A stretch of DNA of 64,000 bases from an uncultured Desulfobacter sp. GTDB taxonomy: Bacteria > Desulfobacterota > Desulfobacteria > Desulfobacterales > Desulfobacteraceae. A program made the position numbers and the translations under genes. The notes below the pieces were generated by a model. The model did not search any database and had not been told where the DNA came from. It worked only from the letters and a program-made list of their open reading frames with translations. Positions 1 through 64,000 of the stretch are shown here, piece by piece; within the stretch, counting starts at the first letter, position 1, and each line of letters begins with the position of its first letter. The DNA lies in NCBI GenBank assembly GCA_963665095.1, contig OY762069.1:5440001-5504000 (forward strand), given 5' to 3'.

Positions 1-2
1 AC

Positions 3-353
3 GGTGAAGGTGTGATGATCACCCAGGTGGTGCCCCCCCCGGAAGACCCGGCCCAGCGTGAGGGCCTTCCCGGTGTCAAAGAGTATATCCGGCTGCTGCG
101 ACTCTATTACCCTGAGAGCCAGCCCAGCTTTGTGGGACTGGAAGGGTATGTCAATGCAACAATCCTGGTGGAGGGTCTTAAACGGGCAGGCAGAGATCTG
201 ACCCGTGAGGGGTTTATCCGGGCCGTGGAATCCATAGATGCCTTTGATCCGGGAATTGGCAGTCCCCTCTCCTTTGGGAAAAATGATCACCAGGGGCTGG
301 ACCGGGTTTATTTTACCCAAATCCGGCAGGGAAGGCCGGTGCTGATTCAATGA
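3..353 (+). CDS. Periplasmic ligand-binding protein (LivJ/Peripla_BP_6-like), C-terminal part; 5' end lies outside the window
   Basis: Frame is open from position 3; motifs 'VMITQVVPPP', 'SFVGLEGYVNA..LVEGL..AG.DLTRE.FI.A.E', 'PLSFG..DHQG..RVY'. Its stop overlaps the next ATG (ATGA at 350-353). Confidence 0.8.
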   Translation, partial: GEGVMITQVVPPPEDPAQREGLPGVKEYIRLLRLYYPESQPSFVGLEGYVNATILVEGLKRAGRDLTREGFIRAVESIDAFDPGIGSPLSFGKNDHQGLDRVYFTQIRQGRPVLIQ

Positions 354-2203
354 AATATTTTAACGAACTCAGCCTGAAGAACAAAATTTTTGTCTCCTGC
401 CTGGGCTTTACCCTTGTGGTTTCCATGCTTATCGCCCTGTTCACCCGGTGGCTTTTGATTGCAGGGCTCACCGGCGAACTTCAAAAGCGCGGTGTGGGCA
501 TTGCCCAGTCCGTTGCCGACAGTTCCCGGGGCTTTATCCTCACCGGAGACAAACCCGAACTTACAGGTCTTGTCTATGATGCACGGGCCGGAAACCGTAA
601 GGATGTTATTCTATACATAGTTATTGTTGACAAGTCAGGACAGATACTGGCCCATACCTTTACTACCGGGCTCACTCCCCATATCCGGGAGATAGTCAAA
701 GTTAAAGCCCCTGATGACCAGCGGGTTCAAAAGATGACGGTCATGGGCCATTCGGTCTTTCATGTCTGCGTTCCGGTTAAAGAGGGCATTTATACCATTG
801 GCGCTGTTCATGCGGGCCTTGCCAAGGAGCACATAGATACACTCATATCCCGGCTGCGGCTTATATTTTTAAGCTTTTTGTCCGTGGTAACCCTGACTTT
901 TTTCTTCTTAAGCCATCGGTTGGCCCTGCATATTACACGTCCCGTGGCCGCCCTGATCCGGTACACGGACCGGGTGGGAAAAGGCGAGATGGTGTCCCGT
1001 GAGGAACTTGACCGCATGGCCGGGGAGATCCGGCCCAGGGATGATGAAATCGCGGCCCTTACCGACTCTTTCATCCGCATGACCACGGAACTGAAACTCT
1101 CCACAGACCGGTTGCGTGAATCCCAGGAAAAATACAAGTCCATGTTCCGGGCCGGGCCCAATCCCATATTTGTTATCCACAGGCATACCCTGGATATCCT
1201 GGATGCCAACCCCAAGGCCACAGAACTGTTCGGCTACACGCGAAGCGAGCTTGCCGGCACAAGTTTTCTGAAGCTTGGGGAACTGGAAAAAGAGACCTTT
1301 GACCGGGAATTTCCGTTAACGGCGTCCGTGCTGATCTCCTCAAAGGTTCTGTTCTACAAAAAGGATAAAGAGACCATTTATGTCAATATCCATGCAGGCA
1401 CCGCCGAATACGGAGACCAGCAGGTGATCATCGCTGCAGCAACGGATATTTCAGAACTGATTGAAAAGGACTCCGCCCTGATTCAGGCCTCCAAGATGAC
1501 CAATGTTGAAAAGATGTCCGTGGGCATTGCCCATGAGATCAACCAGCCCCTGAATGCCATTAAAATGGGGTCGGAATATCTGTGCATGATGCTGGAGGAA
1601 AAAAAGGCCATCGACTCCGGGACGCTTGCAACCGTAACCGGCGAGATATCTGCCCAGGTATCCAGGGCCTCCGAAATCGTTGACCGGCTTAAAACCTTCT
1701 CAAGGAAAGCCGGCTTTACCCGGGAGGAGATCAATCTCAACCAGTGCATCCGCAATGTCCACAAAATCATCGGCCGTCAGATTACATTGCAGAATATTAA
1801 TTTCATTCTTAGCCTGGATGAATCCATGCCCATGATTCTTGCCCACAACAATCGCATGGAGCAGGTAATCTTCAATCTGGTCACCAATGCCAGGGATGCC
1901 ATTAATGAACGGATTGAATCCTGCCGGGACATCATGCAGGGGAAAATTGAAATCACCTCCTTTTCCGACCCCGACATGACCGGATTTGAAGTAAAGGACA
2001 ACGGCATCGGCATTGAACAGGATCAGCTGAAAAATATTTTTGAATCTTTTTATACAACAAAGGAGATGGGCGAAGGTTTAGGACTTGGCCTGCCCATTCT
2101 TAAAGGCATTATACAGGATTATAACGGCACCATCGCTGTGGTTTCCACTCCCTGCGCCGGGGCCTGTTTCAGGGTGGTGTTTCCCGCCCGGACAGGTGCC
2201 TGA
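350..2203 (+). CDS. Membrane sensor histidine kinase (2 TM, HAMP, PAS, HisKA, HATPase)
   Basis: H-box 'GIAHEINQPL', N-box 'QVIFNLVTNARDA', G boxes 'DNGIGI' and 'TTKEMGEGLGLGL', PAS 'ILDANPKATELFGY'. Confidence 0.95.
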   Translation: MKYFNELSLKNKIFVSCLGFTLVVSMLIALFTRWLLIAGLTGELQKRGVGIAQSVADSSRGFILTGDKPELTGLVYDARAGNRKDVILYIVIVDKSGQILAHTFTTGLTPHIREIVKVKAPDDQRVQKMTVMGHSVFHVCVPVKEGIYTIGAVHAGLAKEHIDTLISRLRLIFLSFLSVVTLTFFFLSHRLALHITRPVAALIRYTDRVGKGEMVSREELDRMAGEIRPRDDEIAALTDSFIRMTTELKLSTDRLRESQEKYKSMFRAGPNPIFVIHRHTLDILDANPKATELFGYTRSELAGTSFLKLGELEKETFDREFPLTASVLISSKVLFYKKDKETIYVNIHAGTAEYGDQQVIIAAATDISELIEKDSALIQASKMTNVEKMSVGIAHEINQPLNAIKMGSEYLCMMLEEKKAIDSGTLATVTGEISAQVSRASEIVDRLKTFSRKAGFTREEINLNQCIRNVHKIIGRQITLQNINFILSLDESMPMILAHNNRMEQVIFNLVTNARDAINERIESCRDIMQGKIEITSFSDPDMTGFEVKDNGIGIEQDQLKNIFESFYTTKEMGEGLGLGLPILKGIIQDYNGTIAVVSTPCAGACFRVVFPARTGA

Positions 2204-2278
2204 TATCCCGGCCTGTGGTGGAAAAGCACAGCTCCTGGTGAAAATCAACAGCTATGAATATAATAAGGAACCCGGCCA

Positions 2279-2983
2279 ATGAAGATACTGGTCATTGATG
2301 ATGAGAAGCCAACCCTTTCCATGTTTAAACTGTTTTTAACCGCCTATGGTTATGAGGTCACTACCGCGGAAAGCGGAGAGGCCGGGCTGGCACTGTTTAA
2401 GGAGTTTATGCCGGATATTGTATTCACGGATATTAAGATGCCGGGTATGGACGGACTTGAGGTGCTGCGCCGGATAAAAACCAGCCATCCTGCCACTGAA
2501 GTGATCATCATCACCGGCCATGGTGATATGGAAAAGGCCCTGGAAGCCCTGGATCTTAATGCTTCGGATTTTATTAACAAACCTGTGGAACGGCAGGCGT
2601 TGAACTCGGCTTTGGTCCGGGCTGAAAACAGGGCACAGCTTAAAGGAAATCAGGACTTTCATCTGAAGCGACATGACACAGAGGCAGGCCTTGACATCCG
2701 GGTTGCAGGTCGACTCACCGGCAAAGTCGCCCAAAGCCTGAAGGCACTTTCCACAGCCTGCACCGAAGCCGGTACGGCCCGGATGGATTTTCATTTCGAC
2801 GACAGTTTTTCCGTGGACCGGGAGGGTATTCAGGCGCTCATGGCCACACTGATGGAGATCCGTAAAAAAAAGGTGGACGTGACCATGGAAGGACTCTCAT
2901 ACAGCTATATGCGGTTTTTCTGTATGGCCGGGATGGATAAGCTGGTAACCTTCACACCATTATCCCTGGACGCAGATATCTGA
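2279..2983 (+). CDS. Response regulator: receiver domain plus C-terminal STAS-like domain
   Basis: Receiver motifs 'ILVIDDE', 'DIKMPGMDGL', 'FINKP'; the C-terminus 'IRVAGRLTG...DFHF..SFSVDREGIQAL...FFCMAGM' resembles a STAS fold. Confidence 0.85.
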   Translation: MKILVIDDEKPTLSMFKLFLTAYGYEVTTAESGEAGLALFKEFMPDIVFTDIKMPGMDGLEVLRRIKTSHPATEVIIITGHGDMEKALEALDLNASDFINKPVERQALNSALVRAENRAQLKGNQDFHLKRHDTEAGLDIRVAGRLTGKVAQSLKALSTACTEAGTARMDFHFDDSFSVDREGIQALMATLMEIRKKKVDVTMEGLSYSYMRFFCMAGMDKLVTFTPLSLDADI

Positions 2984-5900
2984 TGACCGGGAGATTTCAT
3001 ATTCCTGATGTCAGCCGTGCCGTGGAACGGCCGCGTCTCTTTAATCTGATGGACCGGGATCCCGGCGTCCGCCTGTTCCTGGTGACCGGCCAGGCTGCTC
3101 AGGGCAAGTCCACCCTGGTTGCCTCTTATTTAGCCGGCAAAGCCCAGGCCACGCTCTGGTTTCATCTGACCCAGGAGGTCTCCGGGCATACCAGCCTTTT
3201 TGAACTGATTACCACGGGGCTGCGCGAAGAACTGAATATTTTCATGGCCCATCCGGTCCAGGCCACCTTGGGTGCCAGGGAGGACCTGCTGCGGCAATGC
3301 GATATTCTGGCTTCGCTTCTGACTGAGATCTCCTTCCCCTTGAACATCGTGCTGGACGACCTGGAAGCGTTTGATGACAATGCAACCGCCTTCTCCCTGA
3401 TCCAGGCTCTCCTTGACCGCCATTTTGATATGGTCCGTTTTTTCCTTTTATCAAGGACAATGCCCCGGATCAGCTTTAGTCCCCTGAAAATGGAGCGCCG
3501 CTTTTTGACCTTAGAAAACCGGGATCTGGCCTTTGACCGGGAAGAGATCCGCATGTTTTTCAGGCACGGGATAAAGGCTCATGATGATACCTTTTCAACC
3601 GGCATGGCTGGCAAGCAGTTGGATGATGAACTGATCAGGCAGATCCATGAGATCACCGAAGGCTGGCCCGGCGGTCTGGCGCTGGTTTCGGAAAACCTGC
3701 GCCGATCAGGCGATGTGGGAAAACTGCCCCGCCAGATGTCAGCAGGGGCCTTTTCCTTTTTCAGCGATGAGATCTATTCAAACCTGTCCGGGCCTGTGCG
3801 CGATTTTTTAATGAAAACAGCCGTATTTGATCTGCTGGACACCCGCATACTCAATGAATTTTTTGGTAATCAGGACACTGTGGGCATCCTCAGGCAGCTT
3901 GACAGCCGCAACCTGTTCATCCAGAAAATTGATCCCGATCCCCAATGGCCGGTGTACAAGTATAACCGGCTGTTCAGAGAATTTCTTTTCTCCGATCTTA
4001 CCCGTTACATGGATCCGAAGGCCATTGAGGAACTTGAAAGGCGGGCCGGCCTGATTTTTTGGGAAGAGAAGCGCCATGAGGAGGCCGCCGGCCATTTTGT
4101 CCGGGCAAAGGCATTCAAAGAACTGGCCCGGCTGATTCGCATCAAGGGAACCGGTTATGTGGTCACGGGCCAGGCCATGGGGCTTTCCGGGTGGCTTAAA
4201 CGGATGCCCAAGGCGATGGTGGATGAGGATCCCTGGCTGATGTTTTTTTGTGCCATGACCCAGCGGATCAAAGGGGGACGAAAAAATTATGAAGACCTGA
4301 TCCGTGCCCGTAACCTGTTTGAGGAGACAGAAGACACCAGAGGGCTGATCCTTTCCACAGCATTTATTATTGAGGCCAGCGTGTTTATCCGAAAACCCTC
4401 ACACCGCATCGCAGACTGGATCGGCAAAGGCCAGGCCATTTTGAAAGGGAGAAAGGGAAACCGGAAATACACCTGGGCACGGGCTATTTTGTGGCAGCAT
4501 ATCGGGCTGGGGTATATTGCGGGGACAGGGGATCTGCCCATGGGAATTTCTGCCTGCCGCAATGCCGTACTGCTGGCCCGGGGCATCGGCAATCAGGACC
4601 TGCTGCTCAATGCCTCCATTGTCATGATCCTGGGGCTGGTCCAGACCGGGGACTTCCACCAGGCCGGGATGATGTTAAAAGAGATAAAAACCATCTCAAA
4701 GAAAAGTCCCCACCCGGAATACAGGGCGCTTCAGCGGCTGACCCGCCTGGATTATGACCTGAAAATGGGCCTCTTTGACCGGGCAGGCAGGCTCTTAGAG
4801 GATTCCCAGGCCGATATAGATACCTTTGGGCTGATTTTTCTGTATCCAGGCTTTGTGGAAGCAAGGGCTCTCTTTTTTGCCGGGACCCGGGATTTCCGCC
4901 AGGCCCTGCTCACAGCGGATCACCTGTCGGATTTTTCCATCCTGGAAGGAAATAACTTTTACCTTGGCATCTCCCATCGCCTTAAATCCATGGTCCACAT
5001 TTTGGAACACAATTATGCCCAGGCCCTGGAGCAGGCAGAACTTGCGGTTAAAGAGCTGGGCGGTGCAAAGCGCGGGGATATCCATTACTTTCTAACCAAA
5101 AAGGTATTTGGCACGGCACTTTTTCACAACGGGCAGTTTGAAGCAGCCATGGGGGAACTGCTGGCAGCCATGGCCTATTTTGAGAAGGTATCATCGGATC
5201 TGGATTTTTGTGAGGCCGCTTTTATGGCAGGGCTCTCCTGCTGGCTGAATAATGATGCCGCCCTGGCTGGGAATCTGCTGGAGGCTGCCGCTGAAAAGGC
5301 GCTTGAAAACCATTATACCTATTTCCCCCTGGTGGGCCACAAGCAGATAGCAAGGGGCTTGGTAATCCTGGCCATGGCCGGTAAAAACGATCTGGCCCAA
5401 TCCTGTCTGGCCGCCGGAGATACCGGCGCGCTTGGAAAACAGGTCCGCGAAGAGATTTCCAAGGTACTGGACAGCCTTCCTGCATCCAAACAGGCGGGAC
5501 AGGCAGATGCTTTCCGGGCCCTTTACCGGGCCAGTCTGCCTTTGATCCGGATTCGTACCCTGGGCGGATTCAGCATCGGGATCGGGGACAAAGTTCTGGA
5601 CAATTCCGCCTTTGGAGGTGCAAAGCCAAAACTGCTGCTTAAAACAATTATTTTAAACAGGCTTAATGACATCCCCGGAGAAATCCTCATAGACGGTTTG
5701 TGGCCCGACGCCTCGTCTGTAGCAGGGGAAAAAAACCTCAAAGTGAACCTTCACAGGCTGAGAAAGGCACTGGAACCCGCGCCGGACAAGCGGCTGGGCT
5801 ATTTTTATGTGATTCATAAAGCCGGTCTGGTGTCTCTGGACCCTGATCTTGTGGATCTGGATACGATTCAATTAAGCCGGCTGACCGCAGAAGCCCGGGA

Positions 5901-6303
5901 ATTGGAATCCAGCAATCTGCAAGACCAGGCGCTTGAGGTATACACCCGGGCGGCAGACCTGTGCCGCGGGGAATACTTCATGGACGACCCTTATTTTGAG
6001 GGGGCGGCCGGCATCCGGGAAACAATGCTGGCCCGGCAGATTGAAATCCTGGAAAAAAAGGCGCGCCTGCATGAGGAGCTGGACCAGTGGCAAGGTGCTG
6101 TGGATGCCTGGCTGGCCCTGCTTGATTTGGACCCCTGTTCGGAAAAGGCATTCAGAAACCTGATGATCCTCCATGCGGACAAGGGCCTGAAACACAGGGC
6201 ACTGGAATTTTATACCCAGTGCTGTGCCCGGCTGGAAACAGAACTTGATGCCAAACCGGAACAAAGAACCCAGGCAGTGCATCAGAAAATTATGAGGCTA
6301 TAA
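2983..6303 (+). CDS. MalT-like STAND NTPase/TPR transcriptional regulator with C-terminal SARP/BTAD domain
   Basis: 'VERPRL', P-loop 'GQAAQGKST', 'IVLDDL', 'TEGWPGGL'; C-terminal 'IRTLGGF...LIDGLWPD...NLKVNLHRLRKAL' and 'DPCSEKAFRNLM'. Confidence 0.85.
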   Translation: MTGRFHIPDVSRAVERPRLFNLMDRDPGVRLFLVTGQAAQGKSTLVASYLAGKAQATLWFHLTQEVSGHTSLFELITTGLREELNIFMAHPVQATLGAREDLLRQCDILASLLTEISFPLNIVLDDLEAFDDNATAFSLIQALLDRHFDMVRFFLLSRTMPRISFSPLKMERRFLTLENRDLAFDREEIRMFFRHGIKAHDDTFSTGMAGKQLDDELIRQIHEITEGWPGGLALVSENLRRSGDVGKLPRQMSAGAFSFFSDEIYSNLSGPVRDFLMKTAVFDLLDTRILNEFFGNQDTVGILRQLDSRNLFIQKIDPDPQWPVYKYNRLFREFLFSDLTRYMDPKAIEELERRAGLIFWEEKRHEEAAGHFVRAKAFKELARLIRIKGTGYVVTGQAMGLSGWLKRMPKAMVDEDPWLMFFCAMTQRIKGGRKNYEDLIRARNLFEETEDTRGLILSTAFIIEASVFIRKPSHRIADWIGKGQAILKGRKGNRKYTWARAILWQHIGLGYIAGTGDLPMGISACRNAVLLARGIGNQDLLLNASIVMILGLVQTGDFHQAGMMLKEIKTISKKSPHPEYRALQRLTRLDYDLKMGLFDRAGRLLEDSQADIDTFGLIFLYPGFVEARALFFAGTRDFRQALLTADHLSDFSILEGNNFYLGISHRLKSMVHILEHNYAQALEQAELAVKELGGAKRGDIHYFLTKKVFGTALFHNGQFEAAMGELLAAMAYFEKVSSDLDFCEAAFMAGLSCWLNNDAALAGNLLEAAAEKALENHYTYFPLVGHKQIARGLVILAMAGKNDLAQSCLAAGDTGALGKQVREEISKVLDSLPASKQAGQADAFRALYRASLPLIRIRTLGGFSIGIGDKVLDNSAFGGAKPKLLLKTIILNRLNDIPGEILIDGLWPDASSVAGEKNLKVNLHRLRKALEPAPDKRLGYFYVIHKAGLVSLDPDLVDLDTIQLSRLTAEARELESSNLQDQALEVYTRAADLCRGEYFMDDPYFEGAAGIRETMLARQIEILEKKARLHEELDQWQGAVDAWLALLDLDPCSEKAFRNLMILHADKGLKHRALEFYTQCCARLETELDAKPEQRTQAVHQKIMRL

Positions 6304-6307
6304 CAGG

Positions 6308-6595
6308 ATGGTAATTGGTACAGGGCAAATCAAACTCAGGCTTTTTGACGTGCATTCTCTTAAGGCCAAACGGTCCATTGTTAAATCCATGATATCCAGA
6401 CTTCAGAACCGGTTTAACATCAGCGTGGCTGAAACCGGTCTCAATGACAGCCATGAGTGGGCAGAGATCGGATTTGCACTGGTTGGAAACGATGCCCGGA
6501 CAATTAACTCCAAGGTGGACAAGGTGTTTAATCTGGCTGAGGAATCAGGGCTTGCCGTGATTGCCGACACCCACATGGAAATTATTCATTTATAA
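6308..6595 (+). CDS. DUF503 (YlxP-like) protein
   Basis: Signature 'SLKAKRSIVKS...RFNISVAE...D.HEWAEIGFALV'. Confidence 0.85.
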   Translation: MVIGTGQIKLRLFDVHSLKAKRSIVKSMISRLQNRFNISVAETGLNDSHEWAEIGFALVGNDARTINSKVDKVFNLAEESGLAVIADTHMEIIHL

Positions 6596-6677
6596 GACAG
6601 ACTGCAGGGCACTGCAGGCAGGTGCGTGTCTAATATTTAAATTTTTTCTGACAGGTAACGGTGTTACATGGCGCCTG

Positions 6678-7313
6678 TTAAGGGCAGTTTTTCATGGCGT
6701 TTATAATCATGCCAAGTTCCGGTCTGACATTAATGTCCGAGACATGAATGAACTGGATTATTCCCTGTTTGTCCACCAGGAAAAGGGCCCGTTCTGCTGT
6801 GCCGTCCGAGCGCAGCACCCCGTAGGTGTCGCTGACTTTTCCGTGGGGCCAGAAATCTGAGAGTACCGGGAACCATAAGCCGTTCATCTCCCGGGTCCAG
6901 GCGTACAGGGTTGGCAGGTTGTCCACGGTGATTCCGAGCAGAACGGTGTCATGGGCCTCAAACAGCGGCTTTGCAATGTTGTATCCCGGCCATTGATCCG
7001 AGCAGACAGGTGTCCAGGCTGCGGGAACAAAGGAGATGAGTACGTTCTTTTTACCGGAGAACTGGCTCAGGCTGACAGAGTTGCCGTCCAGGGAGGGCAG
7101 GGTGAAGTCCGGGGCTTTCTGGCCCAGGCGAACCTTTAATGAGCTGTCCGTTGGTTTTAGCTTGCCCGGATTAAACACTTTGTCTGAGAACGCCGATGAC
7201 CCTGCCCACAGTACCCCGGCTGCGCCCAATAAAAAAATAGAAATACAACAAATCAGACAGCTGTCCAGGAAAAAAAGTTTGTTTCTTTGCATTGTGCTGA
7301 ATCCCCCTGTCAC
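6678..7313 (-). CDS. Exported peroxiredoxin (AhpC/TSA, AhpE-like)
   Basis: 'APDFTLPS...LSQF...FVPAAWTPVCSDQ', 'FPVLSDFWPHG.VS..YGV', 'ERALFLVDKQG'; hydrophobic N-terminus. Confidence 0.85.
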   Translation of the reverse strand: MTGGFSTMQRNKLFFLDSCLICCISIFLLGAAGVLWAGSSAFSDKVFNPGKLKPTDSSLKVRLGQKAPDFTLPSLDGNSVSLSQFSGKKNVLISFVPAAWTPVCSDQWPGYNIAKPLFEAHDTVLLGITVDNLPTLYAWTREMNGLWFPVLSDFWPHGKVSDTYGVLRSDGTAERALFLVDKQGIIQFIHVSDINVRPELGMIINAMKNCP

Positions 7314-7873
7314 TTAAATTTCCTGCTCGAAGCTGAAATGATGGTGTCCAGAAATTTCTTTGGATCCCCGATATCGCCGGCGTGGGTGAAAAAGACCTGG
7401 AAAGAGCCATCTTTTTGAAGGTTCAGGCCGATGAAAAAGGGGGTTCTTACCTCGCCGATCTTTTTGTGGATGGAGAAATCCGTATCGCTGAACAAAGGGA
7501 ACTTTATCTTGTATTGTTCCTTAAAAAAATCGACCTCAAACGCAGAGTTACCGGCCCCTATGCCGATGAGCTTTACCCTGCGGTCAAGGGACGGACTGTC
7601 TGAAATTTTTGAAAACATCAGATTGATACTGGATGCCTCTCGCTGGCACACCGGGCAGTACATGGAAAAAATTTCAATAATGACGGTATCCGCATCAATC
7701 TGACCCAAACTGAAGGCCTGCCCCGGGCTAACGCCTAAATAGGCGGCCTCTTTGGGGTCGGCGGAAGCTGTCAGGGAAAAGTCCAGCGCCATCTTGCCCT
7801 GGGCATAGAGCCCAATGGGAACCATAAAAAGCAACAGAAGCGCCATCAAAGTAAAACTGGTATTTTTTCTCAT
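7310..7873 (-). CDS. Exported TlpA/redoxin-family thiol-disulfide protein
   Basis: Signal peptide; 'IEIFSMYCPVCQ' CxxC; 'FPLFSD', 'RTPFF'. Confidence 0.8.
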   Translation of the reverse strand: MRKNTSFTLMALLLLFMVPIGLYAQGKMALDFSLTASADPKEAAYLGVSPGQAFSLGQIDADTVIIEIFSMYCPVCQREASSINLMFSKISDSPSLDRRVKLIGIGAGNSAFEVDFFKEQYKIKFPLFSDTDFSIHKKIGEVRTPFFIGLNLQKDGSFQVFFTHAGDIGDPKKFLDTIISASSRKFK

Positions 7874-7910
7874 GTCATGTCCTAAGAATAAATATCTTGA
7901 TGAAAAAACC

Positions 7911-8822
7911 TTAGAGCCCGTCCGGCCCGGGTACTGGATTTTTGTATCCCCGCTGACCGGCTTTCATGTCCAGGTGCAGGGTGGCGATCTGCTCCAGCCG
8001 GGGGATAAACGCCCGGTTCAGGTGGCGTAAATCCACCACCTTCAGGTAGTTGTGGCAGTTGTCGCACAGGTAGACCCGGTATTCTTTCTCTTTTTCATTG
8101 TAAAAATACTGCAGAAGACGGCTGTCATTGGTTTCACAGGATACACACCCCATGCGCCGGGTGGGCCATTCATGGGCGCACATGCTGCAAAGAAGATAGC
8201 GCCGTCCCTCCTTGTCCAGGTAGCCGGCATTGGGGCGGGAACCGCACACCGGGCAGTATCCTTTTTTCAGGTCCTCGACATCTTTAAGATAGGAGGCCAG
8301 CTGCATGGCACAGGTTTGAAGGGAAGGAGCCATGGAAAGGAAGAGAAAAAACATCAGCTCCTGTAAGGGGATATCGATTTTTTCTGCGGCAGGGACAAGC
8401 GCTTCAGACCGGTTTTCCAGGATATCTGAAAACAGTGGTTTCAGGTCCAGGGCCTCCCCGTTGGTCTCCAGATAATTCGACAGCTTTTGCGCACACTCCG
8501 CTAGTTTGGGTGCCAGATCCAGGGCCAGGCCAATGATTTTTTTCAACAATTTTTCGGCCTGATCCTGATCAATAATAAACTGAGCAGGATCGATCAGGGG
8601 CATGGCATTTTCAAATTTAAGCCGGAGCAGATCCTGTTCAATGGTAATGGGAGAGATATTCAGATCTTTTCGGCTCTCTTCCTGGGCCATGAATACCCTG
8701 GCATAAAAATCAATGATAGGAGCGTACTGGGGTCTTGCCTTTTGAATGAACTCTGCAGCGTGTTGGATGCTTTCCGTTGTGATTTCGGGTCTTGATATAT
8801 CTTGAGCATTGATCATGGGCAT
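7911..8822 (-). CDS. fdhE: Formate dehydrogenase maturation protein FdhE
   Basis: Cys motifs 'CPVCGSRP', 'RYLLCSMCAHEW', 'CVSCE', 'CDNCHNYLK'; lies downstream of the fdh structural genes. Confidence 0.92.
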   Translation of the reverse strand: MPMINAQDISRPEITTESIQHAAEFIQKARPQYAPIIDFYARVFMAQEESRKDLNISPITIEQDLLRLKFENAMPLIDPAQFIIDQDQAEKLLKKIIGLALDLAPKLAECAQKLSNYLETNGEALDLKPLFSDILENRSEALVPAAEKIDIPLQELMFFLFLSMAPSLQTCAMQLASYLKDVEDLKKGYCPVCGSRPNAGYLDKEGRRYLLCSMCAHEWPTRRMGCVSCETNDSRLLQYFYNEKEKEYRVYLCDNCHNYLKVVDLRHLNRAFIPRLEQIATLHLDMKAGQRGYKNPVPGPDGL

Positions 8823-8839
8823 AACGACCTCCTTAGTTA

Positions 8840-8977
8840 ATGTTTAAACGCAAAATAGCCTGCCTGCGGCGCTGCTTCACAAAGCGGCCAAATCATAGTC
8901 GGCCTCACGTACTGAAGTACGCTTCTGGTTTCAGCTTTGCTTGCGCCTTAGATCTGGGCAACTTTGCTGCCAAACAT
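8840..8977. repeat. MITE-like palindromic intergenic element
   Basis: Imperfect terminal inverted repeats (ATGTTTAAACGCAAAATAGCC ... GGCAACTTTGCTGCCAAACAT) and a central palindrome CGTACTGAAGTACG. Confidence 0.4.
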
Positions 8978-9048
8978 GGGTTTGCGCAGCCTGTAGTGAT
9001 TTTCAATTAAATAAAAGAACAGTTTTTCCGGCAAAAAACTTAAAGGAT

Positions 9049-9078
9049 TCCGGACAGGGTAAAGCGACCCTGTCCGGA
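9049..9078 (-). terminator. Stem-loop downstream of the FDH beta gene
   Basis: Perfect 12-bp stem TCCGGACAGGGT/ACCCTGTCCGGA, followed by T-rich sequence on the minus strand. Confidence 0.6.
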
Positions 9079-9095
9079 TTAATTATGGCAGAAAT

Positions 9096-9809
9096 TTATA
9101 CCCGCATCAACCTTGCAAATGGACCCATCATTTTACGCAGGGCCACACTTCTGCTGATGCCACCGTGACCGGCCTGGGCCACGGCATATTCAGAATAGAG
9201 TGACGGCTCATGGGCCACCAGATAAATTACGTTGACACTGTCCGTGTCCAGCAGGGCAGCGTTGGGGAACTTCTTTTTTACAATGCCGAGGCGCTTTTCA
9301 GCCAGGGCCACCATCTCTCCCCGGTCACCGAAGTTCATGGCACCGGTGGGGCAGGCCTGGACACAGGCCGGCAGCATGCCGTTGTGAACCCGGTCATTGC
9401 ACATGTCACACTTGGCAAGGGTTCCGTCCTCAGCCTTTCTCGGGATGTTGTAGGGACAGGAGTCAATAATTTCGTCCGGGTCCAGGTTTTTGGTTTCCTT
9501 GGTATATAGGATCGCGCCTGTGGCCGGGTCCTGGTAAATGGCGTCTTCGTCCCCGGCCATTCCCAGGCAGGGCGCATCAACACAATGCCGGCACTGGTCC
9601 GGAAAAAAGAGCCAGTTCAGTTTACCGTCAATAACCTCCTCGTTCATCCGAACCACCTTGTAGGTGATAAAGGAGAGATCCGGCGGATTCTGGAAAGTGC
9701 CCCTGTTTATGGTTTTTTCCGCAGGCAGGTCGTGCCATTGCTTGCAGGCAACCTGGCAGGCCCTGCAGGCGGTACAAATGGTGGTATCAACAAAAAATGC
9801 TTTTGTCAT
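9096..9809 (-). CDS. fdnH: Formate dehydrogenase iron-sulfur (beta) subunit
   Basis: 'DTTICTACRACQVACKQW', 'QCRHCVDAPC', 'KCDMCNDR...PACVQACPTGA'. Confidence 0.92.
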   Translation of the reverse strand: MTKAFFVDTTICTACRACQVACKQWHDLPAEKTINRGTFQNPPDLSFITYKVVRMNEEVIDGKLNWLFFPDQCRHCVDAPCLGMAGDEDAIYQDPATGAILYTKETKNLDPDEIIDSCPYNIPRKAEDGTLAKCDMCNDRVHNGMLPACVQACPTGAMNFGDRGEMVALAEKRLGIVKKKFPNAALLDTDSVNVIYLVAHEPSLYSEYAVAQAGHGGISRSVALRKMMGPFARLMRV

Positions 9810-9825
9810 TTTGATTCTCCTCCCT

Positions 9826-12800
9826 TTAAAGCTTGGTTACATTGACCATAAAGGCCTTGGTTTCCGGGATTCTGGTATTCGGATCCCCGGCCGGAGGTGT
9901 CAGCAGGTTGGCGCTCTCCTCGGTGCCGGTGGCAGGCCACCGCCATCCGAAATGCCAGGGAACACCCACCTGGTGAACCGTGGAATCGCCGATTTTAAAG
10001 GGTTTGAATCGTTTGGTGACAATGGCGGTACACTGAACCGAAGCCCTTGCAGATGTGACATTCACCCGTTCACCGTTTTCAATGCCCCGCAGTTTGGCAA
10101 GCTCTTCGCTCATTTCCACAAACATCTGGGGGGCCAGTTCCATGAGCCAGGACTGGGGACGGGTCATAAGCCCTGTCTGCCAGTGTTCGGAGACCCGGTA
10201 GGTGGTGCCCACAAACGGGAACCTCGGGTCGCAGGTGGCATGGGCATCGGCCTTGGTTGAGTAAACCACGGCTGTGGGGTTGACCATCTGTGAAGAGAGG
10301 AAATTCTTCTCCACCGGGCATTCCAGGGGTTCATAATGCTCAGGAAAGGGACCGTCAGCAAGCCCGGGTCCAAAAATCTGACCATGGCCGTGCTTACGCA
10401 TGATAAAGGGATATTTGGAATCTTCCCGTTTTGATCCGTCCGGATTTTCCATGGGGTACCAGCCGCCGTCGGGCACGTCGCCTGTCCATTTACTGGAGAC
10501 ATACTTGCCGTCTTTAGCCTCGCCGTCAAACCGGATGACCCAGTCCTTTTCATCCCAGGGCCGGCCCTTGGGATCCACAGAGGCGCGGTTGTAGATGATG
10601 CGGCGGTTCACGGGCCAGCACCAGGCAAATTCGGGATAGAGACCGATGTCGTTGGGTGCATCTTTTTGGCCACGTCTTGCGGCCATATTGCCCTTTTCCG
10701 TATATGAGTTGCAGTAGAGCCAGTTGGCTGAAGAGGTGGACCCGTCACTCTGGAGGAAGGCAAAACTGGGGACCAGCGTCCCTTTTTTATAAAGTTTTCC
10801 CTTGATCTCCATATCTTTCAGAAAATATCCGTTGATCTCCTTGGCCATTTTATGGGGGTCGTAAACCCCGTCTGTTTCATAGTCCCATTTCAGGTTGACG
10901 ATAGGATCCGGGAATTTGCCGCCGTTGGCATACTCTTTTTTGATCATATTCCCAAGGTGCATGATAATATCGCCGTCGGGAAGGCTGTTGCCCAAGGGTT
11001 TGGGGCCCTGGTACCGCCATTGCATCCATCTGCCGGAATTGGTAATGGAGCCTTCCTTTTCAACTGAGACACAGGCGGGCAGCATAAATACTTCGGTTTT
11101 TATTTTGGACGGGTCGGTGCCCGGACCATGCCAGAACGAACCGGTTTCATTGTCAAAAATGTTGACATTGACCATCCAGTCCAGATTTTCCATGGACTTT
11201 CTTATTTTTGTGGCATTGGACCCGGAACAGGCCGGATTCTGCCCCCAGGCGAAAAATCCGTTTATTTTTCCCTTATACATTTGGTCAAACAGATCAAACC
11301 ATGAGTAGACACTTCCGTCATCCACCTTGGGCAGCCAGTGATAGCCGAACTGGTTATTCTGATGGGCAGCCTTGCCGAAAAAGGATTTTAAAAGACTGAC
11401 GGAATATTTGGGATAATTCTGCCACCAGTTGGCGGACAGAGGATCATTGCTTTTGGGGGTCCATTTGGCGTTGTAGGCGTCCAGGCTGACATTGGAGGCC
11501 CGGGCCGTTTTCAGATAACCCGGCCAGATGTGCCAGAGCAGGCAGTGGTCCGTTGATCCCTGGACATTGGATTCACCGCGAAGGGCGTTGACCCCGCCGC
11601 CGGCTACGCCCATGTTGCCTAAGAGCAGCTGGATCATGGCCATGGTCCTGATATTCTGGGTGCCCACGGTATGCTGGGTCCAGCCCATGGCGTACATGAT
11701 GGTGCCGGCTTTGCCGCGTTTTCCGGTTTCCGCATAGGTCTTGTACACTTCCACCAGATCTTCTTTGCTGGTGCCGGTAATCTTGGACACTATGTCAAGG
11801 TTGTACCTGGAGTAGTGTTTTTTCAGAAGCTGGAATACACAGCGCTTGTGTTTAAGGGTCCGGTCCATTTTGGGCACACCCTTGTCATCCATATCAAAGG
11901 CCCAGGTAGACTTATCGTAAGATCCTGTGGAGGGACCTTCTTTTTTGCCGGGTTTATATCCGGCAAAAAGCCCGTCTTTAAACCCGAACTGTTTACCCAG
12001 GATAAAGCCTGCATTGGTATAGGCAGCCGTATATTCCTTATTATACAAATCGTTATCAAGGATGTATTTTATCATACCGCCCAGAAAGGCGATATCTGTT
12101 CCCGAGCGTAGGGCCGTGTAAATGTCTGCTTTAGCCGATGTTCTTGTAAACCGCGGGTCCACATTGATGAGCTTGGCGCCCTTTTCCATGGCCTGGGTTA
12201 CATATTTGAATGAAATGGGATGATTTTCGGCAGCGTTGCTGCCCATGATCAGGATACAGTCTGAATTTTTAAGATCAATCCAGTGGTTGGTCATTGCACC
12301 GCGTCCAAACGACTCTGCCAGAGCCGCTACAGTTGCGGAATGTCAGATCCTGGCCTGGTGTTCGACGTAGACAAGCCCCAATGAGCGCATCAGCGCCTGG
12401 TACATCCAGCACTCTTCGTTGTCCATGGCAGCAGAGCCCACGGATGCCATATTGGTCACCCGGTTTACCAGCTGGCCTTTGGCGTTTCTCTCTTCAAAGC
12501 CTTTATCCCGGGTCTCTTTGACTCTTTTAGCGATTCTGTCAAGTGCCCAGTCCCAGGATACGGTTTCCCATTTGTCGGAATACGGTGCCCGGTACATGGG
12601 TTCAAGGAGTCGGTTTTCGTTTTCCGCCAGCTGTTTCAGGGAAGAGCCTTTTGAACACAGGGAGCCCCTGTTGATCACATGATCAGGATCTCCTTCAATG
12701 TTGATCACCCGTCCGTCCCCGCGCTTGCTGGTACTGACAATGGCGCCGCAGCCCACAGCACAATAACAGCAGACTGTGGTGGTCTCTTTGGCATACTTGG

Positions 12801-12918
12801 TTTTGAGCATCTGGGCATGGGTTTTAACCGGTTTCAGGTCAAATCCCAGGCCGCTGACAGCGATGCCCGCTGCGGCTGCCCCTGAAATTTTGATAAACTC
12901 TCTTCGATCAAGTTTCAT
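9826..12918 (-). CDS. fdnG: Selenocysteine-containing Mo/W formate dehydrogenase alpha subunit (1030 aa, Tat-exported)
   Basis: ORFs 12343..12918 and 9826..12294 are in one frame, joined through UGA at 12345-12343 to read 'EHQARI-U-HSATVAALAESFGRGAMTNHW'. Tat motif 'DRREFIK'; 4Fe-4S motif 'CCYCAVGC...LCSKG'. Confidence 0.96.
12309..12327 (-). promoter_or_regulatory. Bacterial SECIS hairpin
   Basis: mRNA GCGGCUCU-GGC-AGAGUCGU (8 bp with G-U pairs, G-rich apical loop), 15 nt downstream of the UGA. Confidence 0.75.
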
Positions 12919-13030
12919 CTCACTTACGCCTCCTTTTTAATTTAACCCCCTTGAAAGACCATTTTTAACGCCTTTTCGGCATTACGATGCATGTATCCGA
13001 TTTGGATAGCACAGAGGGGTTACAAAAAAG

Positions 13031-15820
13031 TTACAGAGGGTTTCGTCCTGTGTTCTGATTGTCGTGACAGGCTTTAGGCCAGGGGGTGTCGGCTAATCCC
13101 GGGCTGTCCGTCTGAATGGCGTAAATATATCCGCTGTAGGCTCCAACATAAAGTGTGCCGTCTGAATCTAAGGCCGGCGAATTGACTAAGTAATTTTCTC
13201 CCAGAGAATTCTTCCATTTCAGAGTGCCGTCGGTCCGGATCGCATGCAAATATCCATCTGTCAGTGCGACGTAGATAATGTCATCAGCAGCAAGTACCGG
13301 ATTCAGATCTGTCAGGTCCCATTCGGCAGTCAGAAAGTATGACCATTGCAAGGTACCGTTTTTGTCAAATGCATAAAGAAAGCCATCTTCACCTCCAATG
13401 TATAGCATATCATTCGTTCCTACAATGATGCTGCCGCACAACTGGGAATAGGGAGAGCCGGAGTATTCCCATTTGACTGAGCCATCGGGATTAAGCGCAC
13501 ACAACTGGCTGTCACTGGATAGATAAATCGTCCCTTCTTCCCCAATGGCATAGTTCGTGGCATAGTACGGTTCCATTTCATATTGCCACAAAATGGCGCC
13601 TTCCGGAGAAATAGCTATAAACCGGTCGCTTGTCACCACATAAAGTGTGCTGTTGGCGGCGATACCTGGTGCAACAGGGGCGGTGGACAGGTCGTTTATT
13701 TGCCACTTCAGCTGACCTTCCGGGGTTATTGCGGTAACAGAATCTCCCTGGCTTCTTAGGTAGACGGTCCCGTCTTCTGCCACCATTAACGCAAGCCCAT
13801 CAATGGGATATTGCCAATTGATATCTCCGTCGGCTTTGAACGAAACCAGCTGATAGTCGGGCCAGCCTTTAGATGCATAGAGGGTGTCATCCCTTGATAC
13901 GGTGATACGTCCTACCCAGTTGGATTTTCGCCACCTCACGGTGCCGTTTTTATTAATCGCGTATCCGTATCCGTCGGTTGAACTCAGGTATATTGCCCCG
14001 TCTTCTCCAATGGCAAGGCTCTTGCCATTGACCATGCCGGTGTTAACTTTCCATTTTAACTCCCCGTCTGCGGCTTGGGGCCGGGTTTCCAGGCAGATCT
14101 CCGGGCTGACATCGGAAATGTTTCCTGATTCGTCTACCGCACGAATACCGTAACAGTACCGGGTGGATGGCGAAAGCCCCGTATCGGTATATCCGCCGCT
14201 TCCTGATAATCCGATATACTCCCCGTTTCTGTATATCTGATACTCCGTTATCTGCCCGTCGGTGTACGCCGATGTATCCCAGGTTAATGATGTCATGGAC
14301 GGGGAGAGTACCGAGCCCTGGATATCTGATGGGGCGGAAGGTAAGTTGGAATCGCTCCCTGTGGTATTTTCATAATTACTGGTGTTGTATTGATCCTTAA
14401 AAATTTTGGGGCAACTGCTTGCTGCCAATCCTTGACTTTCGGAATCCAGCGCATAAAGACAATGGTCCAGGGAACCCACATAGATTGTTCCGTCACCGGC
14501 GATTGCCGGGGAGGAGCTATCTCCGCCTGTGTAAGTCTGCCACTTAATGGTGCCGTCTGTATTAAATGCCGTGAAATATCCGTCATGTTGCTGCAGATAG
14601 ATGATGCCGGTATCTCCGATGGCTGGAACCGAACTATCTGTATTATAACTATCGTCTTCGGCAAGATCGACCTTCCAGTTCACGGTCCCCTCCGGAGTGA
14701 TGGCATATAGATATTTGGGAGAAGAATATTCCCTGGATGTGGCATATACTGTCCCGTCACTTCCGGTCACAGGATTGTAGAAATAGGATGGCCTTTCGCC
14801 AAAAGCAGGCTTAACTGAAGCGATAGATGTATTGCTGGTTATATTTATGGACCAGTTGATTTCACCGTCGGAAGTGCAGGCGTAAAGAGCAAAATTGGCC
14901 CCCACATATATCTGGCCTGAACTGCCGATGGCAGGGGTGGCATCGTGGTAAGCATTAAAAGGAAGAGTCCATTTGACCGTACTGTCCTTTTGAACTGCAT
15001 AAATAGTGCTCCACGAGGCATAGATCACACCGTCGGGCCCGATGGCCGGTGGATAAAGGGAGGTTCCGTTGGAATCTTTTTTCCATTTCAATAAACCCTC
15101 CGGGCTGATGGCGTAAAATGAGCTGGTCCGGTCCCCCACATAGACAGTTCCGTCTTTTCCCACAGCCGGAGTGGAATATAAAGAGGCCATATAGTGCCAT
15201 TTAAGGGATCCGTCCGGGTTGATGGCATGGAGGTATTCGGTTGAGCCCAGATAGATTGTTCCATCCGGACTGACAGCAGGCGAACTGTGATTTATTACAG
15301 ACGCATTGGTGTTGAAAATCCATTGCAGCGTGCCGTCAGGGGAAAGGGCATAGAGACAGCCGTCCTGGGATGCCACATAGATGGTGCCGTCCTCTGAAAT
15401 AGCCGGCGCTCCGCTAATTACACCCTGGGTTTCATACTTCCACAAAATACTTCCCGGTATTTTGTCAATGCAAACGGCCGTGCTTTGAGAAGATTCGTTT
15501 CCCACACTGTCAACCGCAGAAACGGTATAACAATGGCTCCCGCTTTCAGTTAAGCCGGTGTCCGTATAGGCGGTTGTGGCAACTTCGGCAATAAAATTCC
15601 CGTCTCTGAATACCCGGTATCCCGTCACGCCGGTATCGTCCTGATTTTCCAGCCAGCTGATTTCCACGGATCCGGCACTGAACTGAATTGCGTCAAGAAT
15701 GGATGGCGTCGTCGGCGGTGTGTTTTCTGAATCATTTGGGGGATCATTGTCATTACACCCCACCATTGCCAGAATTATTAACAGCAGCACAACGTTTTTA
15801 AAAAAAATAATAAATCTCAT
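13031..15820 (-). CDS. Surface lipoprotein with two tandem [FN3 + PQQ-like beta-propeller] modules
   Basis: Lipobox 'LAMVG-C'; FN3 'GYRVFRDG...YTDTGL...CYTVSAVD..GNES' occurs twice; many 'PAIG.DGTIYVG..D..LYA..PDG..KW' propeller repeats. Confidence 0.85.
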   Translation of the reverse strand: MRFIIFFKNVVLLLIILAMVGCNDNDPPNDSENTPPTTPSILDAIQFSAGSVEISWLENQDDTGVTGYRVFRDGNFIAEVATTAYTDTGLTESGSHCYTVSAVDSVGNESSQSTAVCIDKIPGSILWKYETQGVISGAPAISEDGTIYVASQDGCLYALSPDGTLQWIFNTNASVINHSSPAVSPDGTIYLGSTEYLHAINPDGSLKWHYMASLYSTPAVGKDGTVYVGDRTSSFYAISPEGLLKWKKDSNGTSLYPPAIGPDGVIYASWSTIYAVQKDSTVKWTLPFNAYHDATPAIGSSGQIYVGANFALYACTSDGEINWSINITSNTSIASVKPAFGERPSYFYNPVTGSDGTVYATSREYSSPKYLYAITPEGTVNWKVDLAEDDSYNTDSSVPAIGDTGIIYLQQHDGYFTAFNTDGTIKWQTYTGGDSSSPAIAGDGTIYVGSLDHCLYALDSESQGLAASSCPKIFKDQYNTSNYENTTGSDSNLPSAPSDIQGSVLSPSMTSLTWDTSAYTDGQITEYQIYRNGEYIGLSGSGGYTDTGLSPSTRYCYGIRAVDESGNISDVSPEICLETRPQAADGELKWKVNTGMVNGKSLAIGEDGAIYLSSTDGYGYAINKNGTVRWRKSNWVGRITVSRDDTLYASKGWPDYQLVSFKADGDINWQYPIDGLALMVAEDGTVYLRSQGDSVTAITPEGQLKWQINDLSTAPVAPGIAANSTLYVVTSDRFIAISPEGAILWQYEMEPYYATNYAIGEEGTIYLSSDSQLCALNPDGSVKWEYSGSPYSQLCGSIIVGTNDMLYIGGEDGFLYAFDKNGTLQWSYFLTAEWDLTDLNPVLAADDIIYVALTDGYLHAIRTDGTLKWKNSLGENYLVNSPALDSDGTLYVGAYSGYIYAIQTDSPGLADTPWPKACHDNQNTGRNPL

Positions 15821-16088
15821 TGTTGCACCGTCCAGGCAAAAGAAAGAAATTTTATTTTCAAAGAAATATGAATAAACTTTATCAGGATGGTTGTATTATG
15901 TAAAGATAATTGAGTGATGATATAAAGAGCCGCAAGGTATTGCAGTCGGGGTAGCAGTGGGGTTTTGACGGCGGATGGCCGAAAGATCATGTCCCAGTTA
16001 GGTTTTCCTGTGTTTTTTGGTAGTCCCAGAGGTGTATGGGGCCATGGCCATAGCGCTGGCCCCGGTGAATAAGCGATAAGAGGGAACT

Positions 16089-17087
16089 CTATTTTAGTCC
16101 CATCAGCCGTTTTGTTACGTCTACAGGTGCGGAAACCTGTTTCTCTTTGACCATAATGCTTTCTGTCTGCTGCCAGGCCTTAACGTCGATGGTGCCGATC
16201 TTCACACCTGTTGCCGGTTTAACCAGGGGGCGGGTGGCATCCAGCTGTTTTTTGCGGATATCGTCCTTGGTGCCTTTGTCCTTTTTTTTAATCTCAGCCA
16301 GGACCCGGGCTTCATTGGCCGGGTCCATGGCAAACTCCCAGGCTGACAGCAACGCGGTCATAAAGGTCTTTACCGTGTCCGGGTGTTTTTTTATCATGGT
16401 GCCTGACGTCACCACAGAGTTGGCCACAAAAGAGACGCCGTAATCAGCCGGGTTAAAAAAACGGACCTGTTCACCTTCGGCACCCAGTTTGTCTTCCAGG
16501 ATCACTCCCTGGGAATTTCTGTATACCGGCCACACAGCCACCTCTTTTTTCAGGAAGGGGGTGAAATCAAACCTCACGCTTGAGATGCGGACATCCCCGT
16601 GTCCCAGTCCGGCTTTAGCCAGAAGCGTGTTCATGATGGTTTCATCATTCCCGCCAAAGGTAACCCCGATATGCCGGCCCTTTAAATCGGAAAGGGTGTT
16701 AATGCCCGGCTGGTCCGACCGGTAGATCCACTGCATGGGATTGACCTGGAACAGCTGGGCAAGGACGATGACATCCGCACCTTTTTCAAGGGCACGAATC
16801 ACCTGGTCTGCGGATGCCACGCCAAAATCCGCATATCCCAGTTCCAGTTCCTTGATGGCGTTTTTCCCGGCGCCGCCTTCATTGACAGAGACATCAAGCC
16901 CGGCCTTTTTGAAAAATCCTGCGGTGTCCGCAATAATATCCCCGGCCACAGAGGTGTTGAACAGCCATTTAAGACGGTAGTTCAGGGTGTCGCCGGCAAA
17001 GGCGGGAGCGGCATTAAAAAAGAACATCATAAACAGGTTTGCCAGGCCTATTCTGATCACGGTATTTATTTTTGTTTTTCCATTCAT
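16089..17087 (-). CDS. ABC transporter substrate-binding protein, NMT1/THI5 family
   Basis: 'RLKW......AG...A...GFFK.AGLDV...EGG', 'DLKG..IGV'; ATG at 17087 has an AGGAGG RBS and overlaps the permease stop. Confidence 0.85.
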   Translation of the reverse strand: MNGKTKINTVIRIGLANLFMMFFFNAAPAFAGDTLNYRLKWLFNTSVAGDIIADTAGFFKKAGLDVSVNEGGAGKNAIKELELGYADFGVASADQVIRALEKGADVIVLAQLFQVNPMQWIYRSDQPGINTLSDLKGRHIGVTFGGNDETIMNTLLAKAGLGHGDVRISSVRFDFTPFLKKEVAVWPVYRNSQGVILEDKLGAEGEQVRFFNPADYGVSFVANSVVTSGTMIKKHPDTVKTFMTALLSAWEFAMDPANEARVLAEIKKKDKGTKDDIRKKQLDATRPLVKPATGVKIGTIDVKAWQQTESIMVKEKQVSAPVDVTKRLMGLK

Positions 17088-17851
17088 AAAAGATCGCCTC
17101 CTTTTGGTGCAGACCACTTGGTTTTCATCTGTTCGCCCACGGTTTCAAGGATCCCCTGGTACACCGAAATAACAATGCCAATGATGAACAGGGCTACCAG
17201 AATACAGGCCAGATCACTTTGGTACAGGGCAATGCGTATACTATAGCCGATGCCCTGATCGGCTGCAATAAATTCGGCCACAATGGTGCCGGCCATGGCC
17301 AGAGTGGCAGATCCGGAAATTACTGTGGTCAGCTTGTTTAAATTTTCAAAGGCCCGGATTTTGACCTCCAGCTGCCATCTCATCCGGCCTGTGGCAATAT
17401 AAAAATGTTCAATATCCTTAACCGGCGAGGCCATAATCCCCAGCACAGACAGCAGCAGGGGAAAGTAGCAGATCATGGATGCTATGAGCAGGCGGGACAG
17501 AAAGCCGTCCCCCAGAAGAATAAAAATGATCGGGGCCAGTGCCACAATGGGATAGGCCTGGATGTTGTAGGCCATCACCTTGATAAAGGAGCCGGCCCAG
17601 GAGGATTTGCGGCCCATGATGCCCACAAAAAAGGCCAGGAAAATGGAGATCATCTGGCCCAGCACGGTGACAGACAAGGTGTTCAGAACATCAAAAAAGT
17701 AACCGGACAGCATCCGGTTCGCAGTGTCAATGACCAGTGGCACTCCGGGAATGACATAATCAGACAGGCCTGCAGCATATTTGATGGTCAGAAGACCTGT
17801 AACGCCTATGAAGTATACGATGAGGAACTGGTAAATTCGTCTAAACAGCAT
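17084..17851 (-). CDS. ABC transporter permease (SsuC/TauC-like)
   Basis: Multi-TM protein; 'QAYPIVALAPI', 'GTIVAEFIAA..GIGYSI'. Confidence 0.85.
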   Translation of the reverse strand: MLFRRIYQFLIVYFIGVTGLLTIKYAAGLSDYVIPGVPLVIDTANRMLSGYFFDVLNTLSVTVLGQMISIFLAFFVGIMGRKSSWAGSFIKVMAYNIQAYPIVALAPIIFILLGDGFLSRLLIASMICYFPLLLSVLGIMASPVKDIEHFYIATGRMRWQLEVKIRAFENLNKLTTVISGSATLAMAGTIVAEFIAADQGIGYSIRIALYQSDLACILVALFIIGIVISVYQGILETVGEQMKTKWSAPKGGDLL

Positions 17852-18536
17852 TCATGATCTCCAGCATGGAGTGGTCAATGGCTTGGGGGTCTGCCCTGTA
17901 ACCTGTGCTGTAATCCCGGCCTTGAACGACAACGCCGCCACGGCCCTTTCCAGGATGGCTCAACACCAGAATATCCTTGCAGAACCGCGCCACTTCCATA
18001 AGATTGTGCGAAATATACAGGAACAGCTTGGCTGGAAAAATTTCCTTGATGGCCAGAATGATGGTTTCCCGTAACGCTTCATCCACATTGGCAAGGCTTT
18101 CATCCATAATCAGCAGATCAAAATCCTGGATCAGGTAGCGGACCAGATTCATCCGGTTTTGCTGCCCCATGGAAAGTTGGGAGAATCTTGAACCCAGAAG
18201 GGGCTCCACCTTGAATATCCGGATAAGCTCCTGTTTAAGTTCGGTTTTATTGGAGTGGCACACCTTGTCCAGGTGGCTGCCCGTACTTGACCAGCCCGGC
18301 AGACGTTCCAGATTGTATGAATATAAAATAGTAGAAATACCTTCATAGAACAGGGCGCTTTCTCCCGGCCCTTTACTGCCACCTGCAAGTATTCTTGCAA
18401 AAGAGGTTTTACCAACACCAGAAGGCCCGAAAACTGCATTAAATCCAGGTGCTGCCATGGAAAAGTTCAAGCTTTCCAGCACCGGTTTATCTGTCCCTGG
18501 ATATGTAAAAGTCAGGCCCTTGCACTCAAAACGCAT
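17841..18536 (-). CDS. ABC transporter ATP-binding protein
   Basis: Walker A 'GPSGVGKTS', signature 'LSMGQQNR', Walker B 'LLIMDESLANVD', 'YISH'. Confidence 0.88.
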   Translation of the reverse strand: MRFECKGLTFTYPGTDKPVLESLNFSMAAPGFNAVFGPSGVGKTSFARILAGGSKGPGESALFYEGISTILYSYNLERLPGWSSTGSHLDKVCHSNKTELKQELIRIFKVEPLLGSRFSQLSMGQQNRMNLVRYLIQDFDLLIMDESLANVDEALRETIILAIKEIFPAKLFLYISHNLMEVARFCKDILVLSHPGKGRGGVVVQGRDYSTGYRADPQAIDHSMLEIMNAV

Positions 18537-18743
18537 ATAAGTCTCCAAAGGATCATTAAACTGGATAACTGATACCGGGTATGGGGTTAAAAATCAACTT
18601 TAAACCGGAAAAATGGCGGATTGATGCGGTTTTCATTTCAGCGCTGCTGGTGTATAAAAATTTTTGACCGTGATTTGAACCAGGCTGGATTTTCCATTTA
18701 TGGATGAATATAGTGCGGAAAGGTATGAAGAAAAAATCATGTT

Positions 18744-19262
18744 ATGGATAAGTTATTAAAAAATTACAGAGAGCTGATTTCCAGGATAGATCAGCACATT
18801 GAACAGCTTGCCCGTGTTCACGGGGATAATATTTTCTGTAAAAAGGGCTGTGACGACTGTTGCCGGCATTTAGCCCTGTTCCCTGTGGAAGCCTTTAACC
18901 TGGCCCGGGCGTTTGGCGCTCTTGATGACCTGTCCAGGGAAAAGATAGAGAAACAGGCCCGGGAAAACAGCGGGATTTGTCCTTTTCTGCAGGCTCATAT
19001 CTGTATGGTGTATTCTGACCGGCCTGTGATCTGCCGTACCCACGGCTATCCTTTGTACATGGAAAAAGATGGTGAAGGCATGGTGGATTTCTGTCCAAAA
19101 AATTTTAAAGGGGCAACTGAATTCAGCCGGTCGGACATGCTGGACCTGGACCGGTTGAATACCCTTCTCTTTGCTGTCAATAACCATTTTGTCGCCTGTT
19201 TTGAAGAAGATTTTCCAGATAGGATATGGATGAAGCAGGCCCTGACTTTGAGTTTAGCCTGA
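18744..19262 (+). CDS. YkgJ-family cysteine-cluster protein
   Basis: 'CKKGCDDCC', 'CPFL....C.VY..RP.ICR'. Confidence 0.85.
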   Translation: MDKLLKNYRELISRIDQHIEQLARVHGDNIFCKKGCDDCCRHLALFPVEAFNLARAFGALDDLSREKIEKQARENSGICPFLQAHICMVYSDRPVICRTHGYPLYMEKDGEGMVDFCPKNFKGATEFSRSDMLDLDRLNTLLFAVNNHFVACFEEDFPDRIWMKQALTLSLA

Positions 19263-20522
19263 AGGGATTGCTGTCAGCTGACTTGCCGGGACCAGCCGGA
19301 CCTGGTTTCTGGTTTTGGGCAGTTCCCGTTTCAGGGCCTCAAGGGTGGCCTTATGGGGGTGGCCGATGCCAATGGCCTGACCGTGGGTTTTGGCTGCTTT
19401 GACCAGTTTTTCCAGCTGGCCTGAAATATATTCAACATTCTGGAAATTATCCAGGAACACATCCCTGTGTGAGAACTTAAGCTGGAACATCCTGGCCGAC
19501 TGCTCGCCTTTGGATTCCGGGGAGGTCCTGGAATCAATAAAAAACAGGTCCTGCTTTTTTAATACCGTGAAGATCTGGTTCATCTTATCCGAGTCTGCCG
19601 TAAGCCGGGAACCCATGTGATTGTTCACGCCGACAGTTCCCGGAATAGCCTGAATATCCTTTCGCAGCTGGGCTAAGAGCTCGTCAGGTGACATGGCAGA
19701 CAAAAGGGCACCCGGCCCGGGATTAACCTTGGGATACTGGGTGGGCTCCATGGGCAGATGGAGCATGAGTTCAGCGCCTTTTGCAGACAGGCGGCGGGCT
19801 AATGCCGTACCGGCAGGGGAAAAGGGCAGAATGGAAAAGGTGATATTTTTATCAATGTTAAACAGGCCCATGGCCAGTTTTTTGTCATATCCGATATCAT
19901 CAATGATAATGGCCATCCGGGGGACATATTTGCCCTGTATTGGCGGTACAACCGGCTTGTTGGGCGGTGTGGTGTGGGTCACATCATCATAAACCTCATA
20001 TACAATGGCTGCCCCTTCACCCTGGACCGGGGTTTCTGCGATACTGGTTTTTCCTAAGTTACGGGGCTTTTCTTTAAGGCCTGCTGCTCTGGATTTGGTT
20101 AGCGGTAAAGCCTCGGGGTCTTTGGGGGCGGGTTTTCGAGGTTCTGGCGACATCGGCGGTTCCGGCTTTGGTGTTTCATTATGCCTGGTTGCGATGCTCT
20201 GTCCGGTGTTATGGTTGGTGCTGGGTACCGGCCTGACAGATTTAAGGAAAATATCTGCCAGCATGGCGCCAGTCAGACAGACTGCCACCAGGATAACAAC
20301 GCCGAGCATAATTTTTTTCAGTTCGAACACCAGGCCCTTGGCTTGTCCCGCAGCCTTTTTGCTTTCAGCCGTTGTTCTTGCTGACCTTGTTTTTGCCCCG
20401 CCGGTTTTTTTCTTTGGTTTGGCGGTTGTTGTCCCTGCAGCGGCACCGGCTGCCTTTTTGCGGGCCGGTGCCTTTTTGACTGAAGTTTTTTTAGGACCGC
20501 CGGTAGATTTAGTTGCAGCCAT
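19254..20522 (-). CDS. Divergent polysaccharide deacetylase (YibQ-like)
   Basis: 'AIIIDDIG', 'LMLHLPMEP', 'GVNNHMGSRLT', 'FFIDSRT', 'RDVFLDN', 'AIGIGHP'; Lys/Ala-rich N-tail followed by a TM segment. Confidence 0.92.
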   Translation of the reverse strand: MAATKSTGGPKKTSVKKAPARKKAAGAAAGTTTAKPKKKTGGAKTRSARTTAESKKAAGQAKGLVFELKKIMLGVVILVAVCLTGAMLADIFLKSVRPVPSTNHNTGQSIATRHNETPKPEPPMSPEPRKPAPKDPEALPLTKSRAAGLKEKPRNLGKTSIAETPVQGEGAAIVYEVYDDVTHTTPPNKPVVPPIQGKYVPRMAIIIDDIGYDKKLAMGLFNIDKNITFSILPFSPAGTALARRLSAKGAELMLHLPMEPTQYPKVNPGPGALLSAMSPDELLAQLRKDIQAIPGTVGVNNHMGSRLTADSDKMNQIFTVLKKQDLFFIDSRTSPESKGEQSARMFQLKFSHRDVFLDNFQNVEYISGQLEKLVKAAKTHGQAIGIGHPHKATLEALKRELPKTRNQVRLVPASQLTAIPSG

Positions 20523-21873
20523 TTATTTTACTGAACACACCATAGCTGATGAGAATGTCAAGGGCGCGTTTTACCTGAATATCCTTATTGAGTTTTTCAA
20601 TTTCAACATCTTTGGGGGATTTCTGATCCTTTTCATCGGCCCCAGCCTCTCCCTCTTCCGGTGCTAGACGATTTTTCAGATCCTTCTCCTTAACCATAAG
20701 ATCAAAGGCGGAAAGTTCTTTTTTGGCTTCGGGCACCGTTCCAGGCGCCACCCGGATATCTGGCAGAATTCCCTTGGCCTGAATAGAGTGGCCGCAGGGC
20801 GTATAATACCGGGCAATGGTGTATTTAATACCGAATCCATCCTTCAGGGGGCGCACGGTCTGGACAGAGCCTTTGCCAAAGGAGGTCATGCCAAGAATCA
20901 ATGATCGGGAATTATCCTTGAGGGCACCTGCTACAATCTCGGAAGCCGAGGCTGAACCACCGTTGATTAAAGTCACGATGGGGTAGTTCCGTGCCGGAAT
21001 ATTGGGATGGGCGGAAAATTCCTGGTTGTTTCTGGCTGTCCGGCCCTTTATGGACACAATAATTCCCTTGTCCAGAAACAGGTCGGAAATCTTGATGGCC
21101 TGGTCCAGAAGCCCGCCCGGGTTATCTCGCAGGTCGATGATCAGTCCTTTAAGGCCGGCTCCCTCTTTTTCCAGGTCTGACAGATGTTTTTCCACGTCTT
21201 CCAGGGTGTTCATCCTGAAATTGGTGATTCTCAGATATCCGAAACCAGGACTGAGCATGGCGGAACGTACGCTGGTCATGGGGATCATGTCACGTTTGAG
21301 GGCGAATTCCAGCGGCGCTGATGCCCCTTCCCGGATAATGGTAATTTTGACTTCCTTAAAGCGGGGACCGCGCATTTTGTTGACTGCTTCCCACAAAGCC
21401 ATATCCTTGGTGGAGGCCCCATCAATTTTTACTATAATATCACCGGCGGTTATGCCGGCATCATAGGCGGGCGTGCCTTCTATGGGGGAGACAACAGTGA
21501 GAATTCCGTCCTTCATGGTAATGACAATGCCGATACCGGAAAACTCTCCCTTGGTATCATCCTGGAGTTCATCAAACGCATTGGGAGGCATAAAACTGGA
21601 ATGGGGATCCAGGTTGCCCACCATCCCTTTGATGGCATTATGAACCAGCTCCTCTGGTTTAACCTCGTCCACATAGTTTCTTTCCAGCTCCTCAAGAACG
21701 TCTGCAAACAGCTTTAAAGATTGATAGGTTTCTTCTTCGGCTGCTCGCACTGAACCCGCGGTCAACATCAGTGCCACCGCTGCTGCCATGACAAACCGGA
21801 CCAGATCGAACCGAATCAGATCGGACCAGGCCAAATTGAATCCGATCAATCCGGTTCCATTTTTAATTCTCAT
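20509..21873 (-). CDS. ctpA: Carboxy-terminal processing protease, S41 family (PDZ)
   Basis: 'LDPHSSF', 'GIGIVI', 'DLRDNPGGLL', 'SASASEIVAGALKD', 'SFGKGSVQ'. Confidence 0.92.
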   Translation of the reverse strand: MRIKNGTGLIGFNLAWSDLIRFDLVRFVMAAAVALMLTAGSVRAAEEETYQSLKLFADVLEELERNYVDEVKPEELVHNAIKGMVGNLDPHSSFMPPNAFDELQDDTKGEFSGIGIVITMKDGILTVVSPIEGTPAYDAGITAGDIIVKIDGASTKDMALWEAVNKMRGPRFKEVKITIIREGASAPLEFALKRDMIPMTSVRSAMLSPGFGYLRITNFRMNTLEDVEKHLSDLEKEGAGLKGLIIDLRDNPGGLLDQAIKISDLFLDKGIIVSIKGRTARNNQEFSAHPNIPARNYPIVTLINGGSASASEIVAGALKDNSRSLILGMTSFGKGSVQTVRPLKDGFGIKYTIARYYTPCGHSIQAKGILPDIRVAPGTVPEAKKELSAFDLMVKEKDLKNRLAPEEGEAGADEKDQKSPKDVEIEKLNKDIQVKRALDILISYGVFSKINGCN

Positions 21874-21877
21874 GCAA

Positions 21878-23374
21878 TCATGCTCCTTTTTTCAGCCATT
21901 TGAGAGGATTGAGGGGTTTTCCGTGATGGCGGACCTCAAAATGAAGGCACGGCCCCTTGATGGAGCCGGTATCCCCTGCCGTGCCAATAACTTCTCCTGC
22001 CTCCACCAAATCGCCCTTTTTTTTGAAAAATTCTTCCACATGGGCATACACTGTATGGTAGCTGTCTCCATGGTCGATGATCAAAAGGTTTCCGTAACCC
22101 TTCAGCCATTGGGCAAACATGACCACGCCCTTGAAAACGCTTTTAACGGGCATGCCCCGTTCCGCCTTTATATCAATTCCGTTTTGAAAAGTGAAGGCGT
22201 TGTATTCCCCTTTGCGTGTAGTGCCGAAACGGGAGGTGATCTCCCCCTGAACAGGGACATCAAGTCGTCCTTTCTGTCTGATGAAGGAGGTGTCCGTCAA
22301 GGCCGGGGGCGCAATGGCGGCAATGGTCTGATCCAGTGCCCTGGCTGACGCCTCCAGGGAGTCCACGGCTGCCAGGGCCAGTTTTTTTCGGTGTCTGATG
22401 TCTTTCAGGATCTGTTCTTTTTTGGCTGCTTCCTTTTTCCGGATCAGGACCTGGGTTGCCATCTCTTCCTTAAGCTCGGTTTTAAGCTTGACCTGGCGGG
22501 TCAGTTCCTTTTCAAGGCGGGCCATCTCCGCCATGTTCCGGGCCTGTTCATCCAGCAGGGAATAATCTGATGCCACCACCTTTTTTAAAGCATTCTGGGT
22601 GACGACAAAATCAAATAGGGAAGAAGGCGGGGCGGCCATTTCAAGGCTGCCCATCCGGTGCATGCGGAAAAGTGCGTTTAACCGCTGTTCCGCATAGTTC
22701 CGGATCTCTTTCATGTTTGCTTTTAACTCGGCCATGGACGCCTGGGTCTGTTCAATTTCTGAGGCAATGGCCACAGTGTCCCGGCGCAGGGTCTGCACCG
22801 CCATCCGGGCCTGGTTCAGGGCCATATCGATTTCATTGAGCCCGTCCAGAACCTGCATCTCCTGCCGGGAAAACTGTTTGACCTTCTCGGTCTCCTGTTG
22901 AATTTGTTTTTCAAGGGCCTTTTGTCTGGCCGGATCGGCCTTGATGTGTTTTTCCTGTCTGGGACTCTTTTGTGTCTCCGGTCCGTTCGACACCTTTGTT
23001 TTCGGCGTATTCATTGTCGAACCGGCATCCTGCTTCCCGAAAGTGTCTGAAGAGACCGGCTTAAGCAGGATATATCTGGTGCGGTTTCTGATATACCCTT
23101 TCAGGCCCTGGTATTCCACTGTCAGCCAGCCGCCCTCTCCACCTTCCATTTCCAGTACATCAACACTCTCCCCTTTATTCAGAACCACAACCACATGGGC
23201 GGTCGTGTCCGGAGATGAACGGATATTGAGTTTAGCGGTGTTGATTTTCCCTTTGTAAATCACTCTGGCCACTGCATTATCCATCAGGGAAAAGAGGCAT
23301 GCGGCTGCCAGGCAGGTGATGAAAATCTGCCTTATTTTAATATTTGTTTCAGCGAGAGGAAACATCCGAACCAA
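21878..23374 (-). CDS. envC: EnvC-like murein hydrolase activator (SH3b + coiled coil + M23)
   Basis: N-terminal 'LNIRSSPDT...GWL.VEY.G.KGYI' (SH3b), long coiled coil, M23 'NGIDI...GYGNLLIIDHG...LHFEVR'; in operon with ftsEX. Confidence 0.8.
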   Translation of the reverse strand: MVRMFPLAETNIKIRQIFITCLAAACLFSLMDNAVARVIYKGKINTAKLNIRSSPDTTAHVVVVLNKGESVDVLEMEGGEGGWLTVEYQGLKGYIRNRTRYILLKPVSSDTFGKQDAGSTMNTPKTKVSNGPETQKSPRQEKHIKADPARQKALEKQIQQETEKVKQFSRQEMQVLDGLNEIDMALNQARMAVQTLRRDTVAIASEIEQTQASMAELKANMKEIRNYAEQRLNALFRMHRMGSLEMAAPPSSLFDFVVTQNALKKVVASDYSLLDEQARNMAEMARLEKELTRQVKLKTELKEEMATQVLIRKKEAAKKEQILKDIRHRKKLALAAVDSLEASARALDQTIAAIAPPALTDTSFIRQKGRLDVPVQGEITSRFGTTRKGEYNAFTFQNGIDIKAERGMPVKSVFKGVVMFAQWLKGYGNLLIIDHGDSYHTVYAHVEEFFKKKGDLVEAGEVIGTAGDTGSIKGPCLHFEVRHHGKPLNPLKWLKKGA

Positions 23375-24207
23375 CCTAAAAAGGTGCTGGAAAATAGAAT
23401 TAATGTCACGGCCTGCCAGGAGAGAAAGCGAATGTCAATATAGATATAGGAGCCCAGATTTTCTGCCATGCCCGAGGAGAGGGCCAGATATCCTGCCAGA
23501 AGAATTAAGATTCCCACAAGCCCGCCGAAAAAACCCTGCAGAATTCCTTCCATATAAAAGGGGGTTTTGATAAATCCATTGGTGGCACCCACCAGGCGCA
23601 TGATTTCCACCTCGGTCTGTCTGGCATAAAATGCCAGACGTACCGTATTGGCTGTGATAAACAGGGCGATCATCAAAAACAGGCTGCACATGGCATAGCC
23701 GGTCATTTTGAAAAGATTGAACAGTTTGAGAAATTTGCCCAGCCATCCCTGACCATACTCCACAGTATCTACCAGATCCAAAGCTTCGATCCGGGCGGCG
23801 GCTTTCTGAATTTCCTCAAAACTTGAATGGGCCACCATGATGATTTCCAGGGAATGGGGAAGGGGATTGGTCTGGAGGGTTGACAAAAATTGGGTTTTAG
23901 AGCCCATTTCCGTTTTCAGCCGCTCCAGGGCCTGCTCCTTTGACACAAAGGTTATTTTTTCAATCCCTCCCATGGCCACGAGCTGTTCCTTCAGATTCGG
24001 CAGCATGGGAGGGGTAAAGGAACTGTTTAAGTATACCATGGCCCGGCCCCCGTGATTCCAGGAGGCAAGAACCCGGCTGGTATTTTCAAAAAAAAGCAGG
24101 AATACAGACACCAGCAGAATGGACAGGGCTATGGTCATAATGGTGATCAGATTCAGAAACCGGTTAGACCGGATGTCTTTCAGGGCTTTTGTTATAAATC
24201 GCATCAT
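23332..24207 (-). CDS. ftsX: Cell division permease FtsX
   Basis: 'FVSKEQALE', 'NPLP', 'NTVRL..YAR..EVEIMRLVGAT..FIKTPF..EG'. Confidence 0.95.
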   Translation of the reverse strand: MMRFITKALKDIRSNRFLNLITIMTIALSILLVSVFLLFFENTSRVLASWNHGGRAMVYLNSSFTPPMLPNLKEQLVAMGGIEKITFVSKEQALERLKTEMGSKTQFLSTLQTNPLPHSLEIIMVAHSSFEEIQKAAARIEALDLVDTVEYGQGWLGKFLKLFNLFKMTGYAMCSLFLMIALFITANTVRLAFYARQTEVEIMRLVGATNGFIKTPFYMEGILQGFFGGLVGILILLAGYLALSSGMAENLGSYIYIDIRFLSWQAVTLILFSSTFLGWFGCFLSLKQILK

Positions 24208-24225
24208 ATCGTAACAAGTTCTTTC

Positions 24226-24924
24226 CTAATAGAGCATGGTGGAGATGCTTTTAAGTTTCCCGTCCTCCAGGGCAATATTCCGCCCATCCGCTATATTTTT
24301 CAGCAAACTGATGTTATGACTGGCAACCAGAATCGTGGCCCCGTTTTTATGGTACTGGAGAAGCAGATCCAGTACCTTCTGGGCTGATTCGCTGTCCAGG
24401 CTGCCGGTTGGTTCGTCGGCCAGGATAATAGCGGGTTCTCCCACCACGGCACGTGCCACAGCCACGCGCTGCTGTTCGCCCCCTGACAGTGTGGGGGGCA
24501 GGTGATGGGCTTTTTTTTCCATACCCGTCACCCGAAGTACGTGCATCACCTTTTTTTTAATATATGACGGTTTTTCTCCTGCCACCCGCAGTACCAATGC
24601 TACATTTTCAAACACAGTGCGATTGGGAATCAGTTTAAAATCCTGGAACACCATACCGAAACGGCGGCGAAAAAAGGGCAGTCTGGCTGATGAAATTCTA
24701 GCCAGGTTCATGCCGTTAATGAGGATCTGTCCTTCCGACACCCGTTCAGCTAAATAGAGAACTTTTAGCAGGGTCGATTTGCCCGCCCCGGAAGGGCCTG
24801 TCACAATGATGAACTCACCAGGTTCAATATCAAGGGTGATATCATTTAAGGCCAGCTTGCCGCCATAGCGCTTAGTTACATTAAACAACCTGATAATATT
24901 GGCTTTGCCGCCGTCCGCGTTCAT
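24226..24924 (-). CDS. ftsE: Cell division ATP-binding protein FtsE
   Basis: 'GPSGAGKST', 'GMVFQDFKL', '[14 protein letters not shown]', 'ADEPTG'; adjacent to ftsX. Confidence 0.95.
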
Positions 24925-25254
24925 ATTTGGAATTGCCGCCTTGTGGTATTTCAGGATAATTGACTGACACTGAATTTACTGATATAAACCGCGTGTGTCA
25001 AGGAGTGCTGAAAAACAGTTTTTCTTACACAAAGCCTTCACTGAACCCGTAAACCGGCTTCTTCCAAATCAGTGAAGGCTTAAACTTTGCTGCCTGGGCC
25101 TGACTATTTGCAGCGGTTTTCTGATAACCTCCTGGGTTGCTTTTGTTTTTAGCCGGCCGGATGCCGGCAAGGACAACAGGCCCCAAACCGTAATCTTTGA
25201 ACTGGGTTTAGGAAAAGGTTTGGAAAAAGTAGGAGAAGCCACAGGAATTAAGTA

Positions 25255-26058
25255 ATGATTCTTTTTGACTCCCATTGCCATATTGACGATAAAAGTTACG
25301 ATAAAGATCTGAATCAGGTCATGGAACGGGCCCGGGACTTAGGCGTGCTTGCTGTGATGGCCGTAGGCATTGACCGTGAGACCTCCCTTAAGGCCATTGA
25401 TATTGCCCGAAATTTTGATCACGTATACACCTCGGTGGGGGTTCATCCCCATGATGCAGTTCAGTGTTCGGCCCAGGTTTTAAATGAATTGAAACAACTG
25501 GCCCTGGGGAATGAGTGCGTAAAGGCCTGGGGGGAGATCGGCCTTGATTTTAACCGCATGTTTTCCCCGCAAAAAGACCAGGAGGCCTGCTTTTCCGCTC
25601 AGCTGGCCCTGGCGGGAAAATTGGATATGCCCCTGATTTTCCATGAGCGGGATTCCAAGGGCCGGTTTTATGAAATTCTGAAATCAGACGGTCCCAAGTC
25701 AAGAAAAGGGGTGGTTCACTGCTTTTCCGGGACCAGAGAAGAGATGTTTAACTATCTGGATTTAGGCTACTACATCGGCATCACCGGGATTCTGACCATC
25801 CTTCAGCGGGGCGAGTATCTGCGCAGCATTGTTCCTCTGATTCCAAAGGACAGGATTCTTATTGAAACCGACGCCCCTTATCTGACGCCGAAGCCCTGGC
25901 GTAACAAGTTGCGCCGCAACGAGCCCGGTTTTGTCCGGGGCGTGATGGAGCGCCTGGCCCAAGTCCGCAATGAAGACCCGGACCAACTTGCCGCCGCAGT
26001 GTTCAAAAACACCCTGACACTATACAACATCCCGGCAGACCCCGCCTGGCAGATTTAA
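25255..26058 (+). CDS. tatD: TatD-family nuclease
   Basis: 'DSHCH', 'GVHPH', 'GEIGLD', 'VVHCFSG', 'ETDAPYL'. Confidence 0.93.
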   Translation: MILFDSHCHIDDKSYDKDLNQVMERARDLGVLAVMAVGIDRETSLKAIDIARNFDHVYTSVGVHPHDAVQCSAQVLNELKQLALGNECVKAWGEIGLDFNRMFSPQKDQEACFSAQLALAGKLDMPLIFHERDSKGRFYEILKSDGPKSRKGVVHCFSGTREEMFNYLDLGYYIGITGILTILQRGEYLRSIVPLIPKDRILIETDAPYLTPKPWRNKLRRNEPGFVRGVMERLAQVRNEDPDQLAAAVFKNTLTLYNIPADPAWQI

Positions 26059-27248
26059 GCTTTTTCCATAAGTTTTGTGACTGCCTGCTCCAGCCCGTCT
26101 AAGGAAAGTTCAAACATAGGAAAGATCTTTGAGATGGCCAGAATGGTGTGGGTATAGCCCCACATGGTTCTGGATACCGGGTTAAGCCACACCGCGCACC
26201 GAAAGGTGTCGTTCAGAAAATGAAGCTGCTCGATACTTGGCCGGCCGCTGCGGTCTGAAATATGGATAGACCCGTCATGGGCCATGAGTTCATAGGGCGC
26301 CATGCTGGCGTCGCCCACAATAATCAGCCGGGTTTCCGGGTCCAGCCGGGCAAAATCCATTATTTTTTTTGGTTTTTTATACCTGGAAGCGTCTTCCCAC
26401 ACATAATCATAAATAGTGTTGTGAAAAAAGTAAGTTTTCACCTCTTTGAACTGGGCCCTGGCATAATCAAAAAGGGTCTGCACCACCTGTATATAGGGAT
26501 CCATGGACCAGCCCCCGTTGTCAATGGCCAGAATTACCTTGAGCCGGTCCTTCATGGCCCGGTCAAACACCAGTTCAATCTCCCCGCCATTGCGAAGTGT
26601 CTGTCTGATGGTGTCATCCACATTGATCACATCCTTGGGTCCGGCCGGAATCATGTTGCGAAGCCGTTTCAGGGCCTCCCCGATTTTGGCCTGGGTCAAC
26701 GGTCCCTGGGTGGAGTAGTCCTTGTACCGGCGCTCATTGGCCACTTTTACCGCGGACTTATTCCGGGACTCGCCCCCCACCCGCATGCCACCGGGATGAT
26801 ATCCGGAATGACCCACCGGAGAGGTGCCACCGGTGCCGATCCATTTATTCCCGCCATCATGACGGCCATCCTGGTCCTTGAGCCGTTTTTTGAAATATTC
26901 AATCAGCTCATCCGGGGTCATTTTTTTAAGCACTTTTTCGTCAATGCCTAAAGCATCTGCCATGGTTTTGGGGTTTTTCAGCCATTCATCCAGCATGGCC
27001 CGGGCCATCTGGTCGATTTCAAATCCTGAATCCTCGGGCAGGGGCACGCCGTCAAAATGGTGGACAAATACCTGATCATACAGATCAAAGTATCGTTCAC
27101 TTTTCACCAGCACGGCCCTGGCACAGGTATAAAAATCATCCAGACTGATTATCAGTCCCTGGTAAAGCGCCTTTTGCAGGGTCAGAAAAGAGGTGGGAGA
27201 GACCGGTACTCCCACATCCTTTAATGTATAGAAAAAGTTAAGAAACAT
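26055..27248 (-). CDS. VWA-domain protein (CoxE-like), partner of MoxR ATPase
   Basis: 'KWIGTGGTSP.GH.G', 'DNGGWSM', 'FFHN', 'VGDASMAPYE', 'WLNP'. Confidence 0.85.
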   Translation of the reverse strand: MFLNFFYTLKDVGVPVSPTSFLTLQKALYQGLIISLDDFYTCARAVLVKSERYFDLYDQVFVHHFDGVPLPEDSGFEIDQMARAMLDEWLKNPKTMADALGIDEKVLKKMTPDELIEYFKKRLKDQDGRHDGGNKWIGTGGTSPVGHSGYHPGGMRVGGESRNKSAVKVANERRYKDYSTQGPLTQAKIGEALKRLRNMIPAGPKDVINVDDTIRQTLRNGGEIELVFDRAMKDRLKVILAIDNGGWSMDPYIQVVQTLFDYARAQFKEVKTYFFHNTIYDYVWEDASRYKKPKKIMDFARLDPETRLIIVGDASMAPYELMAHDGSIHISDRSGRPSIEQLHFLNDTFRCAVWLNPVSRTMWGYTHTILAISKIFPMFELSLDGLEQAVTKLMEKA

Positions 27249-27257
27249 GGAAGGTCC

Positions 27258-28121
27258 TTAAAAAAGTTTGCGCCGGGATGTGACATTTTTGGCCCGTTCA
27301 TAATCCGGGCTTTTCTTAAACAGAACCCCCAAAAAGGGCATGGCACCTTTTATCAGATCCTTGGATCTGAAATCAGGATCTGCCTCAAGGGCACGGATCC
27401 AGTTGATCAGTTCCCGGGTAGCAGGCTTTTTTTCAATGCCTTCAATATCCCGGACCGCATAAAACGCATCAATGGCGTTCTCGGCAAGCTTGCTGTCAAT
27501 ACCCGGGAAATGAACGCCGATAATTTTGCGCATCATTTTGGGGTCCGGAAAGGCAATGTGGTGAAAATTACACCGGCCGAGAAAGGGATCGGACAGATCT
27601 TTTTTGGCATTGGAGGTGATGATAATGACAGGGCGGTGAATGGCAGAGACGGTCCGGTCTGTTTCAATAATGTCAAACTGCATCTGGTCCAGCACGTCCA
27701 GCATATCATCCTGGAAATCGGTGTCTGCCTTGTCAATCTCATCAATGAGGAGCACAGCCCGCTGTTCCGAGCAGAAGGCCTGGCCGATTTTGCCCATCTT
27801 TATATATTCGTCAATATTGCTCACATCCCGGGAGGAGTCTCCGAACCTGGAGTCATTGAGCCGGGTAAGGGTGTCATACTGATACAGGGCCTCCACAAGT
27901 TTCATGCTGGATTTGACATTCAGGATGATCAGGGGCATATCCAGGTTGTCGGCAATGGCATGGGCCAGCATGGTTTTGCCTGTGCCTGGCTCACCTTTCA
28001 GCAGCAAAGGCATCTCAAGGGTCATGGATATATTGACAATGGATGCAAGCTCCGGATCAAGTACATATTTCTGCGCCCCCTGGAACCGGGCGTTATGGCT
28101 GTCTGTCATTGGATTCTCCAT
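27258..28121 (-). CDS. MoxR-family AAA+ ATPase
   Basis: 'PLLLKGEPGTGKT', 'LLIDEIDKAD', 'ITSNAKKDLSDPFLGRC', 'KKPATREL'. Confidence 0.92.
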   Translation of the reverse strand: MENPMTDSHNARFQGAQKYVLDPELASIVNISMTLEMPLLLKGEPGTGKTMLAHAIADNLDMPLIILNVKSSMKLVEALYQYDTLTRLNDSRFGDSSRDVSNIDEYIKMGKIGQAFCSEQRAVLLIDEIDKADTDFQDDMLDVLDQMQFDIIETDRTVSAIHRPVIIITSNAKKDLSDPFLGRCNFHHIAFPDPKMMRKIIGVHFPGIDSKLAENAIDAFYAVRDIEGIEKKPATRELINWIRALEADPDFRSKDLIKGAMPFLGVLFKKSPDYERAKNVTSRRKLF

Positions 28122-28413
28122 GTTGTCGGTTTTATAGAAATTAAGATAAAGTCAAGCTTTTTGGTTAGCAGGCCCGGATTTCATAGTCAATGTTAATTTT
28201 TATTTTTGTCCCGATTTAATGGTTCGGGTGCAATAGTATCGGGGTTTATTGAACCTGTACGAACTCGGGTATTCTGGGTATTAATTACAAAATTGAAAGA
28301 TTCGGTTTGTAGGATGCTGCTGCTTAATGATTGACTTCAAACAGGTTAAGTGTTAATGACCTGAATTAACGATTTTTTATGCTAATACCCTGAAAAAATG
28401 AGGAGCTTAAATC

Positions 28414-28602
28414 ATGATTGGTGGAATAGGAATGCCGGAGTTGATAATCATTCTGGTTATTATCCTGATTATATTTGGTGCTGGTAAACTTCCGGAAATA
28501 GGTGCTGGACTTGGAAAGGGAATCAAGAATTTCAAAAAAGCCACAAGAGAACCCATTGATGATGACAAGGAGCGCGAGCCTGAAAAATTAGACAAAAATT
28601 AA
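28414..28602 (+). CDS. tatA: Twin-arginine translocase subunit TatA/E
   Basis: '[37 protein letters not shown]'. Confidence 0.95.
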
Positions 28603-28636
28603 ATTTGTGCTGGTTCGCCACGGTTTCTGAATTTCG

Positions 28637-28672
28637 ACAGCCAGGCATACCGCATGTCTGGCTGTTTTCTTT
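28637..28672 (+). terminator. Intrinsic terminator after tatA
   Basis: ACAGCCAGGCAT/ATGTCTGGCTGT stem followed by TTTCTTT. Confidence 0.7.
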
Positions 28673-28850
28673 CGATTTCCGGCATATCATGTATCCACTC
28701 GCCCTAATATTTTTCCGGTTGACACATAGTTACAAAAAAGTACTAACCATCTCCTTGGTTCAGACATTATTGTAATTAATTTCATCCTTTTTCTATGGTG
28801 TGTTGAATCTGAGCACTCCTTGTTTTTATAACTCATTGAAAATAAAAGGC

Positions 28851-28866
28851 TGGCACATCCATTGCA
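28851..28866 (+). promoter_or_regulatory. Sigma54 (-24/-12) promoter upstream of glnD-glnB-glnA
   Basis: TGGCAC-ATCCA-TTGCA matches the TGGCAC-N5-TTGC consensus exactly, ~100 bp before the glnD ATG. Confidence 0.85.
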
Positions 28867-28969
28867 ATTATAGCGAAAAGCTTTTTAGAATATGACCAGG
28901 CGGCTTAAGATACTATACCCGGAATAGGATGACCTTAAAAAAATTAAAAAAAGAGTACATTCAAACAGT

Positions 28970-31928
<2,959 letters not shown>

Positions 31929-32079
31929 CTTAGAGTTTGAACGAAAACGCTGCGCCTGGGTAGCTTTTCCCAAATCCGGTTTTGATTCTGACTCTAACTT
32001 CAGCGCAGTTGACTGCGTATTTTATTTGACACCCATATTCAGGGATTAACCCATAATTATTATATAGAAAGGGAAAATT

Positions 32080-33492
32080 ATGACACCAAAAGACGTACTG
32101 GCAATGGCCAAAGAAAATGATGTGAAAGTGGTTGACATCCGCTACATGGATTTCATCGGCACCTGGCAGCACTTCAGCGTACCTGTATCAGAGCTGACTG
32201 AAGCTTCCTTTGAAGACGGTTTTGGATTTGACGGTTCCTCCATGAGAGCATGGCAGGCCATTAACAACTCTGACATGAACGTTGTTCCGGAAGCCGGCAC
32301 CGCTAAAATTGATCCGTTTTTCAAGGATTCTACACTGGTTGTAATTGGCAATATTCAAGATCCCATCACTGGCGAAGCTTATTCCAGAGATCCCCGCGGC
32401 ATTGCCAAAAGAACAGAAAGCTACATTAAAAGCACCGGCCTGGGCGACACCATTTTTGTAGGTCCCGAGCCCGAGTTCTTCATCTTCTCCAACATCCGTT
32501 ACGCGTCTGATCCCCATGCTTCCTTCTTTGAAATTGATTCCCCGGAAGCAAACTGGAACACCGGTGACGGCTCCGAACCCAACCTGGGTTACAAAATCAA
32601 ACCCAAACACGGTTACTTCCCCCTTCCGCCGGCTGACAACTATCAGGACATGAGATCTGAGATGATGCTGACCCTGATGGATCTGGGTATTGAAATGGAA
32701 TGCCAGCATCATGAGGTTGCCTCTGCCGGACAGTCTGAAATCGACCTTCGGTTTGACTCCCTGCTGAAAATGGGCGACAAACTGGCCTGGTTTAAATATG
32801 TTTTGAGAAATGTGGCGGCTAAATACGGACATTGCGTTACCTTCATGCCCAAACCGCTCTTTGGTGACAACGGTACCGGTATGCACACCCACATGAGTTT
32901 CTGGAAAGATGGCGAGCCCACCTTTGCCGGTAACAAATATGCAGGTATGTCTGACAACGCGCTTTGGGCCATCGGCGGCATCATGAAACACTGCAAAGCA
33001 CTTTGCGCCATCACCAACCCCACCACCAACTCCTACAAACGTCTGGTACCGGGTTTTGAAGCGCCTATTAAACTGGCTTACTCCAGCCGGAACCGTTCTG
33101 CTGCCATCCGTCTGCCCATGTACTCCGGATCTCCCAAGGCAAAACGCCTTGAGTTCCGTACACCTGATCCCAGCGCCAACGGCTACATGGCCTTCTCCGC
33201 CATTGCCATGGCAATGATTGACGGTATCCAGAACAAAATTGATCCGGGCGATCCCATGGATAAAAATATCTATGATCTGCCGGCTGAAGAGCTCGCAGCT
33301 ATTCCGTCCGCACCGGGCAGCCTTGAAGAAGCACTTGAGGCCCTTAAGGCTGACAACGAATTCCTGCTCAAGGGTGATGTTTTCACTAAAGACGTTATTG
33401 AGTACTGGATTGACTACAAAATGGAAAACGAAGTTAAACCGGTTATCAGCCGTCCGCATCCCCATGAGTTCTACCTGTACTTTGACATTTAG
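32080..33492 (+). CDS. glnA: Glutamine synthetase type I
   Basis: 'FDGSS', 'GPEPEFF', 'HHEVA', 'TFMPKP..GDNGTGMH', 'NSYKRLVPGFEAP', adenylylation site 'KNIYDLP'. Confidence 0.98.
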   Translation: MTPKDVLAMAKENDVKVVDIRYMDFIGTWQHFSVPVSELTEASFEDGFGFDGSSMRAWQAINNSDMNVVPEAGTAKIDPFFKDSTLVVIGNIQDPITGEAYSRDPRGIAKRTESYIKSTGLGDTIFVGPEPEFFIFSNIRYASDPHASFFEIDSPEANWNTGDGSEPNLGYKIKPKHGYFPLPPADNYQDMRSEMMLTLMDLGIEMECQHHEVASAGQSEIDLRFDSLLKMGDKLAWFKYVLRNVAAKYGHCVTFMPKPLFGDNGTGMHTHMSFWKDGEPTFAGNKYAGMSDNALWAIGGIMKHCKALCAITNPTTNSYKRLVPGFEAPIKLAYSSRNRSAAIRLPMYSGSPKAKRLEFRTPDPSANGYMAFSAIAMAMIDGIQNKIDPGDPMDKNIYDLPAEELAAIPSAPGSLEEALEALKADNEFLLKGDVFTKDVIEYWIDYKMENEVKPVISRPHPHEFYLYFDI

Positions 33493-33529
33493 TTAGACCA
33501 GCCTCCTGTTGGGGATTGACCTGACAAAC

Positions 33530-33573
33530 GGGCCTGGAGAGCCATTGCGCTTTCCGGGCCCATTCTTTATTTT
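33530..33573 (+). terminator. Intrinsic terminator after glnA
   Basis: GGGCCTGGAGAGC/GCTTTCCGGGCCC stem followed by a T-rich tail. Confidence 0.7.
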
Positions 33574-33744
33574 CACCCGGGTTTCCGCTCTTTTTTTCTT
33601 GTACACGCCTGTCCCACATTTATGTACTTTTTTAATGCAATCAAAAACAAAATACGCTATATACTCAGATAAAATAGACAGGCCCTGGAACAGGAAGCAA
33701 TTTCTCCTGCCTCAAATATCAGCAAGGGAGCAGATACCTCAACT

Positions 33745-34767
33745 ATGAAAAATCCAGACCTATCCTCTAAAGAGAGTCCCTTTTTCACATTGATACCTTT
33801 TTTTACACTTGCCTCGGTTTTCAGACCGGCATTATTTTATACACTGATTACTTTTTTTAAGCGGATTACGGGGCTGGCAGCGGCTTTATTCATCTGTTTA
33901 TCATTCAGTCTTAGCTACAGTCAGGAGCAGGCAGCAGCGACTGCCGACAGCGCTTCTGCCGACAGCAAGGCCTTAGAAAGCCCTGAACCGGCCAGTGAGC
34001 TTGATCCTCTTGCGTTAAGGCTGATCCAGGACGGGTTTGATGAATCAAAAATCAAGGCCCTGTTTGCCAAGAAAGAGGTTACGTTTGATCCTTCCGGCGT
34101 CTCTTTATTTTTTATTCATTCGGAATCCAGCCTGAACTATGACCAGTTTTCCGCACCTAAATCCATTGCCAATGCACAGAAGTACATGGCAGAGCATAAA
34201 GAGAGTCTGGACAAGGCCCAAAAAGCATTTGGCGTGGACAAGACCATTATCACGGCCATCCTTCTTGTTGAAACAAGGCTTGGGACTTACCTTGGCAATC
34301 GTACGGTAATAAATACCCTGTCCACCATGGCGGCATTGACTGACAAGGCCCTGGCTGAGAAACTGTGGGCCTCCATATCCGATAAGAAAAAACATGACCG
34401 GGCGGCGTTTGATAAAAAGGTGGAACAGAAAAGCCGGTGGGGGTATGAGGAGCTGAAAGCCCTGATCAGTTTTGCCAATCGCGAGGGTCTGGATCCGTCC
34501 GCCATTAAGGGTTCATATGCCGGTGCTATGGGCATCCCTCAGTTTATGCCCTCAAACGCCCTGACCCTGGCCCGGGACGGCAACACGGACGGAAAAGTGG
34601 ATCTCTTCAGCCACGAAGACGCCATTTTTTCTGTGGCCAATTTTTTAACGCACCACGGCTGGAAGACCGGCATCAGCCGCCAGCGCCAGCACGAAGTCCT
34701 GTTCAGTTACAATCATTCCAACTATTATGTGGATGCCCTGCTCAAGATTTCAGATAAATTAAAATAA
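33745..34767 (+). CDS. Lytic murein transglycosylase, MltB family
   Basis: 'AILLVETRLG', 'GSYAGAMGIPQFMPS', EF-like 'DGNTDGKVDL', 'SVANFL..HGW', 'YNHSNYY'. Confidence 0.9.
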   Translation: MKNPDLSSKESPFFTLIPFFTLASVFRPALFYTLITFFKRITGLAAALFICLSFSLSYSQEQAAATADSASADSKALESPEPASELDPLALRLIQDGFDESKIKALFAKKEVTFDPSGVSLFFIHSESSLNYDQFSAPKSIANAQKYMAEHKESLDKAQKAFGVDKTIITAILLVETRLGTYLGNRTVINTLSTMAALTDKALAEKLWASISDKKKHDRAAFDKKVEQKSRWGYEELKALISFANREGLDPSAIKGSYAGAMGIPQFMPSNALTLARDGNTDGKVDLFSHEDAIFSVANFLTHHGWKTGISRQRQHEVLFSYNHSNYYVDALLKISDKLK

Positions 34768-34820
34768 CAGACTGCAACCAATCCCTGGGATTTCCAAAAC
34801 AACACAAAAGAAAAAATTAA

Positions 34821-35036
34821 ATGACACCCAAAGAACTCCTTTTATATATCCTGCTCATCGTTGGTATCTCCTTTGCCCTGACCATGCTGGCCCTGGTAGA
34901 TCTGCTTAAAAAAGACTTTCCCACACCAAAGGAGAAGTTTGTCTGGCACCTTGTGGCCATCGTACCGGTTATCGGCTGGCTTTTCTATTTTGTTCTGGGA
35001 GCAAAAAAAGGCACCCGTAAAAATTTTGATGCCTGA
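34821..35036 (+). CDS. Small PLDc_N-domain membrane protein
   Basis: 'LALVDLLKKDF....KFVW.LV..VPVIGWLFYFVLG'. Confidence 0.75.
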   Translation: MTPKELLLYILLIVGISFALTMLALVDLLKKDFPTPKEKFVWHLVAIVPVIGWLFYFVLGAKKGTRKNFDA

Positions 35037-35121
35037 CCCTTTAAATCCAATGCTTCTGTTCCGAATTTTTATTGACTTTTAGCCCCATCCGTTATAAATA
35101 GTCACCCTTATGATGATATAC

Positions 35122-35196
35122 GGTCCCATCGTCTAGCGGTTAGGACGCCGGCCTCTCACGCCGGAAACCCGGGTTCGATTCCCGGTGGGATCACCA
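35122..35196 (+). tRNA. tRNA-Glu (anticodon CTC)
   Basis: Cloverleaf: acceptor GGTCCCA/TGGGATC, anticodon arm CCGGC-CTCTCAC-GCCGG, T-arm CCGGG-TTCGATT-CCCGG, 3' ACCA. Confidence 0.96.
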
Positions 35197-35367
35197 TTGA
35201 TAACTATCCATTATGAGCAAATAATGATTTTAAAAAACCACCCATTTTTACCCGATAATCGGAAATCTCCGATCTCAAATTTTTAGCCAAATTCTTCGAA
35301 TTTTAAACGGATTGATAAGAAGAAGGATTCTGCAGGTTGAATCTATTAAATAATTCCAATAAACATC

Positions 35368-38310
35368 TCAGGATTTTATTTCCAAACTCTCTGTTAATTC
35401 GGATGCAATACTGCTGCTTTCAAGGCGCATGATGCTTTCTTCTGAATAACCAAAACTCAAAAGATTGATGCTGCCATACCAGGTTATTTTGTCATCAACA
35501 ATTGCAAATTTCTGATGAATGTTCGATCTGAATATTAAATGGACTCCTATTTCTTCGGCTGATTTAAATATTTGCTCCAGTGATGATCTTCTGTCTTTTT
35601 TAAAATCGTGAGCAGGCCTCGTTATAATTGTAATTTCCACCTGACTTCTCAGAATTTCTTGAAAATACTCGGTCATTTGAAGCATTCTTTTTTTCGTAAC
35701 AAATGGACTGACAATCAATAACCGCTTTGATGCCATTGCGATATCTTGCAGATAAACGGGGTAAAAATTGTCTTTATTGAAAATGATATTGATTGGTGCT
35801 TCCGGCAATGATTCACCTTTTGTTTTATAGCCTATTGCAGCGTACCCTTTGAGTCTTTTCCCATACATTTTTTCAAGCATTCTTACATGAATATCAACGT
35901 AATCATATATCTGGACGTCCCTTTTATGCTCTGAGAAACGATGTAATCTCCCGGCATATTGCTGAAGTGTCCCCTTCCAGGCAATCGGCATTGCCAAAAA
36001 CAACGTATCAAGGCGGGCCTCGTCAAATCCCTCCCCAATATAGCTGCCTGTTGCGACAAGAACAAAAGATTCCGTATTCGGTATGGAATTAAGTTCGTCC
36101 ATTAAGTTGGCGGTCTTCTTTGCGCCCATTCCTCCTTTAAGGCATATTACATTCGTAATCCTTTTCTTGAGCGCCTCTCCCAAATCATCGACATGGGCGA
36201 CACGTCCTGTCAAAATCAATGAGTTTCTCCCCTTTTGATAGCATTCGACTACATCATCGACAATCAGCTGATTTCGTATTTCATCTGATATGAGATGGGA
36301 CTTAATCTCCTGAATAGTAGGTTCAGAATCATCTTTGTCCGACCCGATTCTAAAAGATGTAAATCTTGGGATCAAATAGTGTTCAAATGGTCTTTTTTCT
36401 GCCTGTTTTTTCGCATCAACAGAAAATCGGACAGGCCCGCAGTAAAAAAAGATAATCGGATGATGTCCATCCGGACGGGAGGGTGTTGCAGTCAGACCAT
36501 AAATATATTTAGCTGTCGCATGTTTGAGGATCTGTTCAAAAGTAACTGCCGGTACGTGGTGACACTCATCAACAATTATCATTCCGTAATTTTTTATTGC
36601 CTCTTTTACATTCCCCCTAATATTCATTGACTGCATAATCGCAATATCTATAATGGAACTTAGCCTGTCCTTACCGGCGCCCATATGCCCAATCAAACTT
36701 TGCTCTTTTTTTCGTCCCCTTTTCTTCGGCGGCTCCGGTAATGTTTCATTGATAGTCAGAAATTGATCTAAACGATCCCGCCACTGGGAGAGTAACTGTT
36801 GCCTGTGGACTAATACAAGAGTGTTTACCTTTCTTGTACTGATCAATTTTGCCCCAATAACAGTTTTCCCAAATGCAGTGGCAGCGGACAGCACCCCATT
36901 GTCATGGGCTAATATGAAATCTACTGCTTCCTGCTGTTCTTCTCTTAGTACTCCATTAAACTCAACATTGACCATTTTTCCTGAAGTTGTCTCATCTTCA
37001 ATTTCTGGAATTACTTTCAATTCATCAAGGGTTTGTATGACCTCATCTTCGCATCCCCTCGGCAGTGCCAGATAATCCTCAAAATCATCAGCACAGGATA
37101 TTATTCTCGGCTTGCCATATGTTGATATCCTCATGGCCTGAGCTTTGTAGAATGCTGGATTTTTAAATGCCGCATATCGCTTCAGCGTATTCAAAGCCCT
37201 CTGGCTCAATCCGTTTTTTTCAATATAGAGCATACCGGATCTAACAATCTTGACTGTTCCTGAAAAATCACCTTTTTTCAGCTCGGTTGTTTGTTTCACC
37301 CATGGTTTTAATTTTGAATCACCATCTTTAAGCAACCCCAGTTCATTACCCTTACTCAACTTTTTAATGAGTGTAGTTAAAAGCTTCTCATTCAGTTTTT
37401 TAATATTTGAAAGAAAACTCCATTGATCCGTGTAAGGTACCAAATTTTCGTCAATGAACACTGAATTTCCATTATCTCTGGCTTTTTTCTGGAGCGGCAA
37501 TGCTATCAGATTACCAAATCCTCCCTTTGGCATTGTATCCTGATTGGGAAACAACCTGTCATAAGAGGCAAATGAAATTTTGTGCCGTTTATTCATAGAG
37601 TAGGTCAGGAGTGATGACCCTAATTTTCGGGCAAGTGCAGCCGGTACGTTATCCTCAAAAAAGAACCACGCATGGCAACCGTTACCGGATTGGGACCGCT
37701 CTGTAGCTATTGGAATATCAAACTGTGAGCATGTCTCTCGCAATACCGAAATATCTTTCTGCCAGCCTTCCTTATCAAAATCAATGGCTAAAAAATGGCA
37801 TGTCTCATCAAGCTCCATTGGATATATTCCAATAATCATTTCGCCTCTGAGATGTTTTTCAACGGCAGTTTCATCTAAAAGAGAATACCTTTGTTGATTA
37901 CAACTGGAGCACTTTATTCGGGGTTTGTTACAAAGACCCGGTGTCCATTCGTTAAAGCAATCGGGGCTATATCCAGAAAAACCCTTTTTATTCTGCCATT
38001 TTTTTGCGTATACATCATCTCGTCCTCTGAACAATGACATGAACAGGGAAATTTTTTCATTGATGGGAGAAAATTGATTAACGGTGCTTTCAGCACAGTT
38101 TTCAATATGTTCGAAACTGTCAACAGACTTCTGCTCAAAATGAAAGCCATTTTGCTGTTTTGATTGTGTGCTTTGAACAGGGCCTGTTTTAATGCTGCTG
38201 GTGGGATTTAGGTGAGATTCTAATTTCCGAATTTTTTCTCTGAGGTACTCATTTTCCTTAAGAAGTTCATCGTATTTGTTTTTCAGGCTATTGTATCTAT
38301 CATCAGTCAT
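35368..38310 (-). CDS. TOTE-type archaeo-eukaryotic primase domain + SF2 (DEAD/DEAH) helicase + PLD-like nuclease fusion
   Basis: AEP region 'LFRGRDDVYA', 'FLAIDFD', 'ERSQSGNGCHAW', 'YDRLFPNQD..PKGGFGNLIALPLQ'; helicase 'AATAFGKT', 'IIVDECHH', 'GLTATP', 'GEGFD', 'QYAGRLHR'; C-terminal 'HQKFAIVD....WYGSIN'. Confidence 0.85.
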   Translation of the reverse strand: MTDDRYNSLKNKYDELLKENEYLREKIRKLESHLNPTSSIKTGPVQSTQSKQQNGFHFEQKSVDSFEHIENCAESTVNQFSPINEKISLFMSLFRGRDDVYAKKWQNKKGFSGYSPDCFNEWTPGLCNKPRIKCSSCNQQRYSLLDETAVEKHLRGEMIIGIYPMELDETCHFLAIDFDKEGWQKDISVLRETCSQFDIPIATERSQSGNGCHAWFFFEDNVPAALARKLGSSLLTYSMNKRHKISFASYDRLFPNQDTMPKGGFGNLIALPLQKKARDNGNSVFIDENLVPYTDQWSFLSNIKKLNEKLLTTLIKKLSKGNELGLLKDGDSKLKPWVKQTTELKKGDFSGTVKIVRSGMLYIEKNGLSQRALNTLKRYAAFKNPAFYKAQAMRISTYGKPRIISCADDFEDYLALPRGCEDEVIQTLDELKVIPEIEDETTSGKMVNVEFNGVLREEQQEAVDFILAHDNGVLSAATAFGKTVIGAKLISTRKVNTLVLVHRQQLLSQWRDRLDQFLTINETLPEPPKKRGRKKEQSLIGHMGAGKDRLSSIIDIAIMQSMNIRGNVKEAIKNYGMIIVDECHHVPAVTFEQILKHATAKYIYGLTATPSRPDGHHPIIFFYCGPVRFSVDAKKQAEKRPFEHYLIPRFTSFRIGSDKDDSEPTIQEIKSHLISDEIRNQLIVDDVVECYQKGRNSLILTGRVAHVDDLGEALKKRITNVICLKGGMGAKKTANLMDELNSIPNTESFVLVATGSYIGEGFDEARLDTLFLAMPIAWKGTLQQYAGRLHRFSEHKRDVQIYDYVDIHVRMLEKMYGKRLKGYAAIGYKTKGESLPEAPINIIFNKDNFYPVYLQDIAMASKRLLIVSPFVTKKRMLQMTEYFQEILRSQVEITIITRPAHDFKKDRRSSLEQIFKSAEEIGVHLIFRSNIHQKFAIVDDKITWYGSINLLSFGYSEESIMRLESSSIASELTESLEIKS

Positions 38311-38322
38311 TCATCCGATACA

Positions 38323-38622
38323 CTATAAACTCTGTAAAGACCCTTTAATTCTCTTTGGATCTCGTCTTAAATCGAGCACCCGCCATACAGTGGCAACGGA
38401 TTTTTCCCTTAGTTTGTAATATACGGCGTATGGGAATCTTTTTGAAAGCATCCGGTGATAACCATAGAATATTGGATGAATACCAGCGTAGAGCGTCAGA
38501 GAATCGATATCTGAGAACAAAGAATCGAAAAAGTATTCTCCCAGCCCTTCGCTTTGTTCCTCATAGAACTGTCGGCCTTCTGCCAAGTCTGACATGGCTG
38601 AAGAGAGAATCTCAATTTTCAT
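38323..38622 (-). CDS. RelE/ParE-family type II toxin
   Basis: 'AMSDLAEG..FYE.Q..GLG..F', 'RMLSKRFPYAVYY', 'VLDLRRDP'. Confidence 0.85.
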   Translation of the reverse strand: MKIEILSSAMSDLAEGRQFYEEQSEGLGEYFFDSLFSDIDSLTLYAGIHPIFYGYHRMLSKRFPYAVYYKLREKSVATVWRVLDLRRDPKRIKGSLQSL

Positions 38623-38837
38623 TCAAAGTGCTTCCGTAGCTCTTTTTTGGCAGTATGCCAATCCACAACTCTCTCTTTACCGTCTGCAAGGCGTTTTTCT
38701 GTTTCCTGAAGGGCCTTATTATGCCAAGCCGGTGATTCGAGCAGTTCTTCCTCTGATAATAAATCCGCCCACAAGGCATCCACCATTCTGAGTTTCTCTT
38801 CTCTGCTAAGGTGTTTTATTTCTATTGCATTTTGCAT
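38619..38837 (-). CDS. Addiction-module antitoxin
   Basis: 'LSREEKLRMVDALWADL......SPAWH...L', 'VDW..AK'; overlaps the toxin start (ATGA). Confidence 0.85.
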   Translation of the reverse strand: MQNAIEIKHLSREEKLRMVDALWADLLSEEELLESPAWHNKALQETEKRLADGKERVVDWHTAKKELRKHFE

Positions 38838-38957
38838 AATTCAATCCTTCTATATTTAAAGAAAAATTAACACTAATGGCTTTTATTGTCAATTTCATCA
38901 AATAGTTTTACCAGAGGAATGACAAGCCACAACACCGACATTAGAACAAAATTCTTC

Positions 38958-38996
38958 CGGTCCCCCTCCGGTCCTTTGAAACTTCTGGAATAGTCT
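38958..38996 (+). repeat. 39-bp direct repeat, copy 1 (copy 2 at 40291-40329)
   Basis: CGGTCCCCCTCCGGTCCTTTGAAACTTCTGGAATAGTCT vs CGGTTCCCCTCCGGTCCTTTGAATCGTCTGGAACAGTCT, 35/39 identical. Confidence 0.8.
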
Positions 38997-39199
38997 CCTA
39001 AAAATCTGTATTGAATTGAAACAATAGGTCCTTTGTCAGCTCCCAGAATCGCGATCGGATAGTTGTTATTTCAATTACCCTTTGTGAACTTTTATAATTT
39101 TTACGATTTTTTATTGATTTGATTGTCGAGGGGGAACACGGTGAATAGTCTGGACATTTTCAGATTCACAATATCTCCTGGAAACCTCGTTATCAGGGA

Positions 39200-39243
39200 C
39201 TCTCACGCCGGTAAACCGGGTTCGAGTCCCGGTGGGATCACCA
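39200..39243 (+). repeat. att site: partial duplicate of the tRNA-Glu 3' half
   Basis: CTCTCACGCCGGTAAACCGGGTTCGAGTCCCGGTGGGATCACCA, 3 mismatches against the tRNA. Confidence 0.9.
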
Positions 39244-39545
39244 CCTGATATAAGAGGCTTTCAGCGATTTGCTGAGAGCCTTTGTACTTTAAAAAATAGC
39301 CATCTCCCACCCTACCTTCAGAAATCAAGGTAAGCACCGGTAAATTTTGTCCCCCTCCACACTAACCAGAGCATCCCCCCTATCTAATGCATATCATTTT
39401 TTTCTTGAATTTAGCTTCGGTGTAGAGCGTGGACTCATTATTTAATTTGCTCCTATACAAATTGTGGCAAATCTTGTCCTTAAGTTCATTTAACGATATA
39501 TAGATTTAAGCTTTATTTTACTGAAGGTGCTTACTGGTGGGATGA

Positions 39546-40071
39546 ATGTCGAAGAATAAATTGAAATGCTACATTATTGCAGGCCCAAATGGTGCGGGGA
39601 AAACAACTTTTACCGAAAATTTCCTGCCGGAAGAAGCCGATTGCCTGAATTTTTTGAATGCAGAGTTAATCGCCAAAGGAATTGCACCCTTTAACCCTGA
39701 AAGTGTTGCAATAGAAGCCGGTAAGCTTTTTTTTAACGGATGAATAAGATCGTTTCCAATAGAGAAGCGTTTGCGTTTGAAACAACACTGAGCGGATTAA
39801 ATTACATCGACCGTAATAAAAATTTGGAAAAAAGATCGGTTATGAAATAATTCTATATTTTCTGAAACTTGAGAATGAGGAAATGGCTATTCAGCGTGTC
39901 CAGCTTAGAGTTGCTGAAGGTGGGCATAATGTTCCAGAAGATGTTATTATACGAAGGTACCATAGGGGATGGGAGAATTTTCAAAAATATTACAAGCAGC
40001 TGGTTGATGCTTGGGTTGTTTTTGACAATTCCAAAGAAGTCCCTGAAGTGCTGGAGGAAAAGAATGGATAA
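39546..40071 (+). pseudogene. Zeta-toxin/AAA_33-like P-loop kinase, frameshifted
   Basis: 'IIAGPNGAGKTT...NAELIA', then 'FAFETTLSG' in another frame, then 'GYEIILYFL...AIQRV..RV.EGGHNVPE..I.RRY'. Breaks near 39727-39734 and 39812-39835. Confidence 0.85.
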
Positions 40072-40231
40072 AAAATCATACTCAGCTTTGGCAATGGGCG
40101 CAATGCATCGAGCATCAAAGAAAGCAGCCGAAAAAGCAGCCGTCCTGGATCTATCTATTCCTGTATGGAAAGATGGTAAAATTATTTTTGTTAAAGCCAA
40201 AGATAAACTTCAAAAATTGCGCATGGCATAG
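40064..40231 (+). CDS. Small (55 aa) partner protein of the zeta-like kinase, putative antitoxin
   Basis: MDKKSYSALAMGAMHRASKKAAEKAAVLDLSIPVWKDGKIIFV...; GGAGG RBS; overlaps the kinase stop. Confidence 0.6.
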   Translation: MDKKSYSALAMGAMHRASKKAAEKAAVLDLSIPVWKDGKIIFVKAKDKLQKLRMA

Positions 40232-40290
40232 TGACTGGAAATCGATAAAGCCAATAAAGCCTGGTGTTGGCATTAGGACCCCACAATTTT

Positions 40291-40329
40291 CGGTTCCCCT
40301 CCGGTCCTTTGAATCGTCTGGAACAGTCT
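40291..40329 (+). repeat. 39-bp direct repeat, copy 2
   Basis: 35/39 identical to 38958-38996. Confidence 0.8.
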
Positions 40330-40389
40330 GTCCGAAATATTATATTGGTAATCGTATCTTCTTATTTCAAATATATTGCTGGAGTGGTT

Positions 40390-41427
40390 ATGAGCAGAAG
40401 AGTTGAGGCGTATTTTCAAGGATGCCTTCTGGCCGGTGCCGTGGGGGACGCGTTAGGCGCACCTGTGGAGTTTATGTCCATTGACCGGATTCGGTCTGAA
40501 TTCGGGGAGACAGGTCTTACCGATTATGCCGAGGCCTATGGCCGGTTGGGTGCCATCACCGATGATACCCAGATGACCCTGTTCACTGCTGAAGGACTGA
40601 TTCTGTCAAAAGTGCGCCAGGAGTATGCCGGGGACCAGGGGATCATTGATGCGGGGTATCATGCCCTTTTAAGGTGGCTGTATACCCAGGAAATGACGAT
40701 TCAGGAGCATCTCATCCAGAACTACGGCACCTGTTCCATTGTGGACGGAGTGCTCACAGGGCATAAAGCGCTTTTCTCATTACGGGCGCCGGGGAACAGC
40801 TGTCTGTCCTCCCTGAAAAGCGGAAAAATGGGGACAATGGGCGATGCCGTCAACGACAGCAAGGGGTGTGGCGGGGTGATGCGCATGGCGCCTGCAGGCC
40901 TTATGTTTGATGACCCGGAAAAGGCGTTTCATTTTGGCTGCCGGCTGGCGGCGCTGACCCATGGGCATCCCACCGGTTTTCTTGCGGCCGGCACCTTCAG
41001 CGCAATTATCAGTCTGATACTTTCCGGTGCGCCGCTGGTTGAGGCCATTGAGGAGTCTGTCCGGATTCTGAAATCATATAAAGGCCATCAGGAAACCCAA
41101 AGGGCCATTGGCGACGCCGTTGATGTTGTGGGGAAACAGCCCCCCGAACCTGAAACCATAGAAAACCTCGGCGCTGGCTGGATCGCTGAAGAGGCCCTGG
41201 CCATAAGTCTTTTCTGCAGCCTTACGGCCCAGGATGATTTCGAAAAAGGCCTGCTTCTTTCCGTGAATCATTCCGGAGACAGTGATTCCACAGGTTCAAT
41301 TACAGGCAACATTATGGGGGCCTTATACGGCCTCGATAGCGTCCCGGAAAGATGGCTGGCCCCGCTTGAGTTAAGGTCATTAATCACTGACACCGCCATG
41401 GATCTGTTTGAACACTTAGATACCTGA
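40390..41427 (+). CDS. ADP-ribosylglycohydrolase family protein
   Basis: 'GAVGDALGAPVEF', 'TDDTQM', 'GCGGVMR', 'THGHP', 'NHSGDSDSTGSITG'; ATG at 40390 follows a GGAG RBS. Confidence 0.92.
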   Translation: MSRRVEAYFQGCLLAGAVGDALGAPVEFMSIDRIRSEFGETGLTDYAEAYGRLGAITDDTQMTLFTAEGLILSKVRQEYAGDQGIIDAGYHALLRWLYTQEMTIQEHLIQNYGTCSIVDGVLTGHKALFSLRAPGNSCLSSLKSGKMGTMGDAVNDSKGCGGVMRMAPAGLMFDDPEKAFHFGCRLAALTHGHPTGFLAAGTFSAIISLILSGAPLVEAIEESVRILKSYKGHQETQRAIGDAVDVVGKQPPEPETIENLGAGWIAEEALAISLFCSLTAQDDFEKGLLLSVNHSGDSDSTGSITGNIMGALYGLDSVPERWLAPLELRSLITDTAMDLFEHLDT

Positions 41428-41702
41428 TTAAGGCCCCGGCGAACTCTTTGTTATATTTGAGATTTTTTTTCGTATATTGTTTTGATATAATAGAAATTCG
41501 TTACACCTGTTTGCCTTAAATGAAATTCCGGTCCGAATCGTTCTCACGCTCTTTTTCTCCATCTGATTTCCATGCTGTTTCTCTACTTCGGGCATGAACT
41601 GAATACGAAAAATAAACGAAATAAAAACAGATATCTTTATTCAACGGCATTGCAAGTTTAAAGAAAACGAAACAGCCATTTTCGTATTAATGAGAAAGGG
41701 TT

Positions 41703-42761
41703 ATGTCTCATATTGACTGCAAACTCGATTCTGATTCCAGGGCCGCCATACTTAAAAGCGTCTATCTGGAAAATCAGCGAATGATTACTAGAACTGCGGT
41801 CAATGGCCAAAGGGAAGGTCACCCCTTTGATTTCAGTTTTTTAAAAATTGGCAAAGTGGTCTCTGTCCTGGTTTTTTTAAGTGTCCTTTCAATAGAGCTG
41901 TTCAGCAAAAACCTCTCCCCTGAAAATTATGAGGCGCCAGTGATATATGAGATAAAACAAGCACCGATTCATTCGATGGTTGCTCCTGAATCATCCAACA
42001 ATTTTGACCTCTTGCTTGTTGGTGATAAAAATATTGAGCTGTCATCACTGTTCGGGCTCGGCGTTAAAACCGTTGTCATTGATCCCGGCCATGGCGGCCG
42101 GGATCCCGGAGCCGTTGGGGCTGAAGGGACGCTTGAAAAAGATATTACCCTGGATGTTTCCATCAAGCTTAAGGCGCGTTTGGACGAATTCGCTCAATTT
42201 AAGGTGTTGCTGACCCGGAATAAAGATATCACAGTAACATTGGCGGACCGCGTTGCCTTTGCCAAAAAGAATAACGCGAATCTGTTTGTCTCCATACATG
42301 TGAATGCACTGCCCAATAAATCCCTGAATGCCATTGAAACCTATTATTTCGGTGCGCCGAGAAGTCCTGAAACCCTGCGCCTGGCCCAGGTGGAAAACTC
42401 CGGATCTGATTTCAGTATGGCAGAGCTCGATTTGATTCTTGCCGATTTTGAAAACACCCTGAAACGTCAGGAGTCAGCTAAACTTGCCAAGTTAATTCAG
42501 GAAAGCCTGTTTAAAAATATAAAACGCCGGGATGCCAAGGCCCTTAATTTCGGTATCAGAATGGCGCCTTTTGTAGTTATTTCCCAGACCGGGGTCCCCA
42601 GCGTGCTGGTTGAAATTTCATGCATATCCAAATTAGAGCAGGAAGCCAAGCTGGCCACGGCAGATTATCGCTCGGATGTCGCAGGTTACATTACAGATGG
42701 GATCACTGCCTACCTTAAGATGCAAAATACCATAATATCAGACAGGAGGATTGAGCAATGA
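41703..42761 (+). CDS. Membrane-anchored N-acetylmuramoyl-L-alanine amidase (Amidase_3)
   Basis: Zn/catalytic motifs 'IDPGHGGRDPGA', 'EKD', 'SIHVNA', 'PSVLVEI'; TM segment near the N-terminus. Confidence 0.92.
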   Translation: MSHIDCKLDSDSRAAILKSVYLENQRMITRTAVNGQREGHPFDFSFLKIGKVVSVLVFLSVLSIELFSKNLSPENYEAPVIYEIKQAPIHSMVAPESSNNFDLLLVGDKNIELSSLFGLGVKTVVIDPGHGGRDPGAVGAEGTLEKDITLDVSIKLKARLDEFAQFKVLLTRNKDITVTLADRVAFAKKNNANLFVSIHVNALPNKSLNAIETYYFGAPRSPETLRLAQVENSGSDFSMAELDLILADFENTLKRQESAKLAKLIQESLFKNIKRRDAKALNFGIRMAPFVVISQTGVPSVLVEISCISKLEQEAKLATADYRSDVAGYITDGITAYLKMQNTIISDRRIEQ

Positions 42762-43828
42762 GCAGCAACGCGAGTGACGGAAACGATGGTACTTCCAAAA
42801 ACGAGAGAGTGGATCAAATGAAAATTTTGAATATCGGCATTGATCTTGGCACCTCAAGAAGTGCTATGTCGGCCAGCAACAGAAAAAGAGACTGGGTGGA
42901 AAGCTATGTGGGATGGCCCAAGGATTTTGTCGCCCAGAAGATGCTGGGCAAACGTGTCCTGTTAGGTGGGGATGCCCTGAAGAACCGCTTGTCACTGAAC
43001 CTTTACCGGCCGCTGGAGCATGGCGTGATCAAGGACGGGTCGGAATTCAATGAAGCGGCCGTCAAAGAGATCGTTGGCTGTTTAATTGACGTGGCCCTGG
43101 CAAAAAACGGGGATGAAGAGATGGACCTGCGCATTATTGTGGGCGTGCCGTCGGATTCGTTCAAGGAGAATAAAATGGCCATCAAGCGGCTGCTGTCAGG
43201 GTTTTCCGAATCGATCATGGTCGTGTCCGAGCCCTTTTCCGTGGCCTATGGGATGAACGAGCTGAACAACTCCATGGTCATTGATATCGGCGCCGGCACC
43301 ATGGATTTCTGTATCATGCACGGCACCATGCCCTCTGAAGATGACCAGAAAACCGTTCTCATCGCAGGAGATCACATTGACCGGCAGCTTGAAACCTATC
43401 TGAGGGAACGCTATCCCGAGGCCAATTTTACCTTGAATATGGTTCGCCGATTCAAGGAGCAGTACAGCTTTGTGGGGGATGCCCCAAACACCGTGAGCGT
43501 GGATATTCCGGTGAACGGCAAACCCACCCCCCACAACATCACAGCCGAAATGAAGCGCGCCTGTGAAAGCATTCTGCCGGGGCTGACAGAAACCATGCTG
43601 GAGTTAATTTCCGATTTTGATCCCGAGTTCCAGGAAATTGTACGGCAGAATATTATTCTTGCCGGCGGCGGCAGTCAGATCCGCGGCCTTAAGGAGTACA
43701 TTGAAAAGGTGCTCAAAGAGTACGGCCCATGCCAGGTGCATAGAATCAATGATCCGCTTTATGCCGGTGCGGACGGTGCCCTGGCCCTGGCCGAAGACAT
43801 GCCGGAAGAGTACTGGCAGAACAGCTGA
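42758..43828 (+). CDS. MamK-like bacterial actin
   Basis: 'GIDLGTS', 'S.VGWPKD', 'RPLEHGV', 'VVSEPF.VAYG', 'DIGAGT.D', 'KEQYSFVG', 'F.PEFQ..V.QNIILAGGGSQIRGL', C-terminal 'GALALAEDMPEEYW'. These match remembered MamK motifs better than MreB; no search was run. Confidence 0.8.
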   Translation: MSSNASDGNDGTSKNERVDQMKILNIGIDLGTSRSAMSASNRKRDWVESYVGWPKDFVAQKMLGKRVLLGGDALKNRLSLNLYRPLEHGVIKDGSEFNEAAVKEIVGCLIDVALAKNGDEEMDLRIIVGVPSDSFKENKMAIKRLLSGFSESIMVVSEPFSVAYGMNELNNSMVIDIGAGTMDFCIMHGTMPSEDDQKTVLIAGDHIDRQLETYLRERYPEANFTLNMVRRFKEQYSFVGDAPNTVSVDIPVNGKPTPHNITAEMKRACESILPGLTETMLELISDFDPEFQEIVRQNIILAGGGSQIRGLKEYIEKVLKEYGPCQVHRINDPLYAGADGALALAEDMPEEYWQNS

Positions 43829-43850
43829 GTTTTATCGGTCAGGCCCGGAA

Positions 43851-44252
43851 TCAGGCAAGGTCTGTATCCTGTAATTCTATCACAAAATAATACTCCCCGG
43901 GCCGGGTACCCCATTCCGGGTTACCCAGGTCCACGGAAATGGATTTAACGGCCCGGGTAACCCTTTGAATCGACTGGTCGTGCCTGACGCATCCGTTTTT
44001 AAAAACTGCCGTGTCGATTTTTCGAAATCGTGCGTCAAAGCAATCCATGCAGTCCCGGGGACCCCTATGACGGTCAAAAGGGTGTTTCAGGGCGTTTAAA
44101 AAGTCATTAAACACCCGGGCGTCAATATCCCGCTCAAATTTGATTAATCGTTTAGCCCAGTATTTTTTAATTTCTTTGTATTCTTTGGCTTCCCGGCCGG
44201 ATTTGATCCGGTCAAACCCTTTTTCTGTCAAGGTTACATGCAGGCTCCTCAT
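43851..44252 (-). CDS. ASCH/PUA-like domain protein
   Basis: 'LHVTLTEKGFDRIKSG...EY.EIKKYW.KRL' and C-terminal 'G.PEWG..PG.YYFVIEL'. Confidence 0.6.
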   Translation of the reverse strand: MRSLHVTLTEKGFDRIKSGREAKEYKEIKKYWAKRLIKFERDIDARVFNDFLNALKHPFDRHRGPRDCMDCFDARFRKIDTAVFKNGCVRHDQSIQRVTRAVKSISVDLGNPEWGTRPGEYYFVIELQDTDLA

Positions 44253-44390
44253 TGTTTTTCCTCAAATAGAATGCGCATTTGTTTCATCTGATATGGCTGT
44301 AGAAGTCCCCCATTTTCATTTAATTTGTATCCTGTCCGGGCTGGTGGTAAATTATGAAAAGATCATAACAGAAAAACAGCCAAAGGAGAA

Positions 44391-44900
44391 TTGATAGCAA
44401 TGGCAGACAATACAGCCCCGTATGGGTGGGATGCCTCAATGGGAATATCCCTGCATGACAAGATCAGGCAGGATATGAAGGCATCCATGGTAAAAAAAGA
44501 TACCGAAGTCCGGGATACCATGCGCCTTATCATGGGGGCGTTTCCCGACATCACGGTTCCCATCACCCTTGAAAGCGGCAAAAAATCCACCCGGTCCAAA
44601 AAGCCGGAAGAGATCACGGATGAGGATATCCATGACATCATCCGGAAGTTCGTAAAATCGGAAAAAACCGTACTGGAACTAAAAAAAGAGACCACGTCGG
44701 ATTATCTGGAACTGTTAGAGGCATATCTGCCCAAAATGGCCACCACCGAAGAGATAGAAGCCTGGATCAAAACCAATGTGGACTTTTCCACCGTGAAAAG
44801 CCCCATGCAGGCCATGGGCGCCGTTATGAAACATTTTGGCAAACTTGCCGACGGGAACCAGGTCAAGGCTATTCTTCAGGGGATGAGTGGCGGGAAGTAA
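44391..44900 (+). CDS. GatB/YqeY domain protein
   Basis: 'L..KI..DMK.SM..KD...RD..RLI', 'LEAYLPK..T.EEI', 'AMGAVMK'. Confidence 0.85.
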   Translation: MIAMADNTAPYGWDASMGISLHDKIRQDMKASMVKKDTEVRDTMRLIMGAFPDITVPITLESGKKSTRSKKPEEITDEDIHDIIRKFVKSEKTVLELKKETTSDYLELLEAYLPKMATTEEIEAWIKTNVDFSTVKSPMQAMGAVMKHFGKLADGNQVKAILQGMSGGK

Positions 44901-44976
44901 ACTGAAATCCTGCTTTGTTGCAGGCCTCAACCGCATGGGGGCAAACTGTTTTCAGAACAGCCCCCAATTGTAATAA

Positions 44977-45276
44977 ATGAATTTTGAAGAATTTAAAAAT
45001 AATATAAAGAATGTGGCTGTGGGCAAGCACTTGCCTGATGCCTTGTATCTTCATAAATCAGTATTAGATAACGTGCCTGATTCACTAAAAGCGTTTATAG
45101 TAGACGCCATTAGTAATCTAAATCTTTCAACAGAGCCTTGGACAGTCCTGAAATTATACAAAAGGGAATTCACAATATCTTTATTGAATTATCCTGAATT
45201 ATATAACGAAGGATTCCCCTCTTTAACAAGCAGCTGTTTCATTGACCTGCAAGACTTAGGGTTTGCGCAAAAATAA
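44977..45276 (+). pseudogene. N-terminal fragment resembling the DNA phosphorothioation-associated putative methyltransferase
   Basis: 'VGKHLPDALYLHKS', 'W.VLKL....F.ISLLNYP.....GFPSL..S..IDL'; ends abruptly at an IS end near 45256. Confidence 0.6.
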
Positions 45277-45383
45277 TATAATCAACTTCTTGGCATAATC
45301 AAATAATTCCACTCGCCGTGAAAATCAGCCCGTTGAATTGACAGCGATTCCCTCTCTGCGTCTGTCACCTTGATACCTTTTGG
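45256..45383 (-). mobile_element. ISAzo13-family transposase C-terminal remnant with IS end
   Basis: Minus strand 45383-45282 reads PKGIKVTDAERESLSIQRADFHGEWNYLIMPRS*, the 'GIKV.D.....I....FHGEWNY.I.P' tail of ISAzo13 transposases. Confidence 0.7.
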
Positions 45384-45594
45384 GCCGAGCTGTTTTTTGT
45401 TTCAAATTGCAATCAGGCATGCGCACGGGCTCTGATGTTTTAGAAAATGCTGCCGATTGTGTTGTGATTCATCCCTGGAAATAATATGGCCCTGGCCAAT
45501 GAGGAGAGCTGCCGGGAACCTGCGTGAGGATCTCTTAGATTGTAAAATAACCGTTTGAATGGTCATCCTTATCAATTCTGAATTTTAAAACAAA

Positions 45595-45622
45595 TTGACA
45601 ACAAGACCTGTTACAGTATACT
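45595..45622 (+). promoter_or_regulatory. Sigma70 promoter of selC
   Basis: TTGACA-16 bp-TATACT just upstream of the tRNA. Confidence 0.7.
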
Positions 45623-45636
45623 TTGTTGCCGATCAC

Positions 45637-45734
45637 GGAAGCACACGGCTCACTGGTGGGGCCCTCGGACTTCAAATCCGATGTGCGGGGCTAATACCCT
45701 CGCGGGTGGGTTCGATTCCCATGTGCTTCCGCCA
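45637..45734 (+). tRNA. selC: tRNA-Sec (anticodon TCA)
   Basis: 98 nt; 8-bp acceptor stem GGAAGCAC/GTGCTTCC, long D stem, anticodon arm TCGGA-CTTCAAA-TCCGA, long variable arm, GCCA end. Confidence 0.96.
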
Positions 45735-45773
45735 TTTTTATATTTAAATTCAAGTTATTGTCTTTTTAAATCC

Positions 45774-45791
45774 CCCGACAAAACCCGACAA
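45774..45791 (+). repeat. Tandem CCCGACAA(AA) repeat, putative integrase arm site (left)
   Basis: CCCGACAAAACCCGACAA, identical to 55996-56013. Confidence 0.75.
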
Positions 45792-45953
45792 AGTTAAACT
45801 GGTTCTCTCCTCTCTTTCTTCGGCCTCTTGTTCCTTTCCCCATTTATTTCCTTGGACATTGATGTCGTATCAATAAGGTGTTTTGAATTATAAAATCCCC
45901 ATTTTTAAAAATAAAAAATTTAAAAAACTTGGCCCTACCGGTCTTGAGGGTGC

Positions 45954-46215
45954 GTTAGACTCTCCGGCATTGATAAAAATGTTCGGCCCAGATCGTTTGA
46001 ATAATTAAAAAACTCTCAACCGAACTTTTCGTCAATGGCGGGGAGTCCAACAACCGCAGGGCGTTAGTCTCTATCTTTAATCCTGAGCTTGTGGTCTATT
46101 TTACGATCATGATGCTTTGTGATTGGTTAAGCAGCTTCCCCCTGGCAAGCGGGTCCGCTTTTGCGGTAACGCTTGCCAGGGGGAAGCTGTTTTCCTGATC
46201 AGATGTCATCATCGA
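45954..46215. other. Long hairpin region, putative single-strand origin or packaging signal
   Basis: Imperfect IR 45954-46052; perfect 20-bp IR 46132-46151/46170-46189 with inner CCGC-TTTT-GCGG. Confidence 0.6.
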
Positions 46216-46368
46216 CTTGAAACCTTGAACTCATAGTGGGGATTTCCTTTAACTTGATTCATATAGAATAATTGTCACCAGATTCTTGAAAAAGTGTGTT
46301 TAAAAACCACAATAACATTGACAAGCTATATTATTTGTTCTTTACTAATCAAAATGGAAGGGAAAATT

Positions 46369-46749
46369 ATGACCAAGAAACCAAATAAAGAACGCTATAA
46401 CGTATATCTCGACAAGGAAAGCGTTGATATCGTTAAGGAGTTTATAAAGGGCACGGGATTAAGTTTATCGTCCTATTTGGACTTAATGACTTGTATTGCG
46501 GCTGATAGGATTATGGATTTTTGGACGATGCAATTTTCTGATGAATTTGAACCCACTAGCGAGGATGGCAATAACAAATACTGCAACATTTTGGTTGCTC
46601 ACCGGGTATTGCGATTGGCAGATTCAAAATTAAGCAATATCAGGATGAGCCCGAGTCAAATTAAAAAAATAAAAACCGGAGAATGGCATATTGAAATAGA
46701 CGATGATTTCGGTATTAGAATAAATCCGTTTAAAAAAGAAAATAAATAA
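46369..46749 (+). CDS. Putative CopG/ribbon-helix-helix-like regulator
   Basis: N-terminus 'KERYNVYLDKESVDIVKEFIKGTGLSLSSYL' fits a beta-strand-helix-G-S-helix pattern; directly upstream of rep. Confidence 0.45.
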   Translation: MTKKPNKERYNVYLDKESVDIVKEFIKGTGLSLSSYLDLMTCIAADRIMDFWTMQFSDEFEPTSEDGNNKYCNILVAHRVLRLADSKLSNIRMSPSQIKKIKTGEWHIEIDDDFGIRINPFKKENK

Positions 46750-47655
46750 GCTCAAGGGCGGTGCTGCAACACCACCCTTGAACCACATGTTCCAGAGAAC
46801 AATAACGCCGTGCAAGCAATTATGTGGCTCGGAACACTTCTTATATATAGCTTTTCGTAAGTAGTGTCAAATTTCAAGACCTCTTTGGGATATTTGAAAA
46901 CATTAATATTTTTTCAAATTCCAAGGGGGCTTTTTGTTTTGGAAACTCCAAAAATTGGAAAATGCCTGCATCCAGTCGGGGCTTTTTCAGGTATCACTCT
47001 TGACGGTAAAAAAATAGTCGCTGGGACGCTTCGCTGTAACTCTTGGACCTGCCCAGTTTGTCAACCGATTCTTATCAAAAAACTTTATAAAAGAATTCTT
47101 CAAGGGGCTATCGGTAAGGATGGAACTTCTCGTTATGGGTTGAAATTTTTAACTTTGACCTTTGCCGGAGCTGACGAAAGGCATCGAATAAAGGAAATGA
47201 TCGAAAAGCATAATAACGAACTATTTAAAAAGCCTGATAAAAACAGACCTTATGATCATGAACGCAAAGTCGAGAAAAAATTAGTTTACCCAGAGGTTGT
47301 CTATGACATCATGACCAAAAATTTTCATAAACTGATCCGGGCATTAAAAAAGCAATATGGGGATTTTTATTATTTCAGGGTAAATGAATTACAAAAGGAT
47401 GAAACACCACATTTCCATGTCTTGTTGGCAGGGAACGCTGTTATTCCCAAAGGTATTTTAGAGGCTGTCAGGGCCGTCTTGAAAATGCAGCCAAATCCCC
47501 GGTTTGAAAATGTATGTTCTTAGCTGGTTTTTCTTCTCTTAAAAATCAAATTTAAAAATTTCGTCTTCTTCATTTTTTTCCTTTCTTTGCCCTATGCTTT
47601 TTTCCGTACATACTGATCTTATTCATGTCTGATTTGAATCGGAGGCAATATGTAG

Positions 47656-48222
47656 ATGGGACTACTCAAGAAAAGAAGGTGCCGAAATTGTAGAAGATTA
47701 TTCGCTCCTAATCCAAGAAATATAGACTCTCAAAAATACTGTTCCAGATCTGAGTGCAGAAAAGCCAGCAAAAGGTGCAGCCAGAAAAAATGGCTGAACA
47801 AGCCTGAAAATCGAAACTACTTTTGTGGGCCTGCCCATGTTGAACGTGTTCAGGAATGGAGAAAGAAGAATCCCGGATATTGGAAGAAGACCAAAAGCCC
47901 AGATACGTTACAAGACTCGATATTGCCCCAACAGGCTGAAAATAAACAGGATTCAACGCAATTCATGGACAATGCGTTACAAGATTTCTTACGGGCGCAA
48001 CCTCCTGTCATTATAGGGTTAATCGCCAACTTTACAGGCAGTGCGTTACAAGATGACATCGCTTCCACGCTCCTTCGTATGAAAAAATACGGGCAAGACA
48101 TTTTATGTTCACAACCCCAAAAAGAAGGAGAGCAAAATGATTGCAAAGGCCCCCATTTTACCATCCAGGGTTCGAAAAACACCCCAAAGCTTCAGTTGGA
48201 TCGATCATCGCCTGGTGCGTGA
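47656..48222 (+). CDS. IS21-borne Cys-rich hypothetical protein
   Basis: 'CRNCRRLF.PNPRN...QKYC...EC.KASK', 'RVQEWRKKNPGYW'; GGAGG RBS. Confidence 0.65.
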   Translation: MGLLKKRRCRNCRRLFAPNPRNIDSQKYCSRSECRKASKRCSQKKWLNKPENRNYFCGPAHVERVQEWRKKNPGYWKKTKSPDTLQDSILPQQAENKQDSTQFMDNALQDFLRAQPPVIIGLIANFTGSALQDDIASTLLRMKKYGQDILCSQPQKEGEQNDCKGPHFTIQGSKNTPKLQLDRSSPGA

Positions 48223-48523
48223 ACGGCACATTGACAGGTGTACACACTCCCAGTCCGCCCTATATCTGTTTCTGGTGTGTGTGGCCGACAGTCAAGGCAT
48301 CAGCTACTATGGAGATAAGGCGATCATGGATCGGCTGTGCATGGATTCTGATGGCCTGAAGACAGCACGTTCCGGGTTAATACAGAATGGGCTGATTGCC
48401 TGGCAGAGACCTATTTACCAGGTGCTTGCCCTTGACCCTGCTCCTGGTAAATCAAAACGGCACGGCTCCATGCTGCGTCTTTCAGATATTCTAAAAGCAG
48501 CAGCGGAGGGCAACCATGATTGA
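48137..48523 (+). CDS. IS21-borne hypothetical protein (possible winged HTH)
   Basis: 'FSWIDHRLVR...LYLFLVCVAD..G.SYY', 'YQVLAL'; overlaps the istA start. Confidence 0.65.
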   Translation: MIAKAPILPSRVRKTPQSFSWIDHRLVRERHIDRCTHSQSALYLFLVCVADSQGISYYGDKAIMDRLCMDSDGLKTARSGLIQNGLIAWQRPIYQVLALDPAPGKSKRHGSMLRLSDILKAAAEGNHD

Positions 48524-50215
48524 TTACGAAACCTATGTTCAAATCAGAAATTACTTTACCCGAGACGGCCTGACATACAGCCAGATTGCCAATGCCCTTG
48601 ATCTGGACCCCAGGACAGTTGCCAGGTGGGCCAACCTGAAAAGGTACCAGCCCAGACAGTCAGCCCCCAGAGAAAGCAAGCTTGATCCGTATAAGAACGC
48701 CATCCTGCATATGCTTGAAAAACATCCCTACAGTTCCCGCCAGATATTTCAACGAATCACCCAGGATGGTTTTGCCGGGGGCATCACCATTGTTGAGGAT
48801 TATGTCAGGAAGGTGCGGCCGCCCAAAACAAAGGCGTATTTGAAACTGAGTTTTGCTCCGGGTGAAGCTGCCCAGGTGGACTGGGGTTCTTATAGTACAG
48901 TAAGGGTGGGCAACACGACCCGGCGGTTGAGCTTTTTTGTGATGGTGATGTGCCACAGCCGCATGATGTACGTTGAGTTCACGGTCTCCCAGACCATGGA
49001 GCATTTTTTAGGCTGCCACCAGAATGCATTTGAGTTTTTTGGAAAGGTGCCGGAAAAGGTCATGGTGGACAATCTCAAATCCGCTGTTCTAAAAAGACTG
49101 CTGGGGAAAGCCCCGGTCTTCAACCCCAGATACCTTGATTTTGCAGATTATTACGGATTTACAATTGTTCCCTGTAATGTGCGCAAGGGTAATGAAAAAG
49201 GCCGGGTTGAAAATGCTGTGGGCTATGTCAAAAAGAATCTGCTCAACGGTCTTGAAATCCCTGATTTTAAGATCATGGAGCCCACCTGCAAACACTGGCT
49301 TGATACTGTCGCCAATGTCAGAACCCACGGAGAGACCGGTCAAAAGCCCGCAGAGATGTATGCCCTGGAATTGCCCCACCTATACCCTCTGCCGTCAGAA
49401 CCCTATGATATCGGTGTGGTAAAGCAGGTACGGGCTTCAAGACAGTACAGGGTAGTCATCGATACAAATGCTTACACAGTACCCGCCCAGCTGGCAGGGG
49501 TGGCTTTGACTGCCAAGCTTTACCCTGATCGGATCTGCTTTTACCATGAAGACAAGTTGGTTGCCCGCCATGTCAGATCCTATGGCCGCAAAAACGACCT
49601 TGAAGATCCTGATCACTCTAAAATCCTTTTGAGCCAGCGCAAAAAGGCCAGAGACCAGGCAATTTATATGCGTTTTTTAAGCCTCTCTGACAAGGCCCGG
49701 GAGTATTACAGGCAATTGCAGAACAGGCGGCTTAACGCCTCCCATCATGTACGGCAAATCGTGGCCTTGAGTGAAATCTACTCCCGGGAACAAGTTGCCA
49801 TGGCCATTGAAGATGCCTTTAAGTTCTCTGCATTCTCATGTGAATACATCGCCAACCTCCTTGAGCAGCGGGTTCGGTCTCCTGAAGTGGACCCCATGTC
49901 AAGACCGATTTTAACGTTTTTTAAGCTACATTTTCTCTGTTTCTAATTTCGAATCAGCCTGTTAAAGACCCTCTTTTCCGGCATATTTTTCTTGATATTT
50001 AATACCGCTATGTTATCCTCCCGCCGCCAACCCGGAGGATAGGGCAATGCTGGGAAGCAACCTGAGCGCCGTGGCTGGCGACGAAGACATGGGGGCAGTA
50101 TACGTTTAATGTATGCTGTCCTTCCCCCATGTTTTTGTCCTTAATGCGTTAAATCCTCGCGCCTTAGCGCGAAATCAATACCCCGTAGGGCCGCCGGAGG
50201 CATCAGGCCTTTCCT

Positions 50216-51022
50216 TTAAGCCGCTCGATAGACCGAAAACGGCACCTTATACCCCAGGGCTGAATGAAGTCTCTCCCGATTATAAAACCCGATAAACGCT
50301 TTTAACGATTGCTGAGCCTCTCTTACCGTTCTGTAGTCCTTCAAATAGACTTCTTCGTATTTAATCGTTCTCCACAGCCGTTCCACAAAAACGTTGTCCA
50401 AGGCTCTGCCCTTTGAATCCATGCTGATTTTGATGTTTTTAGCCTGGAGTATCTTCAAAAATTTTAATGAAGTGAACTGACTACCCTGGTCAGTGTTGAA
50501 AATCTCAGGTGTCGATACAATCAATGCCTCCTCAAGGGCCTCAATACAAAATGTATTCTCAAGGGTGTTACTGAGGCGCCATGAAAGGACATATCTGCTA
50601 AACCAATCCATAACCGCCAATAAGTACATAAATCCGTTTCCAATTCTAATGTATGTGATATCTGTACTCCATACCTGATCTGGCCTGTCAATTACGGCAT
50701 TTTTCAGCAAATAGGGGTAAACTTTATGGCTTTCATCCCTCCTTGTTGTTTTAGGTCCTGGGTAAATCGCTTCTATTCTCATCAGCTTCATCAGGCGCTG
50801 TACTCGTTTCCTGCTTACCGGATACCCCATATTGTTCAGCCAGGCTGTAAGCCTACGGCTTCCATAAAAGGGGGTTTTGGTATGCTGCTCATCAAGCAGA
50901 TCCATAAGGGTTAATGTATACGGGCTTATGGCTACCGGCCTGTAATACAACGCCCCTTTTGAAACCTGAAGCAGTTCACACTGCCGGTTAATGCTGATGG
51001 AAGGATGTTGTTTATCTATCAA
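50216..51022 (-). CDS. IS3 transposase OrfB (rve DDE domain)
   Basis: 'FYGSRR', 'WSTDITY', 'FNTDQGSQFTS', 'DNVFVERLWRTIKYE'. Confidence 0.92.
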   Translation of the reverse strand: MIDKQHPSISINRQCELLQVSKGALYYRPVAISPYTLTLMDLLDEQHTKTPFYGSRRLTAWLNNMGYPVSRKRVQRLMKLMRIEAIYPGPKTTRRDESHKVYPYLLKNAVIDRPDQVWSTDITYIRIGNGFMYLLAVMDWFSRYVLSWRLSNTLENTFCIEALEEALIVSTPEIFNTDQGSQFTSLKFLKILQAKNIKISMDSKGRALDNVFVERLWRTIKYEEVYLKDYRTVREAQQSLKAFIGFYNRERLHSALGYKVPFSVYRAA

Positions 51023-51032
51023 CCCCCTTCTG

Positions 51033-51317
51033 TCAGAGATTGATTGTATTAACCTTTTTTTTTAACCAGTCATTCTCAACTTCGAGCTGACCGATTTTCT
51101 TATATAATTCGTCTATTAGATTCTGAGTATCATTTGGGCTTTTCTTTTTCGCTGATGAAAACAACGTCGGAAGACCCTCTATCGCTTCTTTCTTCCATCT
51201 GTTTAACATAGTTCGATGAACCTGGTATTTGGATGACAACTCCGCAAGAGTTTCATTTTCTCGAATCACATCAACTACAACTTTAGCTTTGAACTTTCCG
51301 GTATAATTTTTTCTCAT
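51033..51317 (-). CDS. IS3 transposase OrfA (HTH)
   Basis: 'RKNYTGKFKAKV...TLAELSSKYQVH....RWKK', 'LYKKIGQL.VE.DWLKKK'. Confidence 0.9.
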   Translation of the reverse strand: MRKNYTGKFKAKVVVDVIRENETLAELSSKYQVHRTMLNRWKKEAIEGLPTLFSSAKKKSPNDTQNLIDELYKKIGQLEVENDWLKKKVNTINL

Positions 51318-51510
51318 GGACCTCCTTTTTCGGTACAAATTTGAACCGGGTTTTTATCACCTCATATGTACCTTAGCAACTGGTTCAAATTTCGGGGTCC
51401 ATTATATCCCCAGGAGCCCGGAGCCCTGCATGTTACACATAAAGCAGATTTACTGAACCTGACAATCCAGGAGCCTGATCTTAATATTTATACCGCCATA
51501 GGAGATAAAA

Positions 51511-52245
51511 ATGCCTGATCTTGAGAAATGCCTGTCCCACTTAAAACTACCTTATATCAGGGAAAACTATGAGTCAGTGGCTACCCTGGCTGCCCAGAAG
51601 CAATGGAGCCACGTTCAATATCTATCAGAGCTTGCCAGGCATGAATCACTACTGCGCCATGATAAAACCATCCAGCGCCGTATCCGTATGGCCAAGTTCC
51701 CGGTAATCAAAACCCTGGACCAGTTCAACTGGTCATGGCCCAGAAAAATCAATCAGGCTCAGATCCAGAATCTGTTCAGACTCAAGTTCATTGAAGAAAA
51801 GGGTAACATTATCGTGATCGGCCCGGTCGGTGTTGGGAAAACACATATTGCGACTGCTTTAGGTTACCAGGCCTGCCTGAAAAACCATACGGTTCTGTTC
51901 TCTTCTGCCATTGATATCGTCAACAATCTGGTGGCAGCCCAGAAGGCGGGTCAGTTAAAGCAGGAACTGAGAAAATACCTCAAGCCAACTTTGTTGATCA
52001 TGGATGAACTGGGCTACCTGCCCATTGACAAGATTGGGGCAGACCTGTTGTTCCAAATTATCAGTCAGCGCTATGAGCAAGGAGCCATCATAATAACCAC
52101 AAACCGGGTGTTCAAAGATTGGCCGGAGATCTTCAACAATGACATGACATTAACATCAGCTTTGCTGGACAGGCTTCTTCACCACACCGAGCCTGTGGTC
52201 ATTGAGGGTAAGAGTTTTAGAATGAAAGATGTGACGGAAGAATAA
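51511..52245 (+). CDS. istB: IS21 helper ATPase IstB
   Basis: 'GPVGVGKTH', 'LLIMDELGYLP', 'TTN', 'ALLDRLLHH', 'GKSFR'. Confidence 0.95.
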   Translation: MPDLEKCLSHLKLPYIRENYESVATLAAQKQWSHVQYLSELARHESLLRHDKTIQRRIRMAKFPVIKTLDQFNWSWPRKINQAQIQNLFRLKFIEEKGNIIVIGPVGVGKTHIATALGYQACLKNHTVLFSSAIDIVNNLVAAQKAGQLKQELRKYLKPTLLIMDELGYLPIDKIGADLLFQIISQRYEQGAIIITTNRVFKDWPEIFNNDMTLTSALLDRLLHHTEPVVIEGKSFRMKDVTEE

Positions 52246-52809
52246 CAAAGCCGAGGCCGGTCTACATGCATCTGGAGGCCGGCCCTTTAATCGCCTACAT
52301 TTTTAAACCGGGAGATTTATGACATGTTCACGCCCCGCCTGACAGAGGCCATAGAAAACAAATGGCGTGATTTATATGGAATGGGCTATGTGAGAATTAA
52401 TTGTATAAAATTCAAAGACCGAAAACACGCGATTCGGTATATGCTTAAATACATAACCAAGGATATTAAAAAACCTGGAAAAAGAAAAAGGATATTCACT
52501 GCCTCAAGACACGCCTTACTTAAAATTGTTAAACCACGGTGGATGGCATTACAAGTTTATATTGGAAGAGTTACAGATAAAGGGGTTTCCGAAGAAAAGG
52601 TGTCTTACAATATGGATGTTGGGCATGGCTATTGCGGGGTTACAAGTTCGGATCGTATCGCGATAGTACCAAAAACACATATTCTTAAAACTATAATGGA
52701 AAGACGGCTACAGCAACTTCTCGTAACAGAGATTTAAGGTTTTGCATTGACTTCCATGCCCCTAAAATATAACACTCGATTGAATTCACATTCAATTATG
52801 GGGGTGTGT

Positions 52810-53940
52810 ATGTCTGGTACAATTGGCCGATATAAAAAATCCTGGTACGTTCGCTGGTGGGACAAAAAAGCTCAGACGGATATTAAAATATACCGATATA
52901 AAGGATTCAAGCTTGAAACCAGGGCTTTTGCCGAAAAGCTTCTTCGAGCAATGCAAGAAGATGTTGAGAAAGGGACTTTTTACATTGAAAAGTATACTCA
53001 AAGCGGCTTTTCTGGCGTTGTCCCCTTTATTGACCAGTGGTTAGAAAACGCCGAAGATTTGTCTCCAGCGACATATAAAGGATACCGGTCGTATGTTGAA
53101 AATCATTTAAGACCATTCTTCCAGAAGCATAGTCAACTTGATCTCCCTGATATCCAATTAGATGTACTCGAAAAGCTAAGAAAAAGCCTGAAAGAAAAGG
53201 GCCTATCTCCTAAAACGCAAATCAACATAATGTATGCTATGCATTTGATTTTGGATGAAGCCAAAAGAAGCCATCGAATTACCCACATGCCCTCTTTCCC
53301 CAAAAAAAGACAATACCAATATTCAAAAAAGCCTATTCAATGGTTGCCGGAAGATAGGCAGTTGGCGATTATTGAAAGTATACCAGAAGAACACAGACCC
53401 ATATTTTATTTTTTAAAATACCACTTACGACGCCCCGCTGAAGCCTGTGCCCTTCATAAAGAAGATTATTATGATGGCGTTTTCACCATTCACCGTTCAG
53501 TTTCTGCCCGGGAGCTCACTCAAAAGACTAAAACAGGTGAAATTCATACCATTCCTTGTCATCCTGATTTTGAAAAATATATCGCAATCGAAGCAGAGAA
53601 ACAGAAACTGTATGGAATCTTTTCGCCTTTTTTTTTCATAAACCCCCAAGCACGGTAACCTGGAAAGCGATATATGGGAGAAGCATTAAATAGACTTTGG
53701 AATAAAGCATGTATACTGGTAGGGGAGGATATTCCTCTTTATGCAGGGACAAAGCACAGCTCCTGTTCTCAATATATTAACGAACGGGGCTTATCTGAAT
53801 CTGAATTACAAATCATTACTGACCACGCCAGAATCGAATCCGTAAGGGCATACACGAAAACAGAAGTCAAAAGAAAACGAGAATTGATGATTAAAAATAT
53901 TTTCAAGATTAATGGTAAAAGAAAACAAACTAAAAAGTAG
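52810..53940 (+). pseudogene. Tyrosine recombinase/integrase with an in-frame nonsense codon
   Basis: 'RRPAEAC', 'KTKTG', 'LYAGTKHS', 'TDHA', 'RAY'. The two ORFs share a frame and are separated by TAA at 53656-53658. Confidence 0.85.
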
Positions 53941-54052
53941 GTATCTAATCTGCCATCGACATGGCCAGGTCAAATGATTTTTTCTTGCCTTTAAGCTTTA
54001 TTTTTGAGACTCTTTTTATAAAATTCATTTTAAATTGGGAGTTATTAATATA

Positions 54053-55699
54053 ATGCCGAATCTCTCTGTAGTTCCGAATAATTCTGAAGTTGATCGTAAA
54101 TCGGATAATAGCTCATTAATAAAAGAAATTGAGTCAAGATCAACGAAGGAGATAATAATAGGCTTTTCTGGAATGATGGGCAGTGGGATCTCTGGAATGG
54201 TTGAAACGTTTCAAAAAAAATTTGAGAAAAAGGGCTACGAAGCAAAGCACCTCAAGCTTAGTGATTTCATAAAAGAACGATACAACACCGTAAGGTTCCA
54301 GTTAGAGGATGATTATATAGATTATAAAACGTTAGATGAAGATCCTCAAAGATTAGAATTTTTCAAAAAGATAATAACACTGCAATCAATTGGAAACCAT
54401 TTACGAGAACAATATAGCACAAGTATTCTCTCGCAGTATGCACTTTCTAAAATTTTTAATGATCGGATTAGAAGGGATGTTAATGGAAAGGAGATAGAGG
54501 ACAACCTCGATAAAATTATAGAAGATACGAAAGAAGCTAATATCAAAAAAGTTACATTCATAGACAGTTTAAAACATATAGATGAATATAATCTCTTTAG
54601 GACTATTTATGGGAATATGTTCTATATGATCGGTGTATTGTGCCCTGAAAAAATTCGTATGGAACGTATTTTAAAGGACTACGACATTGAAGAACAGCAG
54701 CTTCAAATTTTGATTGACCGGGATAAAAAAGAAGATATAGAGAACGGTCAACAGACATTGAAGGTTTTGCAAGAAGCAGATATTTTTTTGAGAAATATTT
54801 CCTTGGATGAATCAAATGATAGCATCGAAAGATATGTGGATTTAATATTGGGAGAACCTTTTATTCGTCCAACGATTGATGAGTTTGGGATGTTTACGGC
54901 CCAAGCTGCAGCACGGCAGTCAGGATGCATTTCAAGACAAGTTGGAGCATCCATTTTCAGTAAGGATAACGACATTATTTCTACGGGTTGTAACGATGCC
55001 CCCATATTTGGTGGAGGGCATTATGCCAATGACGGTACTGTTCCTGATGGAGAACGAAAAGACAACAGATGTTGTTCATTAAGAGCTGAAAATAAATGTA
55101 AAAATACGGAGCAGTTGGATAAGATTCTTGAAGACATAAAAACTATTGTTAAAGAAAACGTAGGTGGAATAAATAATGAGGACACAGAATCTCTAAGCAG
55201 AAAAATTTTTAAAAACACACGATTAAAAAGTATAATAGAATTTTCCAAAGCAGTTCATGCTGAAATGGATGCGATCACTACGGCGGCACGTAATGGTGTT
55301 AATGCACTCAAAGGGGCAACTTTATATTGCACAACTTTTCCTTGCCATTTGTGTGCAACTAATATAATAGCAGCAGGAATAGAGAAGGTTTGTTATATAG
55401 AACCATACTTGAAAAGTTTAGCTGTTGATTTGCATGAAGATCAGGTAAATTTTGACCCCAAAACTATTGACCCAAATCATGAGGACAATAGAAACAAAGT
55501 CCTTTTTTTACCTTTTGAGGGTGTTGCGCCAAAGCAATATTTAAATATTTTTAGATCTTGTGAACGCAAAGAAAAAGATGGCACCAAAATCGAGTATGAT
55601 ATAAAAGAAGCGATCCCAGCATTAAAACAGATGATGGACTCCTACACAGATTATGAAAAAGCAATATCTAAGTCTTTTAATGATTTAATAGGGGAATAA
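54053..55699 (+). CDS. Anti-phage dCTP deaminase (AvcD-like; P-loop kinase-like + dCMP deaminase domains)
   Basis: 'EIIIGFSGMMGSG', 'IDSLKH..E', 'SGCISRQVGA', 'GCNDAP', 'VHAEMDAI', 'YCTTFPCHLCA', 'YIEPY.KS', 'PFEGVAP'. Confidence 0.9.
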   Translation: MPNLSVVPNNSEVDRKSDNSSLIKEIESRSTKEIIIGFSGMMGSGISGMVETFQKKFEKKGYEAKHLKLSDFIKERYNTVRFQLEDDYIDYKTLDEDPQRLEFFKKIITLQSIGNHLREQYSTSILSQYALSKIFNDRIRRDVNGKEIEDNLDKIIEDTKEANIKKVTFIDSLKHIDEYNLFRTIYGNMFYMIGVLCPEKIRMERILKDYDIEEQQLQILIDRDKKEDIENGQQTLKVLQEADIFLRNISLDESNDSIERYVDLILGEPFIRPTIDEFGMFTAQAAARQSGCISRQVGASIFSKDNDIISTGCNDAPIFGGGHYANDGTVPDGERKDNRCCSLRAENKCKNTEQLDKILEDIKTIVKENVGGINNEDTESLSRKIFKNTRLKSIIEFSKAVHAEMDAITTAARNGVNALKGATLYCTTFPCHLCATNIIAAGIEKVCYIEPYLKSLAVDLHEDQVNFDPKTIDPNHEDNRNKVLFLPFEGVAPKQYLNIFRSCERKEKDGTKIEYDIKEAIPALKQMMDSYTDYEKAISKSFNDLIGE

Positions 55700-55702
55700 C
55701 AA

Positions 55703-55882
55703 ATGAAACATTATAAATATATTCAATTAGAACTTCCCTTCACCTTTAGCAATGATAAAAAACCATCAAATATGGTTCCATTCCCACGTGAAAAAGTTCT
55801 TAAAAAAAGAGAAGAAGAACGGCTGAAAGCTATTGAAAAAGGTCTTGAAAAGAGTGTGAAGTCACTGCGATGGTATAAATAG
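55703..55882 (+). CDS. 59-aa small protein immediately downstream of the dCTP deaminase (absent from the ORF track)
   Basis: MKHYKYIQLELPFTFSNDKKPSNMVPFPREKVLKKREEERLKAIEKGLEKSVKSLRWYK*; GGGGA RBS; starts 3 nt after the deaminase stop and precedes the terminator. Confidence 0.6.
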   Translation: MKHYKYIQLELPFTFSNDKKPSNMVPFPREKVLKKREEERLKAIEKGLEKSVKSLRWYK

Positions 55883-55914
55883 TTTAAGTATAAAAAAAAT
55901 TAACGAAAATAAGG

Positions 55915-55945
55915 CCCGCTATCTCCTGATAGCGGGTTTATTTTT
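55915..55945 (+). terminator. Intrinsic terminator closing the deaminase/small-ORF unit
   Basis: CCCGCTATC-TCCT-GATAGCGGG followed by TTTATTTTT. Confidence 0.8.
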
Positions 55946-55995
55946 GATGATTTTAGGGTACCCATTAAATGAATAATCCTCATTAAAAATAAAAA

Positions 55996-56013
55996 CCCGA
56001 CAAAACCCGACAA
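55996..56013 (+). repeat. Tandem CCCGACAA(AA) repeat, putative integrase arm site (right)
   Basis: Identical to 45774-45791. Confidence 0.75.
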
Positions 56014-56072
56014 TTGCTTTATAAGAAATATATAACAACTTGAAATCGCATAAAATGTAAATAGATCTCTAT

Positions 56073-56102
56073 GGTTCGACTCCCATGTGCTTCCGCCATT
56101 TT
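56073..56102 (+). repeat. att site: duplicate of the selC 3' end
   Basis: GGTTCGACTCCCATGTGCTTCCGCCATTTT vs 45709-45738 (1 mismatch). Confidence 0.92.
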
Positions 56103-56128
56103 ATTTATAATTTCAATCAGTTAATTAT

Positions 56129-56228
56129 GATGGTCCCGTAAAAAGTCGAAAAAGGCAAAACCGCTATTAATAAATTCAGTATGTTATATCAAAAAATTTG
56201 CTAAAATCGGACTTTTTACGAGTGCATC
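56129..56228. mobile_element. 100-bp MITE
   Basis: Terminal IRs GATGGTCCCGTAAAAAGTC / GACTTTTTACGAGTGCATC (16/19), flanked by direct repeat AATTAT. Confidence 0.7.
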
Positions 56229-56357
56229 AATTATCAAAAGCCCTATCCCCAATAGTGCCAAAAGAGTTTCCCTGTTTTATTTCTACGGCCCAGGTGTTCA
56301 GCCAATTTTAAGGCTGTCTTTTCTGAAGTTCGGCCAAATTAAACTGCCGTTCGACAG

Positions 56358-56549
56358 TTGCAGGTTCATTTTAAGGGATACAAATCCTATATTAAAAATC
56401 ATATCAAGCCGTATTTCCAGAAAAGGCCGGAATTAATGTTGCACTACGTTCAACTTGATATCCTGACGGATTTTTTAATAAAGTCTTTAAATCTTACCAA
56501 GAAATCGTTGCATGATGGACGCGCACACGATATAAACCCCATGTCATAA
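56358..56549 (+). pseudogene. Fragment of a second, related integrase
   Basis: 'KGYKSYIKNHIKPYFQKRPELMLHYVQLDIL' aligns with 'KGYRSYVENHLRPFFQKHSQLDLPDIQLDVL' in the 52810 integrase. Confidence 0.7.
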
Positions 56550-56777
56550 TTTTTTATGCCGGTATCTGATCTGCGGCATTGTTCAACAAAGTTTTATTAA
56601 AAATTTCGCTTTCAGGATTAACTGGTCCGAAAGTAAATAACAGTACGTTTCAATATTACTGTATATGCGTCTTTATCAGCAGAGCTCTTGGTAAAAAGCT
56701 TTTGGTTTTACCCCTTATGACTATGCCCTGCATAGCGTAACGGGATAATTTTAACTGATATTTTTTAGGAGGGTGCA

Positions 56778-57761
56778 ATGAAATCACGCTTGATAGCTGC
56801 TCCGGTTTTACTATTTATGGCTCTATTTATGTTAACTGGTTGTGTTGGTCTTACTTATAAGATCAGTGATCCTGAAATTTCACAGGTAAAATATGATAAT
56901 ATCAAGGATAAGCAGGTAGCAATCAAAGTGGAAGATGCCAGAGAAAATAAAGAGTTTCACCTCAAGACTGCCAACCTGAAACAGGCAAATATAACACTTG
57001 CCAATGTTGAGAAGCCAATAGAGTGGCTGTCTCAGTCACTCAAGAACGAGTTTGAATCCCGGGGCATACCAGTAGTAATTGTTGACAAAGATTCCTCTGC
57101 AAAGGCAGATCTTGTGCTTATAGTCAAAAAGTACGAGATAGTCAGCCGACGCGTTAGCGGATTCTCTCCCTGGATAGCTACCCATACATTTTATGGTGAA
57201 CTTCAAGCAGAAAATAAAACTTACGAAGTTCCAGCTTTTTTCTGCGGGGGTAAAGTTCCGGTCTGGTCAATGAACGAGATTCTTGAACCGTGTTTTAATA
57301 TACCGATGTCAGTCGTTATAAAAGAGATAGCATCCAAGATCAATCGTTATGCCCTTAACTATAGCCTGAGCAACGCGACAGTTGAGCAGTTAGCTACGGG
57401 ATTAAAGCAGGGTGCGGACGCAAAAATTTCAGACTCATATAATTCAGTATTAGAACTTGGAGGGTCTAATAATCCCAATGCCATGAAGACCCTTATAGAG
57501 CTCTCAGAAAATGAAGATAGTATGATTAAAGCTGTGGCACTTTCGTCGATTGGTATACTTGGCGCGGAAAATGAATTCGATTTTCTTAAACAAAAGTACG
57601 AACAAAGCAGTGATTTACCAAAATTTATGGCGCTCAAATCTATTGGGGATATCGGCTCTGCCGAGGCAATGTCCTTCTTGGATCAAGTCAAAACGGGTGA
57701 AGCGTATAAGAGCCAGAACGGAGTTAAACACTGTGTGGATCTATATATAGACAAGCAATAA
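56778..57761 (+). CDS. Lipoprotein with C-terminal HEAT repeats
   Basis: Lipobox 'LTG-C'; 'AVALSSIGILG', 'MALKSIGDIG'. Confidence 0.7.
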   Translation: MKSRLIAAPVLLFMALFMLTGCVGLTYKISDPEISQVKYDNIKDKQVAIKVEDARENKEFHLKTANLKQANITLANVEKPIEWLSQSLKNEFESRGIPVVIVDKDSSAKADLVLIVKKYEIVSRRVSGFSPWIATHTFYGELQAENKTYEVPAFFCGGKVPVWSMNEILEPCFNIPMSVVIKEIASKINRYALNYSLSNATVEQLATGLKQGADAKISDSYNSVLELGGSNNPNAMKTLIELSENEDSMIKAVALSSIGILGAENEFDFLKQKYEQSSDLPKFMALKSIGDIGSAEAMSFLDQVKTGEAYKSQNGVKHCVDLYIDKQ

Positions 57762-57952
57762 AAAAGAGCATTGAAGGGAAACCATTATCGGGGCAGCCCA
57801 TTTATTTCGGCTTGCCCCTAACCCTAAATATGTATAAATTCTACGTGACACATATGCCGGCCGGTGCAAAAAGGTCACGGGATGATTTTAACCGTTCGCT
57901 TTCAGTGGAAATTTTTTAATGAGCAGTTTTGCTGTAAACAGGAGGTGCCAAG

Positions 57953-59530
57953 ATGTCGGGCATTCAGGGGACAACTTCCCGGGAAAATAAAATATATGAG
58001 ATTCTTCAGGCCTATTGCCGCGTTCCCAGTATTACGGCCTCTGATGGAGAGGCCCTGGTCCCGGAGTTTATAGGCCGGACACTTTCAGATGTCCCGTATT
58101 TTCAACAGAATCCGGATCATGTCGGAACCTGGGAGATCAAAAATGACCCCTATGGCCGGCAGGTTGCCTGGGCCATGATCAAAGGCGGCAGCAAACGAAC
58201 GGTTGTTTTAATGCATCATTTTGATGTGGTGGTCACAGACAATTACGGTCCTCTCAAACATCTGGCATTTGAACCGGACCAGCTTGAAGATGCCCTGAAA
58301 TCTGATCCTGCTATACTCACCGCCCAGGGCAAAACCGATTTATTTTCCGGAGAGTGGATGTTTGGCCGGGGGACTGCAGATATGAAGGGGGGCGGTGCCA
58401 TCCATCTGGCTCTGTTTGATGAATATGGCCGCCTTTCGGATGACGCCCGCAAAAACATGCCCACACTTGTTCTTCTGGCTGTTCCCGATGAAGAAAATAT
58501 GAGCGCCGGTATGCGTGCCGCCACAGGTCTGCTGTGCCATCTCAAAAAAAAATGGGACCTGGACTATGACCTGATGATTAACTCTGAGCCCCATCAGCGC
58601 TTGACCCCTGAAAACGGTCTTATCAGCCAGGGCTCCATTGGCAAGCTGCTGCTCTTTGTTTATGTCCGGGGAGTTATGGCCCATGCCGGGAAAGTGCTTG
58701 ACGGTCTGAACCCCACCGGGATCATGGCAGAAATTGTGGGCCGGACAGACCTGTCTGATGCGTTTCTGGATCAGGCCCATGGCCAGACCAGTATTCATCC
58801 GACCTGGATGCTGTCAAGGGATTTGAAAAAACACTATGACATCTCTTTCCCTGAGGCGTGCTATGGCATTTTCAATGTTCTGAACTTTCACACAGGCCCG
58901 GATGAGGTGCTCAAAAAGATGAGTGTTGTCTGCCGGGATGTTTTGGAAAGTTACCAGGAAGAGGTAAACCGGAAACGCCGGATTTTGTCGAAGCGTACCG
59001 GTCAGGACCTGCATCTTCTGGACTGGATGCCCTGCGTGATGCCCTACGGAGATTTAAAGGCCGCCACCCCGTCGCCGGAGTCCGGCATGGCGCTGACAGA
59101 GGAACTGGCCTTCCGTGCGGCAGGGTTTGAGCTGGAAAGCCCTCTGATTATCGTGGGATTCTGTCCACCCTATTATCCAGGGGTGAGCAATGCGGATCAG
59201 GAAACCCTGCATAAAATGGTCACCGATTTTACCCTGGCCCATTTTGATCAGGATTACGATAATGAGGCCTATTATACCGGCATCTGCGATTTAAGCTATG
59301 CCAAGGCCCCGGAAAATCCTGCGGCATTTGCCGATGCCATGGTTCATATGGCAGGGGGTGATGATTACCATATTGCCTTTGATGAAATTGAAACCATATC
59401 CATGGACTGCATCAATATCGGTCCCTGGGGGAAAGATTTTCACAAACCCTCGGAACGTGTACTCAAAGAGGACCTGTTTGTGCGCACCCCCCAGATCGTT
59501 GACCATATCATCCGCACCTATCACGTTTAG
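57953..59530 (+). CDS. M20-family metallohydrolase, RocB-like
   Basis: 'HFDVV', 'GRGTADMKGG', 'PDEENMSAGM', 'NSEP', 'NIGPWGKDFH...ERV'. Confidence 0.85.
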   Translation: MSGIQGTTSRENKIYEILQAYCRVPSITASDGEALVPEFIGRTLSDVPYFQQNPDHVGTWEIKNDPYGRQVAWAMIKGGSKRTVVLMHHFDVVVTDNYGPLKHLAFEPDQLEDALKSDPAILTAQGKTDLFSGEWMFGRGTADMKGGGAIHLALFDEYGRLSDDARKNMPTLVLLAVPDEENMSAGMRAATGLLCHLKKKWDLDYDLMINSEPHQRLTPENGLISQGSIGKLLLFVYVRGVMAHAGKVLDGLNPTGIMAEIVGRTDLSDAFLDQAHGQTSIHPTWMLSRDLKKHYDISFPEACYGIFNVLNFHTGPDEVLKKMSVVCRDVLESYQEEVNRKRRILSKRTGQDLHLLDWMPCVMPYGDLKAATPSPESGMALTEELAFRAAGFELESPLIIVGFCPPYYPGVSNADQETLHKMVTDFTLAHFDQDYDNEAYYTGICDLSYAKAPENPAAFADAMVHMAGGDDYHIAFDEIETISMDCINIGPWGKDFHKPSERVLKEDLFVRTPQIVDHIIRTYHV

Positions 59531-59532
59531 CG

Positions 59533-61029
59533 TCAGAACGGTCCGAACCGGATGGCCACGGCAATCATGAGAAAAACCATGGACATCAGGGCAATGCCTG
59601 CCTGCATTTTCCAGGTCCAGCGGATCCATTTGGGATAGGTCACCACGGTAAAACTTAAGCCGATGAGCAGCAGGGCATTGGTGGGGAATACCATGTTTGA
59701 AAATCCGTCCCCGAGATCAAAGGCAAACACGGCAGTTTGCCGGGTCAGGCCCACAAGATCAGCCAGGGGCGCAATAATGGGCATCACCAGAAACGCTTTG
59801 GCAGATGCGGAAGATATAAAAAAGTTCAGGGCCAGGGTTAACAGATAAATATAAAACGCCGCCTGGAAGGGGTTGGTTCCTTCTATGGTATTGGAGGCAT
59901 AATACAGAATCGTATCCATGACATGCCCCCGGGTCATGATATGGGGGACGCTCATGGCCATGAGGATCAGCAGGATGCCCGGCAGCATGGCACCGGCTCC
60001 GGAAGCCAGCACACCGGAAAGCTGCCGCCAGGAATACCCGGATATCCGTCCGGCCCCGGCCCCGCCAATAAGAAAAAGTATTGCCACTGTGGGAAAGGCC
60101 GCATCCGACGGAATGGCTGGAATCACCCCTGCCAGAATCATGAACACAATGGCCAGTCCCAGACAGGCCCCGAACCACACAGCCGCCTTAACCTTGGCAG
60201 GGTCATCCTCCTGTCCCCCTGCCAGTACTTTTTCAGGGCTGAACCGTTGCCGGATCCGGCAGTCGGCCTCATATACCGGCGAAAGCTCCGGCTGCCTTTC
60301 AATGCGCCGGGCATACCGGCTCACACTGAAGTAGCACAGCAGGTAAATGGCAATAAAGAAGATAATACGGAACCAGGCCCCGGAAAACATGGGTAGATCA
60401 GACAATTCCTGGGCCACGGCAATGGTGAAGGGATTGGTGACAGCTGCAGAAAAGCCAAAGGTCAATGCCAGCATGCTCATGCCAAGGCCGGTCAGGGAGT
60501 CCCATCCCAGAGCCAGGGAGAGCGGCACAATAATCACAATTAAAGGCACCAGGGCCTCATACACCCCCACAAAGGCGGCAAGAAACATCATAATAAAAAT
60601 GATGACGCCCAGAAGCCGGTACTTGTTGTCTTTAAACCGCTCCACAGTCCAGGCAAGAAGGGCCTGGAGCACCCCTCCCTTTTCAAGCACGGTAAATGAG
60701 CCGCCTAAAAAAATCATGAACAGGGACAAAACCAGAATCATGAGCCAGTTATCCCCCCAGATCACTTCCGCAGGGGCGGTAAACCACCGGAATACGGGGT
60801 ACGGATCCCCCTGAAGATAGGTAAAGGAGCCAGCTTTAACAGCCATGCGGCCGTCAACAAGGACTCGCTCGTAGGCTCCTGCCGGAATCCAACGGGTTAA
60901 TAACCCTGAAAAGACGATCAGCAGTAAAAGAATGCCAAAGGCAGTGAGAAACGGTTTAAGCCCAATTTTTAGCATGGATCCGTCATCGGTATTCTGTTGC
61001 GCAGTCCCAGGGGTAGCAGCCATATGCAA
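59533..61029 (-). CDS. YfcC/DcuC-like membrane transporter
   Basis: 'IPAGAYER', 'NPFTIAVAQ.LS.LP.FSG', 'MPIIAPLADL', 'GDGFSN...PT'. Confidence 0.85.
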   Translation of the reverse strand: MHMAATPGTAQQNTDDGSMLKIGLKPFLTAFGILLLLIVFSGLLTRWIPAGAYERVLVDGRMAVKAGSFTYLQGDPYPVFRWFTAPAEVIWGDNWLMILVLSLFMIFLGGSFTVLEKGGVLQALLAWTVERFKDNKYRLLGVIIFIMMFLAAFVGVYEALVPLIVIIVPLSLALGWDSLTGLGMSMLALTFGFSAAVTNPFTIAVAQELSDLPMFSGAWFRIIFFIAIYLLCYFSVSRYARRIERQPELSPVYEADCRIRQRFSPEKVLAGGQEDDPAKVKAAVWFGACLGLAIVFMILAGVIPAIPSDAAFPTVAILFLIGGAGAGRISGYSWRQLSGVLASGAGAMLPGILLILMAMSVPHIMTRGHVMDTILYYASNTIEGTNPFQAAFYIYLLTLALNFFISSASAKAFLVMPIIAPLADLVGLTRQTAVFAFDLGDGFSNMVFPTNALLLIGLSFTVVTYPKWIRWTWKMQAGIALMSMVFLMIAVAIRFGPF

Positions 61030-61038
61030 TCCTTTCCG

Positions 61039-62526
61039 TTACAGGTGACAAAACAGTTCTATGTAAAAATTCAGTCCTTTTTCAATATTCTCAACAGATA
61101 CCTTTTCGTTCACTCCGTGGATGCCTGCAACATCCTTTGATGTGAGTTCCAGAGGGCAGAATCTGAGAACCTGTCTGGTGAGATCTGCGTAATATTTTGA
61201 ATCCGTGGATCCGTTGACAAGATACGGTACCGCAATCACATGGGGATGGGTTATCGCCAGAACCCTGCGGATAAGATTGAAGGCAGGACCGTCCACATCC
61301 CCTGAGGGAATGGGGTCGTTAAACGGCCAGCTGTCTGAGGTTTCGACGCGCAGATCCAATCCTGTCAGGGTGCTGGTGTGGCGCCTGCGGACCGTTTCAA
61401 CTGTGTCACCGGGAAGAATTCTGTGATTGATTTTGCAGAGTGCCTCACTGGGCAGAATATTTTCCTGCTCGCCGGCCCTGAAAACAGTGACTGCCTGGGT
61501 GGTGCGTATCAGGCTGTCTGTGGCCCTGTTTTTTGAGAAAATATAGAGCATCAGGGGACGGGTCAGCCACAGATTGGCAAACAGCATTCCCAGGCTGAAC
61601 GGCACATGGGGTACAAAGCGTTCCAGCATACTGGTCATCACCGGGTCAAGGTGCGCGGGAAAGGGCTTTTTCTCCAAACGGACAATGCCCCGGGCCAGAT
61701 GACCGATGGCGGTTTTCCCTTTATCGGGCATGGAGGAGTGGCCGCTTTCTGCGGCAGCCGAAATGGTAAAAGTGACAAACCCTTTTTCCGCCATGCCCAC
61801 CAGTGCAGCTGCTTTCCCATTGAGAAAGGTCATCTGGTCCGTTGCAATGACGCCCCCCTCATCCAGAACAAATTCAAATTCCAGACCCTGATCCCGGAAC
61901 AGGGCAGCCATGACAGAGGCCCCTTCCACCCCTGCAATCTCCTCGTCGCCGCCAAATGCGAAAAAGATATCCTGTTCCGGCTGCCATCCCCGGGATAAAA
62001 GAAATTCTGCGGTTTCCATCTGAAACAACAGCTGGCATTTAACGTCCAGGGTGCCCCTTCCCCAGAGCACACCGTCCTTTACCACGCCTGCGAAAGGATC
62101 TTCCTGCCAGACTTCATCCCCCTTGTCTTCAGCAGGCACCACATCATAATGGGCCAGGAATAATACCGGCTTTTTCTTAGAATCTTTTCCCTTCCAGTGA
62201 TATATGATGCCAAAAGGACTGATTATACGGCGCGTAAGATGCTGATGCACCAGCGGATACATGGCCTCAAGGCCCGACTGAAATTTTTCAAATATCCGGA
62301 TATCCCGCTTGCTTTTATCTGTCCAGGAGACCGTGGGCATCTGAATCATCCGGGCAAACCGTTGTACCACGCCCGCCACATCCGGCTGCCCCGGGGCAGT
62401 CGCCTTTATCTCTGAATCGGCTGACTGCCCGTAGTACTGTTTCAGTCTGACATAACGAAACAGGCACCCAGAAAAAAGAATAAAGGTCACCAGGATTAAA
62501 CACCACACTGTCAGAACAACAGGCAT
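61039..62526 (-). CDS. M20-family peptidase (carboxypeptidase S/PM20D1-like)
   Basis: 'AHYDVVP', 'GRGTLDVK', 'GGDEE', 'DEGG', 'GHSSMP', 'IHGVNE'. Confidence 0.9.
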   Translation of the reverse strand: MPVVLTVWCLILVTFILFSGCLFRYVRLKQYYGQSADSEIKATAPGQPDVAGVVQRFARMIQMPTVSWTDKSKRDIRIFEKFQSGLEAMYPLVHQHLTRRIISPFGIIYHWKGKDSKKKPVLFLAHYDVVPAEDKGDEVWQEDPFAGVVKDGVLWGRGTLDVKCQLLFQMETAEFLLSRGWQPEQDIFFAFGGDEEIAGVEGASVMAALFRDQGLEFEFVLDEGGVIATDQMTFLNGKAAALVGMAEKGFVTFTISAAAESGHSSMPDKGKTAIGHLARGIVRLEKKPFPAHLDPVMTSMLERFVPHVPFSLGMLFANLWLTRPLMLYIFSKNRATDSLIRTTQAVTVFRAGEQENILPSEALCKINHRILPGDTVETVRRRHTSTLTGLDLRVETSDSWPFNDPIPSGDVDGPAFNLIRRVLAITHPHVIAVPYLVNGSTDSKYYADLTRQVLRFCPLELTSKDVAGIHGVNEKVSVENIEKGLNFYIELFCHL

Positions 62527-62698
62527 ACGCGTACCCCCCTTGGATATCTTTTAACGACAATAAAAAAGACAACAAACATCCGGACGTAAAGGTGAAAGCA
62601 TTGCCTGCGGTTTCCGGCAATGCCGGGGACAGAATCCCGTTTCAGCCTGCTTTGCTATAGGATATCCATGGCTGTTTTGTCAAGAACCGTGGAACTTG

Positions 62699-64000
62699 TC
62701 AGGGATTTATACGTCGTTCCAGGATATCGTACAGCAGGGACGTCACCAGCAGGGCGAATGCCGGGGGTGTTTTCTTTCCAGCCATTGTATTTTTTTTCCT
62801 GGCTGCCTTAAAAAATTCCACACACACACGATGCTGTTTGGCGGTCAGGAAACCCGATATTCCGGCCTTTTCACCTTTTTCAGGAACCGGTTCAGCCCCT
62901 GTTTCCAGAGGTTGACGCCGGCCATGGGCCCGCCGGCTCATGTGGGTATAATAGAGCAGGATCCGGTCCAGAAGCACATAGAGAAACTGAATATTTTCAT
63001 TGGGTCCCACCTGAATCCGGTCTCCCCCAAGCCCTGAAGATGCCTTTGCCAGGCGGCGGATACCCATGAAGGCAGATCCGGCCCCCACAGCAGATCCAAT
63101 GGCCGTAAATATACCGAATGTCAGGCCTGCCGCAGCCGTATCCAGCACAGCCCCCAGGGTGCCGCCCATGACAGCGCCCACCGTGGCGGCCTGGGCCCGG
63201 GTCAGCCCCAGCATCTCCCAGGTCTGTTCTGAAAAAAGATCATGGCTGAGGATGGAATATGCCGGCAGCGGATAATCATACAAATGATGGCGGAACAAAG
63301 AGCGGATCCTGCCAAAGGTGTCGCTCTCAATCCTGCGGATTTTTTCCTGGTACTCCCGGGTCAGGGTCTCTTTCAATGTCACAGGATCCATGTCTGCTTT
63401 TAATTTCCTGGACAAAGAAAACCCTAAAGCCTGTTCAATGCCATAGGTAATGTAGGCGCAGGCCATGCGGTTGCGTTTTTCCCATTCACTGGTAAAGGCC
63501 TGGATCACCCCTTCCATCAACGGTTCAATATCCTGATCAATGGCCTTAAGGCTTTCCAGGAGCCGGATCCGTTCATAAAAATCCGCCTGGTTGGAGTTAA
63601 ACACCCGGATGACGTTAAAAAATTTCCTGAACTCCTCTTTCCACATATCCGTGTAATCCCGGGCCTCGGTCTTGGCATTGATGACTGCCATCCGGGGCCG
63701 CCCGGTGAGCCGCAGGATCTCCATCTCAGCCAGATCATCCTCCCGGACCGGCCGGGATCCGTCCACCACATAGATGATGCCGGCCCCATTGGCCACCGGT
63801 GTCATCAGCTCACACTCATCCGCAAAAAATGGATCCTTTTCATGCTCGGCAATGAATCGTTTGATCATGTCCGGCCCGGCATTGTTCCGGAACCAGGCCA
63901 GGGTCTGCCTTGGCACCTGAAATCCCGGTGTATCCACAAACCGGATGATCTGTCGGTCGTCCATGGTAACGGTATAGGCTTTGGATACCCTGGTCTCCCC
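62699..64000 (-). CDS. GTPase / DUF3482-domain protein; N-terminus lies outside the window
   Basis: Frame is open to the window edge ('GETR...'); G3 'FVDTPG', 'E.EIL...GRP..AVIN', Gly-rich 'GAVLD..AAGLTFG', 'RAHG'. Confidence 0.75.
   Translation of the reverse strand, partial: GETRVSKAYTVTMDDRQIIRFVDTPGFQVPRQTLAWFRNNAGPDMIKRFIAEHEKDPFFADECELMTPVANGAGIIYVVDGSRPVREDDLAEMEILRLTGRPRMAVINAKTEARDYTDMWKEEFRKFFNVIRVFNSNQADFYERIRLLESLKAIDQDIEPLMEGVIQAFTSEWEKRNRMACAYITYGIEQALGFSLSRKLKADMDPVTLKETLTREYQEKIRRIESDTFGRIRSLFRHHLYDYPLPAYSILSHDLFSEQTWEMLGLTRAQAATVGAVMGGTLGAVLDTAAAGLTFGIFTAIGSAVGAGSAFMGIRRLAKASSGLGGDRIQVGPNENIQFLYVLLDRILLYYTHMSRRAHGRRQPLETGAEPVPEKGEKAGISGFLTAKQHRVCVEFFKAARKKNTMAGKKTPPAFALLVTSLLYDILERRINP

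Follow-up and report, generated by a model that had tools for sequence, protein, structure and literature searches.

Bacterial actins steer wall synthesis (MreB, FtsA), DNA (ParM) and organelles (MamK). A stretch of 64,000 nucleotides from an uncultured Desulfobacter sp. (the window) raises the question of what a MamK-type actin does when its gene adjoins one for a peptidoglycan amidase outside any magnetosome cluster. The upstream gene (41703..42761, forward strand) encodes a predicted bitopic N-acetylmuramoyl-L-alanine amidase of 352 aa without an AMIN domain, its only domain being Amidase_3. The downstream gene (42758..43828, forward strand) encodes a 356-aa MamK-family actin of what we term the amidase-linked clade. 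The two are joined by a ribosome-binding site and a stop/start overlap (42744..42761, forward strand), just as a preliminary description of the locus had read them: the actin ATG (42758–42760) overlaps the amidase TGA (42759–42761) as ATGA, and AGGAGG at 42744–42749 lies 8 nt 5′ of the ATG. Junctions in relatives overlap, abut or leave a gap within about 30 nt. Upstream of the pair, a non-coding stretch that may hold a promoter or operator (41455..41640, forward strand) is conserved with G021 and G024, two congeners holding both genes, and contains a long-range inverted repeat. The repeat shows one compensatory pair in three sequences, too few for an RNA claim; Rfam returned no match to the stretch, an alignment of eight upstream sequences yielded no motif beyond the genus, and a promoter and terminator scan found sites in numbers not above chance. 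On the other side, a 133-aa reverse-strand ORF (43851–44252), which by eye we take to be ASCH-like, has no Pfam or NCBIfam match.

We assigned the actin by profile score, fold and key residues. It scored 408.3 bits on the NCBIfam MamK model (NF040964; cut-off 400), and some actins of its clade fall slightly under that cut-off (381 in L029). Its top solved sequence match is MamK 5ljw (E 1e-75), and the modelled protein (pLDDT 84) is closest in fold to MamK 5ljv (TM 0.86, rmsd 2.1). It is 46–47% identical to actins encoded in two Desulfobacterota mam clusters; an 83% identical protein is labelled uncultured Desulfobacter sp. Residues D29, E158 and D176 are invariant and the ATPase positions are kept, E158 and D176 aligning with MamK E143 and D161, which have a role in hydrolysis. 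The position of the non-polymerising MamK change A278D corresponds to E293 here, and is D in a Desulfobacterota mam-cluster actin, so it is not diagnostic. Fifteen positions are specific to the amidase-linked clade. Judged by sequence, the actin belongs to the MamK family without being a magnetosome MamK. Two other identities were tried and rejected: MreB (62 bits on TIGR00904, cut-off 366), a true mreB lying elsewhere in the genome at C1:502962, and BeeR (207 bits, cut-off 530), which forms a separate branch.

Phylogeny placed the amidase-linked actins in a clade of their own (SH-aLRT 99–100), apart from magnetosome MamK, BeeR and MreB; score and tree thus agree with the earlier view of a MamK-type protein rather than MreB. 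All trees were quick IQ-TREE runs with SH-aLRT and without bootstrap, on selected subsets that included no labelled Mad28. In an 83-row tree, a single branch (SH-aLRT 99, stem 0.61) set the 37 amidase-linked actins apart from all other rows, and when named deep-branching MamK were added, the amidase-linked actins, deep MamK and alphaproteobacterial MamK were each separate (99–100). Rooting with BeeR put the clade within the MamK-like radiation, with weak support (84) for a position close to deep MamK. A first AU test against a single magnetosome-MamK clade (p 1e-4) was discarded, because its constraint pushed out unrelated rows as well. A narrower test, which used BeeR as outgroup and put both magnetosome-MamK groups in one clade excluding the amidase-linked actins, did not reject that arrangement (p-AU 0.42), and we therefore make no claim of nesting, or of the ancestral function that the preliminary description had suggested, for the amidase-linked clade.

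The same surveys brought up further MamK-like proteins. Two unlabelled actins of the mam-cluster genome G375 branch away from the amidase-linked clade. In P0291, a 768-aa protein, FtsZ (tubulin and FtsZ_C domains) is fused to an actin of MamK type whose place in the tree is with alphaproteobacterial MamK; the fusion could be real or an assembly artefact. One MamK-like clade (P0246, P0250, P0251, P0254, P0255 and others) carries N-terminal extensions of 350–900 residues without a Pfam match. Another non-magnetosome clade (L077, L078, L080, L083 and L084 of family f50, together with L081) occurs in seven of eight sampled genomes of the one family, preceded by 117-aa and 663-aa proteins without a Pfam match. 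MamK-like genes outside visible mam clusters also appear as tandem pairs in G277, G335 and G386 and singly in G049 and G546 (loci L071, L074, L075, L047 and L204).

The partner enzyme appears equipped to cut peptidoglycan. Its Pfam Amidase_3 domain spans residues 124–335 (42072..42707, forward strand; E 5e-47), and all 23 aligned orthologues keep H130, E145, H199 and E304; the catalytic residues are intact, as had been remarked. H130, E145 and H199 are zinc ligands by alignment to AmiA, with the AmiA ligands as given in the accessible part of PMC10268282. Sequence alignment to amidases of solved structure indicates a regulatory insert at about residues 222–260 (42366..42482, forward strand) with equivalents of the blocking and interaction helices; it aligns through in the AmiA/B/C-type structures 4bin, 3ne8 and 8c2o and is absent from 1jwq and 5emi (CwlV and the Nostoc AmiC2 domain). 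E231, invariant in aligned orthologues, aligns with AmiA E167, which the same part of PMC10268282 describes as the latch of the blocking helix; model confidence is low at residues 219–242. The protein falls far below the AmiA/B/C equivalog cut-offs and is unlike the genome's housekeeping paralogue (L002), which consists of AMIN plus Amidase_3.

The N-terminal tail of the amidase is where a contact with the actin may lie. A conserved helix motif (residues 13–27; 41739..41783, forward strand), predicted to be cytoplasmic and by alignment and model a candidate actin-binding site, precedes a single predicted transmembrane helix (residues 49–67; 41847..41903, forward strand) that is hydrophobic and helical in the model. 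A basic stretch comes before this helix, basic residues lying mostly on its N-terminal side, and we infer that the N-terminus faces the cytoplasm and the catalytic domain the periplasm. L17 and N24 are invariant in 23 of 23 orthologues and, with V/I/L at 20 and Y/F at 21, form one face of the predicted helix, which extends over residues 10–33 in the model. Mean column conservation is 0.59 in the motif, 0.27–0.32 in its flanks and 0.63 in the catalytic domain. The motif is found in 32 of 33 amidase rows, 20–35 residues before the hydrophobic segment in relatives; in the 33rd row (L021) an upstream fragment carries it. Run against the 6289 ORFs of the genome, its profile matched only the two amidase copies (30.8 bits; next 8.5). 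A WH2-like reading, prompted by the resemblance of the pattern R-x-x-hydrophobic-L-x-x-hydrophobic, is tentative at most: a search with ten tails returned no Pfam family at E 10, and an Atlas search no usable match. A Tat-signal reading was rejected on the spacing of the motif from the hydrophobic segment and on a twin arginine at the Tat position in only 4 of 32 tails. Beyond the membrane helix, a linker of about 45 to more than 100 residues shows little conservation and is modelled without structure. Comparison with G021 points to purifying selection on both genes (dN/dS 0.09 and 0.15), which is strong in the amidase catalytic domain (0.06); pairwise values for the tail (0.53 over 15 codons) are no lower than for the linker (0.43).

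Adjacency of amidase and actin is far beyond chance. Outside this genome, the amidase lies directly upstream of the actin at 43 of 44 amidase-linked clade loci, spread over several phyla, which upholds the proposal of a two-gene module. The 43 are made up of 28 loci from a genome-collection search, those in G021, G024, G086, G351 and G637, and those of five Bacteroidota-group and five gammaproteobacterial genomes. In the collection, searched with the actin, the next upstream gene was the amidase at 28 of 28 loci, a count that overstates independence since 21 are from related Rhodothermales/Bacteroidota, and that includes two places on one contig (L022 and L023); at L021 two ORFs hold the pieces of a broken amidase, next to an actin that is intact. 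Within the same phylum, 17 of 401 genomes match the MamK model, with the amidase only in this genome and in G086 and G351 (61–64% identical). Matches in a Rhodospirillales-type sample (33 of 251) were mostly in mam clusters and had the amidase only in G462 and G637, the G640 locus being too short to judge. All seven matches among 301 Bacteroidota-group genomes were paired. Among 400 gammaproteobacterial genomes, 14 matched and the amidase stood beside six of seven clade-assigned actins, where assignment was by profile score rather than tree and, for G1118, from a partial gene. The exception, G1302, is a clade member by score with a GGDEF/EAL-type gene upstream of the actin; in this draft genome we found no tail-bearing amidase, only a generic amidase elsewhere.

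The association held from both directions. No amidase lay upstream of the 46 non-clade tree rows (one of which had no upstream room) or of nine lower-scoring gammaproteobacterial actin loci. Of the 566 amidase loci listed in a metagenome scan, the 80 best entered the reverse test: ten bore the tail motif, eight of them with at least 300 bp downstream, and the actin followed in all eight and in none of 62 other evaluable loci. The tail pattern was loosened for this test after viewing the sequences, and the 62 include L102, which matches the loose pattern only and has no actin. Flanking genes vary by lineage, the Rhodothermales pair standing alone between thyA and folA, and we found no third gene beside the pair that lineages share. 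Amidase and actin distances correlate (r 0.95), as is equally expected from shared ancestry. Searches for mobile-element carriage gave no plasmid match at 1e-20 and five weak, unrelated viral matches. From these sequence comparisons, the pair is a conserved and portable two-gene module with apparent horizontal moves.

Within the genus, the actin and the amidase occur in the same 3 of 25 genomes and the housekeeping amidase in all 25. The module is accessory and its role dispensable, 22 of 25 congeners being without it. In G021 and G024 the pair sits among different neighbours; in the present genome, a single 6.9-Mb contig that is 97% complete, it is set among island-type genes. A rolling-circle Rep gene (REP_ORF2-G2P) at 46864–53658 is apparently split by an IS21 element, itself interrupted by an IS3-type element and followed by an integrase; more than a dozen near-identical copies of this IS21 are scattered over the genome. 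The island is flanked at 54035–55699 by a low-GC gene for a 554-aa dCMP-deaminase-domain protein, which we presume to resemble anti-phage deaminases, and at 35368–38310 by one for an AEP-TOTE/helicase/PLD protein. Elsewhere in the window, a repeat of about 140 bp (8831–8986) has dozens of 75–86% identical copies genome-wide. About 17 kb upstream of the pair, a reverse-strand operon at 19254–24924, probably core chromosome, reads by eye as ftsE, ftsX, an envC-like (M23) gene, a carboxy-terminal protease and a deacetylase-like gene, and is a possible source of an amidase activator.

A second copy of the module, which the preliminary description does not mention, lies at C1:4106008–4107650, with the amidase intact and the actin cut by a 479-bp deletion so that it stops at residue 168. 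The duplication took in flanking DNA (to C1:4.105–4.109 Mb, 98.8% identity): the duplicate stretch (C1:4105206–4108794; L001:9200–12800) runs DraG fragment, amidase, actin and YqeY-like gene, and a hicB-like gene replaces window positions 43825–44381. Purifying selection acted on both copies as they diverged (dN/dS 0.11), before the second actin lost its 479 bp. Because the deletion joint appears in contigs of two independent studies and not in a third run, we regard the duplicate as real and the deletion as strain-specific-looking.

How might the two proteins work together? We lean towards a model in which MamK-type filaments bind the amidase tail and so place an autoinhibited enzyme where the wall is to be cut. 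The non-magnetosome actin would polymerise ATP-dependently under the inner membrane, and its filament would bind the conserved cytoplasmic helix of the membrane-anchored amidase. Lined up in this way, the enzyme would cut peptidoglycan locally, with E231 imposing autoinhibition and a LytM-type factor or clustering by the filament relieving it. The wall would probably be thinned locally, so that cells change shape or separate, in an accessory role beside MreB and the AMIN-containing housekeeping amidase. Direct binding is the simplest account because a conserved cytoplasmic peptide on a periplasmic hydrolase always travels with one actin. Of the two roles offered in the preliminary description, localising wall hydrolysis or positioning a non-magnetosome structure, the conserved tail favours the former and leaves the latter less favoured. 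Counting against the model are the failure to find a tail-bearing amidase in the G1302 draft, the broken amidase at L021, the truncation of the second-copy actin (though the first copy is intact), a tail dN/dS no lower than that of the linker, the relatedness of many of the counted loci and the absence of the module from most congeners. More ambitiously, and in our estimation rather doubtfully, a separate, horizontally spread MamK-type cytoskeleton may drive peptidoglycan cleavage instead of synthesis, its filaments gripping a dedicated helical peptide of the autoinhibited amidase so as both to place the enzyme and to switch it on, and be the living sister or source of deep-branching magnetosome MamK.

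Binding could also have a different consequence. The actin might act as a nucleotide-driven switch, tail binding either clustering the amidase or lifting the blocking helix through a transmembrane signal, a logic we liken to FtsEX-EnvC control of AmiA/B. The invariance of E231 implies a need for activation, yet the module holds no activator gene, and translational coupling would suit a fixed stoichiometry. We nevertheless judge such a switch unlikely: the long, variable and unstructured linker would make a poor allosteric conduit, and the genome's six M23/LytM domains, among them that of the window's ftsEX-envC-type operon, could activate in trans. Nor do we think it likely that the relationship runs the other way, with the amidase serving as the membrane and wall anchor for a filament that positions other cargo such as a granule, a vesicle or the nucleoid. 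In its favour, MamK is the nearest relative of characterised function and places organelles by way of membrane adaptors; in the trees the clade is close to deep-branching magnetosome MamK; and the pair has no further conserved adaptor gene next to it. A mere anchor, however, would need neither invariant catalytic residues nor a catalytic domain under such strong constraint, and no cargo genes recur beside the pair; a genome search for the gas-vesicle gene gvpA gave no matches, with its positive control silent as well.

Returning to direct binding as the preferred reading, linkage alone is no proof of contact, and the genes might simply be co-expressed for one process while the tail binds another protein or the membrane. 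The exceptions G1302 and L021 would fit such an arrangement. We consider it improbable, given near-perfect two-way linkage maintained through apparent horizontal moves with no third gene, an invariant Asn and an aromatic residue that suggest a specific site, and a modest hydrophobic moment of the tail (0.10–0.56 across relatives, 0.10 here).

We also asked whether the actin owes its presence to magnetosome genes. As first described, ORF lists of the window (size floors of 90–200 aa), inspected by eye, contain no mam or mreCD gene. Protein queries from three mam-cluster loci (L072, L073 and L082), run by tblastn over the whole genome, returned generic homologues only and no mam orthologue set. 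A MamB model search was not discriminating, and the magnetochrome domain was used instead: it exceeds its cut-off in 0 of 28 carrier genomes and 6 of 6 magnetosome controls, with one sub-threshold match in G467. Many carrier genomes are drafts, which weakens single absences and leaves the overall pattern intact. MreB is present in 27 of the 28. A lone CDF transporter (C1:2235128–2235943) reaches 234.8 bits on the MamB model, a score close to those of genuine mam-cluster CDFs. We regard as highly implausible a displaced mamK, the relic of a lost magnetosome island, with the amidase as its chance neighbour: the actin's score over the MamK cut-off, magnetotactic members of the same order and the CDF score speak for it, but the separate clade on a long stem, the absence of mam neighbours beside the CDF, the magnetochrome contrast and pairing across phyla speak against. 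The actin, then, lies outside any magnetosome cluster; it does not group with MreB, its adjacency to the amidase is not unique to this genome and it was not displaced from a magnetosome island, these being the three outcomes that the preliminary description had set against its own reading.

The actin shares with MamK (5ljv, 5ljw, 5jyg; NF040964) its best sequence and fold match and the phosphate-loop and catalytic positions. It differs in forming its own clade, in carriers without magnetosome genes, in having a wall amidase as fixed partner and in its 15 clade-specific positions. MamK residues 80–85 form a loop that makes a cross-strand contact, according to the accessible part of bioRxiv 10.1101/2023.11.07.565980; this loop aligns with the actin without gaps and differs in sequence. 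BeeR (8r2n) is likewise, in the portion of its description available, a MamK-related actin of non-magnetotactic bacteria with an unassigned function and a disordered N-terminus, but it is much more distant, on a separate branch, and that portion of text contains no link to an amidase. The module bears on the origin of magnetosome MamK and offers a two-protein, peptide-sized system for the function of a MamK relative without magnetosomes; in practice, finding a protein annotated as 'MamK family' in a metagenome bin is no evidence of magnetotaxis.

The amidase resembles AmiA, AmiB and AmiC (8c2o, 3ne8, 8c0j, 4bin) in catalytic fold, zinc ligands, regulatory insert and blocking glutamate, as judged by sequence and the accessible part of PMC10268282. 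Unlike them, it has no AMIN domain, carries a long conserved N-terminal tail and a predicted uncleaved anchor, and is encoded beside an actin.

We found no published description of an actin-amidase module in the mostly open-access main texts searched, and the word 'amidase' is absent from the main text, as available, of PMC10653835 and PMC12713370. The module is real, widespread and apparently undescribed, and belongs to an already known kind, the cytoskeleton-guided wall hydrolase. That kind is represented by BacA-LmdC of Hyphomonas neptunium and Rhodospirillum rubrum, for which the consulted part of PMC10945521 reports overlapping genes, a bitopic M23 endopeptidase with a cytoplasmic tail, occurrence in many phyla and binding of the LmdC N-terminal tail to BacA (KD about 15 uM). 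Measured against that part of the account, both systems overlap a cytoskeletal gene with a bitopic-hydrolase gene, have a conserved N-terminal cytoplasmic tail (predicted here) and span many phyla. The parts are not homologous: an actin replaces the bactofilin, Amidase_3 replaces M23, and the tail is a predicted helix rather than a beta-hairpin. Binding is demonstrated for BacA-LmdC and proposed for the actin and amidase, and a nucleotide-dependent polymer would be expected here. We suggest that bactofilin-LmdC is the best model for how the module may work; if so, a MamK-type actin tied to a wall hydrolase would be a new job for an actin, mirroring bactofilin-LmdC with unrelated parts.

Follow-up and report, generated by a model that had tools for sequence, protein, structure and literature searches.

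A small protein-coding gene behind an AvcD-type dCTP deaminase is probably homologous to the avcI reading frame of Vibrio cholerae

The deaminase, its downstream gene and their mobile element

The window, by which we mean the whole 64,000-nucleotide stretch of Desulfobacter DNA that was analysed, carries a gene for an anti-phage dCTP deaminase followed by a gene for a 59-residue protein, both within a small integrative element. The features discussed below, in window coordinates, are:

45709..56102, no strand: small integrative element of 10.4 kb between 30-nt direct repeats (45709-45738 and 56073-56102), located at the tRNA-Sec 3' end
46864..52737, plus strand: rolling-circle Rep in two pieces (46864-47523 and 52324-52737; Pfam PF23343, weak RepSA)
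52810..53940, plus strand: tyrosine integrase with an in-frame stop (TAA at 53656-53658)
53941..54052, plus strand: intergenic region of 112 nt, holding the deaminase ribosome binding site (RBS)
54053..55699, plus strand: AvcD-type anti-phage dCTP deaminase, 548 aa from ATG, intact (NF041025, PADLOC dCTPase, PF00383)
55691..55696, plus strand: Shine-Dalgarno-like GGGGAA of the 59-aa ORF, within the last deaminase codons
55703..55882, plus strand: 59-aa partner protein (extended N-terminal half, helix 29-56, Trp57), probable homologue of the V. cholerae avcI ORF
55724..55741, plus strand: QLELPF, residues 8-13 of the 59-aa protein, a putative sliding-clamp hexapeptide by sequence match to Q-phi-x-L-x-L
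55912..55949, plus strand (the scan scored it on the minus strand as well): hairpin resembling an intrinsic terminator at the end of the two-gene unit, with a 12-pair stem and a T tail

The deaminase gene and the 59-aa ORF are the last cargo of this element, across whose cargo the GC content is low (0.34-0.39). The element is decayed: its Rep is interrupted by host insertion sequences, the boundaries of which were set by multi-copy status within the same genome, and its integrase is broken by the in-frame TAA. The interrupting sequences are presumably, judging from their ORFs, an IS21-like element (about 47465-52346) with a nested IS3-like element (about 49882-51406). A first-pass annotation of this DNA had described an intact deaminase beside a broken Rep and integrase, and that description holds, with all deaminase motifs complete. 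A search of Rfam across positions 45500-56500 returned tRNA-Sec only.

By sequence, the deaminase is a member of a known family: it scored 423 bits against the NCBIfam model for anti-phage dCTP deaminases (NF041025; curated cut-off 400), over positions 1-434 of the 437 in the profile, and matched the PADLOC dCTPase model at E=4.6e-149. It combines a P-loop kinase-like domain with a zinc dCMP/dCTP deaminase domain, and contains the motifs G40MMGSGI, F169IDS, H402AE and P430CHLC. In alignment, its Walker A/B-like elements (G40MMGSGI and D171) correspond to the S52 loop and D162 of V. cholerae AvcD, and its zinc site (HAE...PCxxC; H402, E404, C431 and C434) to H382, E384, C411 and C414 of that enzyme; the four zinc-site residues are invariant in 173 aligned homologues. 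The structure model (pLDDT 89) matches dCMP deaminases and the adenylate-kinase-related entries 3h0k and 3lw7 in fold; searches of the PDB by sequence and by fold found no AvcD structure. The closest named relative, from a Desulfobacteraceae genome, is 70% identical. The family has been reported in 2.5% of 38,167 genomes.

Three nucleotides (CAA) separate the deaminase stop codon from the 59-aa ORF, and the GGGGA of the Shine-Dalgarno-like sequence lies 7-11 nt before the ORF start, with a similar arrangement in the three closest loci of our collection (L161, L008 and L090). Translation of the ORF may well be coupled to that of the deaminase. Our terminator scan found 3 candidates versus 2.3 expected in shuffled sequence and is weak by itself; the hairpin described here has a 12-pair stem and lies directly 3' of the ORF. 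Promoter candidates were no more frequent than chance would give (12 versus 13.0). The 3-nt gap, RBS and common terminator-like hairpin together give the two-gene operon layout expected of a type II toxin-antitoxin pair. The same order, namely a deaminase, 3 nt, an RBS-bearing 59-aa ORF and then a terminator, had been read in the first-pass annotation, and is borne out by the coordinates of the two genes (54053-55699 and 55703-55882) and by the hairpin at 55912-55939.

That annotation had also put about 110 bp between the integrase stop and the deaminase ATG, and had argued that this leaves little room for an AvcI RNA. The distance is 112 nt, versus a minimal AvcI of 152-174 nt given in the preprint on the V. 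cholerae system (10.1101/2021.03.31.437871), and we found neither a partner ORF nor a conserved RNA in these 112 nt. Apart from about 24 nt at the start of the deaminase, the upstream DNA of L008 and L161 is unrelated to that of the window. We rejected an AvcI RNA overlapping the end of the integrase, because L008 and L161 keep the 59-aa ORF despite their unrelated upstream DNA.

A family of small partner genes beside dCTP deaminases

The 59-aa ORF lies directly downstream of the deaminase in L008, L090 and L161, whose deaminases are 70-78% identical to that of the window. The small proteins of these loci share 53-54% identity with the window protein (pN 0.23-0.28, pS 0.64-0.70), and a 12-nt indel among the copies preserves the frame. 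Scored against a profile built without its own clade, the ORF beat 1000 of 1000 shuffles, and did so likewise without its QLELPF part. Conservation in the three loci, selection on the amino acids and a score above every shuffle led us to reject a chance ORF. A C-terminal fragment of the deaminase was rejected as well, since homologues stop at the same place and the matches described below are standalone proteins of 38-127 aa. The model of the 59-aa protein has an extended N-terminal half, in which QLELPF is free of secondary structure, and a single helix at residues 29-56, in agreement with the earlier description of QLELPF followed by a helical stretch. A direct homologue search with the ORF returned only itself, the ESM Atlas gave only unnamed clusters (0.81 at most), and Pfam, PADLOC and NCBIfam hold no model for the ORF or its family; the family is therefore visible only through gene neighbourhood and profile searches.

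To survey that neighbourhood, we assembled the best 80 of 524 deaminase loci in GTDB genomes and the best 80 of 532 in metagenomes, together with 43 viral loci (2 weak ones dropped), 2 from a phylum sample and 5 annotated records. With the window this gave 209 entries and 16,279 six-frame segments, a sample that is biased toward relatives of the window enzyme and contains near-duplicates. An upstream profile, built from 26 rule-picked upstream ORFs with a Trp end (three non-members by eye), recovered from these segments, at E of 0.05 or lower, 19 downstream ORFs as well as 36 more upstream ORFs (one duplicating a non-member), with the first control at rank 92. A downstream profile, built from 60 downstream ORFs with the window clade excluded, recovered at the same threshold 39 upstream and 26 further downstream ORFs and no controls; the window ORF scored E=0.0011 on it. 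A search with the upstream-only profile failed to recover the window ORF itself, whose relatives appeared at E=15 and 29, and we counted this against reading the partner as a protein antitoxin. Six profile rounds started from the window clade alone collected 147 ORFs (87 downstream, 60 upstream), unconverged, with the first control at E=1.5.

The deaminase was flanked by 350 nt or more on each side in 181 loci, and a partner gene was found in 150 of these (E of 0.5 or lower): downstream in 77, upstream in 73 and on both sides in none. The 31 loci lacking a match also count against a protein antitoxin, and many of them show a sub-threshold look-alike ORF. The 28 loci with shorter flanks gave 14 downstream partners, 5 upstream partners and 9 with none. 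In a FastTree phylogeny that holds 174 deaminases, of which 144 are labelled, partner position requires at least two changes; the loci are not independent, yet the partner gene has moved. Within the genome of the window (104,631 segments), the window ORF alone was scored by the partner profile, with the next segment at E=0.42. A test for orphan partners in 401 class-level genomes returned only the seed genome, and looks insensitive.

The family consensus is M..QLxL...NVxxF...basic helix..AxKLxW, and its universally kept part is the C-terminal helix with its Trp; mean identity across the family is 17%. When 1.84 billion representatives were searched with a profile, 231 matches came back, and the 150 of these that were listed are standalone proteins of 38-127 aa, of which 145 have a Trp in the last four residues. 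Short members of 38-50 aa were considered as possible phage mimics, and nothing emerged in favour of that role. We compared the last 25 codons, gap-free, in pairs of partner ORFs picked by deaminase identity alone (62-97%). Mismatches at the three codon positions numbered 111/80/181 in 17 upstream pairs and 165/129/270 in 20 downstream pairs, and the in-frame pN/pS was 0.38 and 0.40, respectively, versus 1.13-1.24 in the other two frames. By this measure the partner genes are under protein-coding selection in both positions. The first-pass annotation's treatment of the 59-aa ORF as a conserved coding partner gene is thereby upheld, and the two features whose conservation it had proposed to check, QLxLxF and the C-terminal Trp, are both conserved.

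The avcI reading frame, and protein or RNA as inhibitor

A search of 285 genomes of one genus gave 8 matches, one of which is L214. L214 and the metagenomic locus L132 share one small ORF, and both agree with the published V. cholerae locus in all checkable details: a deaminase of 532 aa with S52, D162-Q163 and E384, and a CTG-start ORF of 222 nt enclosing an ATG-start ORF of 174 nt with an interior out-of-frame ATG. The peptide encoded by this avcI ORF is a database entry, a hypothetical protein of V. cholerae present on about 1000 contigs. Matches to the avcI region were absent from the E. coli genomes searched, and primer scans of viral contigs gave three loci, all of them chance. On the downstream-only profile the 174-nt ORF scored E=2.1e-4, and it beat 1000 of 1000 shuffles. 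The partner is thus very probably a homologue of the avcI ORF that is translated and under selection, and by sequence the family that includes this ORF adjoins the deaminase either upstream or downstream, with no examined locus having it in both places.

The first-pass annotation had expected regulation different from that of AvcID. This expectation was not sustained: as the 59-aa ORF is homologous to the ORF within V. cholerae avcI, it is simpler to read both as one system that differs in which side of the deaminase the small gene occupies, and the window unit is probably AvcID with its ‘antitoxin’ gene behind the toxin. Some observations sit less well with a protein antitoxin. The ETEC difV ORF scored only E=3.5-4.5 on the partner profiles and has no Trp, making it an outlier that we counted against this reading. 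Most of the five AvcI-insensitive positions in V. cholerae AvcD vary; the residues here are S132, F135, D211, A537 and K540.

AvcD depletes dCTP and dCMP, and is switched on by transcription shut-off. According to the preprint (10.1101/2021.03.31.437871), the avcI locus inhibits AvcD after translation and in trans; homologous difV loci were chosen as small ORFs with ‘no strong’ similarity, their inhibition is cognate-specific, and the ETEC difV locus inhibits its cognate enzyme. The preprint (section 8) also reports that avcI was still inhibitory with its ATG changed to a stop codon or without its RBS, and AvcI was assigned as an RNA because of these mutants; it further reports that removal of 18 nt from the 5' end or 4 nt from the 3' end abolished inhibition. 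Reviews from 2025 still present AvcI as an sRNA antitoxin. Our literature search, which covered openly readable papers, found no paper that describes AvcI as a protein or a downstream partner.

The primers of the avcI probe in PMC10511110 fall in frame with the ORF, which starts M-V-T-N-L-N and ends Q-K-I-R-W-stop. In-frame ATT codons occupy positions 2 and 5 of the V. cholerae ORF, both within the 5' 18 nt, and the 3'-terminal 4 nt comprise the stop codon together with the base before it, which ends the Trp codon. The two deletions fit a peptide, in that one would remove the ATG together with the ATT codons and the other the Trp and stop. A peptide model requires that leaky initiation, for instance at the adjacent ATT, suffice under overexpression; ATT is able to start translation weakly.

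We weighed these results against a reading in which the inhibitor is an RNA, as published for AvcI (type III-like), and the ORF is translated for a second purpose, making it a dual-function RNA that would here be the 3' part of the operon. The inhibitory start-codon and RBS mutants described above speak for such an RNA, as do reports of direct AvcI RNA binding, of spectinomycin not activating AvcD, and of a native avcI transcript that is abundant and about 280-300 nt long. At four-fold sites, partner ORFs differed at 89 of 199 positions upstream (0.45) versus 1299 of 2334 in the deaminases (0.56; p=0.004), and at 150 of 310 downstream (0.48) versus 1688 of 2922 (0.58; p=0.002). This reduction in synonymous divergence points to a mild extra constraint, equal on both sides of the deaminase, that leaves room for an RNA-level constraint, and an added RNA function is compatible with a locus that is, by its selection pattern, coding. 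Set against this, the window ORF and avcI have no nucleotide similarity though their peptides are related, and third positions change freely. Neither sequence folds better than its shuffles (z of -0.33 for avcI and +0.27 for the window ORF). For the four closest downstream copies, the predicted consensus structure amounts to -2.4 kcal/mol, which is negligible, and its covariation term is unfavourable. An RNA also leaves unexplained why the essential 4 nt lie at the end of the Trp codon. We regard an RNA inhibitor of this kind as rather unlikely. From the sequence comparisons, AvcI likely works as a protein, and the brake on AvcD-type deaminases is likely a small protein rather than an RNA alone.

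A further possibility is that the peptide has no function of its own, and that translation of the ORF tunes mRNA stability or deaminase translation. The low mean identity of the family, and the fact that the ORF always adjoins a deaminase, would suit this explanation. We consider it highly improbable given the purifying selection on amino acids and the conserved motifs, the retention of the partner on either side of the gene, and an avcI inhibition that is post-translational and acts in trans.

Proposed mechanism and comparison with known systems

The model that we favour, by a modest degree, is that the window pair is an AvcID-type unit with a labile protein antitoxin that acts through its C-terminal helix and Trp and is lost upon transcription shut-off, and that carries an accessory clamp tether. 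The deaminase and its partner would be made from one transcript with coupled translation. The 59-aa protein would bind the deaminase and keep it inactive until a phage shuts off host transcription, with its conserved C-terminal half (the NVVxF-like strand, the amphipathic basic helix and the terminal Trp) docking on the enzyme. If the partner mRNA and protein are both short-lived, shut-off would free the enzyme and starve phage replication of dCTP. In downstream-type members the N-terminal QLxLxF might serve as an accessory module that anchors the partner, or even the whole complex, on the DnaN clamp; this is the weakest step of the model.

The clamp-type motif had been singled out in the first-pass annotation. 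As a motif it is real: the strict QL type occurs in 59 of 89 distinct downstream members, mostly near residue 10, versus 1.1% of 5,844 control ORF tails. It is not the core of the family, being present in 11 of 68 upstream members and absent from the V. cholerae avcI peptide, and a motif that is conserved but optional cannot be the inhibitory core. Its presence does invite another interpretation: as a sensor or adaptor, the 59-aa protein would use the clamp motif to bring the deaminase to the replisome, or else would connect the enzyme with a protease. The outcome would be either dCTP depletion where DNA is being replicated or activation of the enzyme once a phage takes over the clamp. Consistent with this are the frequency of the motif downstream, its position in an extended region and its membership of a published hexapeptide class, along with the central NVVxF/LxVV segment, which may resemble the ClpX-tethering tails of SspB adaptors. 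We nevertheless think a sensor or adaptor improbable: 57 of 68 upstream members lack the motif, among them that of V. cholerae, where the locus acts as an inhibitor; universal conservation falls on the C-terminal helix and its Trp; and the literature searched gave no paper joining clamp binding to phage-defence antitoxins. In the favoured antitoxin model, a clamp motif on the partner would connect a defence antitoxin with the replisome in this way.

If the conserved product is a protein, the textbook case of metabolic-enzyme inhibition by an RNA turns into one of a protein or dual-function antitoxin. We raise more tentatively, and at less than even confidence, a broader claim: that AvcI has been misassigned, that the family-wide antitoxin is a protein of 55-75 aa with a Trp-tipped helix, making AvcID a type II system, and that a clamp motif in about half of the lineages couples immunity to the host replisome. 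The window pair separates the RNA and protein possibilities cleanly, because no upstream locus is detectable beside it.

The anti-phage dCTP deaminases of E. coli AW1.7 and U09 (10.1101/2021.04.26.441389) belong to the same enzyme family as that of the window. They differ in that each was described as a lone gene and was cloned along with its promoter region, and the accessible text of that report makes no mention of a partner protein. If the proposed role of the partner is true, single-gene cloning and annotation of these deaminases leave out a necessary component, most of all in loci with the partner downstream. Type II toxin-antitoxin systems such as RnlAB (PMC11951105) offer a proposed likeness in that loss of a labile antitoxin at transcription shut-off frees the toxin; the window partner differs from such antitoxins in having no evident DNA-binding domain and no sequence relation that we could see, and its toxin is a nucleotide-depleting enzyme. 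Hexapeptide clamp motifs follow Q-phi-x-L-x-L, with Hda (QLSLPL) and Pol III (QVELEF) among the examples in 10.64898/2026.05.27.728225. QLELPF fits the pattern, lies in an extended region and is kept in most downstream members, but would be a putative site in a 59-aa defence accessory protein rather than in a replication enzyme.

The closest comparison is with AvcID (DcdV/DifV) of V. cholerae VSP-1 (10.1101/2021.03.31.437871; PMC10511110). The two share a toxin with kinase-like and zinc deaminase domains and all catalytic residues, and a two-gene unit on a mobile element in which the adjacent locus is homologous, at the protein level, to the 174-nt avcI ORF. They differ in that avcI lies directly 5' of avcD, whereas the homologous locus in the window lies 3' of the deaminase; in the N-terminal QLELPF of the window partner, which the V. 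cholerae peptide lacks; and in that AvcI was published as a non-coding RNA, whereas the window locus is coding by selection, with coding-frame selection evident across the 17 upstream and 20 downstream pairs. The layout of the window unit departs from the published definition of AvcID, as an upstream and non-coding antitoxin locus, yet probably works like AvcID.

Variation among the partner proteins

Several members of the family of small proteins that flank AvcD-type deaminases, recovered as standalone proteins by the partner profile (P0205, P0223, P0237, P0244, P0246, P0251 and P0264), are only 38–50 aa in length and consist solely of the KVxxF motif, the helix and the AxKLxW motif. These proteins come from short metagenomic contigs and may represent partners reduced to a minimum, or else mimics encoded by phages.

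Judged by sequence, the ETEC-type ORFs located upstream of the deaminase (L088:1114-1299; L182-L202) are a divergent partner subtype, in which the NV(V/I)xF motif is retained and the C-terminal end is an acidic tail lacking the tryptophan. The downstream ORFs of a further, mainly alphaproteobacterial subtype (loci L016, L067, L075, L085, L118 and L136) retain the QL motif and the helix, and end in SG(I/L) rather than tryptophan.

The deaminases of loci L218, L219 and L220 belong to a more distant subfamily and are followed by a different ORF of 52–62 aa. Because these downstream ORFs share the pattern 'HL....V.SWP.W', their sequences suggest a second partner family.

A variant form of the avcI ORF

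In some V. cholerae records the avcI ORF takes an 82-aa form (P0275 and P0283), in which other sequence replaces the C-terminal helix and tryptophan beyond the lysine run, apparently as the result of a frameshift. Whether avcD is intact in strains carrying this form bears on the model in which the avcI peptide inhibits the deaminase.

The element at tRNA-Sec and its flanks

The following features were located:

44977-45276: 99-aa ORF preceding tRNA-Sec
45709-56102: small integrative element inserted at tRNA-Sec, encoding a rolling-circle Rep, an integrase and a 125–151 aa ORF
45774-45791 and 55996-56013: two copies of an 18-nt repeat, just within either end of the element
46109-46212: 50-nt hairpin inside the element
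56358-56549: 63-aa ORF immediately beyond the right att repeat (region 56300-56549)

The 99-aa ORF is reminiscent of the N-terminus of a 'DNA phosphorothioation-associated putative methyltransferase'; a Pfam search of this ORF gave no support for a methyltransferase likeness. By eye, the 63-aa ORF resembles part of the element's integrase, and may have been left behind by an earlier element. The 125–151 aa ORF (46294-46749) matches no known family. Without its IS insertion the element measures about 5.5 kb and is similar to a defence-carrying satellite.
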